DNA from: Hypanus sabinus
Lineage: Eukaryota
Direction: 5' to 3'
Assembly (NCBI RefSeq): GCF_030144855.1
Contig: NC_082714.1
Location: forward strand, 96,038,001-96,102,000
DNA length: 64,000 bases
In this document: positions 1-64,000 of the stretch, one piece after another
How the letters are laid out: each line of letters begins with the position of its first letter
Numbering within the stretch: position 1 is the stretch's first letter
Made by a program: the position numbers and the translations under genes
Notes under the pieces: generated by a model
What the model saw: only the letters and a program-made list of their open reading frames with translations
Database searches by the model: none
What the model was told of the DNA's origin: nothing

Positions 1-468
1 TGAATTTTGTAACATGGCACTTAATAAAGAGACAACTTAGCGGTGGGTTCACAGTGGGTTTGTCTTTTGTCGGCTGCTCTCTGTTCGTCGAATGAAGTAG
101 TAACGAGAAACATGACGAGCTTGAACTACCTTTCATAGATTACAGTCAAGTCAGTTCAAACGGCTTACCCGCCCCTGCTTATCAATGCCGATCTCCGTGT
201 ACTCCATCTTCAAGGATCAACAATTAACTTTATTCACCGTATACAGTTCAATGCATTAGCAGTTGGCTGTGGTGTGTTAGCGTGACATGAAACAGGCATT
301 CAAGAATTACAGGGAATAATTGCATAAAATTAAAGTTAGAAGTAAAATTCAGTATATGGAATATAATGAGCACAAATACATAAATAACAGCATCAATGTA
401 CAATATAAGCAACATTATAAAACAAGGTTTAAAGTACTTACAGTACAGTGCAGACACTGGGATAATAG
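1..468 (+). repeat. Diverged paralogue of the IgL C-exon 3' flank (copy A); distal part is a minus-strand LINE-tail repeat
   Basis: Colinear with 46367-46825 (TGAATTTTGT..TTAATAAAGAG..CACAGTGG..GCTTGAACTACC..CAAACGGCTTA..ATGCCGATCTC..CAAGGATCAA). Similarity resumes for about 25 bp after the CR1 (4517-4540 vs about 46827-46850). Confidence 0.85.
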
Positions 469-651
469 CACTTTAAAAGGCAGGACTTCTTTTCAGAGCG
501 GGCAGCGGAGTCGGTGGAAGCAGAGTCCTGGGCTTTGGCTAAGTGGGCTTCGGCGTAAGGGGACTTCGGTAAGCTTGTGTGATTGCTCGCTGAGGGGAAG
601 AAGGTAAGGTCGCTAGGTGCTTTTTAGACATTCTATTAATTCAGTTCAGGT

Positions 652-1593
652 ATGGGGGAGACAGTCAGAGCAGTGGTGTGCTCCGTATGCAGTATGTGGG
701 AGGTCAGGGTCAACACAGTTGTCCCTGATGACCACACCTGCAAAAGGTGCGTCCAGCTGCAGCTCCTATCAGCCCGAGTTAGGGAGTTGGAGCAGGAGCT
801 GGATGAACTACGGATCATTCGGGAGGTGGAGGCAGAGATAGATAGGAGTTATCAGGAGGTAGTCACACCAAAAAACCAAGAAGTAGGCAGATGGGTGACG
901 GTCCAGAGAGGCAGGGGGAGCAGGCAGAGAGAGCAGAGCACCCCTGCTGCCATTCCCATTAACAATAAGTATACCGTACTGGATACTGTTGATGGGGATG
1001 ACCTACCAGGAATGAGTTGTAGTAGTCCTGCCTCTGGCACAGAGGTTGAACCCTCAACTAGAAAGGGGAGGAGGGAAGAGAAGGGAGCGATAGTTTTAGG
1101 GGACTCTATAGTTAGGGGGGCAGATAGGAGATTTTGTGGGGCAGATCGGGAGTCTCGGATGGTATGTTGCCTCCCTGGTGCCAGGGTCCGGGACATTTCA
1201 GATCGGGTGCAGGCTATTCTTGAGAGTGAGGGCATGAACCCAGATGTAGTGGTCCATGTAGGGACCAATGATGTAGGTAAGGTGAGTGAGGGGGTCCTGC
1301 TTAGAGAGTTCAGGGAGTTAGGAGTGAAGCTGAAAGGCAGGACCTCCAGGGTGACAATCTCGGGATTGCTACTTGTGCCACGTGCGAGTGAGGCGAAGAA
1401 TAGAATGATTATGCACATTAATCCGAGCCTGAGAGCATGGTGCAGGAAGGAAGGGTTCAGGTTTTTGGATAATTGGTCTTTGTTCCAGGGACATTGGGAT
1501 CTGTTTCGAAGGGATAGTCTACATCTGAACCGGAGGGGTACTAACATTCTTGCAGGAGTATTTGCCAGTGCTGCTCGGGGGGGTTTAAACTAG
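652..1593 (+). CDS. CR1 ORF1 protein (N-terminal CxxC..CxxC finger, coiled coil, SGNH esterase-like domain), open frame
   Basis: 313-aa ORF with CSVC/CKRC, GDSIVRG, HVGTND and DSLH motifs typical of CR1 ORF1 esterases. Confidence 0.9.
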   Translation: MGETVRAVVCSVCSMWEVRVNTVVPDDHTCKRCVQLQLLSARVRELEQELDELRIIREVEAEIDRSYQEVVTPKNQEVGRWVTVQRGRGSRQREQSTPAAIPINNKYTVLDTVDGDDLPGMSCSSPASGTEVEPSTRKGRREEKGAIVLGDSIVRGADRRFCGADRESRMVCCLPGARVRDISDRVQAILESEGMNPDVVVHVGTNDVGKVSEGVLLREFRELGVKLKGRTSRVTISGLLLVPRASEAKNRMIMHINPSLRAWCRKEGFRFLDNWSLFQGHWDLFRRDSLHLNRRGTNILAGVFASAARGGLN

Positions 1594-1651
1594 ATGTGCA
1601 GGGGGCAGGGATCCAGATCCAGAGGGTTGGTCAGAAGGTGCATGGGGTTAA

Positions 1652-4423
1652 ATGGTTAAATGTGTACAAGGTTTGGGTGATCTTGAGAAGGTCATCAAAA
1701 TTCAGGGTGCAATTTGCCCGATGGAAGTTCAAGGAGCTGGGTTAGGTACAGTAGACAGTGTTTTAAGCAAAGAGAGGAGGAATGGGATAAGAATTCTACA
1801 CTTGAATGCGCGTAGTGTCAGAAATAAGACAGATGAGCTTGAAGCTCAGATGAAAATGGGGAACTACGATATTGTTGGGATAACGGAGACATGGCTGCAA
1901 GGGGATCAGGCCTGGGAATTGAGTGTACCAGGGTATACGTGCTATCGTAGAGACAGATATATGGGAAGAGGGGTAAAAAGAGGGGTAAGGGTAAAAAGAC
2001 CCTAATGGGTGTTGTGTACAGGCCCCCAAACAGTAGCGTGGTTATTGGGTACAAGTTGATTAGGGAGTTAACATTGGCATGTGCTAAAGGTAATGCAGTC
2101 GTTATGGGAGATTTCAACATGCAGGTGGACTGGGAGAATCAGGTAGGTGCTGGACCCCAGGATAGGGAGTTTGTGGAGTGTCTAAGGGATGTATTTTTGG
2201 AACAGCTTGTGCTTGAGCCAACCAGGAACGAGGCTATTTTGGACTTGGTGATGTGTAATGAACAGGAATTGATAAGTGATCTTGAAGTAAAGGAGCCATT
2301 TGGAAGTAGTGATCATAACATGATAAGTTTTTATCTACAATTTGAGAGGGATAAGGGCAGATCAGAGGTGTCAGTGTTGCAATTAAATAGAGGAGACTAC
2401 GGAGCCATGAGGGAAGAGCTGGCCAAAGTTAAATGGGCGGATGCCCTGGCAGGAAAGACAGTGGATCAGCAGTGGCAGATATTCTTGGGGATAATACAAA
2501 GGATGCAAAAGCAGTTCATTCCAATGAGAAGGAAGGATTCAAAGAGGGGGAAGGGGCCACAGTGGTTGACAAAGGAAGTCAGAGATTGTATAGCATTAAA
2601 GAAAAAGAAGTATGACAGGGCTAAGATGAGTGGGAATACAGATGATTGGGAAAGTTTTAAGGAACAGCAGGAATATAAAAGGGGATAGCAAAAGCTTTTT
2701 TAGCTATGTGAAGAGAAAGAAGATAGTTAAGAACAATGTTGGCCCCTTGAAGAATGAATTGGGAGAAATTGTTATGGGAAACAGGGAAATGGCAACAGAA
2801 TTTAATGCATACTTTAGATCTGTCTTCACCAGGGAGGACACAAGGACACAAGGATACATCTCCCAGATGTATGGATGTGCCAGGGTCATAAGATATCAGA
2901 GGAATTGGGACAGATTGACATTAGGAAAGAAACTGTGATGAGTAGACTGGTAGGACTGAAGGCTAATAAATCCCCGGGTCCAGATGGTCTGCATCCGAGG
3001 GTTGTAAAAGAGGTGGCTCAGGAAATTGCGGATGCATTGGTAATCATTTTCCAATGTTACTTAGATTCAGGATCAGTTCCTGAAGATTGGAGAGTGGCTA
3101 ATGTTGTCCCACTTTTCAAGAAGGGAGGGAAGGAGAAAACGGAGAACTATCGCCCTGTTAGCCTAACGTCAGTCGTGGGGAAGATGCTTGAGTCCATTAT
3201 TAATGACGAAATAGTGGCACATCTAGATGGCAGAAATAGGATTAGGCCGAGCCAGCATGGATTTACCAAGGGCAAATCATGCTTGACTAATCTGTTGGAG
3301 TTTTTTGAAGGTGTAACAAGGGTGTTAGATGAGGGTAAGCCAGTAGATGTTGTGTACCTAGATTTTCAGAAGGCATTCGATAAGGTGCCACATAGGAGAT
3401 TGGTGAGTAAAATCAGTGCTCATGGCATTGGGGGCAGGGTTTCAACATGGATAGAAAACTGGTTGGCAGATAGAAAGCAAAGACTGGCTGGAGGTGACTA
3501 GTGGGGTACCACAGGGCTCTGTATTGGGACCACAGCTCTTTACGATTTATGTCAATGATTTAGATGAGGGCATTGAAAACTATATCAGCAAGTTTGCTGA
3601 CGATACTAAACTGGGTGGCAGTGTGACATGCGAAGAGGACGTTAGGAGAATACAGGGAGACTTGGATAGGCTGAGTGAGTGGGCAGATACTTGGCAGATG
3701 TCATTCAATGTGAATAAATGTGAAGTTATCCACTTTGGAAGCTGGAACAAGAGGGCAGAGTATTGTCTGAACGGTGTCGAGTTAGGTAAGGGAGAAATGC
3801 AAAGAGACCTAGGAGTCCTAGTTCACCAGTCAATGAAGGTGAATGAGCAAGTGCAACAGGCAGTGAAGAGGGCAAATGGAATGTTGGCCTTTGTTACAAG
3901 GGGAATTGAATACAAGAGCAAGGATGTTCTTTTGCATTTGTACAGGGCCCTGGTGAGACCACACCTGGAATATTGTGTACACTTTTGGTCTCCAGGTTTA
4001 AGGAAGGACATTCTGGCAATTGAGGAAGTGCAGCGTAGATTCACTAGGTTGATTCCTGGGATGGCAGAGCTGTCTTACGCAGAGAGATTGGAGAGATTGG
4101 GCTTGTACACGCTGGAATTGAGGAGATTGAGAGGGGATCTGATTGAAACGTTTAAGATAATTAAAGGATTTGATAGGATTGAGGCAGGAAATATGTTCCA
4201 GATGTTGGGAGAATCCAGTACCAGAGGGCATGGATTGAGAATAAGAGGTCAGTTATTTAAAACAGAGTTGAGGAAGAGCTTCTTCTCCCAGAGAGTTGTG
4301 GGGGTGTGGAATGCACTGCCTCGGAAGATGCATTCTCTGGATGCTTTCAAGAAGGAGCTGGATAGATATCTGATGGATAGGGGAATCAAGGAATATGGGG
4401 ACAAGGCAGGGACTGGGTATTGA
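1652..4423 (+). pseudogene. CR1 ORF2 (APE endonuclease + reverse transcriptase), fragmented
   Basis: ORF pieces contain [57 protein letters not shown] and FADD; several deletions and frameshifts. Confidence 0.95.
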
Positions 4424-5099
4424 TAGTGAATGATCAGCCATGATCTCAGAATGGCGGTGCAGACTCGAGGGGCCGAATGGTCTACTTCTGCACCTATTGT
4501 CTATTGTCTATTGTCTAATAGATAGGGATGTGGGGGTTACTGAAAATTTTACCGGAAGGAGAAATTGATCCTCAAGCCATGAGGTTGCAGGCTTCCTCGC
4601 CAGTAAACGATGCATTTCTCCTGCACATCAAGATGGCCTCATCCTGGCTGAAGGCAAGATCATTGACAGACATGTCGGAAAGAATATGGGAGTAAAAAAT
4701 GAAATGTTTTGTCACCGGAAAAAAATACGTTTTTGACGGACGAAGGTGAAGACAGAAACAGCCAACCAAAGTAAATCACAAATAATTACAGATGTCTTTT
4801 TTCAGTAAGCACGCGAGTTCTGAATCCAACGAGCAATTTTTCAGGTAACTCCTTCTATGTTAATCTCCGAACAAGCCTCCGATTTTAGAAACGCTTTAGT
4901 AAATTCCATGCAATCAAAATCCACACCTCTACGTACAATCGTGTTCGTCATCTTCTCGCAGAACTCAATTAAATTCACAAGGCATACACAGGGATAATTG
5001 GCAATGAATTCATAAGAATAATCTCCAGTAATTTCCCTACCACTGACGTGAGCCTCGCTGGTCTATAGGTTCCGTGATTAATCCCATGTAAGATTTAAA

Positions 5100-5465
5100 A
5101 AATCGTATTAAAATATGAAAGGGATAGATATGATAGAGGCAGGAAAGTTGTTTCAACTGGTAGGCGAGACTGGAACTAGGGACCATAGCCTAAAGATTCG
5201 GGGGAGAGGATGAGGAACTGATTTTCCCAGAGAGTAGTGAATCTGTGGAATTCTACGTCTAATGAAGCAGTGGTGGCTACCTCAGTAAATATATTTAAGA
5301 CAATGTTCGATAGATTTTTGTATAGTAGGGAATTAAGGGTTATGGGGTAAAGGCAGTCAGGGAGAGCTGGGTCCATGGTCAGATCAGCAATAATCTTATT
5401 GAATGGTGGAGCAGACTCGATAAGCCCGATGGCCTACTCCTGCTCATATTTCTTTTGTTCTTGTG
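5100..5465 (+). mobile_element. CR1 3' fragment
   Basis: CR1 RT C-terminus/3'UTR motifs (CAGAGAGTAGTGAATCTGTGGAATT, GAATGGTGGAGCAGACTCGAT..GCCTACTCCTGCTC). Confidence 0.75.
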
Positions 5466-6684
5466 CTCTTATACACAGAAAAAGGTACCATTTCTTCAAT
5501 GAATCCATGCACCCTAAATGCATATACATATGTATACATATATATATATATATTAAACAATACCACTATGATCATACATAAAATTGCCATTACAGCAGCA
5601 TGCGATATTATCCTCACCCATGGATGTATTTGAATATTTGTTCCCCAATTCCAGAACTTATCCCAAGAATCTGGATCAATCAATATTTCATTTGATTTAT
5701 CAGCATGTAATAATAACTTTCGCACATTTAGTCCATTGATGGATTATCTGTTTTGCTTCCGCCACAACTCGAGCCCAGTCTTCTGTCAAATGAGCAACCA
5801 GTGGCTGCTCGGTTCAACATAGTCCCACTGTATCAATCTGTATCAGTCTGTTGGGTTGTGAAGTTCACCTTAGTTACCGCATTTATTGTTAGCTGACCAA
5901 AGTTTCTTCTCCAATAGTCAAATGTGAAGTCACATTCCCACCTTATGACTTTCCACAGGACACTATTTCCATCCTTTGGTATAATTTGATGTTGCTGTTG
6001 CCATATATTTGTCTGTCCCACCTATGCATATTGTAGGAAAAACTCATTTACAAACAGAATATTTTTAAGACAAAGATGGATAGATTTTTACATGGTAGGG
6101 GGACGATGGGTTATGAGTGTGAAAGTGAGCCCATGGCTAGATCTATCATGATCTTATTGAATGGCGAGCCGGCTCGATGTTACCCTTGTTCCTATTTCTT
6201 ACTGTATGCTCGTATAACGCATCAAAAACTTCTCAAGGGCACATCAAGAAAAGAAACGAATTTTGATCTCACCAACGTCTAACATGTCTCAGAAAACGCA
6301 TAAGGAAAGAAATGTCTCTGGTCAGCAACCAGGACACGAATGGCTCTAGTAAAATGCAAGGTCGTTTCATTGAATTGTTGTCCATATATTCAGCAAGCTG
6401 CTCGCACATCTTATAATGGAAACTATATAAACACGCATCAAATAAGCAAGTCCATACTATCAAACAACACGGAAGCAGATCTGTCCGCCCAACTGGTCCA
6501 TGCTGATCAAGACGTCCCACCAAGCATGTCCCACTTCATTCCACATAGATACCTTAGATGCTTTGTGTGAGGAAGCAGCCCTTAAAGTTCCTGATAGACA
6601 TATTCCCGGTCACTCTATACCTCTGCCCTCTATTTCTTGATAACCTAATTCTGTGAAAAAGACTGAGTGCATTGACTTTATCGC

Positions 6685-6860
6685 CAGGGTAGCGCACAGG
6701 TTAGCGGGACGCTGATATAACTCGAAGCGCCGGAGACCAGAGATCAATCCCGATATCAGCCGTAAGATGTCTGAACGTCCTCCGCGAGGAGTGCTTGGAT
6801 TCCCCCCGGCTGCTCCGGCAGAACACGGCAACACCTGATGTGGGTGGGTTACAGAAGCAG
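6685..6860 (+). mobile_element. Degraded tRNA-derived SINE (V-SINE/HE1-like)
   Basis: tRNA-like head (GGTAGCGCACAGGTTAGC..GATCAATCCCG) followed by a V-domain-like core (GTCCTCC..GGATTCCCCCCGGCTGCTCCGG). Recognised by eye. Confidence 0.55.
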
Positions 6861-7363
6861 AAGACTACGAACATACATGTACTGGATTTTCTTTTATTAG
6901 GCACAGGAGGTGTCCAGAGCTGGGCACTCAGTTTCTGAAAGCCAGCATGTGGAGCTGTTGCGAGGCGCAGTTTCAGTAATTTAGGAAACCCAATGTAATT
7001 ATCAACTTCTACAGAGCAAAGAAATGAATTGTTAAAAAGTTCCCATTACAAGTTCCCATTAATTTAGCCAACTCACAGTAAAGTCTCAAATACCCACAAA
7101 AAGGAAACCGTTTATTACTTATCAAGAAAATTACATTCATTTATATTGAGCTCTCTTGTTCTCATCTGCACATTAGAGACATTTGCCAAAAAAAGTTTTA
7201 CGGGCAGTATCATAACTCAGAGAAGTTACCTAAAAGCAAAACGAAAATAAAGCCAAAGAGGAAGGCAACATTACGAAATAGTTTCACAGTGATGAGCAAG
7301 ACACACAAAGTGCTGGAGAACTTGGCAGGTCTCGCAGTATCTCTGGAGGGGAATACATAATCG

Positions 7364-10300
7364 GGTTTCCGGTGACGTCATCGTCGGGAATGGTAGCTTA
7401 AATCACTAGCTCCTCCGGAAAAACGCGTATTAAGCCCCGTTAACCCATCAACTATAGTATTTTTCGAAAAATATTTGAACTGAAAAGAGGGGCAAGAATG
7501 GGGAAAGAGCATGGAAATAAAAAAAGCGACACTGCGGAGCCTGCGGCCGAGAGGAGTACAGCGAGCGGCTCTCCTACCCGACCGCGTGCTAGCGAGGCGG
7601 ACGCTGGGCCTCATATTCAGGCGAAGCGGCGAATATGATCAAAATCCTGAAAGAAATAATGGAGTTCCAGAAAAATGTAAAGCAGCAGCTACATGACATT
7701 AAGTCAGAGCTCGCCAACGTCAATCAAAAAATAGCGGTGGCAGAGACTCGAATTGAGAAGGTGGAAGATCGCATTCAAAACATAGAACGAATACTGAGTA
7801 AGACGATAAAAATATTAAATCACCAAGAAGGTAAACTGCTTGACCTGGAGGGAAGAGCATGGCGGAAAAATATCAGAATATACAACGTTCCCGAATGAGC
7901 GGAGGGTTTGTCTATGACGGACAACCAAAGAATAGTATTTGGAAACTAAATTCAAGTCTACTCAGTGATCCGTACTTTAAGGAACAAATTTAAAAAGAAA
8001 TTGGTCTCTACTTAGAATTTCATGATAATGGAGAGGTTTCACCTCCTATTTTATGGGATACTCTGAAGGCTGTCTTAAGAGAGAAAATTATAGCGATATC
8101 TTCATATAAGAAAAAACATAAGGAATAAAACAGTAGAAGAATTACAAAATAGGCTGAATGAACTAGAAAGAAAAACACAAATTGAATTTGGCACAGGATA
8201 CATCACGGGAAATTAAAAGAATTAGGAATGAAATAAATAATTTGGCTATGCAAGAAATCAGGAAAAATTTAATGTTTTTGAAACAGAGACTTTGTGAAAG
8301 TGGATCAAAATCTATGATAATATTGGCGTGGAAACTGAGAAAAATAGCAGAAAATACAGTTCATAGAATTAGGGACACAAGAACGAAAATGATTTTAAAA
8401 AATAAGCTAAGTGAAATTCAAGAAGCTTTTGAAGTGTTTTACAAAACTCTATATACCAAAGTTCCGGGGAAGCATAACCCAAATTGACACCTTCTTGAAT
8501 TCTCTGGAGTTACCCAATTTAAGCGAAGAACAAAATAGAAGGATGACTGCTGACATAACTGAAGTTGAATTAAAAGCTGCAATTAGTAGGCTTAAATTAA
8601 GCAAGTCACCAGGATCAGGTGGGAATACGGCAGAGTGGTACAATGAATTTGAAAATGAGTTAATTCCTGTTTTACTCCCCACACTGAACTGGCTCTAAAA
8701 AAGGCACAAATGCCACCCATTTGGAAGGAAGCGATAATCTCAGCTATACCGAAAGAAGGCAAGGATAAAATGGAATGCGTGTCATTTAGACCAATATCCG
8801 TTCTTTTTTTTTTAATGTAGATTATAGATTATTTACCTCCATCATGGCCAAATGATTAGAGGAGTTTCTACCCATACTGATACGTGACGATCAGACAGGT
8901 TTTATAGGACAACACCAGACACAAGACAATATACGAAGTGCACTTCACATTATGGATCATATACAAAAAAATAAAATTGAAGCAATAATGATAAGCATGG
9001 ACGCTGAAAAGTCATTTGATTCGGTTAATTGGAATTTTCTTTACAGAGTTTTACATAGATTTGGTTTCCAAGACACAATTATTAAAACTATACAGACACT
9101 ATATGACAACCCTACTGCTCAGATTAAAATTATGGATATATATCAATAGTATTACCCTAGAAAGGGGTACGAGACAGGGTTGTGCATGGTCACTGCTACT
9201 CTTCGCGTTATATCTGGAACCATTAGCTCAATACATCAGACAAAATTAAGATATCAGGGGAATTACTATTAAAGGGACAGAGCATGAATTGGCTTGTTAC
9301 GCGGATGACATTTTTATCTATCTAGGGCAACCAACATACTACATTTACCTAAATTGATGTAATCCTTTGAACAATATGGTCAATTATCAGGATACAAGAT
9401 CAACATAGATAAAACCCAATTTCTTTCATATTACTATAGCCCACCAAGAGAAATTGAAAGTAGATATCCTTGGGCATGGCACACAGAGTCCTTCAAATTT
9501 TTGGGCATCATTATGCCAATAGAGATTAATCAAAATCAATTCAATGAATGGAATAAGATGTTATCAAGGTATATTTGGCAGGGTAAAGGGCCTAGAGTTC
9601 GTCTCAAAACTTAGCAATTAGCAAAGGAAAAGGGGAGATGGGGCCTACCTTCTCTTAAAGATTATTATTTTGCAGCTCAGTTGAGAGCTGTGATATGTTG
9701 GTGAAACCCATCATATGACGTTCAATGGAAAAACATTGAGGAGCAGGTACTTCCCATCCCCATACAAGCAATTTTGGCTGATAACAACCTGCAAAGATAC
9801 AAAAATACTATTGATAACCCATGGGTGAAATTGACTCTTAAAATATGGAAAATACTATCAAAGAATACAATCTAGAGGGAGATATTGCAATTGTTAAATG
9901 GTGTGCATACGACTCGGATTTTACACCAAATAAATTGGATACCAGTTTTAAGGACTGGACAGCTAAAGGAATAACAGTTCTTTGCAACATAATGAAAGAA
10001 GGAACACTGTTCAGTTTTGAAATGCTTGAAGAGAAACACTTATTAGAAAAACAAGATTTTTATCGGTTTACAAATGCGACAATATGCTAATAAGACGCCA
10101 AAAAATCTAACCAAGGCAAGTACATGCTTGATAGAGCTATTTAGAAAAGCATATAATTCAGATAACGACAGTAGAATCATTTCAAGCATGTATAAGGGGT
10201 TGTCAAATCTTAAAACCCATTCGACTTCATACATTAAAACAAAATGGGAGAAGGAAGGAGGGATAATTATATCTGAGGAAGAATGGGCAATAATATGGAG

Positions 10301-11030
10301 GTATCAATGGAAGTGTACCAGTTCACAGAAATGGAGGGAGTTTGGATGGAAAAACTTGATAAGATATTTTATTACACCATCTCAGAAATCCAATTATGAT
10401 AGTAACATCCCCGTTTGCTGGAGAAATTGTGGAAAACAAAATGCAAATCATTATCATATTTTTTGGGACTGCCTTGTTTTCAAAAACTATTGGAGGAAGA
10501 TACATAATGCCCTACAAGATATCTTTAGATGTGAAATACCCTTATAGAGTAAGACCATATATTTTGGATATATACCTCAAGAATGCTTGAAAAGAGATAA
10601 ATATTTAATGAATATACTGTTGGCGGCTGGTAGAAAGGCTCTTACTAGGAAATGGTTATCACAGGAGAGCCCAACTTTAAATACATGGATGGAAATTACA
10701 TAGACATTTACAAAATGGAGAAGATAACAACATCTGTTAATCATAAGCTGGAACAATTTGATTCATACTGGGAAAAATGGTTTAACTACATAATGCCTCA
10801 TAGGCCTGATTTTATTCTCACAAATCAATGAAGATGTTGTTACAAAAAAGATCACTCCCTACTTGTACATTTTTTTTCCTTTTGCTTGTTTTTTTCTTTC
10901 CACTCTTTTCTATAAGTGCATACCTCAGATAAATACTTTGTGGAGATTTGTGATATATATGTACAATGTCTGAAATACATCTTATAGAAATGTTTGATGA
11001 TTAACTTCAATTAAAAAAATTACAAAAAAG
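7364..11030 (+). mobile_element. L1-clade LINE with 5' end, internal deletion and A-rich tail; decayed
   Basis: ORF1 coiled coil and RxNIRIxxVPE (7635-7898) joined at about 7920 to the end of the ORF2 endonuclease. RT motifs KSPG, DAEKSFD, GTRQGC and YADD. Flanked by ATACATAATCG (7353-7363) and ATACACAATCG (11033-11043). Confidence 0.9.
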
Positions 11031-11032
11031 TC

Positions 11033-11165
11033 ATACACAATCGACTTTTCGGGCAGAGTCACTTCATCAGGGCGGTTCCATCGATCTTGTTTGACCTGCT
11101 GGGTTCCTCCAGCGTTTTCTGTGCGTTACTCTGGATTTTCAGCATCTGCAGAATTCCTTCTGTGT
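11033..11165. repeat. Right part of a short palindromic non-autonomous repeat split by the L1 (left part 7301-7363)
   Basis: Arms TGCTGGAGAACTTGGCAGGTC and GACCTGCTGGGTTCCTCCAGCG are reverse complements. Related copies at about 11525-11620, 21330-21445 and 46870-47005. Confidence 0.65.
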
Positions 11166-13099
11166 TGGTTCCTGACAAGATTAGTGGCTGACTCCAAGAC
11201 TTGGGGAAATAGAGGTTATAATGATAAACTCTAATAAATGCAATAATAAATACAACTTGGAATTCGGGAAGCATTTAAAACTCTGAGAGTGGAAAATTGC
11301 GGAGCTCGCTCGACGTGGTGAACAGCTGACGTGGATTTAATGCAAGAATATGTGGTCACGCGAGAGGAATGAAGCGGATGTACATGACGATGTGTGAGAT
11401 GGATAAAGGTGAAAGCCAGTAACTGCAGAGCAGAAGCAACAGCGCGGAAAACGAGGGTCGAATGAATCTTCCGTACTGTCGATTTTTTGCAGGAGCTTTA
11501 ATAGCAGAGATTAACTTTCAGAGTAACACGCACAAAATGCTAGAATAAATCAGCAGGTCAGGTAATATCTTTGGAAAGGAATAAGCAGTTAACACTTCAG
11601 GCCGAGATCCTTCCTGAGGACTGCTGACTTTGAAAATATTTGACGAAGAGGAGAGAAGAGTGACACAGAATTAAAATTTAATTCATAGTAAAACTGCTGG
11701 TTTGGAACAGAAATACCCATGTTGCACCATACCAGAATCTATGCTGGAAAGAAATTTGACCTTAAATAACAGGGAAACGAATTAGCCCTTGATGTGCAGA
11801 GGCCAGGGTGTGATGTCATTATGGATGTCCAGTGAGCTGCGACCGGTAGACTCGCAGGCAGACTTACGCAGAATGTATCTATTTCGCATTCAGACCCTTC
11901 AAAGACCAGTAAACAATTACAACAATCAAGATTACCGCTTGAGATGGAAAACGTGACCCAACTAGTGCGAGTTTCCTGCTTTCGTCGCATGGGTGCTGGT
12001 ACAGTGGAAGGCACAGCTCATCACATCGAGCATATTTATGGAAATTAACCTCAAACACAGTGATCTATGTTGCACTTGGTGTGTAGGGGCATCGTAATAT
12101 AAACAATGCTCTGACCTAACTAAATACTGAAAGTAGAAATTTAACACTGTAACAATATAATTTCGGGTCACCGATCACCTCCAACAGGATGTGCTTTGAT
12201 ATATAAGGTTACTTCCCCGAATTTCGCAAAATTCAGAAGGCCCAAAGACATCGAAGCAGAATTAGGCCATCGGTCTGCTCCGCCATTCTATCACAGCTAG
12301 TTCATTATCCCTCTTAATACCATTGTCCTGCCTTTTTCCGTAACTTTCGACTTCCTTACTAATCAAGAACCTTTTTAAACATAACCAATAAATTGACCTC
12401 CACATCCGTCTGCGGCAATGCATTCCACAGATTCACCATACTCTGGACATCCTCTGGACCCTCTCCATTGCCAGTACATCACTTCTTAGAATGGGGGCCC
12501 ATAGACTGTTCAGAAATTTACAAGTGCCTCAGTATTATGTCAATGCCATGGGAATCACCACTTATTATGAACTACATTCGATGTTAGAACGTGATGATTG
12601 CAAGAACAGCCCAAAGACTTGGAACCCAGACGACTAGCATTTATTGAGAGCGTAATCCATTTCAACCTCAGCACAGGTCACAAATTCACCGAAATTCTCT
12701 CGACTGGCCCCTGTAGGTGCAGTTCCGATAACTCGAACAGGGTGTTATGCACACAAAGCAGGTCAACTAAAATTCACTGCAGTATCACACCAGACCTTTC
12801 CAGCAGCTCTTCCCAAGCCCTGACCAAGACGTTCAAGTGAGGCAAACACAACCTCCTGGCTTTGTCCTGTGATATCTCTGGTTCTAAACCCTGCAATTCC
12901 CTCCCTTACTTCGCAAAGTAACTTCACAAGAGGGTCTGCAATAAGTACGGACGTCTCATCGCCAGCTTCTGCGGAGATTTAGAGAAGAGGACACCAATGG
13001 TAGTTTTCCTAGTGATACAATTCTCTCCACGCCGGAAACTATGAACAAACCATGTTCTGTTTGGAAGTCTCTCTCAACAATGCACCACAGCCTTTTGAC

Positions 13100-13155
13100 A
13101 TTGTCGTTTCCTTTTGGTGAAGGATATTTTGTGCTCTGCTGTTCTCTGTCCAGAT
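13100..13155 (+). pseudogene. Candidate degenerate leader exon of the IgSF receptor pseudogene
   Basis: Hydrophobic stretch (RIFCALLFSV or YFVLCCSLS) followed by a GTAACT donor at 13156, 315 nt upstream of the V-exon acceptor. No intact ATG. Confidence 0.3.
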
Positions 13156-13470
13156 GTAACTCCAAACGCAGAGCAGAATATTTGGCGAGTCCTACCTGAA
13201 ATGGCCACCAAACTTCTCAATGTAAGGTCACCTGCGGATAGATACACAAGATATTTTTGCCGGTGACACATTCTGTAAAAGAATAAAGAAAAAAAATTGC
13301 GAATTTGATCAGGTTAACGTGGAACGTCCTTCTGGTCCTCCGTTAGATGGTGCTGACATACCCGAGCAAATAAATACATTCGAAAATAACGGCGCATTTT
13401 TAAACTCCAGCCAATGTGTTCATTTTGAATTCCTTCGTCCTCTAGTAGATATTTCTAATTTTTTGCACAG

Positions 13471-13778
13471 AACCCTAGCGTTTTTTCTCGGCCAGCCCGG
13501 CTGCAGTGTCTGTAGAGGTCGATCAGAGGATTGAACTGTCCTGTGAATTCAGACACAGTCTGGAGGTCGCATGTAATATTCTCTGGTAGAAATAGACGAA
13601 GCCCCGGTAGCCATCAAATCCATGCACTGCTACCAGACCGGATGTAGGACTACTTACAAAAAAAAAACGTCTCCGGCGAACGTATATCAACTCTGGAAAT
13701 CCGATTCCGGCTCGTACTGATGTGTTGGACGGGGTAGCTACCCACCGATTGTCAAAGGACCAACAATCCTAATTGGAG
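13471..13778 (+). pseudogene. Decayed Ig V-set exon with J-like G strand (non-rearranging VJ-type domain)
   Basis: Acceptor TTTTTTGCACAG and donor G|GTGAGG, phase 1-1. Reads SPAAVSVEVDQRIELSC(13542)-x13-W(13584)*K*TKP, CYQTGC, STLEI, DSGSY*C (13703-13723), PPIVKGPTILIG. Contains stops and frameshifts. Confidence 0.8.
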
Positions 13779-13994
13779 GTGAGGGGACTGGGCAGTCGGA
13801 TTGTACTCAGCCGTGTACTTTTCAACCATCTAAACGAACGAGTAATTTCACGATCTCCTGAAGGATCCGGTGAACATGACTCTTGAGAATACAGGCACGG
13901 TCATCTCCCGGAGCCATCGCTGGAGCTGACCTCAGACCAGATTACAGCAGCGAGACCCGAAAGCAGAAACCGAATCGGTATTCAACGTCATCGG

Positions 13995-14080
13995 CATGCG
14001 TTTGGCCCGTCACCCTCTCTTCGCACTGCTACCATCGGTCGAGAGGTGCAGAAGACTTGGGTCCCAAGCTGTAGTTTTTG
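13995..14080 (+). mobile_element. Short LINE 3' fragment (Rex1/Babar-like)
   Basis: CCCTCTCTTCGCACTGCTACCATCGGTCGAGAGGTGCAGAAG resembles 40140-40200. Confidence 0.4.
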
Positions 14081-14385
14081 CCACGCCGTCGTCGGGATCC
14101 TGGACCAGTTTAAGTCGCCGCAGCGCTGAACTGCCTCGGCATCCTGCGGACACATTCTGCGTATTCTGTACTTCGCCTTCTGTGTTTTATTTGTTCTTTT
14201 GCATTTTGGATGTCTTTGCGGTGTGGATTCTATTATATTTCTTTATTTTGCAGCTGGCTGCAAAGAGATTACTCTTGAGGTTGAGTATAGGATATACATA
14301 CTCTGATAATAGATTTTAACTTTGAGCTTTAAAATTCAAAGTTCTTCGGGGAACGTTGTGGCTCTTGGTATACATATCTGTCCAG

Positions 14386-14760
14386 AGAGTTCAGCCAAAC
14401 TGACGGACCTGTTGATGTTATTCCTGCCGTCTGAGACGAACGGGTTACTTTACCTGGTGTGTCTCGCTGTTGGACTTTCTTCCGTCCATACTGTACTTTA
14501 ATTGAACATATCCGGCAGATTACAGAAAGGTGGAGCGATCCCGGAATGTTTGACCCAGACCAGAGGCACAGTGTTAGAAGTCAGGAGCCAGTAACACTGA
14601 AAACCTGGACGATCGACGGAGTCTGTACCTGCATCACGCAATTTCTGGGTGCGGACAAGACAAAGGCCGATTTTATTGTTGTCACTGCCGCCGGCGGTCT
14701 TGGGCAATAGTCCCGGCGTTGTCCTGCTTATCTGTTTACCACTTCATAGTGGGACCGGGC
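14386..14760 (+). pseudogene. Decayed Ig C1-set exon, possibly running into a transmembrane segment
   Basis: Acceptor TCTGTCCAG, phase 1. Reads LYLVC(14460)LAVGLSSVHTVL*[W>L]NISG; after a 1-nt shift, ITERWSDPGMFDPDQRHSVRSQEPVTLKTWTIDGVCTC(14630)ITQ; then hydrophobic ILLLSLPPAVLGNSPGVVLLICL in another frame. Confidence 0.8.
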
Positions 14761-14919
14761 CGGTAGAGATGCCCCGCCCAGCCAAGCCGCAAGGGCTCGG
14801 GTTGAACGGGCATGCACTGAACAGCATAACCAAGTTACAGGAACTGTGCACAGGAACATCTGCGCTGTATATGTATTGGACACTTCCAAATCCAGATAGG
14901 AAACACCCAAGAAGGTAGT

Positions 14920-15245
14920 GAATAAATTGTTTCCTATATAGAGGGAGGTTGGGTGTCGAGAGCCCGAGGGCATGGCCACAGAATAAAAGGACGTCCCTTT
15001 AGAACATAGAGAAGTGGGAATAGCTTTCACTAGAATATGGCGAGTCTGTGGAATTCAGCATCACAGACGGCCTGGGAATCCAAGTTATTGGTTATAAGTA
15101 AAGCAGAGGTTCGTGGGCTTTTGATTAGTAAGGAAGTCAAAGGTGACAGACAGGCAAGAGAATTGCCTTCAGAGGTTAAATAAATCAGCCACGACGGAAT
15201 GGCGGACCGGGCATGATAGGCAGAATGGTCTAATTCTGTTCCTAT
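14920..15245 (+). mobile_element. CR1 3' fragment
   Basis: CR1 RT C-terminus and 3'UTR stem motifs (GACGGAATGGCGGACCGGGCATGATAGGCAGAATGG). Confidence 0.7.
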
Positions 15246-15436
15246 GTCCGCTGGAATACTTCTCTGACGCCACGTCCCAAATAAATTTACACGTGTTTAT
15301 TGGATCTGCTTATATCTAGCAACACAAACATTAGTTGTCCAAATCTACTTGCCCTTTGACCACTGGGGGTTTAGGGCGAACCTCCTCGTTAATTCTCTGA
15401 TGCCCGAGTGATCAAAATGCTTTCCCAGTGCTTCAG

Positions 15437-15640
15437 GAAACGACTTCTAGGAGTTCCATGATAAAAGTGAGACGTTGGGCTTCCCAGATGAGACGGTGTA
15501 CAGCTTAGAAGTAGATAACCTTCCCTCATCGCGACGTTCCTGGTGACCGTAAAAACAATGGCCCGAATAACCTCGACAGAGTACACTTCTATCATTTTGT
15601 CCCAAGTGCAACCCCGTGGCGGGGGTGGGGGAAAGTTTCT
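15437..15640 (+). pseudogene. Candidate cytoplasmic-tail exon with tyrosine motifs (TVYSL; TEYTSI)
   Basis: Acceptor CTTCAG at 15431-15436. ETVYSL at 15490-15507 and TEYTSI (ITSM consensus TxYxxI) at 15576-15593. One stop; the two motifs are in different frames. Confidence 0.35.
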
Positions 15641-16049
15641 GTATCGTGTTTAAATAGGCAATTATGAGGGATATCATCCTCACAGCACGATAATAGGTGA
15701 AAGGCCAAGGCTCAATGAGAATATTGCGACTCTGCAACAACGTATAAAAGACAGGATGAGTGAGTGAAAACCTGTTATATAGGATTTTCTGTAAAAAAAA
15801 ATTGCGAGACCAATTCGAGATTATTATCTCTATGGAAAAACAGTGCAAGGAGTACAGAGGGTTGCAGGTATTCTTACATGAAAATAAAAAACAGAATGGC
15901 GGGCAGGTGCAACAAATAGTTCAATGTTTAACTGGCGTCTTCTAGTTTGCGAAAGTTTTGCAGTTTAAGATGCGGATATGTCGTTACAATTATAGTGTGT
16001 ACAGGTGAGGCCAGTACTGGAGTACCAAGAAAAGGTTGTCCCCTTAATT

Positions 16050-16740
16050 AAGCAAGGATATGGTAACATTGCAGATAGATCATACAACAGCACAGCACAT
16101 GGACAGGCTAAACTTACCCCTGGCATCTCCTCTGTACCTACTTCCAAGCACCTTAAAACTGTGTCTTCACGTGCTAGCCATTTCAGCCCTGGGTAAAAGC
16201 TTCTGACTATCCACACAATCAATGCCCCTCATCATCTTATATATCTCTATCAAGTCACCTCTCATCCTCTGTCTCTCCAAGGTAAAAAGGCCGAATTCAT
16301 TCAATCTATTCTCATAAGCACGTTCCCCAATCGAGGCAACATCTTTGTAAGTATCCTCTGCACACTTTCTATGGTTTCCACATCCTTCCTGTAGTGAGGC
16401 GACCAGAAATGAGCACAGTACTCCAAGTGGGGTCTGACCAGAGTCCTATATAGCTGCAGCATTGCCTCTCGGCACTTAATCCCAGGACTGATGAAGGCCA
16501 ATGCACCACATGTCTTCTTAAACATAGAGTCAACCAGCGTAACAGCATTGAGTGTCCTGTGGACTCGGACCCCAAGATCCCTCTGATCCTTATATTTGAC
16601 CTACAAAAATGTGCCACCTCACACTTACCTGGGTTGAACTCCATCTGCCACTTCTCAGCCCAGTTTTGCATCCTATCAATGTCCCTCTGTAACCTCTGAC
16701 AGCCCTCCACACTATCTACAACACCTTCAACCTTTGTCTC
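16050..16740 (-). mobile_element. CR1 3' fragment
   Basis: Minus-strand ORFs with LQRDIDRMQNWAEKWQMEFN and LVRPHLEYCAHFWSP. Confidence 0.9.
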
Positions 16741-17769
16741 ATCAAGAAATTTACTCACCCATGTGTGTCTTTCGACTCCTGTATTTCCTCACTGATGGTA
16801 GTAAAGAGAAGATGTCCTTAATTATAGATGCCGCCTTTCTGAGGCATCACCTTTTGACGATGCTGGGAAGACTAAAGCTCATGATAGAGCTGACGTGTGT
16901 GCAACCCTTTGCAATATTTTCCTATCCTGTGCTGTGCCTCCACATACCAGTCGGTGATACGACCTGTTAGAAAGCTCTCTATAAATTTCCTAGCGTCTTT
17001 TGTAACAAACTAAATCTCTCAAAAATTGCAATTGTATCTTCATAATTGTATCAATATGATGGCACTACGGTACATCTTCATAGATGTTGACACCCAGGAA
17101 TTTGAAACTTCCTGACTATCCCTGCAGATATGAATATCACTGGATATCCATGTACCTATCTAAACGCCAGCGTTATGTTAGCTTCAACCACTATCCCGGA
17201 ACCTACCAGATTCTGCTGGATCTGATAGTAGGTGAATATCTTGGGAACAGTAACCAAACGGTATTAGGTTTTGAGATAATTATAAGTAAGAATATACCTG
17301 GATCTTGTGGAAAGGTCCGGTCCTAAACGGGATGGCTGCTGAGGGAAAAGTGGGCAAATTCAGATAGCATCAGATGAGGTGGGATGGAAGCTAAAGGACG
17401 TTTACTGGGGGCAACTGTTGTTGAACAAGTCCACGGTCAACGTCCGACATCAAGGATCAAGTATGGATTGTTAACTTACAATTATAACGAATAAAGAATT
17501 ATATAAAAATAAAATTAGAGGTTAAAGGGCGGGTGTGGAATAAAGTGTGCATAAATAGATAAATACCTGCATGTAATACCATGTAAACAGCATTGTATGA
17601 AATAAAAGTCGTTTTAGGTGCTTACAGTACAGTATATTGTTTTCGTGTCTCCATGGCATTTTCCAGAGGGAGCTTTTGTGGAAGGCAGTTTGGACGGTGG
17701 GTAGTGTCCACATGGGGTTGATCCAGCAGATCAAGATCAGAAAGTTCCGGAAAGGAGTAAGAATAAGGA

Positions 17770-18480
17770 TAGCAACGGAAGGGAACGTTGGATGAATCGA
17801 GAAGTCCTGAATTTAGTCATGAAGAAAATGGAAGCGTACGTAAAGATTGGGAAGTTGAAATTAGACCCTGCCCTGTGGAATGTAAGGTCGCCGGTAGTGT
17901 TGAAGCTGATGATTAGAAAAGTCAGAGAAGCCTATCTAAATGGAGAACTAATTCAGATATCGGAGTTGCAAAGGGACTTTGGAGTCCTCGTGCAGGAATT
18001 CATAAAGTTTAACTTGCATTTTGCGTTGGTAGTAAGCATGCAAATGCATTGTTCGCATTCAATTCAAGATTACTAAAATATTAATGCAAGGTTGTAATGC
18101 TGGGACATTGATCCGTCCGCTCTAGAAGCTCTTTCTCCAGTTTTGGGTCTCTTATCTAAGAAAAAGGGTGTTGACATTGGCGGGGGTTTTGAGAAGGTTC
18201 ACCAGAATGGACCCGGTAATGAAAGGGTTCATAAATGAGGATAGTTTCCTGGATCTGATCCTATACTCGCTGGAATTTAGAAAAAAATGTGTGTGTGTGG
18301 GTTGGGGGGTGTGTGGTTCCGGTGCGAGTGATCTCATTGAAACATATCGAATATTTCAAGGTCGAGATAAAGTGAACGTGGTAAAAATATGACATATTGT
18401 CGGGGAGTCTAGGACCAAAAGGCACGGCCTTAATATAGACGTACATCTAGATCAAAGATAAGGCGGGGGGGGGGATTTCT
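17770..18480 (+). mobile_element. Degraded CR1 ORF2 fragments
   Basis: WMNREVLNLVMKK, ELQRDFGVLV, RRFTRMDP and DLIETYRI remnants. Confidence 0.7.
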
Positions 18481-18729
18481 TTAGTTCAAGTTCAACAAGA
18501 AAATATCCAAAGGAAATAATATTCCTCTGGGGCCAAGGTGCAATACAGATCACCAGCAATCACATACAGCATATATAATCATGTTGACAGATAAAATCAT
18601 ACATTTACAATAAATAATTATAATAATATCCTCTTGCAGTTCGACACAATCTGATTGCTTACACAGGTACAGGCAAGTGGCAAACGTCATTCAGAGAAAG
18701 CTTGCTATAAAATACAAAATCACAAATAA

Positions 18730-18915
18730 AATTACACCTTCTTATCTACATAAGCCTGATCCTGTTCCAGAATCAGAATACCGCAAATTTTATCACGACC
18801 ACAACACCGGGTAAAACCCATGCATTCCACGAGGAGGACATATGGAGACTCCTTAAAGGTGACGCTGGGATTGAACTCTGAACTCCGGAACGGCCCGAGC
18901 TGCAATAGCGTCTGA
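18730..18915 (-). mobile_element. Degraded V-SINE/HE1-like SINE
   Basis: Reverse complement reads GAGTTCAATCCCAGCGTC..GTCCTCCTCGTGGAATGCATGGGTTTTACCCGGTG; same family as 6685-6860. Confidence 0.55.
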
Positions 18916-18968
18916 TGTATCGGGTGTGTACTGCCTTCTTTATAGTCTTTCATGTAATAATGTCCAAT

Positions 18969-18994
18969 CACACACACACACACACACACACACA
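18969..18994. repeat. (CA)n microsatellite
   Basis: Direct inspection. Confidence 0.95.
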
Positions 18995-19014
18995 CCTGAT
19001 AATGTAAGATTTTT

Positions 19015-19910
19015 TTCTTTTCAAATCTTTTTTTTATTATTATTATTCAAAAATAGCACATGTACATCGAAGTAACAACACTTACAATGCCTCAAAAAAG
19101 AAGAAATTATCTTAAAGATTGAAAATTTTTGTGAATGGAAAAAAACCTACTAAGCAAGAAAAGTGAGGGAAAAAAGGAAACTCATTGGAGGTACAACCCC
19201 GGAGCCTTGCGTCATAGAAAAAGCTTCTAAAAATAAACATCAAACCGCCAACAAGAAAAAAAGAAATATCAAAAAAAAATTACATTTAAATCGTGGAGGA
19301 AATCTATCAGTTAACTGGAATAATAATAACGAGCAAATGAGCCCCATCACTTCTCAAAATCAAATAAAGGTTCAAAGGTTCGACTTCTAATTTTCTCCAA
19401 GCTCAGACACAGCATCACTTGAGAGAACCATTGTGACAAAGGAAGAGCTGATATATCCTTCCATTTCAACAAAATGTCCCTCCTAGCTATCAATGTAACA
19501 AACACAATAACATGTTGGTCAGACACAGAAATACCATGGATATTTTGAAGAATTATTCCAAAAAGCACAGTCAATTTACTAGGTTGTAAGTTGATTCTGA
19601 GTGCTTTAGAAATTGTCGCAAAGACTGACTTCCAAAAGTGTTTTAATATAAAATATGACTAGGACATATGTGCCTGTGTAGCTATCTCAGTTTTACATCT
19701 ATCAGAATAGGTCAAAATTCGGAAATATTTTAGAAAGTCTCTCTTTCGTCAAATGGTAACGATGTATAATTTTAAATTGAATCAGTGAATGACTCGCACA
19801 GATTGAAGAAGAATTGATCGTTAACCAAAGACGACGCATTTCAATGCATGCTTCGAAAGTCATGTGAGAATCGTCTTTTAAAAATTTATTCCGGGATGGG
19901 GTATTCCGGA
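19015..19910 (-). mobile_element. L1-clade LINE 3' fragment
   Basis: T-rich tail at about 19015-19045. Peptide TLIARRDILLKWK..SQWFSQVMLCLSLEKIR matches the ORF2 C-terminus of the L1 at 34871-35701. Confidence 0.85.
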
Positions 19911-20139
19911 ATCCGGCACCATGGAGGAATCAAAAACTAACTCCGGACTTGCAGTTGAAATTCAGATGACTTAATGAAATGATTTGTCTTGATTGCACAG
20001 ACAGCTTTAGTTACGACAACGATCTCTTACGTGATTCGCCGGTCAAATTCGTTAATCACCAGATAACCTCGGTTTCAAAAGCATAGTGCCATCACAAAGA
20101 TTTTCTTCACATTTTGCCCCGAGAAACAGTTGAACCATC

Positions 20140-20480
20140 ATTAGTTCCGCGGCTCCTTCCTGCCACTGTCATTGCTGGCCTCTGGCTGTTCACCCTCCCT
20201 ATTGAGAATATCCTGCAGCCACTCTAATGCATCCTGGACCTTGGCAACCGGGAGGAAACAAATCGTACTATTGTCTTTTTAGCGGCAACAGAATGTCCCC
20301 CTAACTATCGCACTGCCTGATTTTACCCTTCCCTGCTGGGACATACGATCATCGTTTCGGGCCGAGATATCAGTCATGTATCCCTTTCCTTCGCAGGCGG
20401 CGTGATTTATTTGTTTCACTGTCCCTACCGCTCCCAGGTGGGACCTTTTGAAATAGACAGTATGCTTGGCTGTTTCTTGT
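20140..20480 (-). mobile_element. Degraded CR1 ORF1 fragment
   Basis: Reverse complement of CCCCCTAACTATCG and CAACCGGGAGGAAACA resembles GDSIVRG and CLPGAR coding sequence. Confidence 0.5.
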
Positions 20481-21446
20481 TTCTTTGACCTGGACACATG
20501 CAAGTCCGGCAATAATGGTACTCTGCAGCCAATAGAGCTTTGACAAGGGGCCACTCCGGACATCGGAAGTTTGGAGAATAGAGGACATTAATGAGGTCAC
20601 GACTCGAGGATAAAAGGCAGAAGCGGGTCGTAATAGAGCTTTGACCAGCTGTCAGTGGGATTCATTAGCAAGACCAAATTAAAGGAAGGCAGAGGCAAGC
20701 GTAGTGGCCATACTGTCGTTGTCGTAGTGGACGTAGTCATAGTAGTGATCTTAAGGTTTTAACTTCGAGTCTGCGGCGAAGGGAGGTTCCACTCAGAGAA
20801 AGCAAAGAGAAGAAAAGTTCAAAGGCCAAAGTAACTTTATTATCGAGACACGTACACTGCCTGCCACCATATACTAGTAGGAGATTCGGCTTCTTCAAGG
20901 TATTCACGGGAACCACGAAATACAATAGAATCACTGAAAAATTATAATCGCTGAAGGATCGGATACCGTGAGTTATGAAAGCCAATGTTCTGAAAGCTCT
21001 CTTTCCGATGCTAGGAAATTTCAAGGAACTAAGGACCTGTATGCCCAGATCCTTTTCTTCTATTGCACACCACAGTGCCCCACCTATCACTGTCTAAATC
21101 TTACCCTCCTTTTTCCTACTGATATGAAACTTCTCACACTTGTCTTCATTCAAATCCATCTGACATTTTCAACCTAAAACAAATGAATGCAATTTCAATC
21201 TCAATACATTATTTTCATCCAAGTTCCATTCAAGAAGTTTGTACATAAATTTACTATAGAAAAATAGTAGACAACAATAAATAATTTGCCATTTCTGGAA
21301 CAGAAGTGAAAAATATGGACTGAAATCGTTTGGCTCAAAACGTCAACTCTCGATTCATTTCCACAGATACTGCTTCATCTACTGAGTTGTTCCAGCATTC
21401 TGTGTGAGTTCGTCTGGATTTCCAGCATCTGCAGAATCTCTTGAGT

Positions 21447-23392
21447 TTAGAAACATAGAAACATGAAAAACCTACAGTACAATACAGCCCGACCTGCCCA
21501 CAAAGCTGTGCCGAACAAATCCCTGCCTTGCAAATTGCTAGGCATACCTATCGCCGTCTATTTTTCTAAGCTCTATGTACCTATCCAAAAGTCTCTAAAA
21601 GGACCCTATCGTATCCGCCTCCACCAGCGTTTCAGGCAGCCCATTCCACGCACTCATCACTCTCTGAGTAAAAGACTTACCCCTGATATCTCCTCTGTAC
21701 CTTCTCCCCAGCACCTTAAACACGTGTCCTTTTGTGGAACCATTTCAGCCCTGGGAAAAAAAGCCTCTGACTATCCACACGATCAATGCCTCTCATCATC
21801 TTATACATCTCTATCAGGTCACCTCTCATCCTCCGTCGCTCCAAGGAGAAAAGACCGAGTTCACTCAACCTATTCTCATAAGGCATGCTCCCCAATCCAG
21901 ACAACATTCTTGTAAATCTCCTCTGCACCCTTCCTATGGCTTCCACATCCTTCCTGTAGTGCGTCGACCAAAACTGAGCACAGTACTCCAAGTGGGGTCT
22001 GGCCAGGGTCCTATATAGCTGCAACATCACCTCTCGGCTCCTAAATTCAGTTCCATGATTGATGAAAGCCAATACACCGTACTCCTTCTTAACCACAGCG
22101 TCAACCTGCGCAGCTGCTTTGGGCGTCTGGACTCGAACTCCAAGAAAGCTTCGATCCTCCACACTGCCAAGACTACTACCATTAATATTATATTCTGCCA
22201 TCATATTTGACCTACCAAAATGAACCACTTCTCACCTATCTGGGTTGAACTCCATCTGCCACTTCTCAGCCCAGTTTTGCATCTTATCAATGTCCCTCTG
22301 TGACCACTGACAGCCTTCCACACTATCCACAACACCCCCAACCTATGTGTCATCAGCAAACTTACTGATCAATCCCTCCACTGCCTCATGCAGGTCATTT
22401 ATAAAAATCACGAATAGTAAGGGACCCAGAACAGATCCCTGAGGCAAACCACTGGTGACCGACCTCCATGCAGAATATAACCCGTCTACAGCCACTCTTA
22501 TGCTTTCTGTGGGCAAGCCTGTTCTGGATACACAAAGCAATGTCCCCTTGGATCCCATGCCTCCTTACTTTCTCAATAAGTCTTGCATGGGGTTCCTTAT
22601 CAAATGCCTTGCTGAAATCCATATACACTACATCTACTGCTTTTCCTTCATCAATGTGGTTAGTCACATCTTCAAAAGTTTCAATCAGGCTCGTAAGGCA
22701 CCACCTACCCTTGACAAAGCCATGCTGACTATTCATAATCATATTATACCTCTCCAAATGTTCATAAATACTGCCTCTCAGGATCTTCTCCATCAACTTA
22801 CCAACCACTGAAGTAAGGCTGATCAGACTGTAACTTCCTGGGCTATCTCTTCTCCCTTTCTTGAATAAAGGAATAACATCCGCAAACCTCCAGTCCTCCA
22901 GAACCTCTCCCATCCCCAGTGATGATGCAAAGATCATCGCCAGAGGCTCCTCCCTCGCCTCCCACAGTAGCCTGGGGCACATCTCATCCGGTCCCGGCGA
23001 CTTATCCAATTTGATGTTTTCCAAAAGCTCCAGCACATCCTCTTTCTTAACATCTACATGCTCAAGCTTTTCAGTCTGTTGCAAGTCATCATTACAATCA
23101 CCAAGATCTTTTTCTATAGTGAATACTGAAGTAAAGTATTCATTAAATAACTCTGCTTTTTCGGCCGGTTCCACCCACACTTTCCCACTGTCACACTTGA
23201 TAGGTCCTATACTTTCACATCTTATCCTCTTGCTCTTCACATACTTGTAGAATGATTTGGGATTTTCCTTAGTCCTTCCCGCGAAGGCATTCTCATGGCC
23301 CCTTTTGGGTCTCCTAATTTCATTCTTAAGGACCTTCCAAATAGACTTATAATATTCTAGATCTCTAACATTACCTAGCTCTCTGAACCTCT
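21447..23392 (-). mobile_element. 5'-truncated CR1 (RT region and tail)
   Basis: Minus ORFs with [28 protein letters not shown] and FADD; AGAAACAT-type tail at about 21447-21465. Confidence 0.9.
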
Positions 23393-23399
23393 GAAACAG

Positions 23400-26300
23400 G
23401 CAGAGGCGAGGGTAGGTTCCGGTAAGTTTCTGTTTTCTTCTCTTTTTTGTTGTTCAAACTAGAGAAAATGCCAAGCAAGATGTTGGAATGCTCATCTTGC
23501 AGAATGTGGGAAGTCAGGGAGACCTCAGGTGTCCCTGACAATGATACTTGCAAGAAGTGCATCCAGCTGCAGCTCCTAACAGATCGCGTTAGGGAACTGG
23601 AGCAGGAGCTGGATGACCTCCGGATCATTCGGGAGATCGAGCAGTTTATAGATAGTAGCTTTAGGGAGGTAGTTACACCTAAGGAACAGGGCGCAGGTAA
23701 TTGGGTTACCGTCAGGCGAGGGAAGGGGAAAGGGCAGGTAGTGCAGTGTTCCTCTCCAAAACAGGTATACCGATTTGGATACTGTTATCGGGGTTGGCAT
23801 ACCTGGGAAAGCTCTGACACTGTGGCGGGTTCTGCAGTGCAGAAGAGCGGGAGGAAGAAGAGGAGAGCGGTAGTGTTAGTGGACTCAATAGTCAGGGGTA
23901 CAAACAGGAGATTCTGTGGTCGTGACAGAGACTCCCGGATGGTTTGTTGCCTCCCGGGTGCCAGGGTCAGAGATGTCGCTGATCGCATGCACAGCATTCT
24001 GAGATGGGAGGGTGATCAGCTAGATGTCATGGTACACATCGGTACCAATGACATAGGTAGAAAGAGTGAGGAGGTCCTGAAGAGTGAGTACAGAGAGCTT
24101 GGTAGGAAGTTGAAAAACAGAACCTCGAGGGTAGTAATCTCCGGATTGCTGCTTGTGGCACGTACCAGTGAGGGTAACAGTAGGATGCTCTGGCAGATGA
24201 ACACGTGGCTGAGAAACTGGTGTAGGGGACAGGGTTTCAGATTTCTAGATCATTGGGACCTCTTCTGGGGCAGGTGGGACCTGTACAAGAGAGATGGCTA
24301 ACACCTGAACTACAAGGGGATCAATATACTTGCAGGGAGTTTGCTAGTGTTATTGGGGAGGGTTTAAACTAAATTTGCAGGGGGATGGGAACCAGAGTGC
24401 CGGAGTAGATAGTGGAACGGGGGTGAAAGTAAATGATGTTAGTAGTTCATGCAAAGTCACAAATTGTAAGGTTGTGTGTGGTGGTAATAATCTTCTGAGG
24501 TGTGTATATTTCAATGCGAGCAGTATTGTACAAAAGGCAGACGAGCTGAGGGCCTGAATTGGCACTTGGGATTATGACATCATAGCCATTACTGAAACTT
24601 GGCTACAGGAGAGGCAGGATTGACAGCTCAGTGTTCCAGGTTTCCGATGTTTCAGACGTGATAGAGGCGGAGGGATGAAGGGTGGGGGTGGCTTTGCTAG
24701 TCAGGCAAAATATTACAGCAGTGCTTCGGCGGTCAGATTAGAGGGCTTGTCTACTGAGGTCATATGGGTGGAGCTGAGAAGCAGGAAAGGTATGACCACA
24801 TTAATAGGGTTGTATCAGAGACCATCCAATAGTCAGCGAGAATTGGAGGAGTAAATCTGCAGAGAGATAACAGACAACTGCAGGAGACAGAAACTTGTGA
24901 TTGTAGGGGATTTTCATCTTCCGCGCATTGATTGGGACTCCCATACTGTTAAAGGTCTAGATGGGTTAGACCTTGTAAAATGTGTAAAATGTGTTCAGGA
25001 AAGTTTTCAAAATCAATATATATACTTTCATCCTCCAACTAGGGAGGATGCAATATTAGATCTCCTATTAGGAAATGAGTTAGGGCAGGTGACAGAAGTG
25101 TGTATAGGGGAACACTTTGGTTCCAGTGATCATAACTCCATTAGTTTGAACTTGATCGTGGATAAAGTTAGATCAGGTCCTCGGATTGAAGTTCTAAACT
25201 GGAAAAAGGCCGAATTTGAAGAAGTGAGAAAGGATCTAAAAAGCGTAGATTGGGACAGGTTGTTCTCTGGCAAGGATATGATTAGTAAGTGAGAGGCCTT
25301 CAAAGGAGAAATTTTGAGAGTGCAGAGTTTGTATGTTCCTGTCAGGGTTAAAGGCAAAATGAATAAGAATAAGGAACCTTGGTTCTCGAGGGATATTGAA
25401 ACTCTGATAAAGAAAAAGAGAGAGATGGATAACATGTATAGGCAACAGGGAGGAAATAAGATACTTGTGGAGTATAAAAAAAGTAAGAAAATACTTAAGA
25501 AAGAAATCAAAAGAGCTAAAAGAAGACATGAGGTTGTTTTGGCAGTGAGGGTGAAGGATAATCCTAAGAGCTTCTAAAGGTATGCTAAGAGCAAAAGGAT
25601 AATAAGGTATAAAATTGGTCCTCTTGAAGATCAGAGTGGTCGGCTATGTATGGAACCAGAAGAAATGGGAGAGATATTAAATGGGTTTTTTGCATCTGTA
25701 TTTACTAAGGAAACTGGAGTGACGTCTATGGAAACAAGGCAAGCAAGTAGGGATGTCATGGAACTTATACAGATTAAAGAGGAGGAGGTGCTTGTTGTCT
25801 TGAGGCAAATCGGAGTAGATAAATCCCCAGGACCTGACAGAGTATTCTCTCGAACCTTGAAGGAGACTAGTGTTGAAATTGTAGGGGCCCTGGCAGAAAT
25901 ATTTAAAATGTCGATATCCACGGGTCAGGTGCAGGTGGATTGGAGGATAGCTCATGTATTTCCGTTGTTTAAAAAAGGCTCAAAAAGTAAGCCGGGAAAT
26001 TACAGGCCGGTAAGTTTGACATCGGTAGTAGGTAAATTATTGGAAGGAATGCCAAGGGATAGGATCTACAAGTATTTGGATAGACAGGGACTTATTAGAA
26101 AAAGTCAGCATGGCTTTGTGCGTGGTAGGTCATGCTTAACCAATCTATTAGAGTTTTTCGAGGAAGTTGCCAGGAAAATGGATGAAGGGAAGGCAATAGA
26201 TGTTGTATACATGGATTCAGTAAGACATTTGACAAGGTCCCGCATGGGAGGTTAGTTAGGAAGATTCAATCGCTAGGTATACATGGATAGGTAGTAAATT

Positions 26301-27384
26301 GGATTAGACATTGGCTCAATGGAAGAAGCCAGAGAGTGATAGTGGAGGATTGCTACTCTGAGTGGAGGCCTGTGACAAGTGGTGTGCCACAGGGAACAGT
26401 GCTGGGTCCATTGTTATTTGTCATCTATATCAATGATCTGGATGATAATGTGGCAAATTGGATCAGCAAATTTGCTAATGATACAAAGATTGGAGGTGTA
26501 GTGGACAGTGAGGAAGGTTTTCAAAGCTTGCAGAGGGATTTGGACCAGTTGGAGGAGTAGGCTGAAAAATGGCAGATGGAATTTAATGCGGACAAGTGTG
26601 AGGTATTGCACTTCGGAAGGTCAAACCAAGGTAGAACATACAAGGTAAATGGTAGGACACCGAGGGGTGCAGTAGAACAGAGGGATCTGGGAGTACAGGT
26701 ACATAATTCCCTAAAATTGAGGTCACAATTAGATAGGGTTGTAAAGAGAGCTTTTGCTACATTGGCCTTTATAAATCAAAGTATTGAGTATAAGAGTTGG
26801 AATGTAATGGTGAGGTTGTATAAGACATTGGTGAGACCGAATTTGGAGTATTGCGTGCAGTTTTGGGCACCTAATTACAGGAAGGATATTAATAAGGTTG
26901 AAAGAGTGCAGAGAAGGTTTACAAGGATGTTGCCGGGACTTCAGAAACTGAGTTACAGAGAAAGGTTGAATGGGTTAGGACTTTATTCCCTGTAGCGTAG
27001 GAGAATGAAGGGTGATTTGATAGAGGTATATAAAATTATAATGGGTATAGATGGAGTGAATGCAAGCAGGCTTTTTCCACTAGGTTGGGAAACTAGGCTA
27101 GGGGAGAAAAAAAACAGAGGACATGGATTAAGGGTGAAGGGGGAAAAGTTTAAAGGGAACATTGGAGGGGGGGCTTTTTCACACAGAGAATGATGACAAT
27201 ATGGAATGAGCTGCCAGATGAAGTGGTGAATGCGGGCTCACTTGTGATATTTAAGAAAAACTTGGACAGGTATGTGGATGAGAGGGGTTTGGAGGGATAT
27301 GGCCCAGGTGCAGGTCAATGGAACTAGGCAGAAAAATGGTTTGGCCTGTTTCTGTGCTGTAATGTTCTATGGTTCTATGGTTCT
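23400..27384 (+). mobile_element. Near full-length CR1 (second family), decayed
   Basis: ORF1 (CSSC..CKKC, HIGTND) at 23468-24370, then EN-RT remnants and a (GTTCTATG)n tail at about 27360-27384. Confidence 0.93.
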
Positions 27385-28714
27385 TTTGTAAGTTTTTCTT
27401 TTCTTCTTGACTAGATTTATTACAGCCTTTGTTTCCCACGGTTCCTGTACCCTACCATAATTTCCTTGTCTCATCGGAACGTACCTATGCAGAACTCCAC
27501 ACAAATATCCCCTGAACAATTGTCACATTTCTTCCATACTTTTCCCTGAGAATATCTTTTTCCAATTTAAACTTCCAATTTCCTGCCTGATAGCCTCATA
27601 ATTCCCCTTACTGCAATTAAACGCTTTTCTAACTTGTCTGTTCCTATTTATCTCCAATGCTATTGTAAAGGAAATAGAATTATGATCACTCTCTCCAAAA
27701 TGCTCTCCCATTGAGAGATCTGGCACCTGACCAGGTTTATTTCCCTATACCAAATCAAGTACAGCCTCTCCTCTTTTGGGTTTATCTATATACTGTGTTA
27801 AGAAACCGTCCTGAACACACCTAACAAGCTCCACTCCACCTAAACCCCATGCTCTAGGGAAATGCCAATCAATATTTGGGAAATTAAAATCTCCCGTCAC
27901 GACAACTCTGTTATTTTTACACCTTTCCAGGATCTGTTTCCATATCTGCTCCACGATATCCCTGTTACTATTAGGCGGCCTTTAAAAAAACACCCAATGA
28001 GGTTGTTGAAACCTTCCTGTTCATAATCTCCACCCACAGAGACTCTGTAGACAATCCCTCCATGGCGTCCACCATTTCTGCAGCTGTGACACTATCTCTG
28101 ATCAACAGGGCCACGCCCCCACCTCTTTTGCCTCCCTCCCTATCCTTTCTGAAACATCTAAAACCCAGCACTTGAAGTAACCATTCCTGTCCCTGAACTA
28201 TCCAAGTCTCTGTAATGGCCACAACATCATATCTCCAAGTACTGATCCACGCTCTAAGCTCATCCGCTTTGTTCACAACATTCCTTGCGTTAAAATAGAC
28301 GCATCTCAAACCTTCGGTCTGAACGGGTCCCTACTCTATCACCTGCCTATGCTCCCTCTCGCAATGTCTACAAGCTTTCTCTATTCGTCAGCCAATCTTC
28401 TCTTCCCTGGTCTCTTCAGTTCGGTTCTCACCCCACATCACTTCTAGTTTAAACTCTTCCCAGTAGACTTAGCAAACCTCCCCGCCAGGATATTGGTCCT
28501 GCTGGCATTCAAGGTCAGCCCGTCCTTTTTGTACAGGTCACAGCTGCCCCAAAAGAGGACCAAGAAATCTGAATCCCTGCCCCCTTCTCCAATCTCTCAG
28601 CCACGCATTGATCCTCCACCTCATTCTATTCCTATTCTCACTGGCGCGTGGCACAGGCAGTAAACCCGAGATTACTACCGTTGCGGTCCTGCTTCTCAAC
28701 TTCCTTCCCAACTC
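27385..28714 (-). mobile_element. CR1 internal fragment (ORF1 end and endonuclease)
   Basis: Minus ORFs CVYFNARN..AITETW and GDFNFPNIDW. Confidence 0.85.
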
Positions 28715-29299
28715 CTGTTTATGTCCTGAAATTTGTTAAATTAGTACCCTATCTTTCAGATTATGAAATCTCATCACATGTTGATTAATCAATTTTTGAA
28801 CCATATCACGTTGCTTCATAGATTCTTCCAAAGATTTGAAAGTGGTTAAATGAATACAGAAAGTTTGATGTTAATAACTCATCTCCTTCTACCTTAGGCC
28901 ACGAACCTATCAATCATCCTTGATGTGGACACTTTCTGGAGGTCCAAGATCCGTATGCTCCACAACTGTTGGACTAAGTGTGTGAATGTAGGAGGGGACT
29001 ATGTAGAAAAAGAAATGTGCTAGTTTTTCTAAAATTGACTCCTTCTACCTTAGGCCATGAACTTATCAATCACCCCATTACACATTTCTAACCCGGATTA
29101 CAAACGTTTTTAGTTCCTATTTTGTGCTACTCTGAGCACCTATTCTGTCATGGAACTCGTTGTTATTTGGTCATTCCAAAAAAAAGCCCGCTCTGCATCG
29201 AAACAAGCATGCTTCTTTTTCATGAAAATGACAGAGTTTTATCTCCCTCATCGTATGAAGATAGTATTAACATGTTAAACAGCTACAAACGACTGTGGA

Positions 29300-29590
29300 G
29301 GCCATTAGATTTATAGTACTTAAAGCGGACGTTGATAGGTTCCTGATTGTTAAAGGCGTTAAAGGTTACGGGGAAATTGCAGGAGAATTGGGTTTGAGAG
29401 AAGTAATGATTGATTCCATTATGGGTATTGGAAGTATTCAGATTGCCCTGAAGAAAATGAATCCAAGGGTTGCATATCTACTTTGATAACCAATTTATTT
29501 TGAACTTTGATGATACAATAGCCATGATGGAATGGTGGCGAAGACTATATGGACCGAATGGCCGATTTCTGCTCCTATATCCTATGCCCT
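29300..29590 (+). mobile_element. CR1 3' tail fragment
   Basis: GCGGACGTTGATAGGTTCCTGATT..GCCATGATGGAATGGTGGCG..GAATGGCCGATTTCTGCTCCTAT. Confidence 0.7.
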
Positions 29591-30654
29591 AATGTTGTAC
29601 GGTTGGAGCTGCGCTTCCTTCTATCTCCTATGGTAACTACTGCAAGTGTTTGTGATTAATGAAATTGAGCATTTCAGTTAATAGCAAAAGCTGTGTTAAG
29701 AAGAATGAAACAAATGTCTTCCGAAATGCACCCCCCCCCTCCGCCCCCGCAACCCCACCGTCTGCACTCAGTTCCCAGTTATTCGATGCTGGCTCATTAG
29801 TCATATAACTTTAACATTAGGTGAAGGAAGCACTGAGAAGTTTGGCCTTTCGGACGGAGGTGAGATTTCAATAGTGTGGAGTGCCTGCTGCATTACTACT
29901 GACCCGAGGTTAGACTCTCTGTGTACTGTAAGAAGGTCTGTTTTTTGAATGAAGTCTTACCCTGGCTATGGAGACGGTGTCCTCTGGATGAGAGGGTTGA
30001 CCCATGAGCAGATACTGAGAGGGATGCGCCTCAGTCTTTGCAACTAAGGAAAATGAAAGGCAGATGCGTTTAAAGTCCGGATACTGAATGAACTAACAGA
30101 GTACATAAGATGTGAAACTGAGGACTCTCTGCCTCCCTCCCAGAGATCTGCTGATATTTAATCACGACAAAGTTGCAGACGGGGATCGATATGCGCTTGG
30201 AAACTGAGAGATTCCAAGGAAATGAGAATAAAGCCAGACGGTTCTGCAGCGACCCTCAGTCATGAACTTTTTGAAAGAGGAGCGGATTCCCGGAGCCACC
30301 GCTGGGTTGTTCAGCGTTTATGTGTCCAGGAATGTAATCAGTATATGAAATTTCATAGATTGCTTCTTTCTCCTGTGGTAACTAGTGCAAGTGTTTGTGA
30401 TGAAAGAAACGGTGCATTTCCCTAAATAGTAATGGCTGTGTTCAGAAGCATGTATATATACATTCCATGTTGTCATGTTCATGTGAAAGACCATAGTGTG
30501 CTGCGTTCAGTTTCAACGAATGAGAGAGACTGCAAGCGCTCGAATCCAACCCGGCTGATATCCGAATGTTTTCCTGAACACGGATCTCACTCCGACTACC
30601 CGCTAACTGCTATGTATTTATCAGAGTTGTGACAGTCAGCACCGACTCATCACC

Positions 30655-30665
<11 letters not shown>

Positions 30666-30699
<34 letters not shown>
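30666..30699. repeat. (AC)n microsatellite
   Basis: Direct inspection. Confidence 0.95.
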
Positions 30700-30701
<2 letters not shown>

Positions 30702-31379
30702 GTTTGTCTTTTAGAACGTTTAATCGCCAAAATATTTAATATGACTTTTGAAAGAAAGCTTTTTCTGAAAATAGGTACATCTTAGAGATTAAGTCAAGTC
30801 AAGTCGTCACTTTTATTGTCATTTCGACCATAACTGCTGGTACAGTGCACAGTAAAAATGAGACAACGTTTTTCAGGACCATGGTGTTACATGACTCAAT
30901 ACAAAAAAAAACTAGACTGCGCTATGTAATAAAAAAACAACACAAAGAAAGCTACACTGGACTACAGACCTACACAGGACTGCATAAAGAGCACAAAACT
31001 AGTGCAGGCATTACAATAAATAATAAACAGGACAGTAGGGCAAGGCGTCAGTCCAGGCTTCGGGTATTGAGGGGTCTGATGGCTTGGGGGAAGAAACTGT
31101 TACATAGTTAAACATAGTTAACTGTTAAACTTAATTCTGAGACTTTGCCACTGATTGCACTGTCTCAATGGACAAAACTTTAAAATCGCCACCCGGCTCT
31201 TTCCTTCCCTATCCGGGCCCCAGTGACCGCACCACCTGCACCGCTTAACAAACAAGACAGAAACAGCATCAATTTGTGTAACTGTAGCTAAATAAAGGCT
31301 GTGCAAACACCGCCCGGTCCCCACGGGGATATGACGGAGTTCACATCTGCATCAGTGTCACTCGCAGACACAGACTGAC

Positions 31380-31712
31380 CGACTCTGTGAACCATCGTCA
31401 GCGCTGGGTTAATTGGACTGAGCAGTGTCTCATGGTCTGCTTTGGGGGAACAGACAAATGTCCGAGTTCATCACGAAATGATTTAAGATCTGAGATGACT
31501 GCTCCCCTAAATAGTGTTCGCGTCCCTGAACTAACTTCACTCAGACAAAGATATAGAAGGGAAAAGGGACGACATTCGTCCCTCGAACCCCAATACCAGT
31601 TCAAACAACACATTTCGGACCCTCGATTGCAGCTTCCCTTTTCGGCACCTTCCTAATCTCCTCCAATTCTCACCATCAAAACTACGTGAGATAATTTTAC
31701 TTCAAAGTCCTC
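31380..31712 (-). pseudogene. Candidate heavily decayed Ig V-like exon
   Basis: 333-nt segment between CAG and GTCAGT. Frames give FEVKLSHVVLMVRIGGD, a Cys, LNWY, VISDLK, xRTFVC and PALTMV. Needs several frameshifts. Confidence 0.3.
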
Positions 31713-31989
31713 CTGATCGGAGTATCAATTAAATAGTGAATCCCAAAAAAATCAGCCCCACCCAATGATAAAAAATATATATAATTTCTGTCCAAAGTGA
31801 GACAACACGCCCGGAAAAGAGAACGTTACTCCAATGTCGCTGTGGTGGAGGTAGTCTCCTATTTACCGTCTATTTTGTCGGAACTCCACTTTGCTCACCA
31901 AACATAGAATATTGTTGCGTATCTAAGAAAGGATGTATTGGAGGAGTTCCGAAGAAGTTCATGAAAATGAGCCCGAGAACGAAAGGGTT

Positions 31990-32310
31990 AACCATAGAAC
32001 CATGGAACGTTACAGCGCAGAAACAGGCCTTTTGGCCCTTCTTGGCTGTGCTGAAGCATTTTTCTGCCTCGTCCCACGGGCTTGCATCTGGCCCATATCC
32101 CTCCATACACCTCTCATCTAGGTACCTGTCCACGTTTTTCTGAAATGTTAGAAGTGAGCCTGCATTTACCACTTCATCTGGCAGCTCATTCCACACTCTC
32201 ACCACTTTCTGTATGAAGAAGCTCCCCCCCCCCAATGTTCCCTTTAAACTTTCCCCCCTTCGCCCTTAACCCATGTCTACTGGTTCTTTTCTTCCCTAGC
32301 CTCAGTGGAA
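31990..32310 (-). mobile_element. CR1 3' fragment
   Basis: Peptide FFIQKVVRVWNELPDEVVNAG; tail (CCATAGAA)n; same family as the tail at 27200-27384. Confidence 0.85.
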
Positions 32311-32329
32311 AAAGTCTGAACGTATGAAG

Positions 32330-32770
32330 TGAGCTTGTATCTCTGTCTATATACTCTCTGGAGTTTAGAAGAATGAGACAATGGGTATCTTATTGAAACT
32401 TACTGAATATTAAAAGGAGTAGATAAAATGGAACTGGAGAGGATGTGTCCTATCGTAGCCTACTCTAAAACCAGCGGGTAGAATCTCAGAATAACAGCAC
32501 GTCTCTTTGGAACTGAGACGAGGAAAAAGTTCTTTAGGCAGACGGTAGTGAGTCTGTGAACTTCATTGCCATAGTGACGGCAGAGGCCAAGTTATTGGAA
32601 TGTTTAAAGCGGAGGTTGACAGGCTGTTAATTAGTAAGGGCGTCAAAGATTACAGGGAGAAGACAGGAGAATGTGATTGAGAAGGATAATAAATCAGGAA
32701 TCAATGAATGGCGGAGTAGAACCGATAGATCGAGCAGCATAATTCTGCATTTCTGTCTTATGGTCTTATA
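32330..32770 (+). mobile_element. CR1 3' fragment
   Basis: GAGTTTAGAAGAATGAGA..CTTATTGAAAC..GTAGTGAGTCTGTGAAC..GAATGGCGGAG motifs. Confidence 0.75.
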
Positions 32771-34249
32771 GTCTTGAGTCGCCTCTCATTTTCAATTTCA
32801 AGCTAAGCAAGCCTGTGACGGCTGCCTTTACTTAAGGGACACAGCTGACAGCCCAGCCCGTGCAGGCCTACTGGATAGATTTGTGTAAGTGTCTCTTTGA
32901 GGGGAGAGATAAAGCAACTGGACTCCGCACAACCTGAAGTTGACATGGATAACTGGTTATCTTTAGAACATTTTAAATATCCACCCAACTATTAGGGATT
33001 ATGAGGGGAAATTGATAGAACCATAGAACCATACAACCATAGAACACTACAGCAAACAAAGCAAGCTATGCGGATTCTCAAAAAAAATCCAATACTGTCA
33101 CTCCATGTTTCACCGAGGTCTCATCGCCGGGGTACTAAGCTGCTCACAGTTTCCCGGTTCTGCGCACTACATGCACTCTGAATTATGCTTTATAAACTGA
33201 GTTTGGCAATATCCTGTTTTATGTGCTGTATGGTATATGTTTTGTGGGTGCACAATGGTTCGGTAGAGCGTTGTTTCCTTTGGCTGGGTATATGTACAGT
33301 CAGATGACAAAAAAGCTTGAAACTGAACTTGAGTTTGAAATCAGAACGAACCAACTTACTTCAGCTGGAACTGATCAAACATTGACGACGAACCACGTAA
33401 GGAAGCACTCGACTAGGCTTGACAGAAAGATGGACCTTAAAAACTAAGTATCGAAGGTAAACGTTAAGGAAGCTGGATTGATAAACTTAGAGCGCACTGC
33501 TTAACATCTCAAATACAATCTTGATCAGTTGAGCAATTAAATCTGAGGAAAAAATATTCATGCTCAGTGGATGCAAAGATCTTTAGCGAGATAGTGGTGG
33601 GTTCTGGGGCTAGAGAAAGAGGGCCCATTCGCTCTGGAAAAAATTTCTGATGCAGACTGACGATAATAGAAGAAAATATGGCTCCTGTGCTGTAGAAATA
33701 TTGCAGAGCTGATTGGGAACTCCATCATTAACAGAGCCGAGCTGTTGCTTGACGCAGGACATTCATCCTCTTGTCAGAGCAACTAAACCACAGTGACTGG
33801 TGTGTCCAATTATGTTTTAAATATAATACCTCTCATCTGCGATGACACTGGTGTGCATCAGGACATAGTCACCATAGTTCAACCAGCTTTAAATGACATA
33901 AAATGGGACAGAAAGTTTATTATCACATTTACCAACGACATAAAATAGAGTATTATAGTGGCAATATAGATAAGAATTGTGTTTCAAACCAGTTTGCTAA
34001 TGTCCGGAAAATCTCTGACAGGTGACCGCTAACAGAACCAAGCATGAGGTCACAGGACTAAAATACTCAGAACCTTGGAGGAGAGGAGAATCGACAGAAT
34101 TACGCACCACAACTAAGGACGGCAGGTTGGCGCTGGAGTCAGAGCAATCTACGGGTTGACGTGGTAAAGGTGGAGAGGACTCGATAATCGTTGATTCCTG
34201 TGGATGTCAGGTTTAGCCTTTCGTTATACGGATTCTGGATATTTGGACC

Positions 34250-34326
34250 ACCGGTTAATCGGGGTAGCCGCTTATTTGGGCCAACATGTACTGGTCACGA
34301 CATGTCCTAATTAACCAGAATCCACA
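34250..34326. mobile_element. Possible pogo/Tigger-type MITE terminus
   Basis: Starts CCGGTTAATCGGG and ends CCTAATTAACCAGAATCCAC (imperfect inverted copies). Family assignment is from memory only. Confidence 0.3.
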
Positions 34327-34489
34327 TCTCTCTCTTGAGTGGACATAAATAAAATAACGGATTGCAAATATTGCATCTTTGAGGAACTAAAGTACATATT
34401 TCAGGCGATGTGTACTTTAATGGCACAGAGGTCAAATAGAATTGCCTGAAATGATAAGAAGAGCATTGGACCAAAGGAAAAGTGTTTTA

Positions 34490-37400
34490 CTTTTCTTTTT
34501 CAATCTTTTTATTGAGTTTCATATATATATAAGAAAAAACATAACATAATAATGAATAGGTTATAAATACAATAGACTTGAAATTACATTAGTAATAGGA
34601 TAATAATATCCTATTAAACATCAACAAAAAAAAGTACATTAATCAATCAAGTCTATATAAATATATATGAAAAAAATCAAAAATCGTCATCAAAAGAAAA
34701 GGAAAAAAAATTGAAAATATATAAAAGAGAATATATATTGAAAAAAACTCTAAACTAAACTAACATGGGCAATAATAACAGTTTATAAGTATATGATAGT
34801 GTCAAAAAAAAACTCCGGAACTCCATACCTGAACAAGAATAAGAGGAGAGAAGGTCTGAAAAAGGCCAAATTAATTCATATGAAAATGTCGAATGAACGG
34901 TCCCCAGGTTTCTTCAAATTTAATTGATGAGTCAAAAATAGTGCTTCTAATTTTTTCCAAACTCAGATAAGAAATAGTTTGAGAAAACCACTGAGACGTG
35001 GTAGGAGGATTTACTTCTTTCCAGTTTTGTAATATAGACCTTCTGGCCATTAATGTTACAAAAGCAATCATTCGTCTAATTGGAGGGGAATACTGATTAC
35101 CATCCTCATTTGGTATACCAAAAATTGCAGTAATAAAATGAGGTTGTAAATCGATATTCCAAATTGAGGAAATGGCACCAAATATGTCCTTCCAATAGTT
35201 ATGTAAAGTGGGACATGACCAAAACATGTGGGTCAATGAAGCCACTTCTAAATGACATCTGTCACATTGAGGGTTAATATGAGAATAGAATCGAGCAAGC
35301 TTATCTTTAGACATATAAGCTCTATGTACAATTTTAAATTGTATTAAAGCATGTTTAGCACATATAGAAGAGGAATTAACCATTTGTAAAAATTTTTCCC
35401 ATTTATCTGTTGATATATTGTATCGAAGTTCTTTTTCCCATTCTTGTTTAATTCTATCTGATATTTCTGGTTGTATCTTCATAATCATGTTATAAATAAA
35501 AGCTACTAATCCCTTCTGACAAGGATTAAAGGTGAAAATCAAATCTGAGAAATCCAATGGAGTTGAATTGGGAAAAGATGGTAGAACTTTATGTAAGAAA
35601 TTTCTAATTTGTAAGTATCTAAAAAAATTAGATTTAGGTAATTTAAATTTGTTGGAGAGTTGGTCAAAAGACATTAAAGTACCTTCAAAAAAAAAGATCA
35701 CGAAAACATTTTATACCTTTCCTTTTCCATATGCTAAAAGCTTGATCTGTCAATGAAGGTTTGAAAAAAAATTAAGTAAAATAGGGCTATCAAGAACAAA
35801 GTTTTTCAGAGTAAAAAACTTACGAAATTGAAACCAAATTCGTAGTGTATGTTTAATAACAGGATTAGATATCTGTTTATTGAATTTAACTAAATCAGCA
35901 GGAAGAAAAGAACCAAGAACGGAGAATATAGAATATCCCTTTACCTCACTACATTCCAAATTTACCCACTGTGGATACAATGGTGAGTCCAAATCTAGTT
36001 TCCAATACGTTAGGTTACGAATATTATTCGCCCAATAGTAAAATCTAAAGTTAGGTAAAGCTAAACCACCATTTTTTTAGATTTTTGTAATTGCCTTTCA
36101 GTTAACCTGGGGTTTTTATTTTGCCACACAAATGAGGAAATTTTTGAATCAATGTTGTCAAAAAAAGATTTAGGAATAAAAATTGGTAAGGCTTGAAATA
36201 AATATAAAAATTTCGGTAAAATCATCATTTTAATAGCATTAATCCGACCAACTAATGATAGGAATAAGGGAGACCATCTTGTAGTAAATTGTTGAATTTG
36301 ATGAAGCATAGGTAAAAAAAAATTCAGTCTAAATAAATCTTTATATTTCCTGGTGATTTTTATACCTAAATAGATAAAGTTATCAGTAACAACTTTAAAT
36401 GGTATCCTGTCATTCAATAAGGTTTGCGCGTTTAAAGGGAATAATTCACTCTTATCTAAGTTTAATTTATAACCAGAAAAACTACCAAATTGAGCCAACA
36501 AGGATAAAATATATATATATATAGAAATATATAACAGCAAATCATCAGCATAAAGTGATAATTTGTATAACTTCTCATTACGGGTGATACCAAAAATATT
36601 AGGAGATTCACGAATAGCAATGGCTAAAGGTTCTAATGCAATATTAAATAATAAAGGACTTAAAGGACAACCTTGTCTCGTACCACGAGATAATTGAAAA
36701 AAAGAGGATCTATAATTATTTGTAAGAACAGAAGCAACAGGTTTATAATATATTAATTTAATCCATGATATAAAATTAGGACTAAAATTAAAGTTTCTCA
36801 ATGCATTAAATAAGTATGTCCATTCAACTCTATCAAAAGCTTTTTCAGCATCTAATGAGATAACACATTCTGGGATTGTGGGTGATGAAGTATAAATTAT
36901 ATTAATCAATTTTCTAATATTAAAAAAGGAATACCGATTCCTAATAAAACCAGTTTGATCTTCTGAAATAATCTGTGATAGTATCTTTTCTAATCGAATG
37001 GCTAAAATTTTTGTAAGAATCTTAGAATCTACATTTAATAATGATATAGGGCGATAAGATGCACATAAAGTAGGATCTTTATCTTTTTTAAGAATTAGAG
37101 AAATAGTAGCTTCATAGAAAGATTGAGGTAATCTCTTCTTAACAAACGCATCATTAAAGATTTCACATAACCAAGGAGAAAGCAAAGAAGAGAAAGTTTT
37201 AAAAAATTCTACAATATAACCATCAGGGCCAGGAGCTTTCCCTGAATTCATTGATGAGATAGCCTCTCTTATTTCGGCCATAGAGATAGGAGCATCAAGC
37301 AAGCTACGATCTTCATCTATCAGTTTCGGAATATTCAAATTGTTAAAAAAATTATCCATCATGGACAGGTCACCATCAAATTCTGATTGATATAAAGATT

Positions 37401-38312
37401 TATAAAAATCTTGAAAAGTGTTATGGATTTCTTTATGATCAGTAGTTAAATTACCGTCTTGTTTACGAATTTTAATAATTTGTCGCTTAGTCGAAATAGC
37501 TTTTAATTGTTTAGCTAACAATTTACCAGTTCGATCACTATGAATATAAAATTGAGCCCTGGTCTTGATTAATTGATTCTCAATTGAAGAAGATAATAAT
37601 AAGCTATGTTCCATTTGAAGCTCAACTCTCTTCTTATAAAGTTCTTTGGTAGGAGTAACGGAGTAAATCTTATCAATTTCTTTAATTTTATCTACCAATA
37701 AAGCTATATCTAAATATCTTTGTTTTCTTTTACCAACGGAATATGAGATAATTTGTCCACGGATAAAAGCCTTGAAGGAGTCCCAAAGTATTCCTCCGTC
37801 AATCTCTTCGGTATAGTTTGTTGAAAAAATAAGTCAATTCGTTGTTTTATGAAAGTAATAAATTCTGGATCTTGAAGCAAAGTAGCGTTGAGTCTCCAAG
37901 ATCTAATATTAATGGAAGGGTCCGAGATCTTGATAGATAGCTTCAAAGGTGCATGATCCGAAATGGCAATAGAATCGTATTTACAATCAGTAACATCTGT
38001 TAATAAACGATGATCAATAAGGAAATAATCAATTCTAGAATAACTATGATATACATGTGAAAAAAATGAAAATTCTTTATCTTTAGGGTTCAGAAACCGC
38101 CATATTTCAGTAATTCCCGAATCGACCATAAAAGAATTAATAAGTAAAGCTGATCTATTCGGAAGAGTTCGAATAGGTTTAGATCTATCCATCGAAGGAT
38201 TCAAACAACAATTAAAATCTCCACCCATTATCAACATATATTCATTTAGATTAGGAAGGGAAGTAAATAAACGTTTAAAAAATTCAGGGCAGTCAAAATT
38301 TGGAGCATAAAT
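34490..38312 (-). mobile_element. Young 5'-truncated L1-clade LINE with perfect target-site duplication
   Basis: AAGGAAAAGTGTTTTA at 34474-34489 and 38313-38328; T-rich tail at 34491-34512. ORF2 starts at the IYAPN endonuclease motif and runs through RT to the Cys-rich C-terminus. Confidence 0.95.
34871..38312 (-). pseudogene. L1 ORF2 (EN partial, RT, C-terminal CCHC) in a few long frames
   Basis: ORFs 37710-38561, 36061-37698 and 34871-35701 with GGDFN, SDHAP, KAPGPDG, YRPISLLN, DAEKAFD, GTRQGCPLSP, YADD, CDRC and HMFWSC. Confidence 0.93.
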
Positions 38313-38840
38313 AAGGAAAAGTGTTTTAACATTGACGGAAGAAGTAGAAACTGGAATCCAGCAAAAAGATTCAATAAACTGATGAAGGAGAGAAAAATGC
38401 CAGTTGAAAGGAGCAGGAAGCATCAGAAGAAACAGAAGAAGTTTACGTAGGTATGTTAAGTAGAAGAGGAAAATGGGGAGGGGTGGGGGAAACGATATCG
38501 CTTGAAAGCACGTCCTGAGACCGGAAACACTGAAACAGTGAAATGGCGGAGATATAAACAAATGATCTGAGTTTGCTTTCCCGGAAACAGTAGACAGGAA
38601 ACCGTCCCAGAAACGTTCAACGGCAGAGCAGTACTTGGGAAAAAGTAGAAATGCTGTTTTTTATAGAAATATCTGGCACTGAAAAACAATAAATGACCAT
38701 CAGCTGACGACATTCTGCACAAAGTTCTGTAAGCGATGTTGCAATAGATCCGTCTCGGTCCTGCAAATTGAAAATGTTTACACAGTTAAGCTCACAGTTT
38801 AGAAGAGGGAGTGGAAAGTGAGTGACAGAAAAAGGGAGAT

Positions 38841-38843
<3 letters not shown>

Positions 38844-38871
<28 letters not shown>
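38844..38871. repeat. (GA)n microsatellite
   Basis: Direct inspection. Confidence 0.95.
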
Positions 38872-38876
<5 letters not shown>

Positions 38877-40139
38877 ATTTTACCTCAGCACTACGGCAGA
38901 AATCAATATGCTTATCACTACTGGAGTGCTGACATGGCATCTCGGAGAGTGAATTACAAAGCAACAGACGCTGCTCTAGAATTCTCAGAGTCAAATTACA
39001 TCTCATAAATCTGCTTGGTTCCTAACATAGAATACACACAGTTAAGTGTGTGAACCAGAAGATATGGTGCATGAGCAGATGGATTTGTTGGACTTCAATA
39101 AATATGAAGGAGTTTTGTGGTCTTCTTATTGTTATATCAGACGATAAGATGCAAGAATAGATTAGCGCAATCGCCCCATCAAGTGTCCTCCGTCATTCCA
39201 TCGTTAATTTCCTCAATCACATTCTCCTGCCCTCTCCCTGTAACCTTGAACAATGAATGACTTATCAATCTCTGCCTTCACTGCAGCCAGGGATTCGGCC
39301 TCCATGTCCCTATATGCCTACAACATCCTCATATTCATTAACCTCTGGCTGATTTAGCGAATATATATCTAACCGGCGTCTCAATCAAATGTCACATATT
39401 CGAAGTAAATATCCACCCTTTCAGAACAGAAATGGTCAGAACAAACATTTGTTCGCAATGTTATTGAAGGACGGAGAAGAGGCAAGTACCGAATTGCACA
39501 AATGCGTTTGTATTTAAATACAAATTGCGCACAGAAACAATAACGGATGATAGCAGATTAAGCAAAATTATTTTAGCGGTGGCTGAGAGAGATAGAGAGA
39601 AAGGGGGGCGAGGGAGAGGAAGAAAGCGAGAGGTAGAAAAATTAAGAAAAACAGAGAGGAGGCCTGAGAAAGAGAGGGGAAAGGGGTGAAGGTAGAGAGG
39701 AAAAAAGAGAGTTGATCTCAGTAGGCGGCAATCCGGCATATTCACCGGTAAAGCGCTAATGCAATGCTAACGGGCTAACAAGGTACTTGAGACGCAGCGA
39801 TACAATAGGCCTGAACTGGTGCGCTTTATGAAAGTAACAACATGTGTGACGATTCAGGTTGAGTCACAAAAAACACAGTAAAATAGGTGGGAACTAGTGA
39901 ATGTCTTGCATAAGCAGAAGATTGTATTAGAATTTATCATATGCTAAAGAGGAAAACAACATGTTGAGGTCTTGCTCCAATTATATCAGACAATAGGATA
40001 CAGGACTGGAATTTGACCATTTGCCCCACCCGAACTTCTGTGCCATATAATCATTTATTTATTGTTGATTTCCATTTCAACCCTATTCTTCTGCCTTCTC
40101 GGTCTCCCTTAACCCCATTCATCCTCAATAAGCTGCCAT

Positions 40140-40275
40140 TCAGGCCATGCTCTTTTATCGCTGCTGCCACCAGGCAGGAGGTATAGGAGCCTTAGATCTC
40201 ACAGCATCAGGTTCAGGAACAGCTATTACCCTGCAACCATCAGGTACCTGAATCAACGTGGATAACTTCACTGAC
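40140..40275 (+). mobile_element. LINE 3' fragment (Rex1/Babar-like)
   Basis: CAGGCCATGCTCTTTT..CAGGAGGTATAGGAGC..CAGGTTCAGGAACAGCTATTACCC. Recognised by eye. Confidence 0.5.
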
Positions 40276-43200
40276 TTCAAATCTGAAATGGATATCTCAA
40301 GGTAACATTAAAGTGACATACATGCTCTTCCATAATAAATGTACTTTGACGTTAACTTTGATAAGAACTGGTGTGTATCACGAAAAGACAGCCACCATTC
40401 ACCATGTTCTCTGTATTATTTATTTTCTAATGTGTTAATTATCACTTTAATACTTCTTGCTGTTCACAATTTATACCACATGTTTTAATGAGGGAGCTAC
40501 GTGTGAAGTCCCGAGGTGTGGTGACGCAAACTTATTTGATTTTTGGGGTGTTTCGGACAGGTTAGAGTTGATACAGATGGATTAGGTGAGCCCACGGAGG
40601 TACAACATGCGGTTAAACATTAGATCATCTATTTTTGAAGATACAGTAGCATTGTGTAATACTAATTAATAGTGAGGGATTGGGTCTGGAAAAACCTTGA
40701 GTCTATTTCTATTTAGGCTTTCTCCTGGTCGGGGTCGACCATAGATGTCTCATCTTAGTTATCTAAGTTGTATACACAAGCCAGGGCAGTATGATACGGA
40801 GAGCAAGTTATTGCCCATGCAGCAGGCTCCCCTTCTCTACGCACCCTATACAGTTTGGCATCAGTGGCGTCGCGGGATTTGCCAGTCAGCGTTGAGCTCA
40901 ACATAGGACTGACTGAGGGACTCCAGTTTCAGATATTTCCTCAGGGTTTACTCCCGAAGTCTACCCCATGAGTGGGTATTGCCGCAAGGCAGTTGAAGGT
41001 TGAGTTCAAAGGTTTCCTTCTCGCCGAAGCTACTGGGTTTAAGGTGCCAGTAAGACGCCTCTACTTTTTTCATGATCAATAGTGAGGGATTGGATTAATG
41101 GATGATTGTAATACCTTGTTAGTTGAAACGGCTATGGCGCACTTAGCAGTTAAAACCCACTTGAATCTAAACTTGGTGGTCAGGGGCTATTTGACACGTA
41201 CGCCATTAAGACCATTTCATAGGTAGTGGGAGCTCCCCTTGCCCTCAAGACCCAACATACCCCAATAACCACCAGATTGTGACAAATTTAAGAACGCCTG
41301 TGCTTGTATAAGGATCTCTGAACGTTAATCCGTAGGTACAATAAAGCAAGCGATAGAGAGAAGTTTACATTAGCGTGTGCTCATGTATATTTGAGCATTA
41401 AACAATGATGTCCGCTTCTTCTTCAGCCCATCTCTCCTGCTAGGGCAAAGGCTGCCCACAGTAGCACGCCAGAGTCCTGGGTCCTGAGCCGAACGTTGAT
41501 GCGGTTTCTTTCACTTTCACCACACCATAAGTCTTCTAGGCCAAAACCCTCTCTCTCCCAGGAATGAGGATTTTGCAGCTTCTGTTGACGTTTCTGTAGC
41601 TTTGGGTTTTTACGGGATGGGTTTGCTAGACCTTCCTCCTTTCGCAGATGGGCTTGCGACTGTCCATGGCGGATGTCTTGCTGCAATAATAAAGGGAGCT
41701 GGTATGATGAGAATTGGAATACCGTGCGAGGGTCGGATCTTCCGGATAAGATATGTGAAATCACTGATGCAGCGAATATATCAATGGTTAATACGGTCGA
41801 TGTCAATGTATCAAAATAAAACTTATGCCATTCCGGACCGAAATCAGAAAGAAGTTTGTATTCTTTCTGTAAACTGGATAATCAAGACGCTAAGTATCAA
41901 GAATGGATTTGAGGTATATTTAGATACAAGAGGAATTGATACATGTGGATTCAGTGCAGGAAGGCAGAACCCAGGGAATTTATTACCTGCAGTGTTATTC
42001 AATGACAGCGGAGGCGCGATGGTCCAGTGACCGAAAGTCTCAGCAACTGTCCTTAATCGTTTTGTAATGGCTCACACTGCAGGTCCAAAGCCCCAACGGT
42101 TCTTTGGGTGATGATCGTGGGCCAATACAGGACTTGTTAGAGCTGCGGACTTCCATGTTAAAAACGAGTATGCCATCCCGCAGCAGATCCTAGGAGCGTT
42201 TTACTTACGTCAGGTTATGCATTTTTTTGCCATTAGATACCCGTCCTTACACAACACATTCAAGGCTCTATCACTCATGCCCTCAGTATTATTAATTAAT
42301 TTATGCTTTGAATTTCCATATTTTCTTTCTTTTCCTGATTGTTGGTTTGTGTATATTTTTTCATTGATTTTATTCTATTGCTTTTGTTCTATTCTATATT
42401 TACCTACAGGAAATGAATCTAAAAGTAGTATATGGTCGCATACCTAGTTTATAATAAATGTGCTTAGAACCTGCTACTTTGAATCGTCTGTGATATATTG
42501 TCATTTATTTTGTTCCAGTATAGTTTGTGGCCAATAGTCCTTGACATTGGAGGATTGAGCAATGGTTTCGGTCTTTACATGGCGCGGTCGGATTTTCCAT
42601 TTTGGCGTTTCAGAAAGCAATTGCCCAAAAATTTTAATAAGAATATTTATTGTCATTGATGAGGGAGGATCGACGAGAATGCTTTCCAGATGGATGCCTG
42701 CTGTGATATCTGGGGCTGGTGGTGTGTTGATTGTACCGCTGACATGCTCTTTGTCTGATCATTGACCCTAAAATCTGGGGTGGATTCAAATTTCACCCAG
42801 GCCCGCACTTCGGCTGCTATTGACACACGACATGGCAACATGGACCACAAGAGTGGTCTTCAACCATCAGACTCTTGAACCAGCATGGATAACTTCACTC
42901 ATAATCAAAACTGAACTGATTCTGCAACCTATGGGCTCACTTTCAAGGACTCTGCAACTCCTGTCCTCAATATGACTTATCCATCAGTCTATCAACTTGT
43001 CTATCTACCTATCTCTTGGTAATAAAACCTGAGGTACAGGCATAGCCAAACATGCTCGTTTGTTAATTACTTGGAATTTCCGGACTATTCTGTGCTGTCT
43101 AGTATCGTGGCTTTCTGAAGATTTATGTAGATATTGCTGTGTTGCTCTAATTGTTTAATGTTATTGTGTAGTGCCCTTGGGATTACACCATTTGTAGATA

Positions 43201-44165
43201 TTACCATCGACAATGTACACCTTTTTCATGTTCCAACGTCTTTCAATTTCCTCTTTTAATAATAATTATTATATTTATTACTATTTCCTCAGTTTGTCTG
43301 TTGAGCGTTGATAACTTGGCACTCTTTGTGTGTAGATTCAATTGCATTTTTGTTGTCCTCACTTTCAAAGAATATGCAATCAAGTTCACATTATTTTATA
43401 TATATGTATTTATTCATAATGAATATTATTATTTGCTTTTCTGTTTTCGCAGTCTGTTTCCTTGTGCACACTGAAAGCTTGTCAGTCTTTCTGCGTAGAT
43501 TTTCTATTGTATGTCATTGTTCTACTGTGAATGCCCGCAAGAAAATGAATCTCGAGATAGTATATGATAATAAATTTACTTCGAACATAATCTTTATCAT
43601 GAGTCGATTGGGAATTATGAATTTTAGCGATCTTTATTTAAATCCCGACAGAAAAGGAAACTAACAGCATGTTTATGCATGGTTTTCCAAACACAGGAAC
43701 TGTGCCAATACATTCGCAAGTCTGCTTTGAAGACGGTTACAAGGATTTTATGCAATGACTAAGCTTGGTCGTTCGCTGAGGCAGACATTAGCTGCTACAT
43801 GTTGCTCAATGCAGCCGTCAATCGAACGTCTAAAATCATGTCCCAAGCCATTCCCATTTCCTAGATATTGATCAGACCGGATTGCTTTGGATCTTTGATA
43901 TAACATAGTTAAATAAAAATATTTTGAAAGTAGGGGGTTAATATTTTAACGATTATGAGATTCGCAAGCAGTGGATTCCAGAGAACAGGTGGTCAGTCTC
44001 CCCCCCCCCCCCCATCCTGTCTCTGCCCCTCTCATTCATTAACATCCCCGGTTAATAACGAGCCCGGAGTGTCCAGTTTGCAGACACTAGAACCGGAGCC
44101 ACTCCTGGAGTTTGCACAACAGCACACGGTTCAGTTGGATGTTAGGACGCTCACTGACTGAAGGA

Positions 44166-44214
44166 ATGTCGCCAGTTCTGCATCTCCTGTGGGCTCTAAT
44201 GGTCCATTTACCAG
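44166..44214 (+). CDS. IgL leader exon (MSPVLHLLWALMVHLP-G)
   Basis: ATG at 44166, hydrophobic signal peptide, donor G|GTGAGA, 147-nt intron to the TTATTGCAG acceptor. Confidence 0.85.
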
Positions 44215-44361
44215 GTGAGAGGCGGGTTTGTTAACGCACGAATTATCGCCAAAGAAATTTTCGTTGAAACTTTGAAAGCCGGTTTTCCGCGAGTTTTCAG
44301 CGATCGATAACACTTCTGATGGCTGCAAGTCACTTGGTAGTTCTATTCTGTCTTATTGCAG

Positions 44362-44711
44362 GTATCCTGGGGTCAATCAAACCCCAATGTCCGGTCCTTT
44401 CTCCGCGGGACAGACTGCCCGCTTAGAGTGCCGAATACAGAATGGAAACGTTGGAAGTTACAGTGCTGCGTGGGACCGACATCGTCCCGAGAGGAGACCG
44501 GAGGGAGTAATATATCATGACTCAAGCAATACCATTTACAGAGGACCCGGCATCACTGAACGTTTCCAACCGTCCAGAGACACCTCCTCCAACAGTCACA
44601 TCCTGACCATCGGCAACATGGAGACCGGCGACTCGGCCGTTTATTACTGCAGAGTGTGGGAGAGTAACATAGGTTGGGTCTACGGGCCGGGGACGATCCT
44701 GGAGATAAAGA
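44362..44711 (+). CDS. IgL germline-joined VJ exon
   Basis: VNQTPMSGPFSAGQTARLEC..GNVGSY..W..ITERFQPSRDTSSNSHILTI..DSAVYYC-RVWESNIGWV-YGPGTILEIK; donor A|GTAAGT at 44712; no heptamer or nonamer between V and J. Confidence 0.95.
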
Positions 44712-45777
44712 GTAAGTAATCGTCTCGATTTATATCAAATTACGCTTCTGAAGAAATCCCCATTTCAATCATGCAGCTAGCTGGCTCTACACTGTCGGAA
44801 GTATAGACCTGTCTCTTCAAGGCAGAATCCGCACACTCAGCTCGGCATGACAGGTTATTCAAATGCTCGGGACAACGCTATTATTCAATGTGTGAATTAC
44901 TTCGACATTTGAATCATCCCACAAGAGGAAGCAGCAGGTCATCACTCGAAAGTTCCGTCTTTTAACAAGTTAATTCCTTTCTCATATTCTTCAACCCGCC
45001 AATTTATGCCCCGCTCCCAACCCAAAATAGAGATTAATCGTGCAACCCACTGCTAACTGGCATGATCCGCTATAAGTCAACACTGTCGCAGTTTGTGACA
45101 GAGAAACGCGTCAGTATTCTCAAATACAATGAAGGATAATAACAGACACTGAAGCTGTCAGACAGGAAAAACGCTCATCTCTCTGACTCTTTCTGTATCG
45201 TCGCCACTTCGTGTTCCCTTATTACACAGCGAGATATCGATATCTACATTGCCACTCCAATCTCGGGGTGCTGCCGACTATCAACAGCTTAAGCTGAAAT
45301 ATCCATAACCACATAATAGTTGGAATTTAGATTTGGGGATTTGTAGGTGTCATCCCCGTGCTACCCACACCCGCCCCCTCCCCCGGCTCAGGTACCTCCC
45401 CCAGCAAAGAGAACAACAGCAGGACGGCGTCAACAGCGTGTAAATAAATGGATTGCGAGCGGTGTGTACAGTTTTGCTCAGACCTGGTGTTTCGTCTGCG
45501 AGAGCGACGGGTACCGAGAAAAAAATCTGAGTAACACACATATCTAACTGTAACCTCGCGAGGGCGCAGTCCCAGACCTGAGGGGTGGGCGATAATTCCA
45601 TGACAGCGTCAGTCGATGGGTCGAATTCTCTACCCAACTTTTCTCTGATTGTCTGTATCCTTAGTGCATTGTGACCCTATTTTGAGGGGAGTTCGGTCAG
45701 TGGGTGGAGCTGTTTAGGAAATGCAAACATTAATGATGATATTTTCCTCCTCCTCCCACCACCTTTCTCACACACAG

Positions 45778-46106
45778 GTAGCGAGAGCAGAAAGCCCTCG
45801 GTCCTCCTGCTCCCTCCCTCCTCGGAGCAGACCGGTTCGGGTTCTGCCACTCTTTCCTGCCTCGAGAGCGGCTTTAAGCCTGGATTGGTCGCGCTGCGCT
45901 GGAGCGTGGTTGGCGTGGAGACGGAGAGCGGGGTGACGACAGGTGCCGTGTCCCTGGACACCGACCAGACCTACAGACTGAGCAGTTACCTGCGGGTACC
46001 CACCGCTGCCTGGAACAAGGGCTCGAGCTATTCCTGCAGCGTGAGCCACAGCTCGCTGAGCTCGCCGCTGCGCAACACCATCTCTTCACCCGCCTGTGCG
46101 CAGTGA
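45778..46106 (+). CDS. IgL constant (C1) exon
   Basis: Acceptor CACACAG. SESRKPSVLLLPPSSEQ..ATLSCL..W..SGVTTG..DQTYRLSSYLRVP..WNKGSSYSCSVSH..ISSPACAQ*, with the penultimate-region Cys for the heavy-chain bond. Confidence 0.95.
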
Positions 46107-46222
46107 GGCCCCGCCGGGTGGCAGCTCACGAACGCAGTGAAACCCGCACTGGGGCTGTGCAGCCGCCTTCTGCAATGTAATTCTGCCGTAAATGTCAGTT
46201 TCTGGGAACTAAGAATATGTTT

Positions 46223-46228
46223 AATAAA
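46223..46228 (+). terminator. Polyadenylation signal AATAAA of the IgL gene
   Basis: AATAAA 117 nt after the stop, followed by GT/T-rich sequence. Confidence 0.65.
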
Positions 46229-46366
46229 TTCGGAGATGAATGTTTTGATCGCCCATCGTTGGCGACGCATAATCCTTTGTAGAATATTTTCTCACTGTGC
46301 TGTTTGAAATTTTGTTGTTTGTAGAGTGGGGAGAGATTCACCAGGAGACGATGTCCGTATTGTGAT

Positions 46367-46855
46367 TGAATTTTGTCATACAGCATTTAATAAAGAGGCA
46401 ACTCAGTGGCGTGTTCACAGTGGATCTCATTACTCGGCTATTCTCTGTGCATCGAATGAATTAGTAGCGAATAACAGGACCAGCTTGAACTACCAGACAT
46501 AGACTTACAGTCAAATCAGCTCAAACGGCTTATCCGCCCTTGCTTAGTGATGCCGATCTCTGTGTACTCCGCCTTCAAGGATCAATAATCAACGTTATTC
46601 ACCGTATACAGTTCAATGCATTAGGAATTTGCTCTGCTGTGTTGGCGTGACATGAAACAGGGCATTCAAGAATTATAAGGAATAATTGTATAAAATTAAA
46701 TTTAGAAATTATATTCATTGTGTGGAATAAAGTGTGCACAAATACATAAATAGCAGCATCTATGTACAATGTCGGCAACATTAAAAAACGAGGTTTAACG
46801 TACTTAGTGCAGTGCACACACTGAATGATTGATAGAGGTGTGGGGTTTACGACAA
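46367..46855 (+). repeat. IgL 3' flank copy B (paralogous to 1-468 and 4517-4540)
   Basis: See the feature at 1-468. Confidence 0.85.
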
Positions 46856-48097
46856 ATGGTTGATCAGATTAATAGCCCAGGGAAGTTACACAAACAAACT
46901 GCTGGAGGAAATCACCAGGTCTGGCAGGATCTATGGAAAGCTCTCGGCTCGAAACGTCGACTGTTTATTCCTTTCCACAGATGCTCCGAATTTTCAACAT
47001 CTGCAGAATCATTTAAATGCTTGGGGGAGGAATTTTTTAATATTGTTAAGATGGCGTGAACTGTTTCTTCTGATAGCCCGATAACGTTCTCCATAACGTG
47101 TTTTTTTTAAAAAAAAGGTAGCATGAAAATGTGCGTAGTGTCTGCAATGGTTTTTCATGCCAGTTTCTTTGTCCTGGACACATGCAAATTCTCCAGTGAT
47201 GGTGGACTGTACTAATTGCCTTACTAAATGCCTTACTATTGTACTAAGTGCCTTACTAATTATCCAGGTTTACCCTGGAAAACAGAGGATGCTCCCTATA
47301 GCGGAAGCGTCTAGGACTCAGAATAGAGAGGCTTCCATTTAGAACACAGATGGAAACACAGAAACATAGAAAAACTACAGCTCAATACAGGCCCTTCGGC
47401 CCACAAGACTGTGCCGATCATGTCCCTACCCTAGAAATTACTAGACCTACATATATCCCTCTATTCTTCTAAGCTTCATGTACCTGTCCAAGGAGCCCCT
47501 TAAAAGACCCAATCGTACCCGCCTCCACCACCGTCGCCGGCAGCCTATTCCATGCACTCACCACTCTCTGCATAAAAAAAACTTACTCCCGACATCTCCT
47601 CTGTACCTACTTCAAGCACCTTAAAACTATATCCTCTCGTGCCAGCCATTTCAGACCTGCGGGAAAGCCTCTGACGATCCACAAGATCAATGCTTTTTAT
47701 TGTCCTGTACTCCTCTATCAGGTCACCTCTCATCCTCCGTCGCTACAAGGAAAAGAGGCGGTGATCACTTTAACCTATTCTTATAAGGCATTCTCCCCAA
47801 TCCAGGCAACATCCTTGTGAATCTCCACTGAACTCTTTCTACGGTTTCCACATCCTTCCTGTAGTGAAGCGAACAGAACTGAGCACAGCACTACAAGTGG
47901 GGTCTGACCAGGGTCCTATATAGCTGCATCATTACTTCTGGGTTCCTAAATCCAATCCCACGATTGATGAAGGCCAATGCACCTTATGCTTTCTTAACCA
48001 CAGAGTCAACTTTCGCAGCAGCTTTGAGTGTCCTATGGACTCAAACTCCAAGATCCCTCTGATCCTCCACACTGCAGAATGGTAAGAGTCTTACCAT

Positions 48098-48951
48098 TGT
48101 TACGAACCCCGTAACTGGGTCACTTACCAGCAAAGATAGAGAGGTCCGTTGAAGTCTGATGGTACTATTTTTAACAGTATTTATTAGTAAAAATACACAA
48201 AAATAATATCAATGCAAACATACAGATAATATAAGTCGTCAATACTAAATCTAAAAGTGCGGGTATAATAATAATCAATAAGAAATAGCTCTATCGTTGT
48301 CTAGGGGTTAATGTATTGTCCGATGGAAATATAAAAGTCACTCAGTTCATTCAGGCTGCAGCCTTTGGTTGGAGTCAAGAGAGAGATTTTTAGAAACTTG
48401 CCAGCTTTTCCTTTTTTATGATTTCGATCCTTCGAGAGTTCCGCTGGTGTGGCCGGTTACTTGTGGCCTCTCCTTTAGCTAAGCCGTTCTTCCGTGGTAA
48501 GGCCCCAATTCCCAGGCAAAAGGAAAGGACACACGCGAGCCCCCCACCGGCTGTCACTATTAAACGCTGTCACGGGATTTCTAGCGTTTCTCCTGGTGCG
48601 TCTAAAGGGGCTGTTCCCCAGACCCTCTTTTATCCTTACTCACGGGGTCTCAGATGTCAGTCAGGTTGGGATGATGCAATCCCTCAACCAGCCCACTCTG
48701 GTCATCCTCTGAGGGCTTTAATGAATAGTACAGTACTCAATACACAATTCCGTCTCCAAGAGGCAATAGCCGTTATCCATGGTTTTGTCTTGCTGAGGCC
48801 AGGACACATTCCAAACCCTGTGTATTCTGGACGTCTCTCTCTCTCATTTCCTGCGTCCCAGACCTGAATTAATAGCGATCTTGCGATTCTCACAAAGGAG
48901 TGGGCGACTTTGTACCTTTCGACCCCTCAGAGTGGTGGCACATTCGTAACA
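48098..48951 (-). mobile_element. Solo LTR (854 bp)
   Basis: Termini TGTTACGAA..TTCGTAACA (9-bp perfect IR), 4-bp TSD CCAT at 48094-48097 and 48952-48955, minus-strand AATAAA at about 48180-48185. Confidence 0.92.
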
Positions 48952-49059
48952 CCATTAATACTATATTCTGCCATTATATTTGACCGAACAAAATGAACTA
49001 CTTCACACTTATCTGGGTTGGACTCCATCTGCCACTTCTTAGCCCAGTTTTGCATCCTA

Positions 49060-49563
49060 GTGCAAAAGAAGGTGGTGCAGAGGTTTACAAGGCTGTTGCT
49101 GGGTCTTGAGAAACTGAGTTACAGAGAAAGGTTGAATAGGTTAGGACTTTATTCCCTGGAGCGTATAAGACTGAGAGGAGACTTGACAGAGGTATAGAAA
49201 ATTATGATGGGTATAGATAGTATGAAGGCAAGCAGACTTTTTCCGCTGAGGCTAGAGGAGAAAAAAAAAACAGAGGATATGGGTTAAGGTGAAGGGGTGA
49301 AAGTTTGAAGGGAACATGGGGGGGGGGAAGCTTCTTCACACAGAGAGTGGTGGGAATGTGGAATGAGCTGCCATATGAAGTGGAAAATGCGGGCTCAGTT
49401 TTAACATTTAAGGAAAACTTGTACAGGTACATGGATGAGAGTTGTATGGAGGGATATGGGCCGGGTGTAGGTCAGTGGGACTAGGCAGAAAAATGGTCGG
49501 CACAGCCAAGAAGGGCAAAAAGGCCTGTTTCTGTGCTGTAATGTTCTATGGTCCTATGTTTCT
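49060..49563 (+). mobile_element. CR1 3' fragment nested in an opposite-strand CR1
   Basis: RT C-terminus plus TTCTATG tail; same family as the 3' end of 23400-27384. Confidence 0.85.
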
Positions 49564-50583
49564 ATCAATGTCCCGCTGTAACCTCTGACAGACCTCCACA
49601 CTATCCACAACACCTCCAACATTTGTGCCATCAGCAAATTTATTAACCCATCCCTCCACTTCCTCATCTAGGTCATTTATAAAAATCGTGAAGAGTGGAA
49701 GAGTGGGGGGTCCCAAAAAAGATCCCTGAGGCACTCCACTAGTCACCGACCTCCATGCAGAATATGATCCGTCTATAAGCACTCTTTGCCTTTTGTGGGC
49801 AAGCCAGTTCTGGATCCACAAAGCAATGCCCCTTGTACCCAATGCCTCTTACTTTCCCAATAAGCCTTTCATAGGGTACCTTATCAAATACCTTGCTGAA
49901 ATCCATGTACACTACATCTATTGCTCTACCTTCATCAATGTGTTTAGTCACATCCTCAAAAACATTCAATTGGGCTCGTAAGGCATGACCAGACTTTAAC
50001 AAGGCCATGCTGACTATTCCTAATCTTATTATGCCTCTCCAAATATTCATAAATCCTGCCTCTCAGGATCTACTCCATCAGCATGCTAGCCACTGAAGTA
50101 AGATTCGCTGGTTTATAATTTCCTGGGCTATCTTTACTCTCTTTCTTGAATAAGGGAACAACATCCGCAACCCTCCTATCCTCCAGATCCTCTTCCGTCC
50201 CCACTGATGATGCAAAGATCATCTCCAGAGGCTCAGCAATCTCCTCTCTCACCTCCCACAGTAGCCTGTGGTACATCTCGTCCGGTCCCGGCTCCAGCAC
50301 ATACTCTTTCTTGATATCTATATGCTGAAGCTTTTCAGTGTGTTGAAAGTCGTCTCTGCAATCACCCAGATCCTTTTACGTCGTGAATACGGAAGTAAAG
50401 TATTCATTAAGTACCTCTGCTATCTTCTCCAGTTCCATACACATTTTCCCACTGTCACACTTGATAGGTCCTATTCTTTCACGTCTTATCCTCTTGGCCT
50501 TCACATGCTTGTAGAATACCTTGGGGTTTTCCTTAATCCCGCCCGCCAAGGCCTTCTCGTGGTCCCTTCTGGCTCTCCGAGTT

Positions 50584-51225
50584 TCATAGAAACACAGAAA
50601 ACATGCAGCACAATACAGGCCCTTCGGCCCACAAAGCTGTGCCAAACGTGTCCTACCTTGGCTTTATCGAAAGCCCTCTATTTTGCTAAGCTCCATGTAG
50701 CCACCCAGGAGTCTTTTAGAAGACCCCTATCGTTTCCGCCTGCACCATGGTCGCTGGCAGCCTATTCCACGCACTCACCACTCTATGCGTAATAACTTAC
50801 CCCTCTGTATATCCCCTCTGTGCCTGCGTCCAAGCACCTTAAAACTATATCCTCTTGTGCTAGCCATTTCAGCCCTGCGGAAAAGCCACAAGATCAATGC
50901 TTCTTATTGTCTTGTACACCTCCATCAGATCACCTCTCATCCTCTGTCGCCCCAAGGAGAAAAGGCCGAGTTCACTCAACCTGTTCTCGTAAGGCATGCT
51001 CCCCAATCCAGGAAACTTCTTTGTAAATCTTCTCTGCAGCCTTACCATGTTTTCCACGTCGTTCCCGTACTGAGGTGACCAGAAACGAGCACAGTTCTGC
51101 AAGTCGGGTCTGACCAGGGTCATATAGAGCTGCAATATTACCTCTCTGCACTTAAACTCAATCCCACTATTGATGAAGGCCAATGCACCGTATGCTTTCT
51201 TAACCAGAGTCAACCTGCGTAGCAG
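50584..51225 (-). mobile_element. CR1 3' fragment
   Basis: LVKKAYGALAFIN..LVRPDL..RMRGDLMEVYK; tail at about 50584-50600. Confidence 0.85.
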
Positions 51226-51630
51226 CTTTGCTTACCGAAGTGGGCCGTAATGTCGATAAGAACAATTCGAGCATTCACACAATAAAGCAGAGAGAAGCCG
51301 AAATTCGTGGAAATGTTACCCCTATAACGGCAAAAATGGTCTCTCTGGTTCGTGCTAAAGTGCTTGCAAAGACTGAAAAAGCATTAAGTGTGTGGCTAGA
51401 GGACATGTCACAGAAGCATATCCCTGTTGATGACAAAAGTATGCGTGAAAAAGCACTTAAATTCTATGAGCGCTACTGTGAGGGGTTCCGGAGAGCGAGA
51501 GGAAGGAGTTTAAGGCTAGTAAGGGATGGTTGGCTAGCTGTGTAAAGGACTTAAAAATCACGGGAGAATCGACAAGGCAGATGTACCAAGTATCCTATTA
51601 TCGAGCCGATCGAGGTACAGGCTTGAAGTC
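51226..51630 (+). mobile_element. Tigger/pogo transposase fragment (CENP-B-type HTH)
   Basis: NNSSIHTIK..EKALSVWLEDMSQKHIPVD..MREKALKFY. Confidence 0.75.
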
Positions 51631-54606
51631 TCTCAGATAAAAAATTTTTGATCACAGATTATCAAAAGCTCACAGTGCTGTTCTAAGTGTTGAAAACAGA
51701 GCTAGTGAAGATGCTGTTGGAAAATCATGGAACACCATAAATGCTTTGCATCTAAAGACTACTTGTTCAATTTTTCGTTCTGCATATTATTTAGATCAGA
51801 ATGACAGATCACACTCTGATCACTTTGGATTGTTGGAACCTCAAAAAAAATGGTATTGATATTGAAATTGGAGTGCATTCCCGCATTAGTACTACATAGA
51901 TAATTATTCACATAGCTATTAATATGAAAATTAATATAATATAAAAAATAGTATTTTTGTTTATGATAGACTGCTTGAAGATAAACACAAATATAATTTC
52001 AGAGTATTTGTATCAGAGGATTTCAGAGGATTTGGAGAAACAACAAATTAACTTTTATTGAATATAATGTGTTTAATTGCATAATGGTGCTGACGCTTTG
52101 CAATAGTTCAACTAAGTTAAAAATATTTTGTTAATGATTTTCATTTGTACTCAGTGTCGCTTAAGTGTCCAACAATAATTCGCCAGCATTGATGGATTCC
52201 AGTTGCCCTGGTTTATTTGCTCCATGACCACAATGTCCTGGTGAAACCTTTCACCATGCTCGTCACTGACAGCACCAAGATTTGCAGGGAAGAAGTCTAA
52301 ATGGGAATGCAGAAATTGAATCTTTAGTGACATGTTGCATTTTATGGTTTTATATGCTTGAAGCATGCTTTCAACCAGCTGCCTGTAGTTTGGTGCTCTG
52401 TAGATGCCGAGAAAAATTTCAACAACTTCCTTGAATGCCTTCCATGTGATTTTCTCCGGTCCCACTAGAAATTCTTCAAATTGCCTGTCATTGATGACCT
52501 GGTTGATTTGTGGACCAACAAAAATGCTTTCCTTAATCTTGGCATCAGTTATTCTGGAAAGCATCCGTCTCCGATATAAAAATCCTTCATAAAAATTTTT
52601 GTTTCTGATGATAGTAAATACCATCCTCACAGTCCTGATCCCAATAATTATCGCTAAAACCTGTCCTGCCATGCAGCAGCCGCGCCGCTTAATCATGCCC
52701 AAGCATGCCTGGACAGGATAGGACACCTTCCAGCTTACATTGTAGACAACATTTATTTGAATTGAATTATGAAATGAAATAATAAACATAAGTGATATCA
52801 AAAAATGGTTGGTGATAGGGAAATTTCATGGTGATTTTCATTATCAGTAGCCCAAAATTCATCAGATACGCCAAAAGGTACTCAGGAAGCAAAATCTTTG
52901 TTGTCCCGTGTTTTCTGTTGTCATTGATAAATCAACAAGCCTGATCATTAAGACCGCCCTAATAGTTTATTTGAAATGTGAAAGTGATAAGGAAGATTAT
53001 CCCCATTTTATGTTTTTAATTGAACTGCCTGATCAGAAAGCTGCAGCTATTGCTGAGCATCTATTGAACTGTCTCAATAACCATGGGCTTGATGACTCTT
53101 ACTTGAAACAGAACCTTGCAGCATTTGGGCGAGCGTAATGCTTGGTGTCAAATCTGGTGTTGCTACAATTCTCAAGGAACATTACCCTGATGTGATAATT
53201 TGGCACTGTCTTAATCACAGATTAGGACTTGCAGTAGGTGAGTCGGTGAGAGAAGTTCATGAAATAAATCATTTCAATCATTTATGGACAAATTGCACTT
53301 TGCTTACAGTAGATCACCTCTAAATCAAAAGGAACTGTCTGAATGTGCCTCTCAACTAGAACAACAATTTTGCAAAATAGGCTGTGTTCTGGGCACCAGG
53401 TGGGTAGCTAGCTTGTTTTGAACAGTTTTAGCAGTGTGGCAAAATTATGAAGCACTGTGTTTTCATTTTGAAAAGGCAATGAAGGGTGAAACCAGATCTG
53501 GGAGTGACAGAAAAACCTGTGAAGGTCTGTTCAACAAACTCTCTGCAGAACAGTTTCTATTGGACTCAGCTCTAATGTATAACACGTTGCATGAACGTGG
53601 TTTCTGTCAGAGTGTTTACAGAAACGCACTAGTACGATTGTTTATGCAGACAACTGATCCAACAGAGCATAAGATCACTGCATGGACTGAAACAGTAACC
53701 TGGTACAAAAACTCCAGAAGCTCAAGAGGCAGTTGAAAAGGGGAAGTTTGGAGAAATGACCTTAACAAGCAGCAACAGCATTGTCTCCATTAATTATCTA
53801 CAGTTTCTTACTAGTCTTATAAACAATTTGCAGCACAGTATAATTCACGGCAATATCCTTGAAAGTTTCTCAAACTTCTAAACCTCAAAGTATCTGTAAA
53901 TCCCTGCTAAATGAAATGTGTGCCCTTGATAAAGATAACTGGCCTGCTGAAATACCGCCTCATTATGGAGAAACTGCAATAACATCTCTCTGTAAGAGGT
54001 TTAAGGTTTCTTCCTCCTCTGTAATAAATGCCTTCAGAAAATATGTAGAGGATCGTGGACGCCGCACCCCCAAGATTTGTGCCCATGACTGAGCTGTTCG
54101 CAAGTTATTCCTATTAGTACTACTGAGTGTGAGAGAGGATTCAGTCACATGAACTTGATAATAACAACAACATGCTCAAGAATTCTGATAAATCATGTAT
54201 CAGCACTTACATTTGTTAAACGACACGGACCTCCTCTAGTTCTGAGCAGTATGTCATATCATGGCTGCGGTACCACAGATCAGCACGTGACACCAGGACA
54301 AGAGTTGCTTCAGATCCCCGAACACATATTACGCCTGACCCTTTGTGGAAATTATTGTGAAACTTCTCGTTGGTGGCATTTGGTAAGTAGGTAACTACTT
54401 CTAAATTGGTAAAATACATGATTACCATCTTTTACTTTATTTCCTTGATAATTATACTTTATGATAATTAGTGAGTGCAGCCGTGCAATACTTTGTCATA
54501 TTATTAAATTAAGTATTATATGTTTTATTGTACTAGTTATACACTGAAATGCAGTGATAGGCTTGTTAATGTCTCAACTATCACTATATTTCTGTGGAGC
54601 TCCGGA
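51631..54606 (+). mobile_element. Decayed hAT transposon (KIAA1586-like transposase), interrupted at 51957-52910
   Basis: IFRSAYY..SDHF; FSVVIDKST; MLGVKSGVA..WHCLNHRL; GTRWVAS; C-terminal IPISTTECERGFSHMN at about 54108-54155. Right end approximate. Confidence 0.85.
51957..52910 (-). mobile_element. Internally deleted DNA transposon, probably Chapaev (CMC/Transib-related)
   Basis: Transposase C-terminus MSLKIQFLHSHLDFFPANLGAVSDEHGERFHQDI..YCW; minus-strand terminus CACGGGACAAC at 52910. Family name is from motif memory. Confidence 0.6.
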
Positions 54607-54645
54607 ATTCATATATTTCTTTCATCTTGGTTTAGTGCTTGACAT

Positions 54646-54789
54646 NNNNNNNNNNNNNNNNNNNNNNNNNNNNNNNNNNNNNNNNNNNNNNNNNNNNNNN
54701 NNNNNNNNNNNNNNNNNNNNNNNNNNNNNNNNNNNNNNNNNNNNNNNNNNNNNNNNNNNNNNNNNNNNNNNNNNNNNNNNNNNNNNNNN
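54646..54789. other. Assembly gap (144 N)
   Basis: Run of n. Confidence 1.
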
Positions 54790-54791
54790 TT

Positions 54792-54894
54792 TATATGTCA
54801 CACCCAATTTGTGTACCTGCTCATTACAGGAATGAGGCAAGGAAGTTGCCCAGTACATGAAATGAGTAGGTACACAATTTGGGTGTGACATATA
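54792..54894. repeat. 34-bp inverted repeat (2 mismatches) with 35-bp spacer
   Basis: TATATGTCACACCCAATTTGTGTACCTGCTCATT (54792-54825) and AATGAGTAGGTACACAATTTGGGTGTGACATATA (54861-54894). Confidence 0.9.
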
Positions 54895-54915
54895 TAGAGA
54901 GAGTGGATACAGGAA

Positions 54916-57300
54916 ATGGCAAGCATTTTGTCAGCTCCGGCACCTAAAAAATTAGCACTGCACCCCTGTCAATACCTTGGTTTCCGCTTGAAGGCTGGAG
55001 TTCGAGAGATAGGGCTGGACCGAATACAGGTCATCTTGGGAATATCACCGCCTAAGACGAAGAAGAAAGTCCTTTCCTTCCTCGGAATGCTCGGCTACTG
55101 CCGTCAGTGGATCCACGATTACTGTCTACATGATGCCGTCCTCTGCGCCGCAGCTGCTAAGAATGCACCCGGGCAGATGGAATGGACCACCGAGCGAAAC
55201 GACGCATTTCAAGCTCTCAAGACGGCGATGATGACAGCCCGAGCATTGGGCCTCCCCATTTATGCGCGCCCCTTTCAGTTACATGTCTGTGAGAAAGGAG
55301 GGTTCGCTACCAGAGTGCTTACACAGAACCATGGAGGAGGAAGGAGACTCGTTGCCTACTATTCTACAGCTCTCCCAGCGGTTGTGTTGGGAATGCTTGC
55401 TTGTCTCCACGCAGTAGAAGCAACGGCCATTATGGTCGAGAAATCCCTACCTCTAGTTCTCGATCATCCCTCACGCTGTTCTGCTCCTTTTAAATTCGGC
55501 CGCAACATAATATTTCACTGCCTCTCGACGTACAGGATACGAGGTAATCCTGGCATCACACCCTAACTATACTTACCGCCGATCACCTGCTGTAAACCCC
55601 GACACTTCTGTGCCAGAGCCAACCGAGGAGGCTGAACATGACTGCCTTGCAGTAGTACAACATTTCACTTCCCCACGAGTGGATTTACGAACAGACCCGC
55701 TTCCTAATCCGGATTTGATCCTCTTCACAGACGGGTCATCATATAGGCCGAGAGATGACTTACTCTTAGCAGGTTATACCATAGTTGATCTATACCAGAC
55801 AGTAGAAGCCTGTGCACTGACCCCAGGAACTGGCGCAGGCAGCCGAGCTTTTTGCACTCAACCGAGCTTGTATATTGGCCAGGAATCAGGTGGCCAAGAT
55901 ATATATACGGATTCTCGTTACGCCTTTGGGGTGGTGCATGATTTTAGCCAAATATGGGAAAATAGGGGTTTCATTACCTCAGTAGGAAAGTCCATAAAAC
56001 GTTCACGACTAGTATTGAATCTTCTCGAAGCTATTCAACTGCCTAAGCAGCTAGCAACTATCAAATGTAAGGCACACACCAATGCTGCAGGTGAAATTTC
56101 CCAGGGAAATGCCCGAGCGGACCAAGCTGCAAAGAAACTTGCTTTAACCCAACAGCCTATTTTACAAGGCCTTCGCGAATCGTACAGCACGCCTCTCCCT
56201 GCCTTACAGACCTCTGAGCACGGCAGAATTCTAGTCCTCAGGAAAAGCGGGCGTGGGAAAAGGTCCACTGTCACGATAAAGATGTTTTTTTGGTTCCACC
56301 CCGACGAGAGGGTGGTGGTCCTCGAAGCTTTTTTGTCTGTGCCGCCTGGCGAATGCACAGGCCCCCATAGGCATAGGAGGGATGCAGCATGCAATTGATC
56401 AGCAATGGTAGACACCCGGGATAACACCTACGTTACAGAAAATTGCCCGTGCGTGCATAACTTGCCAGAGAAATAATCAGGGCAAATCGACGGCGAAATT
56501 TGAATATGTCTAAAATGCCGCTTGAAAATGTGCAAATTGATTTCGTGCATATGCCGCCAGCGTCGGGGTATAAACACATGCTAGTGATAGCTGACGTGAA
56601 CACTCGATGGCTGGAGGCCTATCCCACACGAAAGGATGATGCTCGAATAGTGGTAAAAATTTTATGGAGGGAAATAATACCCCGGTATGGGATACCCATG
56701 GGAATAAACAGTGATACGGGAACACACTTCATGGGTCGAATCGTGAAAGATCTGGTGCAGGCCATGGGCTTCCAATGGAAATAACATGTCCCTTATCAGT
56801 CTCAGTCTTCAGGGATAGTAGAAAGGGCGAATGGGGAATTGAGAGTAGCCCTGTCTAAAGTATGCCAAGGCAATAAGCTATCCTGGCCGGAGGCTTTCCC
56901 TAAAGAGTTATATTCTATGCGGAACAGGAAAAATAGGGCCGCTGCTCTGACCCCTCATTAAATCCTTAGGGGGCGCCCCATGACTACTGGGATTCGACCC
57001 CCCTGTCGCCACTGAGGGACTGGCTCTGATCTGGAATGATGAACAGACCCTAGCGAATGCCCAAGCATTGTGGAAAACGGCCGCTGAGCTGCATGAGAGA
57101 GTGAGACAGGCGCAGATCCCTGTGGAAAGCGAGAACATTCATCCTTTCCAAACCGGTGACAGGGTATATGTAAAGGAGCTAAAGGCGGACTCTCTTTCTA
57201 GGTGGAAGGGTCCTTGCACAGTGCTGCTAACAGCCCGAACTGCGGTGAAGGTTGAAGGAAAAGGAGAATAGATTCACGCTACTAGGTGCAAACGGCACCA
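54916..57300 (+). pseudogene. pol: ERV pol (RT C-terminus, RNase H, integrase)
   Basis: YLGF..FLGMLGYCRQWI; FTDGSS..IYTDSRYAFG..KAH..GNARAD; QIDF..SDTGTHF; WKGPCTVLL. Multiple stops and frameshifts. Confidence 0.92.
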
Positions 57301-57321
57301 GGAGTTGGAAGACAAGAAAGC

Positions 57322-60300
57322 ATGGAGCTGAGAAGCCAGATGCTTTTATGGGGACTGATGCTGGGGGAGCTGGTGTGGCCTTGTCCGAAAGTATCATTTT
57401 GTCTTTGTGTCACACTTATGCCTAACAACAAAGTGAAGAGTTGGACTCTTGTTGGGTGTGTGTAAAGATATCTCAGCATGCCGCCCAGGAAATGTCCCTG
57501 GAGGCGGCCCCACTGAATGGAAGCGAAATGCTCTCCACGTACTTTATGAAACAAGACAATAAATTTTCAAACAATCTTACAACGAGAGATGGGCTGAAGA
57601 TGATAAAGGACTGTAACATCAGCAAAGGGGATTGTGGATGTACCTATTTCACAGGATGGTACTTCCGTACCCCGACGGAGGGTAAAAGAATGCCCTCCTT
57701 TGAGTTAGCATACACAGAAAACTGTAAATGGAATTTGTTATTGTAATACGGCGGGGGGGGGGGGGAAATAAGACATGCTGGGTAAAAGCTCTTGTACCGA
57801 ACAGAGGGTGGGACCTCCTCCGCATACTCCTAATGGAACTTACTGAGTATGTGGGGAAAGAGCTTATCCAAGGCTTCCAGGGCTACCAGGCGAAAATGGG
57901 AATGTGCCCTCAGAAAATTGGACAGGTTGCTGTTATAGACAATAGACAATAGACAATAGGTGCAGAAGTAGACCATTCGGCCCCTCGAGTCTGCACCGCC
58001 ATTCTGAGATCATGGCTGATCATTCACTATCAATACCCAGTCCCTGCCTTGTCCCCATATCCCTTGATTCCCCTATCCATCAGATATCTATCTAGCTCCT
58101 TCTTGAAAGCATCCAGAGAATTGGCCTCCACCGTCTTCCGAGGCAGTGCATTCCACAGCTCCACAAATCTCTGGGAGAAGAAGTTTTTCCTCAACTCTGT
58201 TTTAAATAACTGACCTCTTATTCTCAATCCATGCCCTCTGGTACTGGACTCTCCCAACATCTGGACATATTTCCTGCCTCAATCCTATCAAATCCTTTAA
58301 TTATCTTAAACGTTTCAATCAGATCCCCTCTCAATCTCCTCAATTCCAGTGTGTACAAGCCCAATCTCTCCAATCTCTCTGCGTAAGACAGCCCTGCCAT
58401 CCCAGTAATCAACCTAGTGAATCTACGCTGCACTTCCTCAATTGCCAGAATGTCCTTCCTTAAACCTGGAGACCAAAAGTGTACACAATATTCCAGGTGT
58501 GGTCTCACCAGGGCCCTGTACAAAAGGACATCCTTGCTCTTGTACTCAGTTCCCCTTGTAATAAAGGCCAACATTCCATTTGCCCTCTTCACTGCCTGTT
58601 GCACTTGCTCATTCACCTTCATTGACTGATGAACTAGGACTCCTAGGTCTCTTTGCATTTCTCCCTTACCTAAATCTACACCGTTCAGACAATACTCTGC
58701 CCTCTTGTTCCTGCTTCCAAAGTGGATAACTTCACATTTATTCACATTGAATGACATCTGCCAAGTATCTGCCCACTCACCCAGCCTATCCAAGTCTCCC
58801 TGTATTCTCCTAACGTCCTCTTCGCATGTCACACTGCCACCCAGTTTAGTATCGTCAGCAAACTTGCTGATATAGTTTTCAATGCCCTCATCTAAATCGT
58901 TGACATAAATCGTAAAGAGCTGTGGTCCCAATACAGAGCCCTGTGGTACCCCACTAGTCACCTCCAGCCAGTCCGAGAAACACCCATTCACTGCTACCCT
59001 TTGCTTTCTATCTGCCAACCAGTTTTCTATCCATGTTGAAACCCTGCCCCCAATGCCATGAGCTCTGATTTTACTCACCAATCTCCTATGTGGCATCTTA
59101 TCGAATGCCTTCTGAAAATCTAGGTACACTACATCCACTGGCTTACCCTCGTCTAACATCCTTGTTACACCCTCAAAAAACTCCAACAGATTAGTCAAGC
59201 ATGATTTGCCCTTGGTAAATCCATGCTGGCTCGGCCTAATCCTATTACTGCCATCAAGATATGCCACTATTTCGTCCTTAATAATGGACTCAAGCATCTT
59301 CCCCACGACTGACGTTAGGCGATAGTTCTCCGTTTTCTCCTTGCCTCCCTTCTTGAAAAGTGGGATGACATTAGCCACTCTCCAATCTTCAGGAACTGAT
59401 CCTGAATCTAAGGAACATTGGAAAATGATTACCAATGCATCCGCAATTTCCTGAGCCACCTCTTTTAGAACCCTCGGATGCAGACCATCTGGACCCGGGG
59501 ATTTATTAGCCTTCAGTCCTATCAGTCTACTCATCATAGTTTCTTTCCTAATGTCAATCTGTTTCAATTCCTCTGATACCTTATGACCCTGGCCCATCCA
59601 TACATCTGGGAGATTGCTTGTGTCCTCCCTGGTGAAGACAGATCTAAAGTACGCATTAAATTCTGTTGCCATTTCCCTGTTTCCCATAACAATTTCTCCC
59701 AAATCATTCTTCAAAGGGGCAACATTGTTCTTAACTATCTTCTTTCTCTTCACATAGCTAAAAAAAGCTTTTGCTATCCCCCTTTATATTCCTGGCTAGA
59801 CTGAGCTCATACCTGATTTTTTCTCTCCGTATTGCTTTTTTTTAGTTAAGATCTGCTGTTCCTTAAAACTTTCCCAATCATCTGTATTCCCACTCATCTT
59901 AGCCCTGTCATACTTCTTTTTCTTTAATGCTATACAATCTCTGACTTCCTTTGTCAACCACTGTGGCCCCTTCCCCCTCTTTGAATCCTTCCTTCTCATT
60001 GGAATGAACTGCTTTTGCATCCTTTGTATTATCGCCAAGAATATCTGCCACTGCTGATCCACTGTCTTTCCTGCCAGGGCATCCGCCCATTTAACTTTGG
60101 CCAGCTCTTCCCTCATGGCTCCGTAGTCTCCTCTATTTAATTGCAACACTGACACCTCTGATCTGCCCTTATCCCTCTCAAATTGTAGATAAAAACTTAT
60201 CATGTTATGATCACTACTTCCAAATGGCTCCTTTACTTCAAGATCACTTATCAATTCCTGTTCATTACACATCACCAAGTCCAAAATAGCCTCGTTACTG

Positions 60301-61620
60301 GTTGGCTCAAGCACAAGCTGTTCCAAAAATACATCCCTTAGACACTCCACAAACTCCCTATCCTGGGGTCCAGCACCTACCTGATTCTCCCAGTTCACCT
60401 GTATGTTGAAATCTCCCATAATGACTGCATTACCTTTAGCACATGCCAATGTTAACTCCCTAATCAACTTGTACCCAATATCCACGCTACTGTTTGGGGG
60501 CCTGTACACCACACCCATTAGGGTCTTTTTACCCTTACTGTTCCTCAGCTCAATCCACACAGACTCTACTTCCCCTGTTCCTAAGTCACCCCTTGCTAAG
60601 GACTGAATCTCATTCCTCACCAACAGGGCCACCCCACCCCCTCTTCCCGTATTTCTGTCTCTACGATAGCACGTATACCCTGGTACACTCAATTCCCAGG
60701 CCTGATCCCCTTGCAGCCATGTCTCCGTTATCCCAACAATATCGTAGTTCCCCATTTTCATCTGAGCTTCAAGCTCATCTGTCTTATTTCTGACACTACG
60801 CGCATTCAAGTATAGAATTCTTAGCCCATTCCTCCTCTCTTTGCTTAAAACACTGTCTGTTGTACCTAACCCAGCTCCTTGAACTTCCATCGGGCTAATT
60901 GCACCTTGAATTTTGATGACCTTCTCAAGATCACCCAAACCTTCTACACATGTAACCCCATGCTCCTTCTGACCAACCCTCTGTACATGTAACTTTTCCA
61001 ACACATGTTCTGTCTCACCTTTCTCCTTTACACAATTAATATTTGGGAAACGGGATTATTATTATCTGGCCGAAATAGTTCCCTCCATGCATCCTATAAA
61101 AGGTATATCCCCTTATTTAAGGCGAAGTAAGCGAGGGATAACGGGAAGTAGAAGGTTTTGGATGATAGCATTTCCCTCATATGGTGAGGAGCAAAATTCA
61201 CGAGAAATTATGAATATTGCAGCCTCTCTAGAGAAATTGGCCAATGACACTGCCGATGCCCTAAATGACGTGCAGACGCAAGTGAAAGACCGAACAACAG
61301 ATGTACCTGCCCTTAGAATGGTAGCCTTGCAAAATGGAGTGGCCCTGGACCTGCTCTTAACCGGAAAAGGAGGGACATGTGCCGTGGTAGGGCAGGAATG
61401 TTGTACCTTTGTCCCGATGCCTTAGAAAACATAACTGACCTTAGCCAACGCATTAGGGGAAAGGTTGAGGAAAGTAGGAAGATAGGGGAACAGTTTAAGA
61501 ATTTTGGTTCAGGAACAAAATGGTTGGAAATATAATGGTAATGATATGTGTTTTCGGGGGCTGTGTATGTGGAGCATTATGATTATGTTATTAACAGTTA
61601 ATGAAAAGAGCCTTACACTG
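57322..61620 (+). pseudogene. env: ERV env split by a CR1 insertion (57935-60983)
   Basis: Signal-like N-terminus, CWVC (CxxC), furin site RRSKR at 61120-61134, ISD LQNGVALDLLLTGKGG, CX6CC (CAVVGQECC). Confidence 0.9.
57935..60983 (-). mobile_element. Young 5'-truncated CR1, same family as 469-4515
   Basis: ORF2 in two long frames (402 aa and 509 aa); (CTATTGT)n tail; CTGT at 57930-57933 and 60981-60984 (TSD/microhomology). Confidence 0.95.
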
Positions 61621-61806
61621 ACCTGAAAATGTCCCCATGATACCCCAGGTGGTGAGGGAAACGCGGAGTAGGCGAACCTGGTGGGGAGAGAACGTACATC
61701 TTGGCAAATAAAGACCCTTTCGCGGAGGGATATGAACCTCCTATGAGGAAGAGGGGGAAATACCTCATGATGAGTGTTGATCTGAAAGGATCAACAAGGA
61801 GGGAAT

Positions 61807-62209
61807 TGTGGAAGAATTTAAGACTCTTTGGATATGTAGGAGTTGACCTAATCGCTTGAAAACTGTCCTGAGATTTATCTAAAGTCTTTGCAAGAAGGAG
61901 GTTGCGGCGCCGGTTGGAATGCGACCAAAAAGTTATGATTCAGATCTAAGTTCAAAGTCACGTAATTTTCCTGTTTGTTGCAATCTAGTTCTAAGTTCAA
62001 AGTCAAGCAATATTCTTGTTAAGTGCGTTTAATTACGTACGCTGTGTCTATTTAATGAAGCGTGTCTGGAAGCTAAGCAGAGCCTCTGAACACCGTACTT
62101 AGGTGCGGAGGCTCCCTGTGATATCATGTATAATAAAGTCCTTTAGTCTGAAACAATTCTCTGAGTCGGCCAGATTTTGTTCTTCTGCTGCTCCTGAGAT
62201 TTATCCGCA
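61807..62209 (+). mobile_element. ERV 3' LTR (403 bp)
   Basis: Starts TGTGGA right after the PPT, has AATAAA at about 62132-62137, and ends TCCGCA (imperfect IR) before CR1 sequence begins. Confidence 0.8.
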
Positions 62210-62460
62210 ATACTATTCCTCATCATATTATGCTTCTCCAAATGTTCATAAATCCTGCCCCTCAAGATCTTCTCACTGGCCCATAATTTCCTGGGCTATC
62301 CCTACTCCCTTTCTTGAATAAGGGAACCTCCAGAACCTCTCCCGTCCTCATTGATGCAAAGATCATTGCCAAAGGCTCAGCAATCTCCTTCCTCACTTCC
62401 CACAGTAGCCTGTGGTACGCATATCCCGTCCGGACCCGGTGACCTATCCAACGTGATGCT
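62210..62460 (-). mobile_element. CR1 RT fragment (ERV integration target)
   Basis: Matches 50020-50290 (CTATTCC..TTATGC..CTCCAAAT..CATAAATCCTGCC). Confidence 0.8.
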
Positions 62461-62519
62461 TTAATTGGTGGCTTTGTGACCGGTTTCTCAGTAGATACGA
62501 AGAGAGGTGGAGGGACACG

Positions 62520-63380
62520 TCGCTCTGAGGAAGTATAGAGGCAACAGATGGACTTAGACAGATTAGAGGAGTCGGCAAAGAAGGAATACATTATCGTGCA
62601 CTTTGGTAGAATAAATAAAAGGGGAGATTACTTTCTAAATTGAAAGAAAATTTCAGAATGCGAGGTGCAAAGCGACTTGGGAGTCCTTGTAGACGATTTC
62701 GTAAATATTAATTTGCAGGTCGAGTCACTGGTGAGGAAGATAATTGTGATGATTGCATCCATCTCAGGAAGACCAGAACATAACAGCAAGGATCTAATAT
62801 TCAGGCTCGATAAAGCACTGGTAAGGCCTCACTTGGCTGTGAATAGTTTTGACCCCTTTTTCTAAGAAAGAGTGGGTAGGGTACTTTGGAGAGGGTACTT
62901 AGGGGCTTCGCGAAAATGATGCCGGGATTGAAAGCTTTCTCTTACAAAGAGCGTTTAATGGCTCTGGGCCTGTACTCACTGGAAATTAGAAGAATAAGGG
63001 GTGACCTCATTGAACCGTATCGACAGTTTAAAAGCCTCGATAGAGTGGATGAGGAGAGGACATTCCCTACGTGGGTGAGTCTAAGACCACAGAAGACAGC
63101 CTCAGAATAGAGAGGCGTCCTTTCAGAACAGAGCCGAGGAGGAATTACTTCAGCAAGAGTGGTGAATCATTGACACTCGTTCGGACAGACGTCTGTGGAG
63201 GCCAAGTCATTAGGTATACTTAAGGCAGAAGTTGACAAATTTTTGATTAGTCAGGGCATGAAGGGTTATGGGGAGAAGGCAGGACACTGGGGCTGAGAGG
63301 GAAAATTGACCAGTCATGATGAAATGTCGTAGGAGACTCGATGGGTCAAATTGACTAATTCTGCTCCTATATCTTATGGT
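62520..63380 (+). mobile_element. Degraded CR1 3' fragment
   Basis: QSDLGVLV, ALVRPHL and RIRGDLIE remnants plus 3'UTR. Confidence 0.75.
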
Positions 63381-64000
63381 AATATTCTTACCATATTCTA
63401 CATGTCATTCGTCATCTCTTCAAAAATCGTTTCCCCGACACAATTTCCCACGCACAAACCGATGATGACTATCCCTAATCACTGTTTGCCTTTTTAAGGG
63501 CTGATGGACCCTTAGAATATCCTCCAATAACTCGTCTTTACTGGACTTAAGGTCGCAGGCTTCTAGTTCTATGGCTCTTTCCTACAGCACTTTAAAAAAA
63601 GCCAAAACTTTAGCCACACACTTATCTTTTGGTACCTCACCCTTGGGTAGTTATGTTGGAAGACATGTGGGACAAGATGACGGCGAAGACAAGTTGCCAG
63701 AAAGGATACGTGACCTTGGTAGCGAGGTTGGGTGAGCACATGGTCGAAAACGACGGAGGGCAACAGAGATTACAAAGAGTGAGTTGAGAGAAAGAGAGAG
63801 AGAGTAGGCATACCTCAAAATGACTTGCGGCGCAGCAATAGATCACAAATACATATTCAGCAAATATCACCCACTATATATATGCCGATCAACCATGATG
63901 CCAATCTAAATTGATCCCGTCAATCTGCAAATGGCCAATATCCCCGCATTTAGAATCAGAATAACAATCAGAGTTATAATCAGTTTTATTATCACTGACA

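What the first reader, a model, noticed from the sequence alone, without database searches (positions are those of the whole stretch)
13100..15640. Hidden non-rearranging VJ-C1 antigen-receptor-like gene (decayed) between two IgL clusters
Seen: a phase 1-1 exon (13471-13778) with V-set spacing C-x13-W, W*K* (WYKQ-like), an extra Cys pair CYQTGC, STLEI, DSGSY*C and a J-like strand (IVKGPTILIG, one base from the GxG bulge) in the same exon, with no RSS. About 600 nt downstream, a phase-1 exon has C1-set hallmarks (LVCLAVG..[W]NISG..D.D..SVRS..W..CTC). No ORF call shows this because of stops and frameshifts. Established: C1 domains are largely confined to Ig, TCR, MHC, B2M, tapasin and SIRP, and single-exon VJ plus C1 non-rearranging genes (PRARP-type, shark UrIg) are discussed as relatives of the antigen-receptor precursor. 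Inference: this is a pseudogene of a chondrichthyan V(J)-C1-TM receptor family physically linked to, and perhaps co-duplicated with, sigma-cart IgL clusters. It is not Ig or TCR, since the V and C1 sequences are unlike the IgL at 44-46 kb.
Basis: partly seen in the sequence, partly recalled or inferred. Interest (0 to 1): 0.88.

Follow-up and report, generated by a model that had tools for sequence, protein, structure and literature searches.

The report
Dead stingray V-C1 receptor gene
This is the broken remains of a stingray gene for a cell-surface receptor built like an antibody light chain that needs no DNA rearrangement; the relic is an ordinary dead gene, and working copies of the same little-studied family exist in rays, skates and sharks.

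Summary
Window 13471-13778 is a decayed V exon with its G (J-like) strand built in and no RSS. Window about 14386-14708 is a decayed C1 exon.

Both are collinear with an intact elasmobranch gene family: leader, V(J), C1, TM, then a cytoplasmic tail with a YxxL/ITIM motif. An example is Hypanus sabinus LOC132399641.
- tblastn E-values are 1e-19 to 1e-22.
- The family HMM scores the read-through at 213 bits, E 2e-67.
- DNA homology of 67-76% extends into the 5' flank and intron 1.

The copy is dead:
- four in-frame stops and four frameshifting indels;
- the core Trp of C1 is lost;
- the leader exon and proximal promoter are deleted;
- about 550 nt of repeat DNA sits in the V-C1 intron;
- the C1 splice donor is lost;
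- no TM or tail exons are found, and three small RNA runs show no cover.

It belongs to none of the three living stingray/manta subgroups, so it is probably old.

It is not an IgL or TCR segment. Linkage to IgL clusters is real. Co-duplication with them is not supported: one of three intact loci has an IgL cluster within 10 kb.

Earlier notes of this scan report intact VJ-C1-TM genes of this kind elsewhere in this genome, so the relic adds little. PRARP or UrIg kinship could not be tested.

The parts
12527..13104 (+). 5' flank, homologous to the region upstream of intact family genes
   Evidence: blastn against L001 9222-9815 gives 67% over 603 nt, E 6e-36. Shorter matches to L002 and L003 are at 70-73%.
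13091..13111 (+). Deletion junction. The proximal promoter, 5'UTR, leader exon and the start of intron 1 are missing (about 470-590 nt compared with intact genes).
   Evidence: In all three comparisons homology stops about 185 nt before the ATG (L001 9815, L002 9815, L003 9817). It resumes 290-410 nt after the ATG (L001 10409, L002 10290, L003 10321). No leader-like sequence scores above shuffles in 12000-13470.
13112..13470 (+). Remnant of the 3' part of intron 1, ending in a polypyrimidine tract and an AG acceptor
   Evidence: It is part of the 69% blastn block between L001 10409-11163 and window 13091-13820. The apparent 'leader' match just upstream of the V exon comes from translating the T-rich tract.
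13471..13778 (+). V(J) exon relic, 308 nt against 318 nt in the intact gene. In-frame stops at 13476 (TAG), 13587 (TAG) and 13718 (TGA). Frameshifts of -7 nt near 13595, +5 nt in the A-run near 13664 and -17 nt near 13702.
   Evidence: Exon-to-exon alignment with L001 10804-11121 gives 76.9% identity. tblastn E-values are 3e-19 to 5e-22. Pfam gives Ig_3, V-set and ig. PDB hits are almost all kappa light-chain V domains, in register.
13779..14385 (+). V-C1 intron, 607 nt against 83 nt in the intact gene. About 550 nt of repetitive DNA is inserted between about 13821 and 14373.
   Evidence: Homology to L001 ends at 13820 and resumes at 14374. Positions 13810-14064 are multi-copy in a related organism's run, with word depth up to 206.
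14386..14708 (+). C1 exon relic. Stop TAA at 14499 (was Tyr). The core Trp is now Leu (14502). A 1-nt deletion lies at about 14516. The last 20 or so codons have diverged. The donor GT is replaced by AG at 14709-14710.
   Evidence: blastn against L001 11193-11455 gives 76% over 263 nt, E 2e-48. tblastn identity is 49-65%. The family HMM gives E 1e-15 and 5e-6 for the two pieces. The same sequence, without gaps, is in three other DNA runs.
14935..15260 (.). Tail of a transposable element just downstream. It is not part of the gene. It marks where recognisable gene homology has already ended.
   Evidence: blastn and tblastx find copies at 12.3, 32.6, 58.0 and 63.2 kb. No TM or cytoplasmic exon was found in 14636-22000 or anywhere in the window.

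Best explanation
Window 12.5-14.7 kb holds a long-dead, truncated paralogue of an elasmobranch multigene family of type I membrane receptors.

What the intact genes look like (shown): six phase-1 exons, namely a split leader, a V exon that already contains the J-like G strand (so no RSS and no rearrangement), one C1 exon, a TM exon and two cytoplasmic exons.

What the intact proteins probably do (inferred from sequence): the ectodomain resembles an Ig light chain. It carries a conserved extra Cys pair in the V domain and an invariant membrane-proximal Cys, so the receptor is probably a disulfide-linked dimer. The TM is uncharged, and the tail ends in a conserved YASL motif, I/S-x-Y-x-x-L in rays, which is ITIM-like. 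The family therefore most likely signals inhibition through SH2 phosphatases.

What the copy in this window does: nothing. It has lost its promoter-proximal region and leader exon. Stops and frameshifts break both remaining exons. A repeat has inserted into the V-C1 intron. The C1 splice donor is gone, and no TM or tail exons remain. It drifts as neutral DNA inside a chromosome region that also carries IgL miniclusters.
For: Finding the family:
- Exhaustive phmmer with the stop-free C1 piece 14531-14707 found P0015 (Mobula birostris, 347 aa, 51% identity) and P0036 (Narcine bancroftii, 301 aa). Both have V-set plus C1-set.
- Family searches found more than 60 members in rays, skates and about a dozen shark genera.

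Matching the relic to it:
- tblastn of every member gives four collinear HSPs covering the V and C1 exons. Identity is 45-51% to ray members, 38-41% to skates and 32-37% to sharks.
- The family HMM scores the read-through at 213 bits, E 2e-67. In the six-frame control it hits nothing else in the window except the IgL exons.
- The exon structure was derived from L001.
- DNA homology extends into non-coding flank and intron. The leader deletion is seen against three different genes.
- The lesions are mapped.
- No leader, TM or tail exons were found.

Reality and expression:
- The stop and the frameshift in C1 are present, without gaps, in contigs from three other samples at about 96.5% identity.
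- Three small RNA runs give no cover of the relic, although a transcribed paralogue is seen in one of them.

Family features: the conserved Cys pair, the membrane-proximal Cys and the YASL tail come from alignment A1.
Against: - Pfam does not recognise the relic's C1 read-through, and V-set falls below the curated cut-off. The assignment rests on the specific family, not on generic models.
- The RNA runs are tiny (77-99 million letters) and their tissue is unknown, so lack of transcription is weakly shown.
- TM and tail exons could lie beyond the 7 kb searched in detail, too decayed to detect.
- The inhibitory function and dimerisation of the parent family are inferred from motifs only.
Confidence: 0.93

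Rival explanations
1. A decayed germline-joined Ig light-chain minicluster (L-VJ-C) of an isotype different from the one at 44-46 kb.
For: - The layout is compact like an IgL cluster.
- The relic V best matches kappa light-chain V domains in the PDB.
- In frame 0 the C1 exon reaches a stop about 25 codons after the F-strand Cys, much as an IgL C exon would.
- IgL clusters are nearby.
Against: - Both exons, plus the intron and the flank, are homologous to genes whose C1 exon splices on to TM and cytoplasmic exons.
- The stop at 14708 lies exactly where the family's splice donor should be.
- The family-specific Cys pair and the GDSS/PSETNG/WNISG/GVCTCI motifs are present.
- Similarity to the window's IgL is not significant.
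Confidence: 0.03
2. The relic is not inert. It may be transcribed as a non-coding RNA, or it may serve as a sequence donor for gene conversion of live family members.
For: - The family is multicopy and clustered on one chromosome: L001 and L002 lie 0.9 Mb apart.
- The C1 exon is somewhat better conserved (76%) than the intron (69%).
Against: - The promoter-proximal region is deleted.
- No RNA cover was seen.
- The higher exon identity is expected, because the intact partner is under selection.
- At 67-77% identity it is a poor conversion donor.
Confidence: 0.03
3. A chance resemblance to Ig motifs in non-coding DNA.
For: - Several frames had to be combined to read the exons.
- Generic Pfam scores are weak or absent.
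Against: - The family HMM gives E 2e-67.
- There is collinear DNA homology of more than 1.6 kb to three genes.
- The six-frame control is clean.
Confidence: 0.005

Closest known systems
Unnamed elasmobranch V(J)-C1-TM-YxxL receptor genes. Examples: Hypanus sabinus LOC132399641, LOC132398870 and LOC132400086; Mobula birostris XP_072139900.1; Narcine bancroftii XP_069792500.1. Public records auto-name them 'uncharacterized', 'immunoglobulin kappa light chain-like' or 'Ig heavy chain Mem5-like'.
   Same: - V and C1 exons with the same boundaries and phases.
- The family-specific Cys pair.
- The KGPT(L/I)L(V/I)G G strand, and the PSETNG, LVCL, NISG, WSDPG, SVRSQ and GVCTCI motifs.
- Homologous 5' flank and intron 1.
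   Different: - The relic has no leader, TM or tail exons.
- It carries four stops and four frameshifts.
- It has a repeat insertion in intron 2 and has lost the C1 donor.
- It falls outside the three living myliobatiform subgroups. Its best identity is 56% over 198 columns.
PRARP genes (Fu et al. 2019, J Immunol 202:1992, cited in PMC10751288). The paper itself is not held, so the features below are from my own knowledge.
   Same: The parent family has the architecture described for PRARPs: a non-rearranging VJ-type V domain, one C1 domain, a TM and an ITIM-type tail.
   Different: - No PRARP sequence could be compared here.
- As far as I recall, PRARPs were described from birds and other bony vertebrates.
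- The farthest relatives found here are lungfish and sturgeon proteins at 27-38% identity.
UrIg and UrIg2 (PMC12227049)
   Same: - A non-rearranging single-exon VJ with a split leader, followed by C1-type domains.
- Elasmobranch genes linked to antigen-receptor loci and auto-annotated as IgL.
   Different: - UrIg has three C1 domains and is secreted. UrIg2 has nine to eleven C domains.
- This family has one C1, then a TM exon and a YxxL tail.
- The solved UrIg2 was not among the 60 best PDB matches, which were all antibody chains.
Ig light chains (kappa type) and the sigma-cart IgL clusters of this window
   Same: - A two-domain V-C1 ectodomain.
- The best PDB matches of both the family and the relic V are kappa light chains.
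- Physical neighbourhood.
   Different: - The family has no RSS and no secreted C terminus, and it is membrane-anchored.
- Identity to the window's IgL is 23-31% for intact members and not significant for the relic.
SIRP family
   Same: A V domain plus C1-set domains, a TM and inhibitory tyrosine motifs. SIRP clusters are among the nearest named clusters in the ESM Atlas feature search.
   Different: SIRPs have two C1 domains and a different tail. This was not tested by alignment or by a tree.

Membership tests
Elasmobranch V(J)-C1-TM-YxxL receptor family | A V-set exon that includes the G (J-like) strand, with no RSS | tested here: met
   The relic exon is collinear with the family V exon from FR1 to ...KGPTILIG, followed by a donor. 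There is no heptamer-spacer-nonamer in the window.
Elasmobranch V(J)-C1-TM-YxxL receptor family | The family-specific Cys pair in the C'-C'' region (C..TGC), nearly invariant | tested here: met
   The relic's CYQTGC aligns to DCRKTGC. The two Cys columns are at least 90% conserved in A1.
Elasmobranch V(J)-C1-TM-YxxL receptor family | A single C1-set exon in phase 1 directly after the V exon | tested here: met
   Window 14386-14708 is homologous to L001 11205-11525. Intact members pass the Pfam C1-set cut-off. The relic's own read-through does not.
Elasmobranch V(J)-C1-TM-YxxL receptor family | A split leader exon upstream | tested here: not met
   The leader exon and promoter-proximal DNA are deleted relative to three intact genes. 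This is loss in a pseudogene, not evidence for a different family.
Elasmobranch V(J)-C1-TM-YxxL receptor family | A TM exon and cytoplasmic exons with the YxxL/ITIM motif | tested here: not met
   No protein or DNA match anywhere in the window.
Ig light-chain minicluster | V and C exons closest to an IgL isotype, with a C exon that ends the protein | tested here: not met
   The relic's similarity to the window's IgL is not significant. Its closest relatives splice from C1 to a TM exon.
PRARP | Sequence orthology to the chicken PRARP genes and their paired gene arrangement | not testable with these tools
   The paper is not held and no PRARP sequence is available. Only the architecture can be compared.
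UrIg/UrIg2 | A VJ exon followed by three or more C1-type domains | tested here: not met
   Intact family genes have one C1 exon, then the TM exon. UrIg features are from PMC12227049.
T-cell receptor chain | Separate V and J segments with RSS, and a TM with charged residues | tested here: not met
   V and the G strand are in one exon, and there is no RSS. The family TM is uncharged.

The most novel reading that the evidence does not exclude
The relic may be the last trace of a fourth batoid lineage, otherwise extinct, of a family that is the cartilaginous-fish branch of the PRARP-type non-rearranging VJ-C1 inhibitory receptors. On this reading the family consists of genes left over from the pre-RAG antigen-receptor ancestor, still interspersed with Ig light-chain miniclusters. 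The mixed locus, with both live and dead copies, could then show how light-chain-like receptors and true light chains diverged, or whether the receptors arose secondarily from germline-joined IgL clusters.
Probability: 0.25. Interest if true: 0.6.

Novelty: new member of a known kind. Interest (0 to 1): 0.3.

Why it matters
On its own the relic matters little. It is one more pseudogene in a multigene immune locus.

Its value is as a pointer and a calibration point:
- It led, from raw sequence, to a large elasmobranch family of light-chain-like V(J)-C1 receptors that do not rearrange. That family has only automatic, misleading names in public records ('kappa light chain-like', 'Ig heavy chain Mem5-like').
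- It shows that the family has turned over by birth and death inside the IgL region.
- Because it decays neutrally, it gives a neutral yardstick for dating the family's subgroups.

The family bears on whether PRARP/UrIg-type genes are remnants of the antigen-receptor precursor. That question needs the intact members, which this scan has already flagged elsewhere in this genome.

Tried and rejected
1. Stop-free pieces against Pfam gave nothing: they are too short.
2. My own read-through of the V exon in frames 0>1>2 gave Pfam Ig_3/V-set hits. It was shown wrong once intact relatives were found.
3. The first C1 read-through used the wrong frame in the middle. It found nothing in Pfam or the PDB. 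The corrected one still found nothing in Pfam.
4. The word-index search with the V read-through found no candidates, because full-length relatives fall outside its length filter.
5. Pairwise comparison with the window's own IgL was not significant. tblastx of the region against the window found only transposon tails.
6. Most hits of the exhaustive search were WD40 repeat proteins. They matched the 'SDPG/SPDG' stretch many times over and are spurious.
7. The apparent in-frame leader just upstream of the V exon was rejected. It comes from translating the polypyrimidine tract, and the intact gene shows the same effect.
8. Searches for leader, TM and tail exons scored no higher than shuffles.
9. 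The tree could not place the relic. It sits on a long branch (0.78) at an unresolved fork.
10. The PRARP and first UrIg papers are not held.
11. One family locus (P0074) is not on record.
Full report
**What is there**

A regular-expression scan of all six frames of the 64 kb window found V-type (C..W, D.G.Y.C) and C1 B-strand patterns together in only two places: this region and the genuine IgL cluster at 44.4-46.1 kb. Stop-free pieces were too short for Pfam.

A read-through of the V exon with X at each break gave Ig_3 and V-set hits, first in my own frame choice. With the correct frames the results were Ig_3 E 1.3e-5, V-set E 1.1e-4 and ig 22.4 bits, which is above its cut-off. Against solved structures the V read-through matched 154 chains. 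Nearly all were kappa-type light-chain V domains, in register from FR1 to the G strand. The C1 read-through matched nothing in Pfam or the PDB. The relic was not significantly similar to the window's own IgL.

**How the relatives were found**

Laying public runs on the region showed contigs that match 14531-14657 at 83-87%. They came from a related organism and from one RNA contig of the same organism label. These contigs read as an open C1 E-strand motif (YSVRSQM.IPVETW). That showed frame 0 was the coding frame from about 14516 onward.

I then used the one exhaustive HMMER job on the stop-free piece 14531-14707. Most hits were WD40 repeat proteins matching 'SDPG' many times, and these are spurious. 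Two hits were 300-350 aa proteins with V-set plus C1-set: P0015 (Mobula birostris XP_072139900.1) and P0036 (Narcine bancroftii XP_069792500.1).

Their sequences match the relic motif for motif, including the unusual Cys pair and the J-like strand. Searching with P0015 and then with a family alignment found more than 60 members:
- rays: Mobula, Hypanus, Hemitrygon, Narcine;
- skates: Amblyraja, Rhinoraja;
- about a dozen shark genera;
- distant relatives in lungfish and sturgeons at 27-38% identity.

All of them carry only automatic names.

**Proof of homology**

- tblastn of every member against the window gives four collinear HSPs over the two exons, with E down to 1e-22. Identity is 45-51% to stingray and manta members, 38-41% to skates and 32-37% to sharks.
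- A family HMM was run against all 2682 six-frame segments of the window. It hit five relic pieces in the right order and, apart from these, only the two IgL exons.
- The read-through scores 213 bits, E 2e-67.

**Gene structure and lesions**

The intact H. sabinus gene LOC132399641 (locus L001) has these exons, all phase 1:

| Exon | L001 coordinates |
|---|---|
| leader | 10001-10055 |
| V(J) | 10804-11121 |
| C1 | 11205-11525 |
| TM | 12235-12327 |
| cytoplasmic 1 | 14076-14129 |
| cytoplasmic 2 | 14372-14434 |

DNA homology between this gene and the window covers three blocks:

| Region | Window | L001 | Identity |
|---|---|---|---|
| 5' flank | 12527-13104 | 9222-9815 | 67% |
| intron 1, V exon and start of intron 2 | 13091-13820 | 10409-11163 | 69% |
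| C1 exon | 14374-14635 | 11193-11455 | 76% |

The same pattern holds against a second H. sabinus gene (L002) and a Mobula hypostoma gene (L003). In all three comparisons the block that holds the proximal promoter, 5'UTR, leader exon and start of intron 1 is missing from the window.

Exon-level alignment gives these lesions:

| Exon | Position | Lesion |
|---|---|---|
| V | 13476 | stop (TAG) |
| V | 13587 | stop (TAG) |
| V | about 13595 | 7-nt deletion |
| V | A-run near 13664 | 5-nt insertion |
| V | about 13702 | 17-nt deletion |
| V | 13718 | stop (TGA) |
| C1 | 14499 | stop (TAA, was Tyr) |
| C1 | 14502 | core Trp now Leu |
| C1 | about 14516 | 1-nt deletion |
| C1 | 14709-14710 | donor GT replaced by AG |

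The last 20 or so codons of C1 have also diverged. Intron 2 is 607 nt instead of 83 nt, because about 550 nt of repetitive DNA has been inserted. No leader, TM or tail exon can be found. A transposon tail lies at 14935-15260. No RSS is present.

**Is it real, and is it expressed?**

Contigs from three other samples of the same organism label cover the C1 exon at about 96.5% identity without any gap. The listed differences do not touch the TAA at 14499. The stop and the frameshift are therefore inherited features, not assembly errors. The V exon was not covered by those shallow runs.

Three small RNA runs gave no cover of the relic, and one of them holds a transcribed paralogue. This is weak evidence of silence.

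**Age**

In a quick maximum-likelihood tree the relic sits on a long branch at an unresolved fork. It lies outside the three well-supported subgroups that each contain both Mobula and stingray members. At the DNA level those subgroups are 76-82% alike over intron 1 to C1, whereas the relic is about 69-76% from each. The lineage therefore probably split off at or before the origin of those subgroups, that is, before mantas and stingrays diverged. This is an inference. Faster neutral decay also lengthens the branch.

**The parent family**

Alignment A1 shows these conserved features:
- a V domain with a nearly invariant extra Cys pair;
- a degenerate J-like G strand: [F/L]xxG[P/S]TLLVG, with Narcine keeping G-K-G;
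- GDSS at the V-C1 junction;
- a C1 domain, and an invariant membrane-proximal Cys;
- an uncharged TM;
- a tail ending in YASL: I/S-x-Y-x-x-L in rays, P-x-Y-x-x-L in sharks.

Among solved structures the ectodomain is most like kappa light chains over both domains. I infer a disulfide-linked, ITIM-type inhibitory receptor. Nothing about ligand or function is shown.

**Linkage to IgL**

L001 carries a sigma-cart-like IgL cluster about 5 kb upstream of the receptor gene, on the opposite strand. The window has an IgL cluster 30 kb downstream of the relic. L002 and L003 have no IgL within 10 kb, and no second relic accompanies the IgL at 44-46 kb. Linkage holds. Unit-wise co-duplication is not supported.

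**Comparison with known families**

The architecture equals what I recall of the PRARPs (Fu et al. 2019, cited in PMC10751288). UrIg (VJ plus three C1 domains, secreted) and UrIg2 (VJ plus nine or more C domains, TM) differ in domain number (PMC12227049). The ESM Atlas feature search places the family beside unnamed V-set/C1-set clusters and then SIRP clusters.

**Earlier notes of this scan**

Earlier notes report intact VJ-C1-TM genes elsewhere in this stingray genome. One follow-up calls them a large unnamed family in sharks, rays and bony fishes. My independent result agrees with that, but I could not read those windows to confirm they are the same family.

**Verdict**

The object is an ordinary, old pseudogene of a family that is interesting but already annotated, and already flagged by this scan.

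Noticed in passing
window 44378-44719 and 45753-46090 (+): An intact-looking germline-joined IgL cluster. VJ sits in one exon ending ...YGPGTILEIK, and the C exon is about 1 kb downstream. FR2 reads W-D-R-H-R-P instead of the usual WYQQ. The cluster is 67-75% identical in DNA to an IgL cluster next to the receptor gene in H. sabinus locus L001.
   Followed up: partly
L001 2598-4965 (-) and 10001-14437 (+): In H. sabinus an IgL cluster and an intact V-C1-TM receptor gene lie head to head, about 5 kb apart. Two other family loci (L002, L003) have no IgL within 10 kb.
   Followed up: partly
window 13810-14064: The DNA inserted in the V-C1 intron is highly repeated in a related organism's run, with word depth up to 206. 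ARAGORN found no tRNA-like head in it. The element type was not identified.
   Followed up: partly
window 4461-4517 and 57935-57992; L001 10377-10434: A 57-nt transposon end is 98% identical between the window and intron 1 of the H. sabinus gene. That is far closer than the surrounding paralogous DNA (about 69%). It suggests a young element and a window genome that is the same as, or very close to, H. sabinus.
   Followed up: no
window 14307-14750, runs X1, X3, X4: Contigs from three other samples with the same organism label differ from the window at about 3.5% of sites, mostly at the same sites. One of these is 14567 C>T, which restores the family's Tyr codon. This is high for within-species variation. 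The samples may belong to a diverged population or a sister species.
   Followed up: no
window 14531-14584, run X10 record 2: A 165-nt RNA contig reads MEGWSDPGTLDPDQSYSVRSQMQIPVETWRS. It is a transcribed, open paralogue of the C1 exon, so the family is expressed in this organism.
   Followed up: partly
window 41483-41632 (-): The N-terminal extension of the gene model P0066 (residues 16-60) matches here at 42% identity, E 7e-5. This is probably transposon-derived sequence wrongly included in that gene model.
   Followed up: no
window 16301-16758 (-) and 652-4423 (+), 58224-61004 (-): Long ORFs that look like LINE or reverse-transcriptase remnants. The window is rich in transposons. An assembly gap of 144 N lies at 54646-54789.
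   Followed up: no
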